The position numbers and the translations under genes are program-made. A DNA stretch of 64,000 bases from Octopus bimaculoides (taxonomy: Eukaryota): NCBI RefSeq assembly GCF_001194135.2, contig NC_068983.1:36014150-36078149 (forward strand). Direction: 5' to 3'. This document shows positions 1 to 64,000 of the stretch, one piece after another (position 1 is the stretch's first letter; every line of letters begins with the position of its first letter). The notes under the pieces were generated by a model. The model made no database searches, was not told the DNA's origin, and saw nothing but the letters and a program-made list of their open reading frames with translations.

Positions 1-677
1 CTTAGCAACATTTCATTTGTCTTTACATTTCTGAGTTCAAACTCTGCCAAGGTTGACTTAGCCTTTCATTACCTTTTAGGTGGGTTCATAAAACGAGTAC
101 CAATTGAGCGATGAGGTTGGTGTAGTTGATCAGCCTCCTCCTTCCAAACTTCAAGCCTGGTGACTGTTATAGAAAACAGGATGGTATACCATCCTGTCAC
201 TTGTTATATTTTACAGTTGCACATCATTCTGTACTTTATTGTACCATCTCTTGCTTTAACATGCATGTGTTTTTATGCATTTTAACTTGTAACTTGCTTA
301 CCAACCACATGGTTCCAGGTTCAGTCCCACTGCGTGACACCTTGGCAAGTGTCTTCTACTGTAGCCTCAGGCCGACCAAAGCCTGGTGAGTGGATTTGGG
401 AGATGGAAACTGAAAGAAGCTCGTCATATATATATATATCTACGTGTATATGTTTGTGTGTCTGTGTTTGTCCCCCCCACCATCGCTTGACAACCGATGC
501 TGGTGTGTTTAAGGCCCACGTAACTTAGCGATTCAGCAAAAGAGACTGATAGAATAAGTACTAGGCTTACAAAGAATGAGTCCTGGGCTTGATTGTTTTT
601 GACTGAAGGCAGTGCTCCAGCATGGCTGTAGTCAAATGACTGAAGCAAAAGAGTAATGATTTATTGTTCTGTTTTAG

Positions 678-2131
678 GTGAAAGTCACTTTAACGCCTAC
701 CAACAACCATACCTCTATTTCCAAGTCTTGTTCCTTACATGTCAGTTTGAAGCTGCTCTCGAGTTCCTCTCTCGTATCGATGCTCTACGCTGTCATGCTG
801 TCCATGTTGCTTTAGTATTGTTTGAACTGAAACTGTTACTGCTTCCATCCTCAACACAAGTTGCTCTCTGTAAGTATTGTTTCATTCTGCTCTTCTGTTT
901 GTGATGCTATTCTTTTTATATTTGAAGCAGTTCAGCTTTTGGCTGATAAATTTAGCTTTTTTAGGAAAAAGAAACAAAAAAAAAAAATGAAACTTGATAT
1001 TGTTCTAAATTTTTGTTTAGTTGCATTCTACAGAATGTTCTCTGCAGACATCTGTTAGTTACTAAGGTCTTTCATCATCAGTATCATCATCGTTTAACGT
1101 CCGCTTTCCATGCTAGCATGGGTTGGACGATTTGACTGAGGACTGGTGAACCAGATGGCTACACCAGGCTCCAATCTGATTTGGCAGAGTTTCTACAGCT
1201 GGATGCCCTTCCTAACACCAACCACCCCAAGAGTGTAGTGGGTGCTTTTACGTACCACTGGCACGAAGGCCAGTCAGGAGGTACTGGCAACGGCCACGCT
1301 CGAAATGGTGTATTCTATGTGCCACCTGCACAGGAGCCAGTCCAGCAGGCCTAAGTTTTTAATGTAAATGTTTTAAAACATGGCCAGCTCTAATTTGAAG
1401 CAGGAAAATAGCAACAGACTTACTGGTGTGCCATAAACCATGTATCTGTCTGTTTGTGGAGTTAAAATGCTCTAGTGTCTGCTTTGGTATGATTTCTATG
1501 GCGGGATACCCTTCTTAACACCAACCACTTTAGAGTGTACTTGGTGCTTTTATCAAGCAACCAGCATTAGTAAGGAGACCATGCAGCTTACAAGACTATG
1601 AACCCTGAGTGGGGGCACTTTGGGCTGAGCAGGTTTCTTGTAGAGGAGCTACTTGGTTATTCACATTTAGGAGAAAACGTGAAATGATCAGGTGGAGCTG
1701 CAAAGAACGAAATAGTGGTAACGTGGTCTCCAGGTGGCCTCTCAAAGCACTAGGGACATTTTATCTAACAAAAGGAAGAGCTGGAACACATTTGATCCTT
1801 GTGCTTGTGCCACATAAGACACCCATGCTGGTGCCATGTATAAAACACTGGTGTCACATAAAAAGCACCCAGTACACTCTGTAAAGTGGTTGGCATTAGG
1901 AAGAGCATCCAGTTGTAGAAACCATGCTGAAATGATAATTGGTGCCTGGTGCAGCTCTCCAGCTTGCCAGTTCCTATCACACTGTTCAACCCATGTCAGC
2001 ATGGGAAACAGATTTTAGATGATGATGATGATACTTAGTCAGAGTTGGCTTGATGCTAGATAACAGCAACAACTTCTAATCATGTAAATTCAGATAATTG
2101 ACTTTATTGATTACTTAGCTTTGTAGAATGA

Positions 2132-2171
<40 letters not shown>

Positions 2172-5100
2172 NNNNNNNNNNNNNNNNNNNNNNNNNNNNN
2201 NNNNNNNNNNNNNNNNNNNNNNNNNNNNNNNNNNNNNNNNNNNNNNNNNNNNNNNNNNNNNNNNNNNNNNNNNNNNNNNNNNNNNNNNNNNNNNNNNNNN
2301 NNNNNNNNNNNNNNNNNNNNNNNNNNNNNNNNNNNNNNNNNNNNNNNNNNNNNNNNNNNNNNNNNNNNNNNNNNNNNNNNNNNNNNNNNNNNNNNNNNNN
2401 NNNNNNNNNNNNNNNNNNNNNNNNNNNNNNNNNNNNNNNNNNNNNNNNNNNNNNNNNNNNNNNNNNNNNNNNNNNNNNNNNNNNNNNNNNNNNNNNNNNN
2501 NNNNNNNNNNNNNNNNNNNNTTTTCTCGAATAAAGGCAGTGCTCCAGCATGGCCGCAGTCAAATGACTGAAACGAGTAAAAAAGAATTATTATTATTATA
2601 TTCAAGTAACTGCCTGGAATCAAACTTGGAATCTTGGGGTTAGTAGCCCATGCTCTTAACCCCAAGATTCCAAGTTTGATTCCAGGCAGTGACCTGAATA
2701 ATGATAATAATATCGGAAAAATACCTTAGGAATGAGAACCCAGGTTCGAAATTCCCCCAAGACACCTGATGAAGGCTGGAGAGTACATCAGCTAAAATGT
2801 TGTGTTAACAACAAACAAGATGAGGACGAATATCCGTCAAATGTATATTATATATATATATATATCTATTAAAGTATTTTGTTTTGCTATGCAGTAACTC
2901 AAGATCCTGCAGATCCATCACCACAACGCCGACTGAACTTTGCTCGTCTCGTCATGATGTACACACGAAAATTTGAAGCCACAGATCCACGAGAAGCTCT
3001 CCAATATTTCTTTTTCTTGCGGTAAATTGCTATGTTCATCATCTCTTTTTCTCCCTTCCCCCTCTTATGATGGTTATAAATGAACTTCACTGTCATACAA
3101 GCAATGTTTTTTGTTTCCAGTTTTGTCTGATAAACATGTTTTGCCTTGGGGAAATATTACTGTGCTTGGAAGCAGTTGAGGGGTTGTAATGGGAAGGGCA
3201 TTTCTTGTAGAAAATCTGCTTCAACAAATTCTGTCTCACCCTATTATGCAATGGGAAAGTGGACATTAAATGATGATGATGATGATTATATACAAACACA
3301 CTCAATTACATATTTCATCATCATCATCATCATTTAATGTCCTTTGTCCATGCTGTCACAGGTTGGACGGTTTGACTGGGCTGGCACACTGGAAGGCTGC
3401 ACCAGATTCTAGTCTGATTTAGCATGGTTTTCTATGGCTGGATGCCGTTTCTAATGCTAACCACTCTGAGTGCTTTTATGTGCCACCGGCATGGGTGCCA
3501 TTTGCATGACACCAGGGTGCGGTTACCTGCCAATTTGCATGACACCGGTATCTGCCGCATAACTTTGAAGTTGTTGGGTTGCTACTGCAGGCTTTATCTT
3601 TACAGTGTGTTTTGTAAGAGAATTCAACCTGCACACTTGTCTGAGGTACTACATAGCGAGACTGAACCTAAAAACCTGTGGTTGGGAAACTTCTTAACCA
3701 CACAGCCATGTCTGTATCTAGATTTGGTGTATGATATCCATGACTACAGCTTGACTCCAGTCTATGCCATTATGGAATAAGGAATGGCAACAACAAAAAG
3801 CATGTTCTCTTTGGCTTATTTAACATCATATACTGTATTCACTAGTGGTCGATGCCTGTGCCCCCTGACTGGCTCCTGTGCCGGTGGTACGTATAAAGCA
3901 CTATCCGAATGTGATCAATGCCTGGGCCACCTGACTGGCTCCTGTGCTGGTGGCACATAAAAAGCACCATCCAAACGTAGTCGATGCCAGTGCCCCTGAC
4001 TGGCTCCTGTGCCGGTGGCATGTAAAAAGCACTATCCGAATGTGATCGATGCCCGGCCCACCTAACTGGCTCCTGTACCAGTGGCATGTAAAAAACATCT
4101 CGGAGTGGTTGGTGTTAGGAAGGGCATTCAGCTGTAGAAACATTGTCAGATCAGATTGGAGCCTGGTGCTGCCGTTGACTCTTCAGACCTCAGTCAAACC
4201 GTCCAACCCAAGCTAGCATAGAAAATGGACGTTAAATGATGATGATGATGATGTGTTTGTGTGTGTTACTCTTTAATGTCAACACTTGTTAAAGAATAAT
4301 ATGTATTCTACAAAAAGTATTGATAATTGATCAGTTTAATGTCAAATTGTTTTATAACTTGATATAAAAAAGCATTGATATGTCTGTCTGTCTGTCTACC
4401 TTTATTTTGTTCCTATTTTTCAAGGAATATAAAGTCATCCACTGAAGGAAACCTTTTCATGTCTTGTGTGACAGAACTTATTTTTGAAACTAAAGAGGTT
4501 AGTACTTAATCATTTATTTTGTTTGATAGTATTATTATATGCTCCCCTTCTTTTATGTCATTAAATCTTAAAAGGAGCTAACAATTTATCCTCTACTACA
4601 TGGTTGCTCAACCTGCTAGATATAGCAGCCAACTCTCCCTCTAATGACACTTTGTTATATTTAAAGCAGACACCTTGAATAATGTAGTTCTAGATACATT
4701 ACGCCTGAAAATAAGATGTACTGCTCATGGCTGAAATGCTGTTAGTCATAACTCTGCTTGATTAGATCAGACCTGGGGTTAAACAAGTTTCAAATTCTTG
4801 GTGGTCAATTGCAGAAGCATGATTGCTGGATTAAATATCTCATTGTATTTAGTTAACTCCCTTTATTTTCAGAGTTTCACACCAACTAGAGTTGCGAGGT
4901 GATGAAAAAAATGTACCAGTCACTTTTGGTGTTGGCTGAATCTAGTATACTCTCCTTGCCAAACTTATGGGTTTCGTGTCAAAGCTAGAAATCATTTTTA
5001 AAACTGCTTGGTTTTTAGTTTTGTCCTTTTATATGCTGAGCTCAACTTTGCCTTCCATTGTTTCATGGTTGATAAAATAAAATACCTGTCAAGTACTGAC

Positions 5101-8100
5101 GGTGATTTAATTGAATAATTTCTTCCTCCAAAATTTCAGGCCTTAAGCCTAGCTTAGAAATTATTATTTTGCTTTTAATCTGCTTGTTTGATATAGTCCA
5201 GGCACATGCCGTCAGTAATTACTCAGGCGCATGACTGAGTTGAAGGCAGAATTACTTCTGCTTTTATAGCGCATAAAGAAAACGTTGTTGTAAGAATGTA
5301 CGCAGCACGTTTTAATACTGGGATTGAAAGGCAGGGGTGAATTATGCCTACCTAATCTACAAAAAAATAAGGTATTTTACATTTTATGCATAGTAATCAG
5401 AGTAACCTTCATAATTTTATTGAATTAGGTGCATATTTTGCCATAAAAGAAATATGTTACTATCAATCTATTTTATTCAAGCTAGGCACTCCCTACCTTG
5501 CCTATCCAGGCAGTATGAACCTGATATAGTCGCGTGCCAAGTCATCCCCAGCAACTTAGAGGAATTGAAGATTAATAGATGTTTAGATGTAATTGAAAGT
5601 TTGGGAAAGGAAAGTGAGAGCAATATAGAAATACCATCATTCTTGGTACAAGGCTAGCAATTTTAAGGGGAGGAGAGGATTAGTTGAATGCAATAAACCT
5701 CAGTGCTTGACTGGTACTTTATTTTATTGACAAAAGGATGAAAGGCAAAATTGAACTCAGAATGTAAAGGACTAGAAGAAATGATGCTAAGCATTTTGTC
5801 TGATGTGTTTCCAGTTCTACCAGTTTGCCACTTTATCAATAAAAATAAAAATAAATAGGTGCAGGAGTGTCTGTGTGGTAAGAAGCTTGCTTCCCAACCA
5901 CATGGTTCTGGGTGCAGCCCCACTGTGTGGCACTTGAGGCAAGTGTCTTCTATTATAACCTTGGGCCGACCAAAGCCTTGGGAGAGGATTTGGTAGACAG
6001 AAACTACAAGAAGCCCATTGTTTATATATGTATTTGTATGTCTGTGTTTGTCCCCACACTATCGCTTGACAACCGATGTTGGTGTGTTTATGTCCCTGTA
6101 ACTTAGCGGTTCAGCAAAACAAACTGATAAAATAAGTACTAGGCTTACAAAGAATAAGTCCTAGGGTCAATTTCTTCAACCAACACACTTTAAGGCAGTT
6201 AAACAAGTAAAAGAATAAAGTTACATAGTAGACCAGTTCCATCCATCACCAATGTTCCTATACAAACATCAATTCTGGTGTTGTTGAATAAAACCAATGA
6301 ATATTTTGTTTGTTTTTGATTGATATTTTTCAATGATTTCTTTCCAGTTTGAAATGATGCTGGGTAAACTCAATCAAGATGGTATTCGTCTGGTAAGTTT
6401 ATCAAAGTGTTTTTGTCATTTAAATTTTTGTTAAGTGCTCTCTTTTATTTCTTTTCTTAAATAAATATTTGTTAATTATTGATGTCATAAGAATTTATAA
6501 GCCTCAAGAGAATGTGAAATTAGTCATTTTTGGAACAGTGTCTTGAAGCAGATAAAGCTATAAATAAACATGTAAATGTTAGGTTTTAAAAAAAAACCCT
6601 TTGGGTAGAAAAGTCAAAGGCTGCCAATGAGACATGGACCCTACAGGTGGCCTTTTTCTCTCCAAAAGGGATTTTTTTAACCCAATATTTACATGCTCTA
6701 AGGTGGCTAGCTGGCAGAAACATTAGAACGTTAGCACGCTGAAATGCTTAGTGGTATTTCGTCTGCCGTTACGTTCTGAGTTCAAATTCTGTCAAGGTCG
6801 ACTTTGCCTTTCATGGTTGATAAATTAAGTACCAGTTACGCACTGGGGTCGATGTAATCGTCTTAATCCCTTTGTCTGTCCTTATTTGTCCCCTCTATGT
6901 TTAGCCCCTTGTGGGCAATAAAGAAATAAGAAACATTAGAACGATGGGTGGAATGCTTAGCAGTATTTCACCTGTCTTGACATTCTGAGTTCAAATTCTG
7001 CCATGGTCAACTTTGCCTTTCATCTTTTTGGGGTTGATAAATTTATAGCTTTATCAACTTCAAGCTACACTGTTCCAAAAAAAAGGAATAGTTATGTTTT
7101 CTTTGAATTAAATTTCATTCAAAATTTTAATGATTAAGTCAAGACTTCTTTTCCCTTCTCTTTGTAGCCTGGAGCAATCGACAAATTCCAAGCTGACAGT
7201 GAAGACATTATAAAATTAGTGGCAAAAAGTACCCAGGATAAAGGTTTCTTTGAAGAAGCTGTTAAATTATATGACTTAGCACATGTAAGTTATTTCTACC
7301 TGAGTCTTTTAATTTCTCAATACATCTTGAATCATCTTACAGTCTAAGACGATGGTGATGAGAACTGACACCTAAGTTAACATGTTCAAGAAGGTGAATA
7401 GAAGAGAGAGTGTGGTGACAGAAGAACCAAAAGAAGGTTGGGTAAAGGTTGGAAGTATGTGTGTGTGTGTGTGTAAGAGAGAGATGGGAGTGGATGATGT
7501 ATATAAATGGAAAATGTGGTGATCAGATGTAAATAACTGTTCAATTTCACTAGAATGTTTCTCGTGCCATTCAGTAACAACTTTAGCTGTGTGATTTGGT
7601 GCATTATCATCCTGAAAGATTGTGTTTCCCTCCGGAAATAGTTCTGCAACGACAGGATGAATTTGACCAGATAAAAGGCTTAAATAGCCTTGACTATTAA
7701 TTCTGCCATGAAGGGAAACCATTGGGCTGGCAGATTTCCAAGCTTTAGCCCACCAGATCATCACAGATCATCCTCCATGTTTAACAGTTGGAAGAAGGTC
7801 AGTGGTTGGAAATAGAGTAAAGGATGACTTGTTCGAGAAAATAACAGTCTTCCACTGCTCTAGGAACCAATTCCGTAGGTTTTTACTCCACTCTAAATGC
7901 TTTCCAACGTTTGATTTTGAAAGTAGTGGTTTTCTGATTGCAGCCCTCCCATGGAATCCGGCTTTGTTCAGCTCCTGGCGAACAGTTTTTGTGGAAACTG
8001 GGTTCTTGAGGTGGTCATTAAGCTCTGCAGTAATTTTGGGAGCTGTGCTTGTCTGAAAGTTTTGGTTTTCTTCCAGAGTTTTGTTTTGACAAGGAGGTTT

Positions 8101-8421
8101 TTCCCTCTTTCTCAAAGGCTGTCATTACTTTCGAAACAGTACTTCTTGATACACCAAACATTTCAGCTGTTTTCATTACGCTAGCACCTGCCATACGAGC
8201 ACCAACAATTTGACCCCTTTGAAAGTCCGATAGATCTGTCATTTTAATGAATTTTAATTACCTTTTCCTGATGATATCTGAAAAGAAAAAGCAATTTTAG
8301 CAAAACATATTAAGCAACACTAATAATAAATAAAAAAAACATAAAAATAAACAAGCTTTTGATGATTGTATAGATATTTCAAAATTATGATGCTAAGTGT
8401 TTCCATTATTTTGTCCAACCC

Positions 8422-8470
<49 letters not shown>

Positions 8471-11400
8471 TGCACACAAGTTTTATTTTCTGGTTGATGC
8501 TATTCTCTGTCATAAAGCATTTATGAAATGCTTCAGATTATTGGTAAAAACTGTAAAGGATATTTTGACCTTAAACACTGGAAAACCAATACCAGTTAGA
8601 TACCAGTATTGATTAAATAAGCTCTATTTTGTCCTGTAAAATTTTAGTCTTGTGCTTTCTTGAAAGAGATCATTATATTAAATTACCATTGCAAAATGTG
8701 AAATAATTATTTTTCAGTCACATGATCAAGTGATGATTTTATTAAACAAACTGCTGAGTGATGTTGTTTCCCAACCTAATTTACCACAGTCCAACCGAGA
8801 AAGACTCCGAGCTTTGGCATTAGACATTGCCCAACGGTAGGTATTAAAGCTTCTTTTAATGTTTCATATTAGGGTCCACCACTCCATTGTAATATATCCA
8901 TTTCCAAGTAGATTCTCTAGTCCTGTTGCAGACAGCTGCTCTAGTACCCTGTCCATGTTGTAAAGTTTTGGCAATAGGAAGAGCATCTAACTGTTAATAA
9001 AAAAAAGAAGAAAAAAAACTCTGCCAAAACATGACATACACTCAAAAAGCAGGTGGTGGTTTCTTTTTATACTGCTCTGTGTGTGTGTGTGCCAGATGGC
9101 GAAAGACCATGGCAAGATGCAATGAGAGCTTTGCAAGCAGTAAAATTAGAAGAGACAGAGGTAAGAAACTTTGTTTGTGAACTGGAGTTTGAAGGCTGAT
9201 CTCAAAATGCTGAGCCTTATGAAGGAAATGACAAAGGACAGAGATATGTGGTGCATTGCTGTATTCAAGAAGATAAGCCCATCACAACAGAATTGATATC
9301 TTAAAACCACAGTGGTACTTTAAAAAGCATTGGTGGTGGTACCATGTAAAAAAAATTCTGGTGCTGGTGCTACATAAAAAGCATTGGAGATGGTGCCATA
9401 TAAAAAGCACTGGTGATGGTGCCACGTAAAAAGTACTGGTGATGGTACCATATAAAAAGCACTGGTGATGGTACCATGTAAAAAGCAGCCGGTACATTAA
9501 AGTGGTTGGCATTAGGAAGGGCATCTAGCTGCAGAAACCATGCCAAAGCAAACTGTGGAACCTGGTGCAATGCCTGGCCTTGCCAGCTCCTTTCAAGTCA
9601 TCCAACCCATGCCATTAATGATGATGATGATGATGGTGAGTGAAGGCCACTGAAGTAGAATTAGAAGAGATAGAGGTAAGAAACTGATTCTATGAATCGG
9701 TGATTGGTGTGCGTTAGTAAGTGAAGGCCTTTATCAATCAAATAGCTTTTAGCTGATGTGTGTGTGTGTGTGTGTGTATTGGGCAACAGTAACAATCTTC
9801 AGTTTATGAGTACAGTACTTTAATCTTTTCTTAACATGAGCAGAAGTTTCATTGTAAAACATTTGCATTTGTGCTTGCTTTTATCTGATTAAAAAAAAAA
9901 AAGATGTCGGTATTCGGTATCTATTTTTCTACACCAACCAGCACAAGTGATGATTTCTACACTTACCACTTCACACACACTCAAATGCTCATGTGTATAT
10001 ATGAGCGTGTGGAAGAAGCAGGGTGGTAAACATTTTACAATTGGATGCTTTTTCTTAACCACTAACTTTCCTAACTGTAAAGTAGGAGTAGAATCTGCTA
10101 AAGCAAGCAGTCTGAAGCACACATACAATTTCTTTAATTAGTCATGTGATTTCAACCAATCACTAATTTGTAACTCCCTTACTGAGAATTATTGACATCT
10201 GATTACAATGAACTTTATTAAATTAGATGATTAAGAAGTAGATTTATATTGATTTTTTTTTTTCCTATTTTAGTTTTCATTTTATTTTAACATTTTTAGC
10301 TGAGCTGTAAAAATAATTGTAAATATCTATAAGTGAATTACAAAATTTGTAAAAAATTAGATTTTCATTAAATTAGTCTCTTTAATTCTAGTTTTTCAGG
10401 AAATGAATATTTTTTTTTTATTAAAGTCTGCTCTCTATTATGTGTGTATATATATATGTGTGTGTGTGTGTGTAATTTGATTTACAAGAAATTGGAATAT
10501 TTGTGTGTATGTGATAGAACTAAAGCCATATTAAATAATGGTAAATTTTTGAGAATGGCTTTAAGAGCAACACACTATTTTGGATAAATATCATGACAGA
10601 ATATGAGTGATGATTGACTATAATTAATTTTATTAATTGTATGATTGGAAAAACTATTTTGATTTACAAACTTTTTTTTTTTAAAGTTATAAAGGTAATG
10701 GTTAACAAAAGTTGTGAAAAATTCAATTGGAAAAACTTTTCACTTTGTTTTTTGTTTCTTTAATGAATATTCTTAGGTTAGAGAATGGTTAAGATTCCTT
10801 CCTATGGAAAAGGTGGCAGTTAGTGTATTGACTAAAAAAAATGTATGAGACATTTTGGTTGAAAATATCTTGACTAAAATTTAAGATGTTGATGTTTTGA
10901 GTAAAAGATAGTTACAAGCAAAGCTGTGCAGTTAAGTCCACTTTGTAATCACATGGTTTCAGGTTCAGTCTCACTGTACAGCATCTTGGGCAAGACTCGT
11001 CTGCTATAGCCCTGAGCCTTGTGGTGAATTTATTAGACAGAAATTGCAAAGAAGCTTGTCACATGTGTGTATGTGTCATCATCATAGATCTGCTTTCCAT
11101 CATGGCAGGGGTTGGATCAGAACTGGTGAGCTGCAAGGATGTGTTGAGTTCTAATCTCAGCTTTGGTTTTGTTTCTACTCTGGATGCACTTCTCAATACC
11201 AATGTGTGTGTGTGTGTGTGTGTGTGTCTGTGTGTACCATCATCATCATCCTCATCGTTTAACATCCACTTTCCATGCTGGTATGGGTTGGATGGTTTGA
11301 CTGAGGACTAGCAAGCTAGATGGCTGCACCAGGCTCCAATCTGATCTGGCAGAGTTTCTACAGCTGGATGCCCTTCCTAACGCCAACCACTCTGAGAGTG

Positions 11401-14400
11401 TAGTGGGTGCTTTTATTTGCCACTGGCACGAGGGCCAGTCCGGCGGTACTGGCAACGGCCATGCTCAAATGGTGTTTTTAACGTGCACTGGCAATGACCT
11501 CGCTCGAATGTTGTTTTTCATGTGCCAGTAAGGCAACGCTCGAATGGTGCTTTCTACATGTCACTGGCACGGGAGCCAGTCAGTGGCCCTGGCAACGATC
11601 ATGCTTGAATGATGCTTTTAGCGTGCCACTAGCATAGATGCCAGTCATGGGGTGTTGTCATCGAATTTGATTTCAGTTATATATATATTTCTGTCTACAA
11701 GTACTTGGTGACCCTGTCAGTGCAGGTGCCACTTAAAAGCACCTAGTCCACACTGTAAAGTGGTTGGTATTAGGAAGGGCATCCAGCTGTAAAAACCTTG
11801 CCAAAACAGTCACAGAAACCCGGTGCAGGCTTCTGCCTGGCCAGTTCTTGTAAAAACCATCCCACCCATGCTAACATGAAAGACGGATGTTAAACGATAA
11901 TGATGATGAACAAGGGATTGCTGAAAGGTTCCTGGTTTTAAGGGTATTGTGAAATGCCTGGTTGGAGGCCCAACCTTCCAAGTTCTTTTACAAGGCTTAG
12001 AAAAACTGAAGGACCACTGCAATAAGTGTGTGAATCTGAGAGGTGAATATGTTGAACAAAATCGTAATTAACTGATCCTCCTGTATTTTCTTTTACCCAA
12101 AGCCAGGAACTTTTCAGCCCCCCCCCTCTCTCTCTCTCTATATATATATGCATGTATGTGTGTTGTTTTTCTTTACAGATACCAGTCACTTGGACATAAT
12201 GCAACAAGGGATAATACCAATACTTTCTTCCTCATGTTAGACTTGATGACCTTCTTTGACCAATATCACAGTGGCAACCTCTCTGGTGCCTTGGAGGTTT
12301 GTCTTTGTCTTAATCTCTCTTCTATGAACTGAAGTGAAGTATCTTTCCATCTCTAAGCCTGAACAATCAACAAACTTAATCCTTTTGTTATCATACTTCT
12401 ATTGAAATATGCTGCCTTTGATTCAATTAATTTTAAAAATAATGAAGAATTTATCACAAAGATCAGTGCAGACATGTCTATGCTGCAAGAAGTTTGCTTC
12501 CCAACCACATGATTGTGGGTTCAGTCCCATTGCATGGCACCTTTGGCAAATTCTTCTGCCATTGCTCTAGGCTAGCCAGAGTCTTGTGAGGGGGTTTAGT
12601 AAATAGAAACTTAAAGAAGTCTATCATGTGTGTGTGTATATGAATATATATAAGTAAATAAATGTATATATGTGAATGTGTGTGTTTGTGTCTTTTTGTC
12701 CTGTCATCACATGATGGTTGTAAAATGATTTGTCACTATCATCCTTTCAAGTGTTGGGACTCATGGAGCCGAGGTGGCTGAGTTCCTTTTGAGCATTGGG
12801 CCTCATGGAGGCAAAGTGGCAGAGCTCCTTTTGAGTGTTGGGCCTCACTGAGACAATGACCAAGAGCTTTGTCATTGTGTCTTGCTTGAAAAGAAGACCC
12901 ATCAAGCTGAGTAAGATTGCAGTCGTGGCAGATACTGGTGTCACACAAATTCGTACATGTGCTGGTGGCATGTAAAGCCACCCTGGTGTCACGCAAGTGG
13001 CACCCATACCTGTGGCACATTACAAGCACCCATTACATTCTTGGAGTGGTTGGTGTTAGGAAGGGCATCCAGCCATTGAAAACTATGCCAAATCAGACTG
13101 GATCCTGGCGCAGCCTTCCAGCTTGCTAGCCCAGTCAAACTTTTCAGCCCATGCCAGCATGGACAACAGACGTTAAATAATGATGATGATACAAGCAGTA
13201 TTATTCATTTCCAATGTCCTGCATCAGGAAATATTACCTTGCTTGGAGACAAGTCAGAGTTGGTAACAGGAAAGAGATCTGGCTATAGAAGATCTGCCTC
13301 TAAGCAAGCATGGAAAAAGTGGACGTTAAAATGACGATTTTATCATAGTTTAAGCTGGTGTTTAGAACCAAATTATCGAAGAAATTTTAATGGAAGGTTG
13401 CAATTTTGGATAATTTCAAAAAATCTGTCTCGACTTTTTATAACTCTGTTAGAAGAACATTGGTGAATTAGTACCTGTAATATACTAGAGGTAGTTATTT
13501 GTTACCTAATCAAATTAATCTTTATCCTTCCAGGTGATTGGAAAATTGAAAGTTGTTCCGTTAGAAGTTGATTGTGTAAAAGACAGCATCACCAATTTCA
13601 ATTATTTCTCAGATGAGGTAAAATACTTTTGTGAATCATTAAAAAGCAATCTGACATACGTTCACCATAGTTTTATTGTTATTTCAATATCATTCTTTCT
13701 TTTTCATACAATATGTCATCTTTCTAACTACCTATTTATTTATTCTAGATTCGCAAATGTTTACCAGATATCCTATTAGCTACAATGCAAATCCTTAATG
13801 CCATTTACCGACAAACAAGGTAAGTTTGCATTTTTAATAACTGGCCTTGTATTTGTATTTTGTGTTTTCTTTAGGAACAGGCATAGCTGTGCGGTAAGAA
13901 GCTTGCTTCCCAACCACGTGGTTCCGAGTTCAGTTCCACTGTTTGACACTTTGAGTAAGTGTCTTCTACAGTAGCCCTGGGCCAACCAAAGCCTTGTAAG
14001 TGGATTTGGGAGGTAGAAATTGTAAAAAACCTGTCACGCATGTGTCTTCTTTTCCTGACATTGCATAATAATTATAAAATGAATGTCACTGTCATACAAA
14101 CAATGTCATTCCTTTCCAATCCTCTGCAAAAACATGTCTGGCCATGAGGAAATGTTACCTTGCTTGGAAATAGACAAGGCATCAGGTATAGAAAATATGC
14201 CTCAATAAACTCCATACAAGCAGGGGATTCTTCATGGAGACTGAAATGAATTTGAAGGGAGGAAGGTTGTGAGATTGGGAAGAGAATTTCTTTATTACTG
14301 GTTTTAATGTAAAACCATCTTGTCACAAACGTTTATAACATTATATCCAATTTTTATAAAAACATAACATTCAAAACCTTTCGCAATAAATCACAAAGAG

Positions 14401-17400
14401 TGATGAAGATTTCTGAATAAAAACAAAAATATCTGTATGAATTTTATTTTCTGCAAGATGCTTCATCAGAGTTATGCATTGAAACAAATTTTGTGTCTAG
14501 GGAAAGTCATTATATCAATATTGATAGACCCTGGAAGACTTGGGATGAGGTAGTGAAGCACGTCCTTCAAATGTTGGGTCTCACAGAGGCAATGACAAGC
14601 GACCGAGACCTTTGGAGACATGCTATGCTTGAGAAGACCTGGCAAGCCAAGTGAGACCGTAGCTGTGGCCTATGCCAGTCCCACCGGACTGACTCCTGTG
14701 CCGGTGGCTCGTAAAAAGCAGCATACAAGTGTGGTTGATGCCAGTGTTGCCTGACTGGTCCCATGCCGGTAGCACGTAAAAAGGACCATTCAAGTGTGGT
14801 TGTTGTCAGTGTCACTGGTCTGGCTCGGGTGCAAGTGGTACGTAAAAAGTACCATATGAGCGTGGTCATTGTCACTGCTGTCTGACTGGCTCCCATGCCA
14901 GTGGCACATAAAAAGTACAATTCGAGCGTAGTTGATGCCAGTGCCGCTTGACTGGCCCCTGTGCCAGTGGCACATAAAAAGCACCCACTATACTCTTGGA
15001 GTGGCATCCAGCTGTAGAAACCTTGCCAGATAAGATTGGAGCCTGGTGCAGCCTCCTGGCTTGCCAGTCCTCAGTCAAACTGTTCAACCCATGCCAGCAT
15101 GGAAACCGGATGTTAAATGACGATGATGTGATGATGGTTCAATTCCACTCCTTCATTATTAGTTAATTGGTTAAATACCTATCCATTTAACCCATTAACA
15201 TATAAAGGAGTGAAATTGAAACACTGTGTGTGCTATTAATATTAGCATAATGACTCTCCCTTGACACAACAAAATTTGCTTACATGCATGAATTCACATA
15301 AAGAATTGTGAAAACCAAATGCAAAAAGGAAGTAAATCTGTCTGATGTTCACCGATTTGTGTATTATTACATAATGATTTCACCCTTTAGCATTTAAACT
15401 AATTTTATCAAGCCCCAAAATTCTATTGTTTCATGTTAAACCGGTCGAACTTGGCCTCTTACACTACAATGTCATTCTAAAAATACACAATCACATCATC
15501 AAAATCTGAAAGCTACAAGATAATGCATAATTAATTCATAATATTTGTGGAAGATTGATAATAAGCTTGTTGACTTATAGAGTAAAACAAAACATAAAAG
15601 ATGACATTAATTGTCAAGATTATTATTGCAGTATCAAATATGTGGATTAAGAGGGTTTTTTCCTGTTTTACTGCATTCCTAATTCCTTATTTGTAATTCA
15701 ACCTGGATTTGAGTTTGAAAACCACATGGCTCTGGGTTCAGTCCAACTGTGTGGCACTTTGGGCAAGTGTCTTCTATAGCCTCGGGCTGACCAAAGACTT
15801 GTGAGTGGATCTCGTAGATGGAAACTGAAAGAAGCGCGTCATATATATATATATATATATATGTAAGTATGTGTGTGTGTGTATGTTTGTCTCCGCAACA
15901 TCGTTTGATAACCTATGTTGGTGTGTTTATGTCCCTGTAACTTAGCAGTTCGGCAAAAGAGACTGATAGAATAAGTACAAAGCTTACAAAAAATAAGTCC
16001 TGGGGTCAATTTGCTCGACTAAAGCCAGTATGGCTGCAGTCAAACGACTGAAACAAATAAAAGAATAGTTTCATCATCATCATTGTTTAACATCCGTTTT
16101 CCATGCTGGCATGGGTTGGACGGTTTGAGTGGGGACTAGCAAACCAGGAGGCTGCACCAGGCTCCAATCTGATCTGGCATTGTTTTTACAGCTGGACGAC
16201 CCTTCCTAATGCTAACCACTCCAAGAGCGTTGTGAGTACTTTTTACGTGCCACCAGCACAGGATCTAGCCAGGCGGCACTGGTATCGGTCACATTTGGAT
16301 GGTGCTTTTTACGTGCTCCTGGCACAGGAGCCAGTTGGGGTGGGGTGGCTGGCATCAACAAGTTTTGGATGGTGCTTTTTACGTGCTCCTGGCACAGGAG
16401 CCAGTTGGGGTGGGGTGGCTGGATGGTGCTTTTTACATGCCACTGGCATGGGATATTTTGTTTCTGCTTCTTTAGTTAGGCTTAGTGTTGATGTTGATTT
16501 ATGAAATCTGTCCTAATTTTGTGATTGACTTCAGTTTTCCATTTTCTTGATAATTTTTTTTTCTATATTTCTATAGAAAGTCTTTTCCTCAAAGTCCAGG
16601 ACCAATCAAAGCTATGGGAAGTGGTCAGGAAGCTGTAAGTATCTGTTAAGTTACCTGTATATGAAGAGTGTTTTTCTGGGTAACATTTTTCTTTAGCTAG
16701 CTGTTTTATTAAATGGTGTATTGCTGTGGCCAGAGATAATAGGCCAACCTGCTGTTTGATATGGGATAAGAGCAGAACAGGATTCCCTTCTATGTGACTA
16801 GTCATACTTGCAACTAAAGATGGAAAAAAAAAAATGAATTTGTTAGTATTTGACAAACAAAGCCTTAAATAGTTGCTAAAGTATTAAGTTTGTCTCATTA
16901 ACTTTACATTTTCTTTTTCACACGAATGTAACACTAGGGTCTTATCTATGATGGAAATGATTCTATTTCTTGTACTCTGAAAAATCTGTTTAATTATTTC
17001 TATAATCATCATCATCGTTTAACGTCCGCTTTCCATGCTAGCATGGGTTGGACGATTTGACTGAGGACTGGCGAACCAGATGACTACACCAGGTTCCAAT
17101 CTGATCTGGCAGAGTTTCTACAGCTGGATGCCCTTCCTAACGACAACCACTCCGAGAGTGTAGTGGGTGCCTTTACGTGCCACCGGCACGAAGGCCAGTC
17201 AGGAGGTACTGGCAGCGGCCATGCTTGAAATGGTGTATTTTACGTGCCACCTGTACAGGAGCCAGTTCAGCGGTACTGGCAACGAACTCGCTCGAATGTC
17301 TTTTCACGTACCACTGGTACAAGTGCCAGGAAGGCAACGTTGGTAATGGTCCTAAGGTTATGTATATAAAAAAACAAAACATTTAGCATGAAATGTTTCT

Positions 17401-19177
17401 ATTTTGTTCTTCACTCATTTATTACTGTTCTTATTGTAACTCCTGTCCATTGTCTGGAAATCTTTCATCACACATCTGTGACTTCTTCAACGACACCCTT
17501 CGTCTTTGTGTCTGTGCTTCTGCTCCACTTAGTGGAGCAAAAGCACACACGAAGACGAAAAGTGTCGTTGAGTGACAAAAGATTTCTGGACAATGGACAC
17601 GAGTTAGAATAAGAACAGTAAAAAACAAGTTACTGTTTTATTTTTCCTTTAAAGATCCAATGAAAAGCTTTTGGGTTTTGAGAAACTAGTTTGTTTGTTT
17701 AGTTTTAGTTATTATTAATATTTTATGTAAGCAGGCTCATTTCTTTCCAAATCCAACTTTGCTTTTATTTTAAACTGGGTATCAATACCTTCATCTATCT
17801 TGTCCATGTGACAACAATGGATATTGTGTAAAATGAAGTTTGGGTTCAATCCCTCTCTTAAGCACGGAAGATATAGTTCTTGGCAATGAATAATTCAAAC
17901 TGAAAGATAGTGTTTTATAAAACAGAAAATATGAAAGTAATAATATGTAATATATTTTGGTCTTATTTTAAATTGAAAGGAGTGGACAAAGTGCTCCCAA
18001 AAGCCAGAGGTGAAGTTTTCCAGTGCTGGTGTCACTGTAAACACAAATAGTCTGTTTTGTTTCTTTTATAGAAGTTGAATCCAAGATAAGGTGGAAAACT
18101 TCTTTATTGTTGCTTTCACAGTAAACAACAAGACCACTCTTTCACAGAAAGACTATCTAGTTATAGAAATATCCACCCAAAACCACATTCAATACATCAC
18201 AGAAGTGAGATATATGAAAAGATGCGACCTCGGGAGACTGTAAATCTAGAAACGTCAGTACATAGGGTTCCCCAGTTAACATTACATAAAGTTTTGGCTA
18301 AGGCCTTCATTCAGAATAGGCCATGTATCTGCAGGTTTAGGCAGGGTTTTTTTTGTTGTTGAAGACTGGCAGTTACCCATGCATGCAAATCTTCCTTCAT
18401 TGTGTTACTAATGTGCTGCAAGGAAAAGGCCACTGCTTTTAAGGCCAAAACAACATGACACCAGTGTTATTGCCAACATTGTTTGAGCACAAAGGGTGTG
18501 AGAGGCTGGATCTGGGTATTTTAAATACTAATGGTTTATTGATATCATTTAACATCTGTTTTCCATGCTGGCATATGTTGGATGGCTTAACAGGCATTGG
18601 TATGGCCAGGTCCTACATCAGGTTCTATTGTCTGTTTTGCTATGGTTTCTACAGCTCTATGCTTTTCCTAATGCCATCCACTTTACAAAGTGTACTAGGT
18701 GCTTTTTACATGGCACCAGCACTGACAGAGTAATTTTGTTTTAGGTCTGTGATGGTAATGTTTATACAAACAAGAGCAACTTTCTTATCAGATACTGCAA
18801 GGCATCTCATCCAATGCTCCAGTGGTTCCATCAATCCTATGCAAATTGACAGTCATTAAAGTTGGATAGAATGCCAGGTAGTGTTCCAACTTTGTGCTCT
18901 AAGTTCAAATCATACCAAGGCCAACTTTGCTTTGCATTGTTCTGGGGTTATTTAACAAAGGAGTTTAGGCATGCAATTAACTTTCAATAACTTTAGAAAA
19001 ATTTGCCTGAAAGATATTTTAATATGCTAAAGTCTTTTTTTTTTTTTATCCTTCCAGAGTTTAAATCAATTGAGAAGTAAAGCAAAAGCTCTGATTATGT
19101 TTGTTGGAATGTTACCATATCGACTGCCCGGAGATACAAATGCTCGCTTGGTTCAGTTAGAAGTGCAGATGAACTAA
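678..19177 (+). CDS. NUP93: Nuclear pore complex protein Nup93/Nic96, C-terminal 11 coding exons; the 5' part lies upstream of the window
   Basis: GT-AG exons with consistent phases: 678-869, 2895-3021, 4425-4497, 6348-6392, 7168-7284, 8718-8836, 12179-12296, 13534-13617, 13749-13819, 16577-16634, 19058-19177 (TAA). Translation includes [63 protein letters not shown] and [21 protein letters not shown], collinear with the vertebrate Nup93 C-terminus as recalled. Confidence 0.97.
1075..1350 (-). repeat. RTE-LINE 3' UTR copy, representative of ~13 minus-strand copies
   Basis: CATCATCGTTTAACGTCCGCTTTCCATGCTAGCATGGGTTGG... Other copies at ~3320, 11235, 16073, 17005, 18545, 25955, 29285, 41838, 57285, 58020, 58600 and 63754. 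Confidence 0.9.
7525..8426 (-). mobile_element. Tc1-family DNA transposon, frameshifted and truncated
   Basis: Broken frames encode [22 protein letters not shown]...[26 protein letters not shown] and [13 protein letters not shown]. One TIR (CAGGGGTTGGACAAAATAATGGAAACAC on -) abuts TA at 8425 followed by (TA)n. The first catalytic Asp motif has decayed (FSNKSSF). Confidence 0.9.
14530..15130 (+). mobile_element. 5'-truncated RTE LINE: ORF2 C-terminus, ~66-bp tandem UTR array and (GAT)n tail
   Basis: [38 protein letters not shown] runs directly into ~5 UTR units and the common tail. This links the abundant CATCAT/GATGAT-ended repeats to this LINE. Confidence 0.88.
17422..17621. repeat. ~200-bp foldback palindrome in Nup93 intron
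   Basis: Arms are complementary about the centre GCTCCAC-TTA-GTGGAGC (17530), with a ~15-nt bulge in the left arm. Confidence 0.9.
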
Positions 19178-19386
19178 AGTGAAACGTCCAAATTTGTTGA
19201 TCTTGGAGGAATGTAATCTGGAAGAGACTTCTAAATTCTTTCCAAACATTTGTATTTGTAAAGAGGAGGGAAACTGTATGAAAAAAATTTTTACGTATTA
19301 AAACAACCAATTAAAAGTAATAAATCATATATATAATACAATATATATATATATATGTCTTTGTAAGTTGGAATTTTTTTTTTCTA

Positions 19387-19570
19387 TTAACCCTTTAGCA
19401 TTCAGATTATTCTGTCAAATGTCATGTTTATTTATTCACATTGCTTTGAATTAATCCTGTATTATCTCATAGCTTTGAGATATCAATGATGTGATTGTTT
19501 ATTTTTAGAATGACATTGTAGGGTAAGTGTGAGAGGCTGAATCTGGCCAGTTTAAATGCTACAGGGTTAA
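19387..19570. mobile_element. piggyBac-like MITE (TTAA|CCCT...AGGG|TTAA)
   Basis: Ends TTAACCCTTTAGCAT and ATGCTACAGGGTTAA. Relatives at ~15380-15540, 20335-20820 (interrupted by a SINE) and 21230-21430; a second TTAA family at 40285-40514. Confidence 0.75.
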
Positions 19571-20158
19571 CGGTTTATTAATATCATCATTTAATGCCTG
19601 TTTTCCATTGCTCTAGTTGCTCAAAACAACAGCAACATTCATATTGGTATAAATCTTCCTATTTTAACTAGCATATATAAAAGAAAGCAAGAGAAAATTT
19701 ATTTGAAAGTTACACAGATATATCAAATTGAATCTTCATGCAGCCATTAATTCAATGATTTCTATTATATTTCATTTATGGCTTGAACATTATGAAGTTA
19801 AACCCCCCACTCAGTCCTTTTTTGAAAATTTAAGTTTAGGAAGGTAAAATATTTTTGTAAATATTTTATTAGGCACTTTTTTTTCATAAATTTGACTTCC
19901 ATGCAATAAATGTAGGATATCGTATCGTTGTGTATGGCCCCCACCCCTTTTTTGAAAAAAATGAATATAAATGTTAAATCGTTTGGCAGCAATTGTTCTT
20001 TCTTGAATCATTCCATCTATATATAATCTCGGCAGCTACAAGTGACTCAACTTTGGGACTGTTTTCTTAGAAGATTAGTTCCACAAGAAATACTCCAGTA
20101 CTTGGCACAAGTTTAACCTCACCCTTAAAATGAATGATGGTTTTTAAGACAGTTTTAG

Positions 20159-23100
20159 TTAAGAGGTTGGGCCTTCTTTTGAAAATGATGTAACCATTAT
20201 ACCGCCACTTAAATCCACAGTTCGTCCCTCTTTTGCCTGGAGAAAAAGATGAGATTAAGACATGACTTTAGAAAAACATCATTTCAAAAAAAAAAAAAAT
20301 CCTTTTCATTATGCTAACATAGTTGTGATGGTTTTAACCCTTTAGCATTCAGATTATTCTATCAAATGTAATGCTTATTACTCTTTTACTTGTTTCAGTC
20401 ATTTGACTGTGGCCATGCTGGAGCACCACCTTTAGTTGAGCAAATCGACCCCAGGACTTATTCTTTGTAAGCCTAGTATTTATTCTATTGGTCTCTTTTG
20501 CCAAACCACTAAGTGACGGGGACATAAACACACCAGCATCGGTTGTCAAGCAATGCTAGGGGCACAAACACAGACACACAAACATACATATATATATACG
20601 ACGGGCTTCTTTCAGTTTCCGTCTACCAAATCCACTCACAAGGCCTTGGTCAGCCCGAGGCTATAGTAGAAGACACTTGCCCATGGTGCCACGCAGTGGG
20701 ACTGAACCCGGAACCATGTTGTTGGTAAGCAAGCTACTTACCACACCGCCACTCCTTCACATTGTTTTGAATCAATCTCATAAGTTCAAGAAACCAGATC
20801 TGGCCAGTCTGAACATGAAACAACTATAATATTTGAGCCGGAGACAAAGAGTTTCAATGTTAAAGTTCACAATTTGTGTATTTGTACTTACCTTTGCACA
20901 CTTCAACTGACCAACACATGTGGGCATGCTTACAAAGTCAGAAAACAGCACAGCTCCCATGACTTTCGGAAACATATTTTCACACTCAGAGTTGCTGGAG
21001 CATGGAACAAACTACCTACATAAGTTGTTAGTTGCCGAGACATTGCATCCTTTAAAACCTCCATGCTTCCTGAAATTCGCCAACACTACACCTGATATCC
21101 CCCACTCCATATGCATGCAAACATGTATATCATGACTCATGTACATAATTCTATGTACTGTATGTGCACCTTTGATGAGTTGTAGTGCACCTGAGCACTC
21201 TACACAATGATTTCATTGTTATTATTATTAACCCATGTATTTTTTAAAATCAAACTAATGAGATCCAAACTTTCACACTTTCCCTACAATCTCATTTGAA
21301 AAGTAAACAATCACATCATTAAAATCAAAAGGCTACGTGATCATGCATGATTAATTCAAAACAATAAATACAAAAAAAAAAAGAAAAGCATTACATTTGA
21401 GACAGTAATCTGAATGCTAATGAGTTAACGGACATAGTACTGCCAGTTCATAGCTTAGTCCAACAGTTAGTAAATAAGCACCATGCTTAGACAAGTGGGA
21501 GCACTCTACATCCAGCTTTTATTAGCTTGCAATGCTGAGTCCTAGCATTCTTAAGGGTCCACAATACTTACTTAGGTCTGCCATGAGCCCTAGAACTCAT
21601 GAGGACAGAGATCAACCCAGTTTCCAAGACTGGAAAGGGGACTGAAATAAACTCTTCCTTGAAGTAAAAGCCAGTCCATCACAGGGTCAACTCCCCATCT
21701 ATTGCAGGAACTCATTTTCAGATGAGTGGACTGCAACAACATGAGATGAAGTTTGTTGCTCAGGAATGCAATGCACTGCCCAGTTCAGGAATTGAAACCT
21801 CTATCTTACAATACTGAGAGCAACATCCTAACCACTAGACCATGATCCTCCACAGGGTTCATAAGAGAGAATCATTCTTAAAGACAAAGATGTCTAGGTA
21901 ACATGTACCATGCTTTCACTAATTGTATTAGGTACTGATGTAGACACAGAGCACCTATAGGCACCCCCTGCTCTTCACCCAGTGGCACATCCAAGATGTG
22001 ACAGCTGTAGGGAGAGAGAAAGAGTAGCACCAGCACACAGCTGAGTAAACTAGAACAGCATGAAATAAACAGAATGCACACAGCCAGGTCCAGGAACTGA
22101 ATTCACAAGATGAGGAATCTAACCACTCAACCACACACTTTCACTGTCTTAAAATATTCAAGAAAATAATAGACTGACACTCACAGCTTTATAATCCAAA
22201 ATCATTTCTTTGAATGTGAGAAAATCACTGAACGTAAGTAAGAGTTCAAATATTTCTCCTTCTAATTCATTCTTCCGAGCACTGAAAGAAGAGTAAAACC
22301 AATTCAGATGAAATGCTCCTCGAAATAATAGACAGGCTTAAGGATTAGCTAAAATAATAATAGATTTTGCTGTATCTTGGGAGGGTTATTATACCAATAA
22401 ACACATGCACTGTTTCTGTTTCACTTCTTTGTTATTATTAGTCAGTTGGTTAAACATTTAGCTGACTGATTTATGACCAAATGATTAATCAAACAATTGT
22501 TTATTAGTTACATTGGTTAACCGATTGGCTAATGATAACAGTTTCCAATTTCAACAGAGGAACAACAATTTTTTAGGACCGGCTTTGGCAGCATTTGAAC
22601 TCAAAAATGTAAAGACAGACAAAATGTTGCTAAGCATTTTGTCTGGCATGCTAACAACGCTGGCATCTTGCTACCTTCAATTGACTAATAATAATAAATG
22701 AAGTAAAATCGAACTAGTGTGTGTGAAGGCATAATGACCCTCCCAAGATACAAAAAACAAAAAATGTTTCAATACAGAAGTTCACATCAAGAATCTCGCA
22801 AACCAAATACAAAAATGAAATAAATAACATTTAAAAACCAAAAGGATCCACTAAATACTGATTACTCAGCAACTATCCCTTCTTTTTTGTATTTACATGT
22901 TGAAATCTCTGAGAGACTGGTATATCAGACATAGTTGAATGCTTTACAGATGATAACAAGTACAAAACACTGTTTTTACCAAATTTCTCAAGAGAGAACA
23001 AGCTGGGGAGTGTATCCCTTGTAGTTCTGAGTTTATTAATGGCTGTTACCAGGTGTGGCTGTGTGGTACGTAAAAAACACCTTTTGAGTGTGGCCGTTGC

Positions 23101-23355
23101 CAGTACCGTGTGACTGGCCCTCATGCCGGTGGCACGTAAAAACACCCACTACACTCTCGGAGTGGTTGGCATTAGGAAGGGCATCCAGCTGTAGAAACTC
23201 TGCCAGATCAGATTGGAGTCTGGTGCAGCCTTTTAGCTCGCCAATCCTCAGTCAAATCATCCAACCCATGCCAGCATGGAAAGCGGACGTTAAATAACGA
23301 TGCTGATGATGATTCCAGGTTCAGTAGAAAGATACAGAAGAAAGCCTGTCATATA

Positions 23356-23388
<33 letters not shown>

Positions 23389-26300
23389 TTCAGCTATTTC
23401 TTCTTCCTACTTGTGGAGAGTTGCTCAAACTTTCTTAAGAAACAGCAGGTTACACCAGAGTAAGCACATGAATGTGAAACAAGGTGGGAAAAATAGTACT
23501 CGAATATAAGTGGTAGAGTAATATGCTTTATTAATAAAGCTGTAAAGACATCACAAAAACTGTTACTCAGAGTTCCAGACTCCTATTCGTTGGACAAAAC
23601 TGTCCATCAAACAGGTGTGTCATTATCTGACGTGAAGCTCCGAGTAACAGTTTTTGTGATGTCTTTACAGCTTTATTAAGATAGCTGGCAGAAATGTTAG
23701 CACGCTGACCGAAATGCTTAGTGGTGTTCTGTCTGTCTTTACATTCTGAGTTCAAATTCCACCGAGGTTGACTTTGCCTTTCATCCTTTTGAGGTCGATA
23801 AATTAAGTACCAGTTGTGTACTAGGGTCGATCTAAGCAACTGGCCCCCTACCCAAAAATTTCAGGCCTTGTGCCTAGAGTACAAAAGAATAAAGCATATT
23901 ACTCTACCTCTGGTATTCAAGTACTATTTTTTCCACCTTGTTTCACATTTATGTACTTACTCTGGTATATATGTATGTACATTCACATATAAATGTGTGT
24001 CTTTGTATTTTTGTCTTCCACAACCAGTATTGGTGTGCTAACTTACATTCCTGTCACTATGTTGTTCAGCAAAACAGACTGGCAGAATAAGTATCATGCA
24101 TTAAAAAATAAGTCCTGGAGTCAATTCATTCAACTAAAAACTCTTGAAGATTGTGCACCAGCATGGTTACAGTCTAATGATTGAAACAAGTTACAGATAT
24201 TTGAGATCTTGGAAGCACTTATTGTTTGATCCAGTTTAGACCTGACCCAGCAAAGTTTTAATTAAAGCTACTCCAACAGTGACTAACTAGTTTCTTTCTT
24301 TGAGATACAGTCTATCAAAAACTACATTATCCAGCACGTCCTTCTGTTTGTATGAAAACGGGATGTGATCTGAGGAAGATTTGGCTATTATTTTTAGCAG
24401 GTTAAGGCTTCCTTTATTTGGCACAATGAGTGCTTATTTAAATAGTAACAGAGCTTCATATGATCACAACATTTAGAGTAAACACTTGTATGCTCAAAGT
24501 GCTGCTGTACTCTTTTTCTGAAATGAAGTAGTCAATGTCTCATGGTCCCACTGCAGCAGCAGAGCTACCCAGGGCTACCAATTGATGTTAGTGACAAGGA
24601 TCGCTAGTGTTTATTTTAATAGCTAGGTGGACAGAAAAAGTGTAATAGAAACAGGATACAATGCAACATCAATAGACTGGTGACCCTTAATTGTTCAACA
24701 ATTCAGACATATTCTTGAAGCTTGCAACTTACATCATCTGGTGCATGAATTCAGACATGGAAAACTGTGGCACTTTGCTTACAAGGCGCTCACTGAGGTA
24801 TTTTTCCACAAGGTTTATCTGAAAAGTAATAATATGATCGATTAATTTATGGTTGAATTGGTGTGAATTATAGTACTAGGATGAGGGAAAAAGTTTGTGC
24901 GCCATGAGTCACCATTGAACATGATATGAACTGAATGAACACACACACCACAAAAATATATAAAAAAGCATTATTTTAACACTGCACACGAACTTTTTCT
25001 TCAACCTAATATATATATAAGTTTCAAATGTGTATTTCATAGAAGAAAGCAAAACAACTATTCAACTTACATATTCTCTGTGTATATCTGTGTAAATGAA
25101 TTTATTCTCTTCTGTATCAATAAATTCATGAAAATATCTCTCTAAAAAATTATGCTGTAACATTTGAAATTCCTCCTCTGAAAGTAGAATATCAATAAAT
25201 TTCATATTTTAGCAATATTTCAAAGCAACATTGAATATATGAAATCAAGTGAGAGATAGATAATGATTACAAAGAAACACTGAAGTATTTTAAATGAAAT
25301 ATTTCAGAAAATGCTGTTGGATTACTTACACTGGTGATGGTGCCGTGTAAAAAGCACTGGTGACGGTGCCACATAAAAAGCACTGGTGATGGTATCATGT
25401 AAAAAGCACTGATGATAGTGCCATGTAAAAAGCACCCAGTACATGCTTGTAAAGTGGTTGGTGTTAGGAAGGGCATCCAGCAGTATAAATCAAGCCAAAA
25501 CAGATGATGGAACCTGGTGCAGCCCCTGGCCTTGTCAGTTCCTGTCAGGCCATCCAACCCATGCCAGCATAGAAAACAGGTATTAAATGATGATGATACT
25601 TATTTCTAGCAAAGGCATAAAGCCTCAAATGTGGAGAGAGAGAGTACAGTTAAGATTGACTCTAGGTTCCTGACTGGTATTTATTACATTGTTCCAAGAA
25701 GGGCTAAGTTGACCTTGGCAAGATTTGAAATTAGAAATGAAAGAGATCAATTTTCACCACTTCCTTCCACATCTCCCTCTTCCAAAGGTTCTATTTCCTC
25801 TGTGGAAATTAGCACTTCTTAATAGAATTGCTCTCTTCCATATGTATCACATGCTCATACCAATGTAGTCATCTCTCTTGCATACAATATCTGATTCTTC
25901 TTATATCAATATAAAAAATATAAAAGAAATGACAGTAAAATTAACATATCACTTATCATCATTGTTTAACGTCCGCTTTCCATGCTAGCATGGGTTGGAC
26001 GATTTGATTGAGGACTGGCAAACAAGAAGGCTGCATCAGGCTCCAATCTGATCTGGCAGAGTTTCTACAGCTGGATACCCTTCCTAATGCCAACCACTCC
26101 GAGAATGTAGTGGGTGCAGCCAACAGAAACCATATGGCCTTAAGTTTAGTCCCAACGGCCACACTCAAATGGTGTTTTTTACGTGCCACCTGCACAGGAG
26201 CCAGTCCAGCGGCACTGGCAACGACCTCACTCGAATGTTTTGTTCACGTGCCAGTAAGGCGACACTGGATATCACTATAATATATAATTAAAAACTACAA

Positions 26301-27838
26301 AATTAATTAGGTAAATTTTTGCAGTTTTCAAAAATAAGTTCTCAGCTAGAAACTTTGGGGGATTTTTATCAGATCAGATTGGAGCCTGATGCAGCCGCTG
26401 GCTTTCCAGACCTCAGTCAAACCTATGCCAGCATGGAAAACGGACGTTAAATAATGAAACAAAAAAGAGACATAGTTCAGTCATTTTGTGGAAGTGCTTC
26501 AACAAACTTTGTTCATGGATTATGGAATGTGTCCACTATGAAGCAGTGATAACATTAACCTAATTTGGAGCACAGTGTGAGTGAAAAGGTTGGACTTCTG
26601 AGCTTTTTGCCACAGTACCAGCTGCTGAGGAAACATCATGATTTAATGTCTTCTTCACACACACATACATACACACACACACAAGTATGTATAGTAGTTA
26701 TTTACTAACCCATTACTACATCCTCTATGGCACCAATAATCATATCGAATTTTGCATCACTACTACTTGACCTGTACAATGAAACAAAGAAAGAAAAGAG
26801 ATAAAGGTAGAAGCAACATAATATTGCTTGAAAAATGTCAACTTAGCAAATAAAAATTACCAAATTTTGATTATTGGGTCACCCCATGAATAATGCGTTT
26901 TTTTTATACTTCTTTTATTTTTCAAAATTAAGATAAACAAATTTCTCTTTTATTCTAAAATATACTCTCCTTCATTTTCTACAATGCTCTTCCATCTATC
27001 TGGTAGACTTACAAGGCCCCTCTTCCAAAATTCACTTATCTGTGACCCAAAAATACTCCTCCATTACTGTTCTGACCTCGGAATAAATGATAATCAGATG
27101 GGGAAACATCCAGTGAATATGATGGGTGGGGCATCATTTCCCATTCAGACTGTTCCAGCCTTTGGAATGTCATCCTCACTGTATGTGACCAAGAATCATC
27201 CTCATGGAAGAACACCTTTTGTCTTGAAACCAAAGATGGTTCATTTTTCTTCTAACGCTGACTTGAATGATCAAATCCAAGCTCCTCTGCTAGTTCTTCA
27301 ACAGTTACAATGGGATTTTGTTCCACCAGGGTGCACAGGATGTCCTCGTTAAGCTCTACAAATCTTCCAGGGCAAGGCTCATCTTCTAGGCTGTAGTTTC
27401 TGGCTTGGAATTTCTAGAACCATCGTTGACACTGGCTTATGTTTATTGTCCGATCCCTGTAAACTGCATTAATATTCCTTGCACTTTCCGTTGCATTGTT
27501 GCCTTTATTGAACTCATGAAGCAAAATATGCTGAATATGCTCCTTTGTCACTTCCATTGTAGTTTTGAAAATATAACTGTTAAAATCAAACTGCACTCTT
27601 CAAAACTTGCACTAAGAATAAGGACAAGATAAAATTATTACCTGCTTTTATAGCAAGTTAATGCAGGTAGTTTATTTCATCCCTCTCTGACTTTTAGTTC
27701 ATACAATTGAAAAAACCGCATTATTTATGAGATGACCCAATACACTAAAAACAATTTAAAAAATTATATTTTATGTCAAGAGAAAAATCTCAAATACCGA
27801 GATACTGCTAAGTTTTCTTCTGTTGTTTGTAAGTCCAT
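20159..27838 (-). CDS. ARL2BP: ADP-ribosylation factor-like 2 binding protein (BART), complete, 156 aa
   Basis: Minus-strand exons 27838-27798, 26771-26710, 25177-25071, 24818-24733, 22281-22185, 20236-20159 total 471 nt, all GT-AG with matching phases. Protein MDLQTTEENLAVSRSSSSDAKFDMIIGAIEDVVMEEEFQMLQHNFLERYFHEFIDTEENKFIYTDIHREYINLVEKYL...EIFELLLTFSDFLTFKEMILDYKAAKEGRTVDLSGGIMVTSFSKEGPTS* matches the recalled BART domain over its full length. Confidence 0.95.
20885..21232 (+). mobile_element. CR1-like LINE 3' end
   Basis: TCGHAYKVRKQHSSHDFRKHIFTLRVAGAWNKLPT*VV...SFKT matches the recalled CR1 ORF2 C-terminal motif; ends in (ATT)n. Confidence 0.75.
23680..23890 (+). repeat. tRNA-derived SINE, family with GACTTTGCCTTTCATCCTTT..GGTCGATAAA.TAAGTACCAG core
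   Basis: Head GCTGGCAGAA..GTTAGCAC and B-box-like GAGTTCAAATTC. Other copies at ~1-160, 6700-7050 (two), 56260-56470, 56970-57175 and 60195-60375. Confidence 0.85.
26874..27740 (-). mobile_element. Mariner (DD34D-type) element, internally deleted, in an ARL2BP intron
   Basis: Imperfect ~30-bp TIRs (TTGGGTC...ATAATGCG.TTTTTT) with TA on both sides. Transposase remnants MEVTKEHIQHILLHEFNKGNNATESARNINAVY and HPSYSLDVSPSDYHLF (YSPDLAPSD-like motif). Confidence 0.9.
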
Positions 27839-30329
27839 TCTCTTCAAATACCTAAGGAAAGAAAGTGTATAAGTTTCAGACACTGAGCTCATACAGATGT
27901 TTTAGTTTATGAGTAAAGTTTCAAATGCTTGTAGCAGGAATATTTAGCAATCAGATCATTATATCCAATGTTCTGATTTACCAGAATATTACCTGCATCA
28001 TAAAAAATATCTGACCAATCAAGACTTGGTTCCAACAATAATTTCACCTTTGGTGTGCTTCTTTCAGAGCCAAACCACCACTGTATATTCAGTGTAACTA
28101 GCCCCATTGACAACAGATGGCAGTTGATCCAAGCACTGACATAACACAAAAGAAATGAACAGATGGCGAATGAAAAACATTAGAAGACAGTAGCACAAAC
28201 AGTGGCTAACCACAATCGAATGGACAGACAGCGACAGTAACACAAAAACCAGCTAACATTTTGACTGCTGTTACAATAACACAAATCCAAGAACAATAAT
28301 CTTCAAACTCTCTTGATGTTTTGTCATTCATAGTAAAAACAAACATTCCTTTTGTTTATAGAAAGAGTAAATATTTTTGGAATCAAAAATCTCAAAAGAT
28401 TTCAGTATTTTTCTTTGTAACATGCTTATCAACAGTTTAATACCCACTGCTTTACAATAACAAATCTTCATCTATTCTCATTTTGTATTCTTTCATCAGA
28501 AAACCTATAAGTTTCTAAAGTCTGAGCTAAATATTAATTCCTAAAATTTTTAGGCCTATCTTTGTCCGATTTATTCTTTTATCACATTTCTTTGTCCTAT
28601 TTACTCTATCACATTTGTTCTTTTTCTACAGTTTATGTCTAAAACTGCAATTCATCTCTTTTATAAGTGCTGTCCAATACTTCCACCAAATAGTCTCTTG
28701 GAACTGGACATTGCCTTGTCAATAGCAAAGAAACAATACTCTCTTTAATCTTTTAGTTGTTTCAGTCATTGGACTGTGGCTAGAGCACCATCTTGAAGGG
28801 TTTTTAGTCGAAAAAATCAACCCCACTACTTATTCTTTTAAAGCCTGGTATGTAGTTTATTGGATGTAACACCAGCTGTCAAGCAGTGGTCATACACACA
28901 CACACAATGGGCTTCTTTCAGTTTCTGTCAACCAAATCTACTCAAAAGGCTTTGGCCCAGGACTATTGTAGAAGACACCCAAGGTGTCAATAAGCAAAAT
29001 ATCTGTGTTGCATCATTGGTAACAATGGTGATATTAACATGAATGTCAGTCATGGAATTGGCAAAGCTGTAATCATATTCCAGAGAATGTGCACTATCTG
29101 GTCCTCCAACACTATCAGCTTACACACAAAGATCTGAATCTATAAAAGAATAGTTCTACCAAAAGTTGTCTATCCCAGTTAGATATGAAGGATAACATGA
29201 AAATTGATAGAAAGTTAGAAGTGTTCCACCAAAGATGCTTGAGAACAATGCTATTCTAAAACAGTTTTCAAATGGACATCACATTATCATCATCATTTAA
29301 TGTCTGCATTCCATGCTGGCATGAGTTAGACAGTTTGACTGAATTTGGTAAGCTGGAGAGCTGCACCAGGTTCCAGTCTGATTTGACATGGTTTCTATGG
29401 CTGGATGCCTTTCATAATGCCAACCACTCCAAGAGTGTAATGGGTGCTTCTTATGTGCTACTGGCAGTAAATTGAAAATGACATGGTGCAGAACATCCAT
29501 AATTGAGATGAGAGAGGTTAATATCATGTGGCTGGATGTAGAGAAAACTGCAGCCAACAGAAACCAGTGGCATCAACTTGCTTGAGAGCAGAGTAAGAAC
29601 TGTTACTCATATTTAGGTGCAGGCATGGCTATGCGGTTAATAAAATGTTGCATCCAAACCATATGGCCTTCAGTTTAGTCCCAACTACACAAATACAGCT
29701 CCAGGCCAACCAAAACCTGGTGAATAGATTTGGTAGATAGAAGCTGAAAGAAGACTGCCATGTATATATGTTTGTGCATATAAGACATGTAAAAAGCATG
29801 ATCTGAATGTGGTTGATGCCAGCGCCCCATGATTGGTTCCCGTGCTGGTGGCACGTACAAAGCACTATCCGAATGTGATCGATGTCAGGGTCACCTGACT
29901 GGCTCCTGTGAGGGTGGCACACAAAAAAGCATCCACTACACCCTTGGAATGGTTGGTGTTAGGAAGGGGAACAGTCTGTAGAAACATTGCCAGATCAGAT
30001 TGGAGCCTAGTGCAGCTGCTGGCTTTCCAGACCTCAGTCAAACCATCCAACTCATGCCAACATGGAAAACGGACGCTAAACGATGATGATGACATACACA
30101 CCCTATCTCATTCTATCCGCTCCTGTATACCTCTGATCCCCACCCACATCACTGAGTACCTCTTCCCCTCTCCCTACACTTTACATCATCTCCCTATTTC
30201 TCCTCCATAATTTTATTACATAGCTGCTTTCCCTCTCAGTGGTGTTTCTCCCTGGCACAAAACCAAACTGCATCTCATTTAGACGAACTCCCTTCCTAAT
30301 AAGTTGATCCCCTCCATAACTTTCATCAC

Positions 30330-31085
30330 CTGGCCCAACAGTTTGATATCTCTATAATTATTTCTGTGTAAGGCATCACCTTTACTTTTCTAGCAGTTGA
30401 CTATGTTGCTGCTACACCAGTCATTGGGTATGACTCCCTCGTGTACAATCTAATTAACTATACGCATAACTAGAGCATAAATCACACTGCCAGATCTTTT
30501 AAGCATCTCAGTGGTGATCCCTGATGGGCTGGGGGCTTTCCCCATCTTCATGGCTTTATCTACCAAGTTACTGTCTATTGGATTGCTAGTCCCTCTGTTG
30601 GATCTACATTAGGCAGACTCTCCTTCTCTCATGTGTTCTCTACATTTAGTAGCTTTTCATAGTGGCACTTCCAAACCTCTTTCTTTGCAGAGTTACTACC
30701 TGCAAGTGAACCATTATCCATGTGAACGCACTTCTCTCTCCCACATCACAATTTTCCCTGGCACAATGTCTTGCAAATCAAAACACTTCAAGCTGCTCAT
30801 CCTCATGTCGCAGAACATTGGAAAACTTCTTCCTTTCTGCTTCACCTCTGACTAAATATACCTGCTTCCTAGCTTCCTTTTTGGCTACCTGATATAGTTC
30901 CTTGCTACAGCCACCCTTCCAAGTCTGTTTCTTTGCTTTAATAGACCTGTCAACCAACTGCTGGACTACCATGTCACCGTAGGTCTGGTTCGAACTTTGC
31001 ACCAGCCAAATATTTGGTCTGTGGCTTTCAAAAATATCACCCCATGTCCAGAATGCGCAGTTGGGGTTTCCATAAGTGTTAATGC
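30330..31085 (-). mobile_element. Decayed RTE-LINE ORF2 internal fragment
   Basis: Minus frame VDRSIKAKKQTWKGGCSKELYQVAKKEARKQVY...ERKKFSNVLRHEDEQLEVF lies in the region between the endonuclease and RT domains; stops and frameshifts. Confidence 0.7.
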
Positions 31086-31439
31086 ACAAACAACTTTTCT
31101 TGAATAGGCATTGCTAAAATTGAGGTGTGTTTAATAAAGCAGTGTGTCTTCAAAATGTGGTTGTTCCTATGTGATTGTTCAGCCCGCTAGAAATAGTAGA
31201 TAAATCGCCCTCTATTGCCTTAGTCCAAGGTACACCACACATAGAAAAATAAATAAAGAAAAAAAGGTATGTCTTCCGATCACATTTGTACTTGACCAAA
31301 AGTTGATTTGGAGCTAGACAACGATCAACAACAATTAAACACAATAACAAATGCAAAAACATTAATTTTGTAATACATTCGACCTGTGATAATGTTTGAA
31401 TTAAACACTTCTGAATCCTGCATGACAGCTGTAAACTAC

Positions 31440-31632
31440 AAAACAAAATAGTAAATTTCAGAAATATCAACAACTAAAAACAGATTACTCGGAAAACTTT
31501 AAAATTATTTTAGCGGGGTATAAGTTTTTGAAGTCAGTTGTCGTTCCTTCAGAATAATAACATTATATTTAACATCGTCATTCGCTTTATTAGAAATGAA
31601 AGCAAAATTAAAAGATAATTTAAACATTATCG

Positions 31633-31667
<35 letters not shown>

Positions 31668-32700
31668 AACCAAAAATATTCACGCTACTTGAGAAATGTA
31701 TGTGAGCTCTAAACGTTAACAGAAAATTTAGAAAAAACTTTAACTTAATGTTAATTTAATTTTCCACCCCATCAGAAAAATAGGGGCAAAAAACAGATTA
31801 AATATTTTGATAAAAATAAACAAGTGAAAAAGAATGATTAGTAAAACTGACAGACAGTTGAATATTCAAGCTTGTCACAGCAAGTCTGACGATAATGAGA
31901 GCAGAAATAAGCAAATTGCCAATAATAACGGTTTAACCAAGTTTGCTGCTGACATGAAGAAGCTGATCTTGAAGAATAATTGTCTTAGCTACAGAAGTAT
32001 CAAAACATCTTCCCGTATAAAATATTGTTGTTAAACAGCAACAAAGTGTAAAGAAGATATTATTGTAAAAAATTACGTTCTGCTTTCGAAGAAACCAGAG
32101 GATGAAATAATAATCTTTTGAACATACCTTATTGATAATATTTAAAAAAAAATTCAGTAATGAATGATATTCGTCAATAAGGAGAACGGTGTCTCTACTT
32201 GTTGGAGTCCATTTTGCAAAACTAACCAGTGGAAGTTGCGCTTCTAAATAGTGGGAATACAGTGTAAGTCAATAAATCCTATCTGACAGCTTTTAATAGC
32301 CTTTTTTACAAACTAAAGTCAATTTAGACTCACAACAAATTTCAAGAAACAGTTTTTGTGCTGCCAGTCCCGCGTTTAAAGTCATTGCTGTATAATAAAC
32401 GCCACAGCAAGACGGAATGTTGCTGTTAGGGATTTTTCTAATCTTCACCGAAAAAAACAAAAACTTTCTTTTGTTGTTATGGCTTTAATTTACATTCAAC
32501 TGAGCTGTATTTCGTTTGCCTATTCGACAACAGACTGGATAGTTACTCTAATTATTAACATCTCTCTTTAATGAAAATATTATTTGTACATTTAGAAAGA
32601 AAAAGACATCACATTTAAATAAAATACGCATATTTGTGTTCAGACATATCTGTAAAGCCACGTGGTTACGTGTTCGATCTCCGGCCGACTATCGTCTTTC
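31440..32700 (-). promoter_or_regulatory. Putative ARL2BP promoter and 5' UTR exon region
   Basis: The ARL2BP ATG exon has an acceptor at 27851, so an upstream exon is needed. This repeat-poor, CpG-retaining stretch has minus-strand donor-like sites at 32334 (GTGAGT), 32128 (GTATGT) and ~31490 (GTAATC). Confidence 0.35.
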
Positions 32701-33059
32701 TTGGGTTGTCTAATTATGCTTTATGAATGAAATTTGTTACTTGGAAACAATATATATATATATATATATATATGTAGGCACACCTACATAAGTGTGCTCA
32801 TCACCGTCTTTGTTTCCTCATAACTTTCATAAAAATGGATATTTTTAAATGAAATTTTCAAATATAGTATAGATTGCAGTTATATGTGAATTTATTGTAA
32901 AAAAAAGTTTTTCAGCGAGAGGAGTTTCGGAAAATTCCCATAACTCGGCTTTGTTTCCTCATAACATTCAGAAAAAAAAGGTATTTATTTATTGAAATTT
33001 ACTACAAATACTTTTCAGAGTGTGTAGATTAAGATTATTTTAGGATTTAATATGAAAAT

Positions 33060-34030
33060 AAAAAGAAGAAATGTGGACGCACACAGGTGAGATGAGTGAA
33101 GACCAAGCTAATGCAAACTGGAGATGGCCCTGACCCTTCTCCTCTCCATATTGGTCCCAACATCATGGAGTTTGTCAGCTTCTGGACTCTACAGTCACCA
33201 ACAATGGAGACCTGATCCTGGAGATAACCACAGATGTCTGACCACTGGGGTCATGTACTCCCTAGGGAAACCCCTTTGGTGCCACTTCACTATCTATTGG
33301 AAGATGAAACTCTGCATCTACAATGTATTGGCCTTCTCCATTCTCCTCTATAGTGCAGAAATGTGGCACGTGTTGAAAACCCTGGCAAAGGGGATCAATG
33401 GCTTCAATAGCAGAACCTTGAGAACATCAGATGGTACCATTGCATTACCAACAAAGAACTATTTTTGCAGACATTGGCCCACAGTCTCCCACCTCATAGC
33501 TATCTATCACATGTGCTGGTACAGACATGTCCTCTGTCTCCCACTAGATCATCCTACCAGGTCTTTACTTTCATTCAATGCAACAACTGTGGGCTGAAAG
33601 AGGCCTCATGGCAGGCCTCGCACCAGATGGCTGCACATAATTGGGGAAGATTTCCAGAGGCTATAATTGTACACATCTTTATTTTAATCATTGCTGCTTA
33701 GTGTACTTCTAATTAACTAGGCAGTTTAAGATATAGGAAAGAGTCAAATAAGTAGACAAAGAAGCAATAAAGAGTATCGTGCCTGCATGGAAGGCAGATG
33801 TTAAATGATGGTGATGAGGATGATGATAGATGGTGTTGTTGTGCTATGCACATCGGTTCCAGCGTGAAGGCTGGCTAATGGGTCAAGCAGTACAATGGAC
33901 AATCCAAGATTCCAGAAGACGATCAAAAGGCCTAAGTTTACTTGGCTGAGAACAACGAAGCAGGAAGCTGAAACAGAAGCATAGAATAGACAAGGCCAGT
34001 GAGAATACACGGAGTATAAAGTAGTGCTTG
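33060..34030 (+). mobile_element. Old RTE-like LINE 3' fragments
   Basis: GVMYSLGKPLW...KLCIYNVLAFSILLYSAEMW and RRPKFTWLRTTKQEAETEA are typical post-RT motifs of RTE elements. Confidence 0.7.
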
Positions 34031-34699
34031 AGGTAGTAACAATGACTTATTCTTTATTTCAAAAAATATTTCAAAGTGATGAGGGGCTTAATGGAGAATA
34101 AAAGACGAGATAAATTTTCAACTCCATGCATGGAGCAATGAATAGTTCTAAATTTTAGCTCTTGTATAAGTTATTTGTTTGATAAAAAATATAGTATTTG
34201 TAGCATTGTACTAGGGGTTACTCAACAAATGTTTCCAAATCTGTATAAATAATTATAAGAAAACAATCATAGAAATGGAGTTTTAATGCTTTATTTTCAG
34301 AAAGCGAGAAAAAAAAAGTTTAAACCAAAAAGTAAATAAATGTCTACAATGTAATCACAGCAAAAAGGAGATTCTTTAAAAATATAAAGAGCAAAATAAA
34401 ATAAAAAGAGGCATAATAGTTGTGAAAATAAAGTGGTTGATACATCAGCCATTGGTGGTATGCCTTGTGCCTACTTCTAAATTGACAGGTTAGATTTAAG
34501 AGGTGCATACATCTGTATACGCAAGTGCTGCAATGTATTAATATGGAAAATGTATGACATATTGTGTTAAATAAAAAAAAGAAAAAAGCTTATAAATGGA
34601 ATGTTTACAGATGGAATTTGTAATCATCTTGACTCTTATCACAGTCAAAGTAAAGCCATAATGACAACTACTTTTTAATGTTCATAGTAATAATATTTA

Positions 34700-34940
34700 C
34701 CATCGAGCGTGGCCATTGCCAGTACCACCTGACTGGCCCTTGTGCCGGTGGCATGTAAAAGCACCCACTACACTCTCGGAGTGGTTGGCGTTAGGAAGGG
34801 CATCCAGCTGTAGAAACTCTGCCAAATCAGATTTGAGCCTGGTGTAGCCATCTGGTTTCACCAGTCCTCAGTCAAATCGTCCAACCCATGCTAGCATGGA
34901 AAGCGGACTTTAAACGATGATGATGATGTGATGATGATGA
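34700..34940 (+). repeat. RTE-LINE 3' UTR copy, representative of ~18 plus-strand copies
   Basis: ...GAGTGGTTGGCGTTAGGAAGGGCATCCAGCTG...CCAACCCATGCTAGCATGGAAAGCGGA...(GAT)n. Other copies at ~1800, 3842, 9171, 11700, 12740, 23070, 25330, 26360, 29790, 39400, 44760, 52930, 53630, 58900 and 60380. Confidence 0.9.
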
Positions 34941-35273
34941 CAAGTGATGACACTTATCCATAGCAACAGTTGGATGTTGTAGGGTTTTATAAAATTAGGA
35001 AATACAGAACAAGTTAACTTGTTGAATGAACTAAAATTGATATAATTTTTAAAACAGAAATCATCATCATTATTCTAATGCCTAGCTTCTATTCTGGTAT
35101 AGTTTGGATGGTTTGATAGGAACTGATGAATTGGTTTCAAATGACACAAAATATCTGTTTTTGAAGTAGAATGTGGAAGGAAAAACGCTCACTGCATTCT
35201 TGATGGCAAAAGTGATAAGGAAGCATTGATGCAACATGTGTGGGACAAATACAAGGTATTTTTGTTAGTGTGG

Positions 35274-35586
35274 TGTTATGGGCTGTGACGAGCTATGTGT
35301 TGTGGTGGAGAGGGGTAAGGCAAACAGAGGTGAAGCCAGACCGGAAGGGCCAAACCGGAAGGGTCAGATCGGAAGTCGGCGACACGCGGTCGAAGGCTAG
35401 CACGTGGGGCCAGTGAGAAAACAGCGACGTTACGAGAAAGACGTGTTCTGATTAGGAGCGATCGTGTACCTCGCTGCGATCGGCAAGGTAAGGTCCAACG
35501 CTTCATTCTGTCCTTTTGCTTCTTGTTGGCTTCTTCCTCCATCGCACCACAGTTAGAAAGCAAGTTTATTGACTTTCTCACCAACA
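35274..35586. mobile_element. Isolated LTR, probably Ty3/Gypsy
   Basis: 313-bp CpG-rich block bounded by TGTTATGGG...CACCAACA (TG...CA) in AT-rich flanks. No matching TSD. Confidence 0.65.
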
Positions 35587-36699
35587 AGCATAACTAAAAG
35601 GTGCATGCATGTGCACACACATTTACATTTATTAAAGACTAGCTTAAAAGCCACACTCTGTGTGAACTTTTAAGCTAGCTCCTGAGGAGGGTTAATTGGG
35701 CCTGAGACCCAAAGCTAAAGAGAGCTAAATAGCATGGCTATACGTCTATAATGACTATATGTCCTGGTGGTGTTTGATCAGAGGTTAAGGACAGATGAGA
35801 ATTACTGTATTTTAACATGTATAAGGAAACCCCTAATTTTTTAGGCTTAAAATTTGGAAGAAAGGTTTTGTAAGGGATTATAATACTAACCATGTATAAG
35901 AAACTCCCATATTTTTTAAACCTAATTTTTGATAAAAAATGGTCCCTTATACATGTTAAAATATGGTAATTCTGTAATGCAATCATTCCAGCTGTTGGCC
36001 AATTTTTCCCAAAGTTCTTATCTCAATGTAAAATAAATGAAGCGAATTAATTTATCTCCCCCTTGATCTTTGACATCATCTGACAAATGCCAACCAAGAT
36101 GGTGTGAAGCAGCCAATCTTTACCTGCTAGATATAGCAACCTAAATGCTTTTAAATCAGATCCTAATGTTGGATGTTCAAGAACCAAATGAAGGGCAGAT
36201 TTTCAATCCTGGGATCATCCTAATTCCAAAAAGTTATAATATGTCTATGTAGAGCAAATGTAGACAGAGATACAGGGGTCTTGGACGGATAGAATTTCAC
36301 ATTTATTAATAGAGAAAGCAACAGTACAGTTGTTTCAAATAACGGTTGTATTTTTTCAAAGATATTAATGAGATGCACATCTTTGATACAAACTGATGCA
36401 ACTGTAAAGGATTGTAAAAAATAACTTTCTTGGTAAATGGATATAGACTCAACATATATAATTATATATTGAGTCAATCTTCAGTCAAATTTTATGTATT
36501 TATATATATAGTTCCAATTTTCAGAAAACAGAAAAAAACAGGTGAGGGAACAACAGGTAGGGGTATTAGTTTGATGCTCAGGAAGAATGGAAAAGTCTTT
36601 GATGTTTTGAGCTTATTGCTCTTTGACAGAAAGGACTGAGAGGGGAAAAAATGGAGAGAGAGAGAAATGTGTAAGGATTAATGGTTTAAGAAGATGTAA

Positions 36700-37370
36700 T
36701 CACCTGGATCCGTAAGATCAAGGTGGTGGCCAGGCTACAAGGCATCGATGATGTAACAGGTCTCATGGCCCTGAACCTAGAGGGATTTGCTAAGCTGGGA
36801 ATGGTCAGATGGACAGGGGTTGATGAGTATGCTGCTGAGGTTCAGAGACTGGCCATGCTATCTGGTTTTACTGGAGAGGGTCTAGAGAAGGAGGTACAAC
36901 TGGCCTTTGTAAATTGCTTTCCCGACGACATATCAGTGTGACTGCAACAACTGCCAGGTAGTGAAAAAATGGCGATGAGCGAGCTCATTGCTGAAGCTCA
37001 CATGTCAACACAAAACACCAGGTGGAAGGCAGTGGTGATGGCAGCTGCAAAAGCCTGTGACGTAGTGCAACAACCGGTAAAGAACAAGGAAGAAAAACTG
37101 CGACAGTGACCATTCATGAGCCGGTGCTTCAAGTGCCAGGGACTGCATAGAGACGAAGCCAGGAGCCGTTTGTTACTGGTGCAGGTAGACTGGGCATATC
37201 ACTCGAAACTGCAGCCAGGGAAAAGGCCACAGGAAAGTTGCTGCTTCTCAAACTTACCCTGCAAGCAAGTAGAGGCACTTGTACAGTCACTACCCATAGT
37301 TGAAGTCATGGTTGGGGGAAAGACTTCAAAGCCCTCATGTATACAGGCTGTACAACATCTCTTGTGACCC
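36700..37370 (+). mobile_element. Ty3/Gypsy gag-protease remnant
   Basis: Interrupted frames VARLQGIDDVTGLMAL.LEG, WTGVDEYAAEVQRLAMLSGFTGEGLEKEVQLAFVNCFPDDISV, a CFKC zinc-knuckle remnant, and LPIVEVMVGGK preceding the protease site. Contains stops and frameshifts. Confidence 0.75.
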
Positions 37371-38515
37371 CAAGAGTGACCAATAGAATAAGTACCAGGC
37401 TTTAAAAAAATAAATACTTGAGTTAATTCATCTGATTAAAATTTCTTCAAGGCAGTGCCCCAGCATGGCCACAGTCAAATGGTTGAAACAAATAAAAGAC
37501 AAACAATAAAACTTCAATGGTTATCCAGACAATTTGAATTTCATTATGAAATAATTTGTTAGTGAGGTACAAATAATATTCCCGCTTCAGCACCTCTGAG
37601 TTTATTCACTCTAACAATAGTATCCAAATTTTGTCAACAAAATTTGATTAACTTTTGCTTCTAAGCTTGTATATCTCATTCTATGACACCACCATATCAT
37701 CCTACTGGTAACAGACAACCAGAGAGACATAATGGAGTGATATGGAAATCTACTGAATATATACTACACTCCCAAAACTTTGGAAATGAAAGTCGTTCTT
37801 CCTGAGGTATTTGCAGCTAACCATTAGACCCTTATGTAATGGAAAGTATGATTAATTAATCCTTATTTTGCAATATTTTGAAAGCCTGATGAATGAACTA
37901 ATACCAATGTCAATGACATCACTTGCTCAGGATGCAGTTAAATCAACTGCCAAACATGTTTGTAATTGAAATTAAAGAATTCAACAGGCTAAAGACGTCA
38001 CCTGAAGTGATTCAGAATTAAAACCATTTCATATGAGAAAAAACACCTAGTTGTTATTATGACATTGATTGGAGTAATAAAATGTTATTTATGACCTCAA
38101 ATAATGTGGTGACAAATGTTATGATAAATGTGAGTCTTTACTTAATCTTATGATAAATCTTAATCCTTGACTTAATGTTTCTTTATAAATCTCATATCAT
38201 TTTTACTGTTGTATATTCTCACTAATTATCATAGCTTATTGAATAAAAGATTTACTTTAAAACTTCTTACAACACATGTATAATAACTATCCATTAAATC
38301 AGTGTTTCACTGAAGATCATAAATATCTCTGTACAGGTACAAAAAAAAATTTTATGGCTTTAGAATCTTTGTTATCCATCTCCTCCATCAATCACGTTAT
38401 CTTGTACATTGAATAAAGGGTCATAATAAGACGTATAACTGGTGACACTAAAACTGTAAACAGGGGAAGGCTGTAATATTGCAGGTAAAATGTGAAATCT
38501 CGAATTGACATGATG

Positions 38516-38870
38516 TCAAAGATTCTGAGGGTACCTCGGCTGGATGGGGGTAGACATCTGGTTCGCCAGTAAAACAGAACATTCTGGAAATATGCGGTAT
38601 CGTGTTGTTTTGAAAGAATCATTCCCTAGAAATAAAATTCAATAAATAATTTAAATTTTATACAAACAAACAAATGAAGGTTAAAAATACAAAATACTTC
38701 AAAATTGATCTGATATTTAACATTCAAAATGGTGTATATGCACACACATGTACAATTTCCTGTCATGTCATCTAAACCCTGAACTCTGTCTGAAATGTCA
38801 GAAACTCTATTTCCAATGGCAATTTTATCTCTATTCTTTCTGTCACATTTTTCAAACAACACAAGTTTTG
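38516..38870 (-). CDS. Tentative last two coding exons of the uncharacterised membrane protein
   Basis: Exon 38870-38778 (acceptor TTCTCCTTCAG, weak donor GTTTAG; AKLVLFEKCDRKNRDKIAIGNRVSDISDRVQ) and exon 38625-38516 (acceptor TTTTATTTCTAG; GNDSFKTTRYRIFPECSVLLANQMSTPIQPRYPQNL*) both continue the phase-1 frame. No homology support; a 407-nt N gap lies just upstream. Confidence 0.4.
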
Positions 38871-41524
38871 CTGAAGGAGAACCCTACCAAATCTTCTGGG
38901 GTTTTGTTTGATACACAAACACACTCATACATACATACAGATATATATANNNNNNNNNNNNNNNNNNNNNNNNNNNNNNNNNNNNNNNNNNNNNNNNNNN
39001 NNNNNNNNNNNNNNNNNNNNNNNNNNNNNNNNNNNNNNNNNNNNNNNNNNNNNNNNNNNNNNNNNNNNNNNNNNNNNNNNNNNNNNNNNNNNNNNNNNNN
39101 NNNNNNNNNNNNNNNNNNNNNNNNNNNNNNNNNNNNNNNNNNNNNNNNNNNNNNNNNNNNNNNNNNNNNNNNNNNNNNNNNNNNNNNNNNNNNNNNNNNN
39201 NNNNNNNNNNNNNNNNNNNNNNNNNNNNNNNNNNNNNNNNNNNNNNNNNNNNNNNNNNNNNNNNNNNNNNNNNNNNNNNNNNNNNNNNNNNNNNNNNNNN
39301 NNNNNNNNNNNNNNNNNNNNNNNNNNNNNNNNNNNNNNNNNNNNNNNNNNNNNNNNGTGTGTGTATGGACGAGGATAGTTGTGTAAAGAAGTAGTTCTAG
39401 GAGTAGTTGGCGTTAGGAAGGGCATCAAGCTGTAGAAATCATGCCAAATCAGACTAGAGTCTGGTGCAGCCCCTCAGCTTACTAGCCTTGGTCAAACCGT
39501 CCAACCCATGCCAACATGGACAACGGACATTAAATGATGATGATGATGATGATGTGTGTGTGTGTGCATGTGTGTGTATTTTACATATATATTCATTTAT
39601 CTACATGTGTTTTCATGCTTGCATGTTGCATGAACATTTTATTTAAGGTAGTCTTTTATAGCTGGATGCCTTTCCTGATGCTAACCTTCACCTGTTTTGC
39701 AAGAAGAAATCACTTATTCTACACAGCTTTAAAGGCATGAAGTGTCTGAATGATTTTTTGACAGGACAAACAGAGAAGAACACTGCCTGTAATACTTTCT
39801 CACATGCAATTGTATATATAAACAAGCACACAGACATACATGCAAGCATAAACAGACAGACACATACATACACAAAACAGTCGTTTCAGTATCTGTCTAT
39901 CAAATTCACTCACAAGGCTTAGGTCAGCCTGTGGCTATAGTAGAAGGCATTGCTCAAAGTGCTGCACAGTGGGACTGAACCAAAAATGATGTGGTTGGGA
40001 AGCAAACATCTCAACCACACAGCCATGTATGCACCAATGTAAACTCATTCTCATTAAAGATAAAAACCACGCAAGAAATTATTACTAATAATTACCATAA
40101 CTTCGTTTAAATAGTGGACATTCGATTCAATCAAGGCCTCTAGGTTCTGAGCAGATTTCAAGAGAAACAGCATCAAAGCAGTCCAGCAGATAATGACAGC
40201 CAATATGGAAACCCTGGAATACATAATTAATAGAAATGTGAATCTTCCCATGAACCAATTTGCTCTTTTTCCACTCATGTATCTTTAACCCTTTTGTTAC
40301 CATATTTCTGTTGAGATACTCTGTGTTTCTTCCAATTAATTTTAAATATAACAAAGAATTTACTAAAATAACTTAGTAATCATTCAGCTAGTGTTAGGAA
40401 CATAAATTGTGACTAAGGTTTGGTGGAAGATTTTAATTCAGAGCTTTTGAAAGTAAGACATTTGTACTATAGAGCCAGAGGCGGTTTCAGCCAGATTGGT
40501 ATCAAAAGGGTTAAATAAACATCATACAATCTTGTCATAAACTTTTTGCTTCTTTTTTATTATTAAATGTTGATAATTATTTTAGTAACCGTGAAATACA
40601 TACAAAATATATTTTATTGTTTTCAGGTTTATATTTAGAAATAATTTGCTATATTTAGACCTGAAGATTCATAAAAGGTTGGTCTGCTAATCCTCGTCAG
40701 CTCATAAGGATCCATAGGGCTAAGCATGTAATTATGGTATCTATAGTGTTAATCAGATGAGAGATAAAACTTTCCCTAGAGTCACTAAAATATTACAGGG
40801 AGGTCTACCTGTTTGAGAAATTGAATTCATTCTTGCTTGTCAATGAAGTACAGTCCTGTTACTTTTGTTTATAATGGTGGACTACACCATCCAATAATAA
40901 GTAACCAGGGAGAGAGGGATTGATGAGCAGCAGTATGGAGGAGTGACAACTGTGTGTATCAGATACAGAGTTCTGATGCAATTCTTTGTTACTCAGGTAG
41001 CGTGAGGGGTGAGAGGTGATGGTTGAGGGAAATGAATGCAGTTAGATCTAATGCTTTTCATTGTGGCATGGGTGACATGGTACTGTGAATAGGAAAGAAG
41101 GTGAAAGAGAGGAGAGGCTATTGAAAAGGCTGTGTGCATGTGTGTGAGGATACCTTGTGGTATTTGTTCTTTACATTTTAAGTTGAAATCCCACCATGGC
41201 CTACTTGAATAACAGACTTAATCCATCACCCAGGTTTTACACCACCATCTGCCATTTCAAGTGCCTTTGGCAGAGTCCACTCTGTTGCAAGCATTTCAGC
41301 CAGGTGTTCAGTTTGAGGATGCTTCCCTCCATCCTTTTCACCAGTTTTGGGGCCTCTGTAAAGGGTCATGGACACCATCATACTTCCTGACTAAAAGATA
41401 AAATATTAGGTTGTCAAATTAATCTCCCCATTTTAATTCTTTCCACTGTTATTTGAATTAACAAAAGATATTTTACTGAAGTGTTTTATGGGTTTTTTTT
41501 TGTAGCTCCATTCTTGCTCTACTA

Positions 41525-41764
41525 CAGTGGTTCTCAACCATTTTTGCCTATGGACCCCGTTTATTCCTATTTTACTTGGGTGGACCCTCAATATTTAAGA
41601 ATATCCAATTATATTTTTATAAGTAAATATTAAGAACTGTATCAAAATTGTTAAAATATTTTGTGTATTGTAGAAGTATAACCAAATTTATTGCACATAA
41701 ATTCTAAGAATAAAATCTTGTATGAACCTCTAACGGTCAGATGAACCCTGTCTGAGAACCTCTG
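41525..41764. mobile_element. hAT-type MITE
   Basis: TIR CAGTGGTTCTCAAC / TGAGAACCTCTG, with an 8-bp TSD CTCTACTA / CTCTACAA (7 of 8 match). Confidence 0.8.
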
Positions 41765-42544
41765 CTCTACAACTTTTGTTTATTGTTTTTGAAATCTGAA
41801 TAAATTTTACCTCTTTTCAGATGGGTGATGAAGAAGTCATCATTGTTTAACGTCTGCTGTCCATGCTGGCATGGGTTGGACAGTTTGACTGAGGACTAGC
41901 AAGCCAAGAAGCTGCACCAGGTTGCAATCTGATCCAGTGAGGTTTCTACAGTTAGATGCCTTTCCTAATGTCAACCACTCCAAGAGTGTAGTGGGTGCTT
42001 TTTATATGCCACTGGAATGGGAGCCAGTCAGGAGGCACTGGCATTGACCACACTCGAGTGATGCTTTTTATGTGCCACTGGCATGGGAGCTAGTCAGGTG
42101 GCACTAGCATTGACCATGTTCGAGTGGTGCTTTTTACATACCACTGGCACGAGAGCCAGTCAGGAGGCACTGGCATCGACCACACTTGAATGGTATTTTT
42201 TACGTGCCACCGGCACTGGCATCATACCAAGTAGAAAAAAAAATGAAAATTTATTTGACGACTCAATTTAAAAAGTTATTAAAGAATCACACATTTGGTG
42301 AAAATACAATTTTGGTGTATTTTTCAGCAAATAATAAATAGAAAAAAAACCCCCACATATAGACACAGATTTAAATAGATATCAATGAGTCATACCATCG
42401 TCTGATTCTGTTTGGTGACAATTTGTTTTTAGCATAAATACTTTCAAAGAGGTAATAAAACAGAAGCAGAACACCACATATGTACAACAAAATATAGATT
42501 TGGTAACGCCGAGAGGGATGTGACATATCAAATGATTCAGTTAC

Positions 42545-42550
42545 CTCTGC
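42545..42550 (-). other. Candidate 6-nt microexon (GCAGAG) of the uncharacterised membrane protein gene
   Basis: Minus strand reads ATTCTCTTTTCTTCTTTTAG|GCAGAG|GTAACT: a strong acceptor and a good donor 6 nt apart, frame-preserving. Confidence 0.55.
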
Positions 42551-43093
42551 CTAAAAGAAGAAAAGAGAATTATATTTACTTCACATACCACATTGTCAAA
42601 ACTGTCATCATCATCATCATTGTCAACAACAGTATCATTTTAACATGCTTTCTTTTTAATGCTACAAAGGACTGAGCATCTCTTCCTGCAATTAGATCTT
42701 TCATTATAGACACAGGTATGGATGCACAATCACCTGGCTGCAAATTCCACTTTGCAGCCAGGTGATTCTATTTTTGATATCACTGTGCAGCATCTTGGAA
42801 AGTGTCTTCTACTATAGCATCAGATTGGCCAATACATTACGAGTGGAATTTGGCAGATGGAAACTGTGTGGAAGCCTATCACATGTGCGCGCGCGTGTAT
42901 ATATATATATTTCTTTTCTTTTACTTGTTTTAATCATTGGACTGCAGCCATGCTGGAGCATTGCCTTGAAGGATTTATTTGGACAAATTTCATCCCCTTA
43001 GTATTTATTCTATTGGTTACTTTTGCCTAACCGCTAAATTATGGGGATATAAACAAACCAGTGGTGGAGGACAAACACACACTCATATACATA

Positions 43094-43560
43094 CAGGGCA
43101 TTTGAGCTAAATTTGATGACCTTTTGCCTTCTTTTTTTCAGGAATAGCTTGATGAATTGGTGAACAGTGAATGGTGCTGGAGAGCTAAAAGATTAAAGTC
43201 GTAGTTGAGAAAAAGTTCGCTGACATGGAGGACTGGAAGCCGTCAGAATATTAGAAAAAAATTATTTGCATCATGATGATTTGCACTGGGCATCAAAATG
43301 CTGACATCATGACTACTGCTCAATGCTCTGTGAACACTGTAAAGGCTGTAAGACAAGACACGGACAGCAGCAATGGAGATTAGAAAACCATGGCCAGCAG
43401 AAAAGGACACAATTGGCTCTGACTGTGTCCACACACTGGAATTCATCCTCACATCTTTGAATAAGGCCTTAGTTTCAATTCAGATGGCTATGTGAAGCTA
43501 CTGGAGACTGGAGTCAATTCCTGTCTGGAGAGAGTTGTTGTTGATGTCCATGGGGTCAGT
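43094..43560 (+). mobile_element. Degenerate maT/DD37D-like Tc1/mariner remnant
   Basis: Starts TA|CAGGGCATTTGAG. Decayed frames EAVRILEKIICIMMICTGHQNADIMTTAQCSVNTVKAVR and PHIFE*GLSFNSDGYVKLLETGVNSCLERVV resemble the recalled maT transposase N-terminus and pre-second-Asp segment. Confidence 0.7.
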
Positions 43561-43877
43561 ATATGACTAGAGTTATATTCAAGTTTTTGTGGAATTATGT
43601 AAATGAGAAGAAATGTTTTCTAGGAAAGGACAGCAGTCTAGTGCAGTGGACTTCTACCAACTGCTAAGATAGAGTGTCTCACTAAATGCACAATAAAACA
43701 GCTGCAAGAGATTTGACTTATTACTTAAGTCTTTTGTCTCCAATGAAGCATTGGCCATTGATGTTTTTGTTCCATTGTTCTTGACTTTGGCCTGCCTTTC
43801 TACCTCCTTTGTGGGTTCATGTGTTTTTTTGAGGGAATGCTTTCCTCTCCCATGTCTTGTTGATTTTAAATTATCAT

Positions 43878-44243
43878 ATAGGCTGTGTGGTAAGTAGCTT
43901 GCTTACCAACCACATGGTTCCAGGTTTAGTCCCACTGTGTGGCACTTTGGGCAAATGTCTTCTACTATAGCCTGGGGCTGACCAAAGCCTTGTGAGTGAA
44001 TTTGGTAAACGGAAACTGAAAGAAGCCCATCGTATATATGTATGTGTCTGTGTTTGTTCCCCCCCAACATCGCTTGACAACCGATGCTGGTGTGTTTACG
44101 TCCCCGTAACTTAGCGGTTCGGCAAAAGAGTCCGATAGAATAAGTACTAGGCTTACAAAGAATAAGTCCCGGGGTCGATTTGCTTGACTAAAGATGGTGC
44201 TCCAGCATGGCCACAGTCAAATGACTGAAACAAGTAAAAGAGT
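43878..44243 (+). repeat. tRNA-derived SINE, family with central GCCTTGTGAGTG(G/A)ATTTGGTAGACGGAAACTG
   Basis: tRNA-like head with a B-box-like GGTTCAGTCCC consensus, a central microsatellite and tail GCATGGCCACAGTCAAATGACTGAAAC. Other copies at ~290-652, 5858-6220, 15720-16065, 20388-20757(-), 28755-28990(-), 39880-40025(-) and 52325-52705. The central domain resembles MetaSINEs as recalled, unverified. Confidence 0.88.
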
Positions 44244-45172
44244 ATATACACATCCATTTTAACCACTCAGAAGTGGTGGTGCATATTATTCTAGCCTCTA
44301 TGCTTTGACCTGTCCAGCACTGGAGGTACTACCAGGAGTTTGTGCTCTGCTAGCATAACTCTCAAGGTCATTGAGACACACAAGCCATAAGGACTGGACC
44401 TTGTGGTGGAAAGGATTTGAGCACATGACCTACGAACGGACAGGTCAATACCTTATTCACATTGTCATTTACCATTGAAATTTGAAAAGAAATACTCACC
44501 AACAGATTTAGAAAATCTGCATGCCAGAAGACTACACTGTCATGGAATTTGTTGTAATCAGAAGATATTAAAATGGGATGACTGATGGAAAAATTATTTA
44601 GTTTCTCGGATAACAACTGTAATTTTGTAAATGTGTAACCTGAAAGGAAAGATAATGATATTTAGAGTACTGACCTCAGTTTTAATCTTCCACCAAAATT
44701 TCATATTAATTTATGTTCCAAAAAACCAGCTTAATGTTTATAGTCATTTCATTAAATTCACCAGTGCCAATGCCATATAAAAAGCACCCATGCCAGTGTC
44801 ATGTAAAAGCTTCTGTGCCAACTCCATGTAAAGAGCACCCGTTCCAGTGCCACATAATATGCACTTATGCTGGCGCCACATAACAAACACCCATGCCAGT
44901 GCTACATAAAAGGCGTCAATACACTCTGTAAAGTAGTTGGCATTAAGAAGAGTATCCAGCCATAGAAACCATGCCAAAACAGATGACTGGAACCTGGTGC
45001 AGCTCTCTAGCTGGCCGGCTTCTGTCAAACCAACCAACCAACCAACCCATGCCTACATGGAAAACAGATGGTAAATTATGAATTTCCATTATTTTCAAAA
45101 TTAATTGAAATAAAGGCAGTGCATTTCAACAGAAATATGGTAACAAAAGGGTTAATAAATAAAGTTTCTTAC

Positions 45173-46028
45173 CATGAATTTTGAAAAAGAAATAGGCGGC
45201 AACAAAAATGAGGATAGTGAAAAGGGTTATGAGTTGGAGTAGGTCAAACTTGTTTAATCTCATCTTCGCCATATCTGGCCAAATGGAGACACCACCACCA
45301 ACAGCAAGTTTACTGGAATTTTGTTTGGCAGCAGCATGTTTATCAATAAGTATTTTACGTTTTTCTTCAATAGGTCGACCTGTAAGATAAGAGTGTATTA
45401 TAACAATAAAATGTTAATTTGTTTTCTGTAGTTCAAAGTGCCGATTACCACTCCACTCTTTCTGTGCTAAAATGATCCAATGAAAGAGAGAGTGTCACAT
45501 CACAAGCATGCACTCTACTAGAAATAGCAGCCAAATCTCTTTCAAATCACATCTTACTACCTTGAAAAAAGGGAAGGACATATTGGATAAATAATAGTAT
45601 AGCTGGTGGGGACAATGGTTGAAGGCCCACTTCAGATGGCACTTTTAATGGGGTGACTGTTTTGGGTCTAATCTCTTTAATGTCTTGTAAATTTATAAGA
45701 AACCAGCAAAACAAAACAAAAAGACAATAAAATTTTTTACTTTACCTGGTGTAAGTCGTAACTGTGCTAAAGTAGGACTCACAGTTTTCTTTGAATAACC
45801 AAGTCGTGTCTTTGATTCTAATTCCTCCAGAAACTTCTGTTTGATTATATAAAAATCAATTTCTGAAGACTCTGGTGGTTCTTGTTTCTTGGACCTTTGT
45901 CTAGGCTCTGAAGCAGTTACAGCTAATGTAGGAGTGCTTAGACTGGTTTCTTTTCTCATCGGAGTACTAGACTTATGTGATATACAAGCAGTTGAAGAAA
46001 ATTCTCGTTCTCTACAGCCAGTCCGCAT
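45173..46028 (-). CDS. Uncharacterised single-pass membrane protein, coding exons 1-2 (residues 1-163)
   Basis: Exon 46073-45746 (acceptor TTTATTCAG, in-frame upstream TGA, ATG 46028, donor CCAG|GTAAAG) splices in phase 1 to exon 45379-45173 (TTACAG| ... CATG|GTAAGA). The joined frame is open and ends ...GRPIEEKRKILIDKH...LLQLITLFTILIFVAAYFFFKIH, with one ~20-aa hydrophobic helix. No family recognised. Confidence 0.8.
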
Positions 46029-46794
46029 CTTGGTAAGATATGATCATCTCTGATACAAGCTAGACAGATATTTCTGAATAAAGAATCAAAAACAAATTTA
46101 AGAGTTAATAACAGTGGTTCTCTTCAGAAATCTTACGATTGGTGGAAATGATCAGAAAGACAACCATCACTCCATTGCTTATGATGACAAAGGTTCCAGT
46201 TGATCCAACCAATGGAACAGCCTGTTTGTGAAATTAATGTGCAAGTGGCTGAGCAATCCATAGACACACGTACCCTCAGTGTAGTTCTCAGGGAGGTATA
46301 GTGAGACAAAATGTGACAAGGCTGGCCCTTTGAAATACAGGTACAACACATTTTCACCAGCCAAGTGGACAGGAGCAACGTGAAATAAAGGGAGCCAGTC
46401 AGGAGGCACTGGCAACGGCCATGATTTTATTGTGTGAGGCTGGATCTGGCCGGTTTGAATGCTAAAGTGTTAAAAAATCTTAATGCTAAAGTGTTAAAAT
46501 TAATAGATTAATTTATTAGTGGAGCACTGAACTACATTTTAAAAGTTAGTCAAGGAAAGATGGGCAGTGTCCAGGAACTTAACAGGCCCATTCAGCCTGT
46601 TGCAGTGTAGCCCGCCTGCCCTCAATATGTGCAAGTAAATGTCTTGAAGAAAAATATAGGCAGGAAGGGAATTGGTGCCTGGCTGAATGCCTGCACAATA
46701 GTGGACTCAGTTAAAGACATCAAAAGACCAGGTAATGACGTTAAATCATGCAGCTTAATGTCATTATTTGATAGCATATTACCATTGTTTGATA

Positions 46795-47163
46795 TCTGTT
46801 GGCACTCCGTCGCTTACGACGTCGAGGGTTCCAGTTGATCCGATCAACGGAACAGCCTGCTCGTGAAATTAATGTGCAAGTGGCTGAGCACTCCACACAC
46901 ACGTGTACCCTTAACGTAGTTCTCGGGGATATTCAGCGTGACACAGTGTGACAAGGCTGACCCTTTAAATTATAGGCACAACAGAAACAGGAAGTAAGAA
47001 TGAGAGAAAGTTGTGGTGAAAGAGTACAGCAGGGTTCGCCACCATCCCCTGCAGGAGCCTCGTGGAGCTTTAGGTATTTTCGCTCAATAAACACTCACAA
47101 CGCTCGGTCTGGGAATCGAAACCGCGAGTCTGCTGCCCTAACCACTGGGCCATTGCGCCTCCA
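46795..47163 (-). repeat. Near full-length tRNA-derived SINE, third family
   Basis: Minus-strand head GTGGAGGCGCAATGGCCCAGTGG (A box) ... GGTTTCGATTCCC (B box). A truncated sibling lies at 46130-46390 and a related copy at ~21500-21850. Confidence 0.85.
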
Positions 47164-47400
47164 CTTTTGATATATCAACGAGTAACTATCAAATTATATA
47201 AGATACCTGATAATAGTAATACAAATTGCACATCTATGTATATTATGTGTACAGGTTGAATGTTTCTGTATATGCTCAGGAAACATTTTCTAATCTGGTA
47301 TGAATCATAATAGATATTGCTGGTGCAAGATCAACAACTTTTCATAGGAGCCAATATGTGTTTGGTTCACTTGCTAGAAATAGCAGCCAAATTCCTTTCT

Positions 47401-48095
47401 GGCATCCCTACACAAGTGTACCTCACTGACTTTGTTTGCTCATAACGTCCAGGAAAATGCACATTTTTTAATGAAAATTTTTACAAATCTGCTTCAGATT
47501 ATGCAGATTTTGATTGTATCAGAATTTGCTATAAAAATGTTTTTTTTCAATGTTGGGGAGGGGACTTTCTGAAAAATTCACAAAAGTTGATTTTGTTTCT
47601 TCATAACTTTCAGAAAAATGGGAACTATTTTTTTAACGAAATTTCTACAAATACCTCTCAGATGGTATAGATTATAGTTATATCGGAATTTATGAAAAGA
47701 AAAAAAAAAGAAAAGAAAAAGTGGTGGGCTTGTACACGTAATATACTGACAAACATACCAATTTTTTTTTCGAAATTTCAAGTTTCATTTTGTGATGTGA
47801 GTCCACCAATTTTTTTTTCCATATTCATTTCCAATATAATCGTATTATACATAATTTGAAAGGTATTTATAGAAAATTTCATTGAAAAAGTTATGAGGAA
47901 ATAAAGCCAACTCGCGAGAATTTTCTGAAACTCCTCTCCCCGTCCCTAGTAAAACGTTTCCCACCAAAATCCTATATAATCGGAACCTACACCATCGAAC
48001 ATTTCATTTACAAATATCTATTTTCCTGGAAGCTATGAGGAAACAAATTCGGGTGGAGCAGGGGACCGAGGATGGTACATTTGCGTAGGTATGCC
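47401..48095. mobile_element. Non-autonomous TIR element with subterminal repeats
   Basis: TIR GGCAT(C/A)CCTAC(A/G)CAA(G/A)TGTACC at both ends, with repeated TTTGTTTCCTCATAAC motifs in both orientations. Partial relative at 32776-33080. No clear TSD. Confidence 0.7.
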
Positions 48096-48299
48096 CCCTC
48101 TTGAATTGTCCTCTGCTGTCTTTAAAAAAAAGAATACGTACTTGAAAATGTAGTCTGCGTTAAACTATGACTGAAAAGACGAGATGGCCACGGCTAGAAC
48201 GCCTTTGATCATAGGTCTGCTGGACGTGGTCTAACTGGGGCTAAACTATTCACTATCCATCCAGATAAATCCAAAAATTCTTGATTCATAAAACATTCT

Positions 48300-49080
48300 A
48301 AATTTGATCTCACCTATCTGTCAGGTAAATTAAGGGGTGTGGGTTTAATCCGCCCTTTAGGTCAAAAGCAAATATACTTCGTTGGGGGTGGAGGTGGAAT
48401 CAAATAACTGTATAATAACGAAAAGTAAAAAAGTTATTTTGCTGATTTTTGAATCTTAGACGAGCAATTAGATTACTTTTAAACGATTTGTTGTTAATGA
48501 AAAGAAACCGGATTTTCTTCTGTAAATGTTTAAAAATTACAAATTTAATTTTTTAAACTTAGCACCTTCTCAACGCAATAAAACGCAATTTTCTATTTGG
48601 TAAAGAAATTTAAAAAAACATGCCAGGAAAGTTGTTTTCATAAAAAGTTTATCAAATTGACAAAAGTAATTGAAATTATTTAAAAAGAATATTAACATAC
48701 ACACAAATGAGGCAATAATGTAGAAATGTGAAGTAAAATTAATTAAACGATACAAACCTATACTTTTGGAACATTCAGTCTGGTCAAAATATTGTCAACT
48801 TAGAACCCGTATCTAAGTTTGGAGACAATTAGTGAGTAAAAGAATATATTTATTAATAAGTGTATCAATATAAGGGTATTATTAAAATATATTTACAAAT
48901 ATATTGACTCCTCTAAAATATATTCAAACCTCTATATTTGAGTATTAACAATGAAAATTATTTAGTGATATTTAGCTAAAACGATATGCGGTTTTATTTC
49001 TGAAACTAGCTCCGGTTGTTTAAATTCCCCGCCACGAACAGGTACAGGTTTCTTTGAAAACTCGTTTGTCGACTTTGTAA
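48300..49080. promoter_or_regulatory. Putative bidirectional promoter between the membrane-protein gene (-) and CENP-H (+)
   Basis: Repeat-free, locally CpG-retaining stretch with GC-box-like CCGCCC at ~48350 and CCCCGCC at ~49027. Candidate first-exon donors point outward: GATAG|GTGAGA on the - strand at 48314 and |GTAAGT on the + strand at 49077. Confidence 0.45.
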
Positions 49081-50265
49081 GTAACTTTAGCTTTAATAAT
49101 TGATCTTTGAAAGATTTTTTTTACTACCTTTACTGAATTATGTTATGCTGTAAATTATTCTAGCGTTTGATTCTTTTGCTCTGTCGTAATGTTTGAATGT
49201 GCAGTAAATTGTAAACATTCCAGATTGGCTAAAGATAGAATTAGGAGTTGAGGTTTGGAATAAGATGAAATGGTCATGGCTAGAACGCTTTTGATCAAAG
49301 GTATACTCGATCAAGGCTGATCAAAGGAACAATTACAACTTCAACTCTTAAGTTTAATATTCTTAAGTCACAACCATTAATTCCTATCGCTCGAGCATCT
49401 CTATTTTAATTTGAGATTGTATACATCCTCCTAGATAAATGATCAGATTTACTGTTTTATTCCTGTTCAAAACCAAACTGAATGAATCAAAAGTTGTGTT
49501 TTATCAATTTCTAGTGATGTTTGTTTACTTTTTTACAAACCAGAGTTCATATTTAATTTGCATCCAAAATATAGTCGAAGCTAACATTCATTAACAGTAC
49601 AATTATTTTAAATATATATATTGTCACAGGTAGAAAATTATTTTATTTAGAAGGCCACATTGAAGTTAGCTATCATCCGACATAAGCTGCATTAAAAAAA
49701 ATATTCTTATACTGCTAAACTTATTGTTATTCTCAAAAACTAACAGTTCAAGAAAATAAAAATAAAATATTTCCTAATAAGCACCACATGGTAACTGCTT
49801 TTTCGGAAATTTATTCGTATTTCCCTATTTTAAACGTAGTTGTAATCCAAACAAATAGTTACAAGTGAAGAGAAGATTTTTCCAGTATAATAATTTCCCC
49901 CTCTAACGTTGTACTCCGTTCAGAGGGTTGCAGGTTCTTAAGTCACCACAGTGGAATTCTCACGTAGGCGTGTAAACACTTGCTTTATGCAAAGTTTTTT
50001 GATATACATATAATAATAGACTACAAATATTGTCAACTGGTAAATACATAGTCTCGTGAATGGTATTGTCAGTTAAGTCGTGGTGGAATCATGATCAGGT
50101 TGGTACATCATAAAGTCATGATATTTTAATAAAATTTACAAGGGAAAAATTATGTTTTTATAAATTTTCTTTTTTCAACCGCCCATCTTCTTGTAGCTGA
50201 TAACTAAATACATTCTTCGGATCCTTCTGATTTGGCGGGCACCATTTTTTATTCATGTTTTATTT

Positions 50266-50399
50266 GGTACTACTAAAGCAGCGCGTTCGGGTCCGCGCTG
50301 CTTTAGTAGTACCAGGGTTAGGGTTAGGATCGACCACTCAAGACTAGCTAGCGCGGACGCGCGACTGCGCGTTCGGGTCCGTGCTGCTTTAGTAGTACC
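50266..50399. mobile_element. 134-bp MITE with 20-bp TIRs and an exact 9-bp TSD (Mutator-like)
   Basis: GTTTTATTT at 50257-50265 and 50400-50408. TIR GGTACTACTAAAGCAGCGCG / CGTGCTGCTTTAGTAGTACC. Confidence 0.85.
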
Positions 50400-50509
50400 G
50401 TTTTATTTAGTGTGTTTTCTACCGAAACACTTTAAAACTTCGTATACTTGTATATTTTGTCTTATAGAACAGAGAAAAAATTTTATATTCGAAGTTATTT
50501 CATGTTAAA

Positions 50510-51110
50510 AGTTATCAGGAGAATGGGAAGGTAGATGTGACAGTATTGACTTCAGACTTAGCAGGAACCTTTTCAAAATCAGAAAGCTGCAGGCTAGTTT
50601 GTTAAGCTGTACATTCAGGACCCCCAGAAGATCTTTTCAGATCACAAGAATCAATACCTCCAGCATTAACTCTACATTACATGGGTGGGTTTGACATTTC
50701 ATGTACATGTTGGACTTGTGTTTTCATCATAGGATCCACTAAAGCTAACTACAACATGGAATTGGTTGGAAGACCAAAGAAATGGTTCAAAGACTTCTTT
50801 GAGAAGAAACTACATCAACCCTTCAAGAGTGGAAGATCACACTACATGTTGCCTGTTTTGAAAGTTTCACTGTCGAAAGTTGCGGTGGGAGTTGAAGAAA
50901 AGAGGGAGAAATGCATTCATTTAAATCCATCAGGAAATGCAAGAAGAGTTTTGTGCACACAGTTACACCTGGACTTTTCCAATCATTTACATGTATAGTC
51001 ATCAAAAAATCAACAAATGAAAGAGATGGCCATCATCAGATTCTGCAGACAACCATAAGCAAAGAGAAAGAGCAGTATTGATTCTGAACAGCCTTAAGCA
51101 GAGCAAAGGA
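50510..51110 (+). mobile_element. Decayed LINE 3' fragment
   Basis: ELVGRPKKWFKD...EEKREK resembles the RTE C-terminal GRPKKR(W/F)KD motif. Confidence 0.5.
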
Positions 51111-51217
51111 GAGAGTAACTATACTTGTGTAGTGATTGTCATTAATGTTTTCAATAAGTATATATAATTTATATCTTATTATGTATAAGTAATTTTTATT
51201 TCATGTTGTCTTTTCAG

Positions 51218-51328
51218 TGTGATTATCAGAAATGAAAGTTAAGAAATGTTATAAAAATTTTGTACAGAAAAACTGTGACGATATTGGAAATTCTCAATAA
51301 AAGGAATGTAACTCAACCAGGAAATATA
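51218..51328 (+). other. Probable non-coding 5' UTR exon of CENP-H containing upstream ORFs
   Basis: Acceptor TTGTCTTTTCAG| at 51217 and donor ATA|GTAAGA at 51329; all three ATGs meet stops inside the exon. Confidence 0.55.
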
Positions 51329-54043
51329 GTAAGAAAATATTCTTTATTTCTTCTATTAGAAAACCATTTTTATGTTAGTCATCATTACTAAATACCCTGC
51401 ATCTTTTGGTATTATTCAAAGTACAGTACTCCTTTGACTATCGCAGGTGTTACATTCCAAAACCTCCCACAGAAATGATTAAAATCTAAAAAATACAAAT
51501 ACCTATTGGCCGCAGAAACTCTGATATACTAAGAAGTCCACAATATAAATTTACATAAATTAGCCCGAAAAATCTGCGATGTATTGAGTGCGTGATAGGT
51601 GAACCATGACATACTGAGTGCGCTATCGGTGAACTGCGATATGGCAAGAGATTACTGTATAGTGAAACTACTTTCAGGTAAATAAGTGGAGGATGTAGCT
51701 TATAAACTGATCAATTTTAAAATGTTTTCATTATATATGTATAATTACAGTGCCTGTATAGAGTCTCTATAAAGACAATCTTTAAAGCTGGTTGCCTTAG
51801 TAAAAGCCTATAAATACTTAAAGCAATATTGGGACCATTTTGATAGTTTTGTTTCCATGTGATTGAATTGAACTTGATAGGTGTTCCATTAGAGTGCTTT
51901 CTTATTGTCCATGACAAAAATTTCAGTTCAATATTGCAAAGTCCATGAGGCATAAATTATGGGTATAAAACATTTTTGGAACAGCTGTTTTGGTGTCTGA
52001 TGCAATGCTGACTTGCTTTGACATCAAACATTTCCATGTTTTTCTTGTTTTAATGTTTCTCTGGTTTTCCCTCTTTTTCTCTTTATGTATGCAAGCATAT
52101 TCCTCTTTACATATGAAGAGAGGGCAAGTGTTTATCTCAATTGTATTCAGTTAATAAATTGCAATGTCTATATGTGTATGTTTCTGCACATGCATGTGTG
52201 TGTATATGTTTGACTCCAACGCCAAATAGTACTGCTACCAAAAACAGGTTCAATGTCCAGTCTGTTGTGCCAGATTGTCAGCATCCAAACAGTTATGCCT
52301 AATCATCTCATTCAAATAAATTATACAGGCGCAGGCGTGGCTGTGTGGTAAGAAGCTTGCTTCCCGACCACACGGTTCCGGGTTCAGTTCCACTGCATGG
52401 CACCTTGGGCAAGTCTCTTCTACTATAGCCTTAGGCTGACCAAAGCTTTGTGAGTGGATTTGGTAGGCAGAAACTGAAAGAAATCTGTTATATATATATG
52501 TCTGTGTGTATTTGTGTGTTTGTCCCCCCACTATCGCTTCTCAACCGCTGTTGGTGTGTATGTCCCTGTAACTTAGCAGGTCAGCAAAAGAGAGCAATAG
52601 AATAAGTACCAGGCTTACAAAGAATAAGTCCAGGGATCGATTTCTTCGACTAAAAGGTGATGCTCCAACATGGCCAGTCAAAATGAGTGAAACAACTAAA
52701 AGAATGAAAGTGCTATTTCTATCTAACTAGACTCCATGGTACATACCATGTTAAATTAAACCTTTATGTTTGTAGTAAAGGTACCTTTACCGGTATCAGC
52801 GATGAGTTACAAATTGCTGATCCTTTTGATGCTAGGCCAAAAGCTACAACTTAAAATGAATGTCCACTCTTAATTCAGAAATGTATTTCTGCAGTTAGCA
52901 ATGATTTCCAATAGAAAAAAATAGTTTACTTTAATTTCTTTCGAGCATTGGGCCTCATGGAGGCAAAGTGGCTGTGTTTCTTTTGAAAGGATCCCACGGA
53001 GGCGAGGTGGTTGAATTCCTTTCGAGTGTTGGGCCTCATGAGGCAAAGTGGCCAAGTTCCTTTCGAGCATTGGACCTCAAAGAGGCAATGATCAAAACCT
53101 TTGGCATTATGTGGTGCTTGAAAAGGAGACCCATCAAGCTGAGCAAATTCGCAGTTGTGGCAGATACTGGTGTCACGCAAATTGGCACATAAAAGCACCC
53201 ATTAAATTCTTGGAGTGGTTGGCCAAATCAGACTGGATTCTGGTGCAGCCTTCCCGCATGCCAAACTGTCAAATTGTCCAACCCATGCCAGCATGGACAA
53301 CGGGTGTTGAATGATGATGGTGATGATAATGAATTCCTATAAATGTTACAATTAAAAAAATTTCACTCTGCCTTACAGAATTCAAATTTTCAGAGTGAGT
53401 CCACAAATATTTGTGGAAAACTGTAAAGACTGATAATGATAAGTGCCAACAGCAGGGCATATAAAGCCATTTTGAAAAATGTGGAGAATTGTGGGGTAAT
53501 TTTGAGGAAATTGAGAATGTTTGAAAACTTGGTTTACTTGGAATACTAAACTGAGATATTTTTGCTGTACTGTAGAGCTGGTACTGCAGTGGTTGTAAAC
53601 ACAAGAAGTTCATAATTTTTATCAATTTTATACATCGATGCCAGTACTGCCTGACTGGCTCTCGTACCAGTGGAACATAAAAGCACCATTCGAGTGTAGT
53701 CGATGCCAGTGTTGCTTGACTGGCTCTCGTGCCAGTGACACATAAAAAGCACCCACTACACTCTTGGAGTGGTTGGTGTTAGGAAGGGCATCCAGCTGTA
53801 GAAACATTGCTAGATCAGATTGGAGCCTGGTGTAGCCTTTTGGCTTGCCAGTCCTGTCAAACCATCCAACCCATGCCAGCATGGGCAATGGACATTAAAT
53901 GGTGATGAGGACATTGTTACAGCTTATAATTAATATAGTTTAATTTTTTAATGCTGTTTCTAATTTAATATGTCTGAGTTTTCCTTAATTTGAAAATATT
54001 AGTGGTCCTCTTCTCTAAGGGGTTAAATATTATTTAACTCTAG

Positions 54044-54339
54044 TATACACATTTGAAGCAGTATTTAATTAAAATTGCCAGTTACTACAGTATCTGTCCT
54101 GTGATAACATCTTTTAGGAATGTGCAGCATTAAAAGTATAATAAATATCAGAGCAAGAAGAAAATTCATCCTTGCAGCAGCCAGCAAGAATGCTAGATGC
54201 ATTCTGACATTTTGGTGGCTGGCGTTTTCACTTTTTATCTCTCTCTCCCTAATATTTATTGTGTTTTTAACACAGCACATCCATAAGAGATGTTATCTCA
54301 GGGCAAATACAGCAGTAACTGGCCTATCAACTGTGTATA
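54044..54339. repeat. ~300-bp degenerate foldback, probably a TA-bounded MITE
   Basis: GCCAGTTACTACAGTATCTGTCCTGTGATAACATCTTTTAGGAATGTGC pairs with GCACATCCATAAGAGATGTTATCTCAGGGCAAATACAGCAGTAACTGGC; centre GAATGC-TAGAT-GCATTC. Confidence 0.8.
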
Positions 54340-54417
54340 TACATTAAGTATGATATATAGATGGCTATTATTTAACTATGTCTTTTGTTTTGTTTTTTAG
54401 GTTTTCTGCTTACAATT

Positions 54418-56224
54418 ATGTCTGAATCATCTGCTAACAAGGTTTTTTCTGAAAAAGATAAAGAACTGTTTAATGAAAATGATTTAGAGAAGTTATTAGT
54501 CATCAAATCCTCATTACGTAATCGACTGAAAGATGAAAAACTCTCTGAAAAAGCAGGTATTTGTAAATATTTACTAGTTTTTACTTTGGTTTTCTGCATT
54601 ATCATCGTTTAATGTCTATTTTCCTTCTATGCTTGCATGGGTTAGATGGAATTTGGTGAGGTAAGTGTTATACAACTGGGTCCCCTTTCAGTCATCAACC
54701 CTCACCTGTAATATTTTTCCATGGCCAGACATGGCTGATGCTGGTGTCACGTAACTGGCACCTGTATCGGTGACACATAAAATGCACCTTTCAAGCATTG
54801 GGCCTCACAGAGGCAAGGTGGCCTATGCCAGTGGCATGTGAAAAGCACTTTTCATGTGACGAATGACTGAGACCTTTGGCATTATGCTGTACTTGAGAAG
54901 AAAACCCATCAAGCCAAGTAAAATTGCAGTTGTGGCAGATACTGGTGTCATGCAAAAGGCACCCAAGCCGGTGGCACACAAAAGCACTTGTTACACTCTC
55001 AGAGTGACTGGTGTTAGAAAAGGCATCCAACCGTAGATACCATGCCAAACCAGACTGGAGTTTAGGCAATCACTCATCTGCGATGTAGGAATCTATCCTA
55101 TATCATTGATTTAGCAATCATGACATAGGAATCAAATCACCTTTGGTAATTAGACAGTCCAGAGCAAGCAGTGCCTTTCTTAGTGGCACACAACATTTAC
55201 TATAACAAGGAACAAACCTATGACCAAGTGCTTGGTAGTCCTGTAGTTTAATCTCAATCATTATACCTCCTCATCACCATCATTCTCATCATCATCAAAT
55301 GTCCTTGACATGGTTTCTAGTACCAATTACCTTAGAGAAGTGGTTCCCAAAGTGGGTGGTATTGATCCCCTGGGGGCAGTGGAAAGATCCATGGGGACAT
55401 TGAAGAAAAGTGGGATGATAATGGGGTGGCCAAAATAGGGTGATAGATGTAAAAAAAAATATTAATAGGTTAATTAGGTTTAAGTTTTATTTGTGAAATA
55501 CTGTTGTTTTGAATTTGCTGCAGAAAGTGGTCTATATTTGTAGTGGGGAGGGTTAGGCATCACTAGGAATACGACCTGGATGCCAAGGGGGCAGCAGCCC
55601 AAAAAAGTTGGGGAACCATTGCTTTAGAATGTAAACTAGGTGCATTTTTTTGTGCCAACAGCTCTAATGAAGTTGCCATGCAAATTTCAACATCATGCCC
55701 ACCTCCTGAGTAGGGAGGGGTCATATTTCTTGATATTTTTTAAAATCATAACTGGTTTATATATTGCTTAAAGAAAAACAATTTTTCTTTTGTAGAAGCG
55801 TCTGTATTAGAACCAGAAGCAGAATCTAAGTAAGTGTGGTCTGTAAAATTTTTTTTATTGTTTTCATTTTGTTAACGGTTACACCAAGGCCAACCTTGCC
55901 TTTCCTCTTTTTGAATTCGATGATGAAATAAGTACCGGTTAAGCACTGGGTCAATGTAATCCTCGAGCCCCTCTCTCCAAAATTTCAGGCCTTGTACCTA
56001 TAGTAGAAAAGATTATTATTATTGGTGGTGGTGGATTATCAGAATTGAAAAATAATGCTCTGCAGTATTTCTTTTGGTTCTTTATATTATGAATTTAAAT
56101 CTGACCATGGTCAAATTTCATCCTGTCGAGGTCAGTGAGATAAAGTACCTGTTATGTAGTAGGGTTGATGTAATCATTTAACCGTTTTTCTCCAAATTGT
56201 TAGCCTTATGCCTAAATTAGAAAC

Positions 56225-56256
<32 letters not shown>

Positions 56257-59200
56257 GATAAGATAGCAAGCTGGAAGAATCGTTAGCATGTGAGGCAGAA
56301 TGCTTTACAGCATTTTGTCCATCTGTACAGTCTTGAGTTCAAATTCTGCTGAGATTGACTTTGCCGTTCATCCTTTCGGGATTGATAAAATAAGTACCAG
56401 TTGAGCGCTGGGGCTGATGTAGTCGACTTACACCTGAATTTGCTGGCATTGTGTCAAAATTTGAAACCTGTTATTTATTATTGGTGATTTAATAGAATTG
56501 TTAATGTCAAAATTGGAAAATTAAAAACCTTATGATATTTGTTCTTTACATTTAGCATGTACATTCGGGGGGGGGGGGGTTTCAATGTTAATCAAAAAAC
56601 TTTCTGGCCTTGTATCTTTATTAGAAACAATTATTATAGCATATGACTTTAATATATGGCAGTGTAATTCTCCTAAAATACATCATTAATCAAGCTTATT
56701 TGATTGAGAAATAATTGAAATAAAAGTGAATTATATTGTCAAACTTTATTTTTTAGAATCAGTGAATTGATAAAAGAAGTCACCTTACAGACTTGTAGAG
56801 AATCACGAAGGAAGCTGATGATAGAAAGGTGAGCTTTACTCTTAAAATTACCTTTCAAGGTTATGTTTTGTCTTTTATCATTGTTGTCGATCTCACCTCC
56901 CTGCAGGACAGTCCTCATTATTCAGCTTGATTTGGAAGAAATTTGACTGTTATTATTACTAACTCGCAAAGATGGTGAGCTGGCAGAATTGTTAGCACAC
57001 CAGGCGAAATGTTTCATGGTATTTCATCCATCTTTATATTCTGAGTTCAAATTCTACCAAGGTCGACTTGTCTTTCATCCTTTCGCGGTTGATTAAATAA
57101 GTACCAGTTATGCACTGGGAGTTGATGTAACCAACTCCCACAAGCTGCCCATGTGGCAAAAATTTAAAACCATTATTACTAACTTGTAAAAAGGTTCTTT
57201 ATTGGTTCATATTACTATTTTGTTGTTTTCTGTTTATGCAACACTCCTCTATATTATTAGTTACTGACATCCATCTCTCTTTCATCATCATCATTGTTTA
57301 ATGCTGGCATGGGTTGGGCGGTTTGACTGAGGTCTGGAGAGCCAGCAGCTGCACCAGGTTCCAATCTGATCTGGCAATGTTTCTACAGCTCATTAATCTC
57401 TAAACACTTCACCGACTCCTCTTTCTAATACACTTAGTTCTCCACAAAATCATTCCATCTTTAATCTCCTTTCTGTCAACACCCCAAATGTAAAATTCTT
57501 CCCTGAAGACGGAGGCTAGTATTATCTGATGATAGAATCAATTTACAGTCATTATTTTGGACCACCAAGCCCCAAGAAACAGCTGTTGGACTTGTAATAC
57601 TCTTTTTCGACCCCTTTAATTCCTGATATCTTTTCTAGTCTAGCATGGATAACAGACGTTAAATGATGATAATGAGGATTTAACTTGTATTTTTCAGATT
57701 GCAAATTAGTCAGGTATTGATTGAAAATCTCTTTGAGAAAGATGAATCCACTGATCTCCAAGTTAGGTAAGCTTGAAATATATTTGTCTGAATAAATGCA
57801 TATCTGTTTTCTCTCTCCCTCTCTTTTCATAAATATATTTTATGATGAATTTAATCCCTTTTGAAACAAATGTTTAATATTCATTTGTTGTCTTTGTAGC
57901 AAAGAATTAGAATCATTTTTGGAAACACAACGTAAACTATCGGTAGATATTCTGAAAAAACATAAGGTAATTTTGTTTTTAGCTCTGAATTTTTTTTTCT
58001 TCAGGTGTTTCTTCTGTTATCATCTTCATCATTTAAAATGTCTGTTTTCCATGCTGGCATGGGTTGGACAGTTTGGCAGGAACTGGCCAGCTGGAGAGCT
58101 GCATCAGGCTCCAATTTTTTGTGGCTGGATACCCTTCCTAATGCCAACCACTTTTACAGAGTGTACTGGTTGCTTTTTATGTGGCACCAGCATGGTAATG
58201 ATCTGTTTGCAGGAAGCATAAATTATGTTTTGTTGCAGTGTAGATATCCATTTTTATATTCTTGGCCGATTTGTTCTTTATTGAATGCAATCTAGAATGA
58301 ATCTTGCATTTTTTATACCAGGCGTTTGTGATGTGTTTTTCTGATGAACTATTTTACTGACATCAACAGCATTCTGGAATATCATTGTTGGCAAAACAAG
58401 TCTCAATCAAAATATTGGGCTGATTTAATTGATGGGAGCCCTCCTCTAAAAATGTGGCCTGGGTTGTATTAAATAGTTGAAGGAACTAAATGCTGTTTCC
58501 CCTACTCTCAAAGATGTGCAGAAGCACTTTTGCAAGTGTCATGCAAAAAGCACAGTATACTCTGTAAAGTGGTAGACATTAAGAAGGGTACATATTATCA
58601 TCATCATGCGTCTGTTGGCATGGGTTCGACGGTTTGACTGGGTTGGCATACTGCACCAGACTCCCGTCTGATTTGGTATGGTTTTCTATGGGTGGATGCC
58701 AACCACTCTGAGAGTGTAATGGGTGCTTTTACGTGCCACCGGCATGACACCCGGGTGCGTTTGTATATATACATAGAGAAATATGCTATTATTAATAATA
58801 ATAATATTAGTGGCCAAAGCGTGAACCGAACAGGCAAGTTTAAAAATACCAACTTTGCTATAAATAGGAGTGAAATATACTCTAATGAGCATCCAGCCTT
58901 AGAAACCATGCCAAAACAGACATTTAGAGCCTGGGTAGCTCTCCAACTAGTCAGCTTGTGTCAAACCATCCAGCCCATGCCAGCATGGGAAACAGACGTA
59001 TGATGATGATGTATTTGAGAAAGGCACCGATATCCACTTTGTTGCAAGCTTTTGGGTCAGCTCTGCGGTTTGTAGGGACCTCCTTCCCTTTGACCAATCT
59101 CGGAAACTTTGTAAAGGGTCATAGACACTGCAATCCTCTGCTGACGAAATTTAAAAAAAGACAAAAACCCCTGCCAAGTTAGTTATTTCATACTGTTACC

Positions 59201-60988
59201 TCCACACTCGCCATTATTCTTCTTGTCACCCATACTGTGTTCCACTGCCCGAGTCCTTGACTAACCATTATTTCTTTCCTCATTCCCATTGTATAACAGC
59301 TCAACAGAATTCCTTTTCAGTCCACAATTTATTCTGTAAACATCAACTTTAACCAGTTTCAGATTAAGCTTAAACAAATCCTGTTATGGTGATTGATAAG
59401 CTGGACTATTAATCTAATGGAGATATTTAATGTTTTACTGTGTTATTGTTTCGTAAGAAACTATATCAGAGTACATAGTCCACTTATCTGTAAATGAGTG
59501 ACCCAGTGATGGATTGGTGTTCCATTCAGGGGGAATGTTGGCTTGCCCTAAAGCTAAGAAAGGAAGTGTATTGTGATCAGCAGTGTATAACAATATGCAG
59601 TAGTCTGGTTGATATATGAATATATTCAATCTTGACAACTCAAAAATAACTTTAAATTCAGTCATCACTATGGTAACTGAATTCATTCAAATGATTGTTT
59701 CACCCAAGCTCTATTTTTCATGCTGTTTTTCTAGCCAATCACTGTTTTTCTGTTTTCTTTCCCAACTGTGCTGTTTTTCAGCCAAGCTGTTTTTATGCTG
59801 TTTTCCAGCCAAGCTGATTTTAATGCTGTTTTTTTTTTCTGGTTTATTTAAAGCCAAGTTCTGTTTTTATGCTGTTTTTCTGTTGTTTTTTTTTCAGCCA
59901 AGCTCTGTTTTTCATGCTTCTTTATTGTTGTGTTAAAACATGGTATGCCCAATAATATTGTATTTAGTTAATTATGCAGTGGAATTGAATAAGATTTCTG
60001 AATAATATTTATATGACATTTCTACAGGCACTGACTAACTTTCAGTCTAAAGTCGATCAAATGAAAGTTGAGAACTTAAGTAAGTGAACTTTTTTTTTTT
60101 AAATCTTGATTCTGGCTGTAACTATGCATCAAACGTAAATTAAGCCAATAGTACATTGTGAAAACTAATCTAGAATTGATATTTATTAGTGCAAAGGCAA
60201 CAAGCTGGCAGAATTGTTAGCACACCAGGCAAAATGGTCAGTGACATTTTGTCCATCTTTGCATTCTGAGTTCAAATGCTGATGTAGACTTTGCCTTTCG
60301 TTCTTTCGGGGTCAGTAAAATAAGTACCAGTTATACACTAAAGTTGATGTAATAGATTTACTCATTCCCCTGAAATTGCTGGTTGGCGTTAGGAAGGGCA
60401 TCCAGCTGCAGAAACATTGCCAGATCAGATTGGAGCCTGGTGCAGCCACTGGCTCTCCAGACATCAGTTAAACTGTCCAACCCATGCCAGCATGGAAAAT
60501 GGACGTTAAACAATGATGAAGTTAGGGGTTGATTCATTTGGCTAAAATTCCTTAGGGTGGTGCCCCAGCATGGCCACAGTCTAATGATAGAAACAAATAA
60601 AAGAATAAAATGTAAATGAAATTTTCAACAAATGCCCTTCTTTTTTCTTCAGGAAACATTGCTCAGAATCGTGAATTAATGATCTTTCTGGAACCTACAA
60701 ATCAAAATTTAAAAGCTGTTGTTGAGAAATACAATTCAAAATCACAAGAAAGCAGGTAAATTGACTTTGTTATGTAAACACATTTGTTTTGTTACCTATA
60801 TCTGTTTAATAAAAAAACTAAAATGATTGATTCAAAATTTCAGGTTTCTGGAAGAGTTAGCCAAACTAAAGAAAGAGAACAGGGCTTTCCAATATATTCT
60901 CCAAAGCTTAATTGCAGGAAGCAGTGTTGATTGGGCTGATGATCCAGAATTACTTTCTGTTATGTTAAGGGCTGGTAAAGAGCTTTGA
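54418..60988 (+). CDS. CENPH: Centromere protein H-like (CCAN subunit), complete, 226 aa
   Basis: GT-AG exons 54418-54556, 55796-55829, 56757-56828, 57698-57766, 57900-57966, 60028-60079, 60653-60755, 60844-60988 total 681 nt in one open frame. The protein is coiled-coil-like and ends AFQYILQSLIAGSSVDWADDPELLSVMLRAGKEL*, matching the recalled CENP-H C-terminal signature (human VFQNLILGSKVNWAEDPALKEIVLQLEK). AATAAA at 61272. Confidence 0.85.
55338..55621. mobile_element. hAT-type MITE
   Basis: TIR AAGTGGTTCCCAAA / GGGAACCATTG, with a degenerate 8-bp TSD CCTTAGAG / CTTTAGAA. Confidence 0.7.
59700..59930. repeat. Degenerate T-rich minisatellite in CENP-H intron
   Basis: About 6-7 copies of an AGCCAAGCT(C)TGTTTTTATGCTGTTTT-like unit. 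Confidence 0.7.
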
Positions 60989-61990
60989 CTCGAAAAAAAG
61001 ACAGTAAAGTGAATTATTAATTAATGAAAAAAAATTTGAAATTTTTAACGAAAAGATTTTATTTGGTTACATTTTGAGCCCATTATGGGCTAAACTGTAC
61101 ACCAGGATTGTTGGATAATCTACTGGTATGGTCCAATATTCTACAATACCGTTGATATCCTAAGGGGATTGAGATCTTTGGTTTGTGGTAGCAGTGATGA
61201 GGATATTCCTGGAGGGATGACTGAAAACTCATTCAACTAAAAATTCATAATTCATTCAAAGTTGTTTTTAAAATAAAAATGTCATTAAAATTCAAATTTA
61301 AATATATATTTTTGCTATAATATAAAAAAAAAAGATTTTTTTTTTAAATAAATGTTCACGGTGTGAGATGATAGAGTTGAGTTTTGATCTCCAGTGAGCG
61401 CGAAATTTGATATCTGTGCCTAAACCATTGATTGCAGAATATATCACAGTTTGGGATGAGTTATCGTAACCTGAAATAAAAGATTTAAAAAATTTCAATT
61501 CACATGATTACATCAAGATTTAAACAGTAAATTACATTTGGTCTTCAAGATAGCCTAGTCATATCTCTCCATTTATCTGTCTAGCATCTTGAGAGAGTCA
61601 TTATGCACTGTTACTATTTCACTTCTTTATTTTATTAGTCAATTTTGTTAACTAATTGTCTAATCGTTTGATTTGGTTGATCAATTTATCAGTTAGGTTT
61701 GTCAAAGACCTTTCTGTTTGACAGATAGACCTGAAGAAGAATTGGAACAGAGGGCTTGTCATTGAAGAGGTCGTGAATGGCAATGAAAAGACGTTGACAA
61801 ACATAACTGATTGATCAAGTAACCAACTGATTCATCGATTAGTTAATTGGATAAGTAGTTAACCAACTAACATATGTGAAATGAGGAAGTAAATAGAACC
61901 AGTGTGTGTTTCATGCTGGCATAATGACCTTCCCAAGATACATAAAATGTTTCAAACACCAAGAATCTTGCAAACCGAATACAAAAATGG

Positions 61991-62021
<31 letters not shown>

Positions 62022-62409
62022 CTAAAGGTTCATTAAATTCATATGATCAGTCATATTTCTGAAGATTCAGTATTATAATGAAACTTGTGTACCATTATTG
62101 TCCATCTTAGATTATCATATCATGGAACTGTGCAATTATAACTGAACTATATCTGCAAAAATTACCATTTCATTGACCACATATATGGAACAGCTGAATC
62201 ATTATCATCATTTAACGCCCACATTTCCGTGCTTGCTTGGGTCAAATGGAGTTTATTGAGACTGATTTTTCTATGGCCAGACATTGCCAACCTTTACCTG
62301 TTTCCAAACAAGGTAATAGTTCCTTTTGGCCAGATATGTTTTCATAGAAAAGTGGAAATAAATGACATTTGCAACTACTATGCCATATCAAGACAAGGAG
62401 ATATAAACA

Positions 62410-62675
62410 GACACACACACATATGCATGTGTGTGTGTGTATATATATATATATACACATACACATGCATGTATATATATATATATATATATACACATAC
62501 ACATGCATGTATATATATATATATATATATACACATATGCATGTATATATATACACATATGCATGTATATATATACACGTATGCATGTATNNNNNNNNNN
62601 NNNNNNNNNNNNNNNNNNNNNNNNNNNNNNNNNNNNNNNNNNNNNNNNNNNNNNNNNNNNNNNACACACATATGC

Positions 62676-62719
<44 letters not shown>

Positions 62720-62745
62720 GCATGTGTATATATATATATGTGTAG
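62410..62745. repeat. Compound (TA)n/(CA)n/ATGCAT microsatellite around an N gap (62591-62663)
   Basis: Directly visible. Other gaps at 2172-2520 and 38950-39356 are also flanked by dinucleotide repeats. Confidence 0.95.
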
Positions 62746-63400
62746 TCGATAGCTTCCGCTATCTGGGCGACCAAGTTAGTAGTAGGGGTGGGTGCACTGA
62801 AAGTGTAGCTGCTAGAATAAGAATAGCCTGAGCAAAGTTTAGAGAGCTCTTACCCCTGCTGGCGGCAAAGGGACTCTCACTCAGAGTAAAAGGCAGACTG
62901 TATGACGCATGTGTACGAACAGCCATGCTACATGGCAGTGAAACATGGGCTGTAACTGCTGAGGACATACGTAAGCTCGCAAGGAATGAAGCCAGTATGC
63001 TCCGTTGGATGTGTAATGTCAATGTGAATACCCGTCAGAGTGTAAGTATCTTGAGAGAAAAGCTGAACATTAGAAGCATCAGTTGTGGTGTGCAAGAGAG
63101 ACGATTGCGCTGGTATGGACATGTGGTGAGAATAGCTGCGTGAAAAAGTGCCACACCCTAACAGTTGAGGGAACCCGTGGAAGAGGTAGGCCCAGGAAGA
63201 CCTGGGCTGAAGTGGTGAGGCAAGACCTTCGTACATTGGGCCTCACCGAGGCGATGACTACTGACCGAGACCTTTGGAAATGTGCTGTGCGTGAGAAGAC
63301 CCGGCAAGCCAAGTAAGATCGTTGCCAGTGCCCCTGGACTGGCTCTTGTGCGGGTGGCACATAAGATGCATCATTTTGAGCGTGACCCTTGCCAGTACCG
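62740..63400 (+). mobile_element. RTE-clade LINE, 3' end of ORF2 plus start of the 3' UTR
   Basis: DSFRYLGDQVSSRGGC...AARIRIA, MLHGSETWAVT, RRLRWYGHVVR and [45 protein letters not shown], followed by UTR repeat units. Confidence 0.92.
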
Positions 63401-63698
63401 CCTGGAAGATGTTTGTAAGCCATTTAAGAACACACAAAAAACTGTTAATTTCACTTCAACATTTAAATTTAATTTGTATCAAAATATTTCCGTCAGTTTG
63501 ACTTTGTGCTGCATCTGTAGATACATCACAGACAAAACTTCATGTGGCATCTGTAGATGCATCACAAAGTTTTGTCAGGGAACAGATCACGGCTTCAAAG
63601 CAATAAAAATATTTTGACACAAATTAAATTTAAATGTTGAAGTGAAACTAACAGTGTTTTGTGTGTTCTTAAATGGCTTACAAACATCTTCCATGCTG
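63398..63698. mobile_element. Tc1/mariner-type MITE with ~90-bp TIRs
   Basis: TGGAAGATGTTTGTAAGCCATTTAAGAACACAC...AAATATTT mirrored at 63607-63693; TA-bounded on the right. Confidence 0.85.
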
Positions 63699-64000
63699 TA
63701 ATTGTTTTTGTTTCAACACACAATCTCAGATCAAGTCATTTGCTATGCAAGTACATCATCATCATCATCATCATCGTTTAACGTCCGCTTTCCATGCTAG
63801 CATGGGTTGGACGATTTGACTGAGGACTGGTGAAACCGGATGGCAACACCAGGCTCCAGTCTGATTTGGCAGAGTTTCTACAGCTGGATGCCCTTCCTAA
63901 CGCCAACCACTCAGAGAGTGTAGTGGGTGCTTTTACGTGTCACCCGCACGAAAACGGCCACGCTCGAAATGGTGTCTTTTATGTGCCACCCGCACAAGCC

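Follow-up and report, generated by a model that had tools for sequence, protein, structure and literature searches.

The tetraspanins, claudin/PMP22, MARVEL/occludin, connexin/CALHM and Orai have four transmembrane (TM) helices, cytosolic termini and two exoplasmic loops, and some of them carry long regulated cytosolic tails. LBR, LAP2-beta, lunapark and STIM1 are membrane proteins of the endoplasmic reticulum (ER) or nuclear envelope that are phosphorylated in mitosis. At the level of gene order, ancient conserved gene pairs in 5'-5' orientation are enriched for co-expression (Irimia et al. 2012, PMC3514665). Here we compare with these systems a gene of Octopus bimaculoides that lies next to CENP-H. 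Positions refer to the window, that is, the whole stretch of 64,000 nucleotides that was analysed.

Gene model

The gene is real and intact, and its six exons code for a tetraspan membrane protein of 378 aa. The coding sequence of 1137 nt spans 46028 to 38392 on the minus strand, all five introns are GT-AG, and the reading frame is open throughout.

45746..46028, minus strand: exon 1 (283 nt; ATG at 46028-46026; codons 1-94 plus 1 nt; donor GTAAAG)
45173..45379, minus strand: exon 2 (207 nt; acceptor TTACAG, donor GTAAGA)
44500..44639, minus strand: exon 3 (140 nt; acceptor TTTCAG, donor GTGAGT)
42396..42550, minus strand: exon 4 (155 nt; acceptor TTTTAG, donor GTATGA)
40096..40213, minus strand: exon 5 (118 nt; acceptor TTCCAG, donor GTAATT)
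38392..38625, minus strand: exon 6 (234 nt including the TGA stop at 38394-38392; acceptor TTCTAG)
38950..39356, no strand: assembly gap of 407 N inside intron 5 (38626-40095), with microsatellite-like flanks

The model is backed by the Octopus vulgaris protein P0001, which has the same length (378 aa; 96 % identity, 100 % coverage) and agrees with the start of exon 1, and by intron positions that are common across phyla. The abalone and priapulid genes have introns at all five positions, and those of scallop, sea star, shark and arowana at most of them. Abalone, scallop, priapulid and shark share the intron at codon 95; the other conserved positions are codon 164, codons 210/211, within codon 262, and codons 301/302. 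As an AG directly precedes the ATG, a non-coding 5' exon may lie farther upstream. Spliced transcripts are present for the cuttlefish orthologue: transcriptome runs of Sepia esculenta contain the full 391-codon open reading frame on contigs of about 2 kb (indexed in 104 blocks), and the 5' UTR has stops in frame with it.

The gap and the SINE-like repeats that abound in the introns could suggest an artefact or pseudogene, with an open reading frame joined across the gap or built from repeat-derived exons. However, the gap is intronic, it breaks no coding sequence, and it conceals no coding exon. The latter follows from the exon 5/6 junction (codons 301/302), which is in frame across intron 5, from the equal length of the O. 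vulgaris protein, and from the matching exons being consecutive in abalone, priapulid, sea star, shark and arowana. Together with the open coding sequence, the canonical splice sites, the O. vulgaris match, the common introns and the cuttlefish transcript, this makes an artefact extremely improbable, and we reject it.

The initial annotation had described a single-pass protein with a short C-terminal tail of about 70 aa, possibly lineage-restricted and of a topology typical of proteins of the inner nuclear membrane and ER. Exons 1 and 2 alone would indeed code for an N-terminal tail and one TM helix, and in this part the description holds: the Ser/Thr/basic-rich N-terminus, its four S/T-P sites and the peptide blocks quoted are all present from the ATG at 46028, the N-terminus is hydrophilic and lacks a signal peptide, and a hydrophobic helix lies at the place given. 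Nevertheless, only the first third of a real gene had been covered. Four more exons follow in frame, with canonical splice sites, and code for three further TM helices, so that 215 residues come after TM1. The lower limit given in the initial annotation, 38516, is an out-of-frame TGA within the true last exon, and thus the short tail was probably translated in another frame than the real one. Since all family orthologues are full-length four-TM proteins and the family spans sponge to vertebrates, we reject a lineage-restricted single-pass protein with a short lumenal tail as the main product; it is hardly conceivable except as a minor truncated isoform.

Family range and identity

The gene is the octopus orthologue of a family of animal proteins that is ancient and has no name, with lengths of about 350-420 aa. 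We found 14 full-length relatives with E-values from 1e-57 to 1e-239, and of 194 representatives found by a profile search about 20 are full length. Members come from sponge, priapulid, annelid, molluscs, brachiopod, echinoderms and amphioxus and, among vertebrates, from sharks, bichirs, early-branching teleosts and coelacanth, a range that contradicts lineage restriction. The homologue searches revealed no tetrapod, insect or nematode members; tetrapods, which appear to be without the four-pass family, retain CENP-H.

Conservation is spread along the protein, with 26 invariant columns among 29 aligned sequences from sponge to shark. Exon 1 codes for the disordered Ser/Thr/basic N-terminus with T22-P, T32-P, S84-P and T93-P. 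Exon 2 codes for a conserved helix (96-114; K108, H109), the invariant juxtamembrane motif VGGGVSxWPxMxxMRL (G122-L136) and TM1. Exon 3 covers the first lumenal or extracellular loop with the invariant W202-H203, and exon 4 the end of this loop, TM2 and a basic cytosolic loop, AKNKL[S/T]PxRI[K/R]xW. TM3 and its helical extension with the invariant E287 are found in exon 5. Exon 6 codes for the second lumenal loop (YWRTRCLPP) and TM4 with the motif YYLQYYSLPxxTxLxTP, in which Y348, Y352, P355 and P363 are invariant and Y351 and T358 near-invariant among the 29 sequences.

That the protein belongs to no recognised family was confirmed. No Pfam family reached its cut-off in the 21 members scanned, the PDB holds no relative by sequence or by fold, and we found no paper on the four-pass family. 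Database names are all 'uncharacterized' except for one sea-slug member that is called 'Gustatory receptor' in UniRef, a label without Pfam support. Two weak resemblances are regarded as chance. The ExbB/TolQ stator proteins recur at low Foldseek ranks (E of at least 0.48, query-normalised TM-score of at most 0.25) and share long helices that jut from the membrane. DUF6097 and MnhB (19.8 against a Pfam cut-off of 27.5, and 14.8 against 22.5) resemble the composition over TM2-TM3.

Topology and proline-directed sites

The protein has four hydrophobic segments (about 141-163, 228-250, 261-283 and 353-374). As indicated by the distribution of charges, both termini are cytoplasmic, and so is the short loop between TM2 and TM3; the mean net charge of this loop among family members is +4.4, with no acidic residues. 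The two long loops, of about 65 residues each, would then be lumenal or exterior. In the predicted structure, where the membrane domain reaches a pLDDT of 85-95, both loops form a helical cap that continues TM1 and TM3. Up to about residue 135 the chain is mostly disordered, with S/T-P dipeptides at fixed alignment positions.

Surface tetraspan families typically show this topology, in which the termini are cytosolic and the two large loops exoplasmic. The gene may thus code for a tetraspan of the cell surface or another organelle, such as a channel subunit, transporter accessory, receptor or adhesion scaffold, that has no tie to the cell cycle. Its S/T-P sites would be helix caps or generic MAPK/SLiM sites, and its linkage to CENP-H would be passive or a matter of promoter sharing, without shared function. 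We regard this as a serious alternative, if one that falls short of probable. The invariant polar and aromatic motif of TM4 might line a pore or binding site. On the other hand, the long loops contain one conserved Cys in the family alignment, and neither conserved Cys pairs nor a conserved N-glycosylation sequon, which is unusual for surface tetraspans.

A membrane-embedded enzyme or small-molecule binder is an unlikely further option. Its site would lie in the lumenal helical cap, a region predicted with confidence, and would be formed by several invariant polar and aromatic residues of the lumenal loops and TM3 extension (W202-H203, E287 and W321, with the near-invariant Y320). However, neither Pfam nor the PDB, compared by sequence and by fold, showed similarity to an enzyme family, and invariant residues occur on both membrane faces, including H109 and R258 on the cytosolic side.

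Exactly four S/T-P sites precede TM1: T22 (TPMR), T32 (TPTL), S84 (SPTL) and T93 (TPGR). The initial annotation had emphasized CDK consensus sites, and this stands for part of the set. T32, S84 and T93 are proline-directed sites conserved across phyla (S/T-P in 25, 28 and 28 of the 29 sequences), as is the column following T32 (24/29), whereas TPMR, one of the two sites given there as full CDK matches, is found only in octopods and its column has S/T-P in 4/29. The T93 column shows the full S/T-P-x-K/R in 16/29, and S and T replace each other at the T32 and T93 columns. A further site, S255 in the TM2-TM3 loop, is an invariant [S/T]-P-x-R. When the N-terminal domains of the 29 family members were shuffled with composition preserved, fewer than 5 % of shuffles reached the real S/T-P count in 27 members (4-9 observed versus ~1-2 expected); for the O. 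bimaculoides protein itself the fraction was 0.07.

A predicted helix begins within three residues after each of S84, T93 and S255; S255 directly precedes its helix and is only about five residues from the membrane on either side. These sites could thus be structural helix caps rather than phosphorylation sites, as the surface tetraspan would have it. This does not extend to T32 and the following TP column, which are conserved although they lie in disordered sequence with no helix near.

Linkage to CENP-H and comparison with known systems

CENP-H lies upstream of the four-pass gene in divergent orientation, 8.4 kb from ATG to ATG.

47501..50750, no strand: CpG-undepleted block between the two genes (observed/expected 0.8-1.46; nearly all other 500-nt windows scanned over 36-64 kb are <0.6)
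51300..51329, plus strand: probable CENP-H 5' exon, tentative (3' end alone mapped; donor AAATATA/gtaaga)
54401..54556, plus strand: CENP-H ATG exon (ATG at 54418-54420; ~95 % identity to O. vulgaris P0198)
56770..60988, plus strand: other CENP-H coding exons, with approximate (tblastn) limits 56770-56829, 57684-57764, 57898-57972, 60025-60078, 60655-60756 and 60833-60988 (with stop); 74-95 % identity to O. vulgaris 'centromere H-like' P0197

The head-to-head arrangement proposed in the initial annotation is borne out by a PF05837 match of the last CENP-H exon (34.7 bits; cut-off 29.9) and by O. vulgaris CENP-H peptides, which map to seven coding exons from 54418 to 60988. The ATG exon, with peptide MSESSANKVFSEKDKELFNENDLEKLLVIKSSLRNRLKDEKLSEKAG, follows a polypyrimidine tract and AG; such an acceptor-like AG is found in octopus, sea star and abalone. 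The probable 5' exon joins it in frame as in P0198, with a short match (8 aa, 100 % identity, E 0.18). The CpG-undepleted block, with GC-rich palindromes at 50260-50400, is a candidate unmethylated shared promoter region, and the sea star locus has a comparable single CpG-rich block between both ATGs. A scan for CCAAT, CHR and E2F motifs showed no consistent enrichment, which is in line with a surface tetraspan that shares no function with CENP-H.

The four-pass gene is head-to-head with a PF05837 gene in octopus, Pecten (scallop), Haliotis (abalone), Acanthaster (sea star) and Scyliorhinus (catshark). This recurrence strengthens the earlier idea of co-regulation, and neutral scrambling would not usually preserve an orientation in three phyla (PMC3514665), which argues against passive linkage. 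In Scleropages (arowana) the genes are adjacent but in tandem, and in amphioxus, priapulid and bichir no pairing occurs within 10 kb. Thus the pairing is not obligatory, and its loss in amphioxus and priapulid and inversion in arowana are points for the surface tetraspan.

We consider a phospho-regulated tetraspan membrane protein that is co-transcribed with CENP-H the best reading, one to which we give somewhat less than an even chance. The N-terminal tail would be a regulatory module, switched by proline-directed kinases of the CDK or MAPK type. Divergent transcription from a shared unmethylated intergenic region would lead both genes to be expressed together in dividing cells, and the 5'-5' pairing would be conserved because a shared control region is hard to split. 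More speculatively, the protein might be a scaffold, not an enzyme, that resides in the ER or nuclear envelope as an internal membrane and is regulated in mitosis.

The closest systems are the orthologues O. vulgaris P0001, Pecten maximus LOC117334186, Acanthaster planci LOC110977291 and Scyliorhinus canicula LOC119970645, which align over the full length (34-96 % identity). They share the four TM helices, the invariant motifs and the five intron positions with octopus, several have a CENP-H neighbour, and the octopus protein shows no essential difference from them; none has a functional name in any source. 5'-5' microsyntenic pairs such as HSPE1-HSPD1 are likewise divergent across phyla, with an intergenic interval that is short compared to genome averages (PMC3514665). 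The four-pass gene and CENP-H differ in their ATG-to-ATG distances of 4.5-9 kb, rather than the <1 kb that is the signature of classic bidirectional promoters, and in being separated in some lineages. CENP is not named in the main text of Irimia et al. (2012; PMC3514665).

With the classical tetraspan families the protein shares four TM helices, cytosolic N- and C-termini and two exoplasmic loops. It differs in having no Pfam match in the 21 members, no conserved Cys pairs and no PDB fold match, and in loops that, in the predicted structure, continue TM1 and TM3 as helices. To LBR, LAP2-beta, lunapark and STIM1 we detected no sequence or structural kinship, and TM number and loop architecture differ. 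The likeness lies in a disordered, basic, S/T-P-rich cytosolic or nucleoplasmic N-terminus on a membrane anchor, and this analogy is the basis of the mechanism that we propose.

A six-exon gene for a four-helix membrane protein

The window is eukaryotic and AT-rich, with many SINE-like repeats, microsatellites and N-run gaps. Joining exons along canonical splice signals resulted in the following gene on the minus strand.

46028-45746, minus strand, exon 1, starting with the ATG at 46028; it opens the peptide quoted in the initial annotation
45379-45173, minus strand, exon 2, GT-AG introns
44639-44500, minus strand, exon 3, GT-AG introns
42550-42396, minus strand, exon 4, GT-AG introns
40213-40096, minus strand, exon 5, GT-AG introns
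38950-39356, N run within intron 5, low-complexity flanks
38625-38392, minus strand, exon 6, GT-AG intron, terminal stop

All introns are GT-AG, and the coding sequence of 1137 nt has a single terminal stop and encodes 378 aa. The best protein matches of the window come from O. vulgaris (96 % identity), and the orthologue of this species (P0001) has exactly the length of the window product (378 aa, 100 % coverage). Furthermore, the junction of exons 5 and 6 is in frame, and the exons matching octopus codons up to 301 and from 302 onwards are consecutive in abalone, priapulid, sea star, catshark and arowana. Thus, no coding exon is missing in the gap in intron 5. The octopus introns lie at codons 95, 164, 210/211, 262 and 301/302. 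When tblastn exon limits of eight species were mapped through the 29-sequence family alignment, which gives a resolution of a few residues, all five positions coincided with introns in abalone and priapulid, and most of them also in scallop, sea star, catshark and arowana. Vertebrate members carry two introns more than the octopus gene.

The cuttlefish orthologue (P0003, 54 % identity) is encoded by an uninterrupted ORF of 391 codons on contigs of ~2 kb, which the Logan collection of sequencing-run assemblies indexes in 104 blocks. The six runs with this ORF that we examined belong to published transcriptome studies of Sepia esculenta larvae or juveniles, and the 5' UTR of the cuttlefish contig contains in-frame stops. 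Spliced mRNA of the family thus exists in cephalopods. We conclude that the window gene is intact, with an orthologue transcribed in cuttlefish.

Rfam and tRNA scans of the window gave no matches. Its introns and intergenic region are dense in SINE-like and short tandem repeats. We observed tandem 66-nt units (41994-42215), a further repeat interval (44750-44912), a pair of 181-nt copies at 46168 and 46803 (46168-46983) and repeat copies common to 39.4-44.2 kb and 52.3-53.9 kb. A second short N run, seen as X runs in ORF translations, lies at ~62.5-62.6 kb within a (CATA/TATA)-type microsatellite. At 7375-8121 on the minus strand there is a Tc1/mariner-type transposase remnant (HTH_Tnp_Tc3_2, PF01498, 46 bits), adjoined by an ORF with a DDE-like 'DDNAPNH' stretch.

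The gene had been described as encoding a single-pass protein with a short C-terminal tail. The first transmembrane (TM) helix is indeed present, but the full six-exon model contains four hydrophobic segments of TM length (~141-163, 228-250, 261-283 and 353-374) and no signal peptide; the window protein thus has four TM helices. The former end of the model, 38516, is a TGA that lies out of frame within the true last exon; this probably explains the short, tentative tail.

In the alignment of 29 sequences from sponge to shark, 26 columns are invariant and 22 nearly so. The signature motifs of the family are all found in the window protein: the juxtamembrane VGGGVSxWPxMxxMRL, W-H in loop 1 (W202-H203), [S/T]PxRI[K/R]xW in the basic TM2-TM3 loop (conserved as K-L-[S/T]-P-x-R-I-[K/R]-x-W), YW..(C)LPP in loop 2 (Y320-W321 and (C)LPP) and the polar/aromatic TM4 motif YLQYYSLP..T..TP. 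Also conserved are S84-P and T93-P within the block SPTLxxLRxTPGR, a helix carrying K108 and H109, and E287, located on the TM3 extension. For the TM2-TM3 loop, the mean net charge is +4.4, and acidic residues are absent. According to the positive-inside rule, this loop and both termini would be cytosolic and the two loops of ~65 residues lumenal or extracellular. Across the 29 sequences, the latter loops contain a single conserved Cys, and neither a conserved disulfide pair nor a conserved N-glycosylation sequon was found in them.

AlphaFold2 with the 29-sequence alignment yielded a pLDDT of 85-95 over residues 138-375 and below 50 over residues 1-56. The predicted helices of TM1 (138-178) and TM3 (256-305) reach well past the membrane, and in the model these extensions form a helical cap together with helices 192-217 and 312-325. 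A Foldseek search against the PDB gave nothing significant for either model (best E 0.48 for model 1 and 0.58 for model 2, whose membrane domain has a pLDDT of 85-95). The recurrent matches to ExbB/TolQ, SPX-domain and 14-3-3 proteins are generic helical bundles and were rejected. A duplication of the TM-helix-TM halves was rejected at the sequence level (hhalign probability 0.08 %).

Pairing with CENP-H

The initial annotation placed the gene head-to-head with CENP-H, and we found this neighbour on the opposite strand.

~51300-51329, plus strand, probable upstream exon of CENP-H (O. vulgaris model), ending with a GT donor
54401-54556, plus strand, ATG exon of CENP-H, with a polypyrimidine tract and AG upstream
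60827-60985, plus strand, ORF matching CENP-H (PF05837); this last exon alone scores 34.7 bits against a cut-off of 29.9

In O. vulgaris, two adjoining models occupy the CENP-H position, a 70-aa 'hypothetical' protein (first coding exon) and a 166-aa 'centromere H-like' protein (P0197), the latter mapping to the window at 74-95 % identity. Together they correspond to seven coding exons in the window (54418-60988, plus strand). As the exon set is colinear in the window (54401-60988, plus strand), P0197 and P0198, the model with the upstream and ATG exons, are probably parts of one CENP-H gene. The upstream exon, which extends to 51329, implies that CENP-H transcription starts at or before ~51.3 kb.

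The divergent ATGs of the two genes are 8.39 kb apart in the window. Between them, at 47.5-50.75 kb, lies the only extended block without CpG depletion in a scan of 36-64 kb (observed/expected 0.8-1.46), which fits an unmethylated intergenic or promoter region but is no proof of it. The sea star locus likewise has a single CpG-rich block between both ATGs. Compared to block shuffles, the counts of CCAAT, CHR and E2F motifs in five inter-ATG regions showed no consistent enrichment. In the Scyliorhinus region (locus L002, 961-10000), CCAAT occurs 39 times versus ~19 expected, with no such excess at the four invertebrate loci; this could be repeat-driven or a genuine cluster of NF-Y sites.

Two further features were observed between the genes. 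The interval 50260-50400 contains a perfect GC-rich palindrome of 20 nt (GGTACTACTAAAGCAGCGCG...CGCGCTGCTTTAGTAGTACC), followed by two TTAGGG-like units (agggttagggttagg) and a partial second copy of a palindrome arm. This element gives the highest CpG observed/expected ratio of the scanned 36-64 kb (1.46) and could act in regulation or mark the end of a transposon. The stretch 50606-50995 (plus strand) is free of stops over 130 codons, has no Pfam match and is probably non-coding or repeat-derived.

Position of CENP-H relative to the family gene (gene ranges at the fetched loci run from ATG to stop)
Species; arrangement; distance or neighbour
Octopus (window); head-to-head with CENP-H (PF05837); 8.4 kb ATG-ATG
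Pecten maximus (bivalve); head-to-head with CENP-H; 5.7 kb ATG-ATG
Haliotis rufescens (gastropod); head-to-head with CENP-H; 4.5 kb ATG-ATG
Acanthaster planci (echinoderm); head-to-head with CENP-H; 7.0 kb ATG-ATG
Scyliorhinus canicula (shark); head-to-head with CENP-H; 9.0 kb ATG-ATG
Scleropages formosus (teleost); adjoining CENP-H, same strand; 0.8 kb from CENP-H stop to ATG
Branchiostoma (amphioxus); CENP-H not within 10 kb; RTE1-family gene upstream
Priapulus caudatus; CENP-H not within 10 kb; unrelated 1105-aa gene
Polypterus senegalus (bichir); CENP-H not within 10 kb; transposase gene upstream

The gene lies next to CENP-H in more than one phylum. Irimia et al. (2012, PMC3514665) showed an enrichment of 5'-5' orientation, close spacing and co-expression among anciently conserved gene pairs; CENP is absent from the main text of that study. 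With moderate confidence, we suggest that dividing cells express the family gene and CENP-H together from common regulatory DNA. About equally likely, the protein is a tetraspan with an unrelated job, and only promoter sharing or history links its gene to CENP-H. The head-to-head pairs, with ATGs 4.5-9 kb apart compared to start sites less than ~1 kb apart for bidirectional promoters, and the loss of the linkage in some lineages point towards such an unrelated job. The 5'-5' pairing in molluscs, an echinoderm and a vertebrate leads to a testable hypothesis that combines co-regulation with a kinetochore gene and proline-directed phospho-control of the tail. Sea-star oocytes and embryos as well as scallop or snail embryos would be tractable systems.

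On the downstream side of the family gene, we observed a CARD-domain gene on the opposite strand in Scyliorhinus (L002) and Polypterus (locus L013); the vertebrate synteny thus extends in this direction too. The corresponding downstream neighbour in Pecten encodes a DUOX-type dual oxidase.

Candidate phosphorylation sites in the N-terminal tail

The four N-terminal S/T-P sites reported initially, T22 (TPMR), T32 (TPTL), S84 (SPTL) and T93 (TPGR), are present in the window protein together with the 'ordered' block. Two of them had been proposed as full CDK sites. The TPGR column holds S/T-P in 28/29 sequences and the full S/T-P-x-K/R consensus in 16/29, but TPMR is octopod-specific (4/29). S/T-P is also found in 28/29 sequences at S84 and in 25/29 at T32. 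The column of window residue E41 has T/S-P in 24/29, E-P in three octopod sequences and R-P in cuttlefish; in octopods, an acidic residue here replaces the candidate phospho-acceptor of other lineages. A further site, which lies beyond the partial model of the initial annotation, is S255, where [S/T]-P-x-R occurs in 29/29 sequences with S and T interchanging.

Members contain 4-9 N-terminal S/T-P sites, compared to ~1-2 expected from composition, and in 27/29 of them fewer than 5 % of shuffles attain the observed count. The window protein is one of the two exceptions (shuffle fraction 0.07). Judged by the alignment, the N-terminal S/T-P sites are conserved, and at the sequence level the accessible tail carries the motif of proline-directed substrates ([S/T]-P, preferably [S/T]-P-x-[K/R]). 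However, S/T-P is also a common helix cap. S255 is membrane-proximal and directly precedes the TM3 helix (helix N-cap), and S84 and T93 lie at most three residues from predicted helix starts, so that all three could be structural, as would suit a tetraspan without a tie to the cell cycle. T32 and the neighbouring TP columns are the best candidates for phosphorylation since they sit in disordered, otherwise unconserved sequence, in which the aligner may line up short dipeptides by chance. We propose, with moderate confidence, that the tail is a target of proline-directed kinases.

A conserved, undescribed animal family

Full-length similarity connects the window protein to the other LOC117334186-like orthologues (E 3e-239 to 1e-57, query coverage 77-100 %), and a profile search recovers the same set as the single-sequence search. 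The homology searches yield only proteins of ~350-420 aa, labelled 'uncharacterized' or 'hypothetical' by their sources. An exhaustive profile search of 1.84 billion representatives returned 194 matches at E up to 1e-3, of which ~20 are full length and the others exon-sized fragments. The initial suspicion of a lineage-restricted protein is contradicted by this range: besides cephalopods, gastropods and bivalves, it includes a brachiopod, an annelid, a priapulid, sea stars, a sea cucumber, amphioxus and the calcareous sponge Sycon, and among vertebrates many sharks, bichirs, early-branching teleosts (arowana, bonefish, deep-sea eel) and the coelacanth (partial model). No tetrapod, clupeocephalan teleost, insect or nematode is among the sources of the full-length matches. 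As shark proteins score ~1e-112, tetrapod orthologues would have been obvious. We infer that the family was lost or diverged extremely in these four groups.

Repeated segments were seen in two species. Polypterus (L013, ~21.8-36.3 kb) has two copies, ~8.8 kb apart, of each of the exons for codons 211-262 and 302-378 and a partial second copy of the exon for codons 263-301; either the 3' half of the gene is tandemly duplicated or the assembly is at fault. In the amphioxus model P0029 (L011, Branchiostoma hybrid assembly, ~10.5-11.1 kb), a segment of exon 2 is repeated internally (GGGVSLWPQMDNMRL and TM1 twice), which a local duplication or a mis-join of haplotypes may explain.

Tetrapods retain CENP-H yet appear to be without the family, which again suits a tetraspan with an unrelated job. 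More speculatively, the protein might reside in the ER or nuclear envelope and have a mitotic role. We consider it improbable, though worth stating, that it is an animal membrane protein of ancestral origin that acts together with the constitutive centromere/kinetochore network under CDK control, was kept beside CENP-H for that reason and was missed through its apparent loss in tetrapods, the well-studied teleosts, flies and nematodes. Such a protein might, for example, tether centromeres or kinetochores to membranes of the ER or nuclear envelope, or govern how membranes behave around chromosomes. Should the tie to cell division prove true, the family is a component of animal mitosis or meiosis that was lost in model organisms; otherwise it is still a clean case of an orphan membrane family with deep conservation, and of an ancient microsyntenic pair. 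Two points stand out, the retained pairing with CENP-H and the apparent lack of the family in standard model animals. Despite the strong conservation from sponge to sharks, no member was found in the animals where most cell biology is done, and this absence would explain why the family is unstudied.

The family is old, conserved and undescribed; the initial annotation had assigned no family. Database entries already list its members as 'uncharacterized protein', yet no source gives the family a name and no searched family library includes it. Pfam gave no family at the gathering threshold in the scanned set, consisting of the window protein, all 15 members of a first alignment (A1) and 6 further members (21 members scanned; best for the window protein DUF6097, 19.8 bits versus 27.5). 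DUF6097, MnhB and DUF4149 were rejected as sub-threshold matches driven by TM composition, and the label 'Gustatory receptor' on one sea-slug member has no domain support. PDB sequence searches with the single protein and the profile found nothing. Literature searches with the LOC/locus identifiers of members, and with 'CENPH' and 'bidirectional promoter', returned no paper. The status as new rests on these negative searches, which covered Pfam, the sequences and folds of the PDB and the literature. The window protein belongs to no described family among those searched, which does not imply a new kind of biology.

TMEM237, Orai, MARVEL/occludin, NEMP and TMEM43 were also considered and set aside, being absent among the Pfam matches; MARVEL/occludin genes lie near CENPH in human. 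No Pfam match places the window protein among the tetraspanin, claudin, MARVEL or connexin-type proteins. Nor do the loops of the family show the conserved extracellular cysteine pattern expected of such tetraspans; C325, present in 21/29 sequences, is their only conserved Cys.
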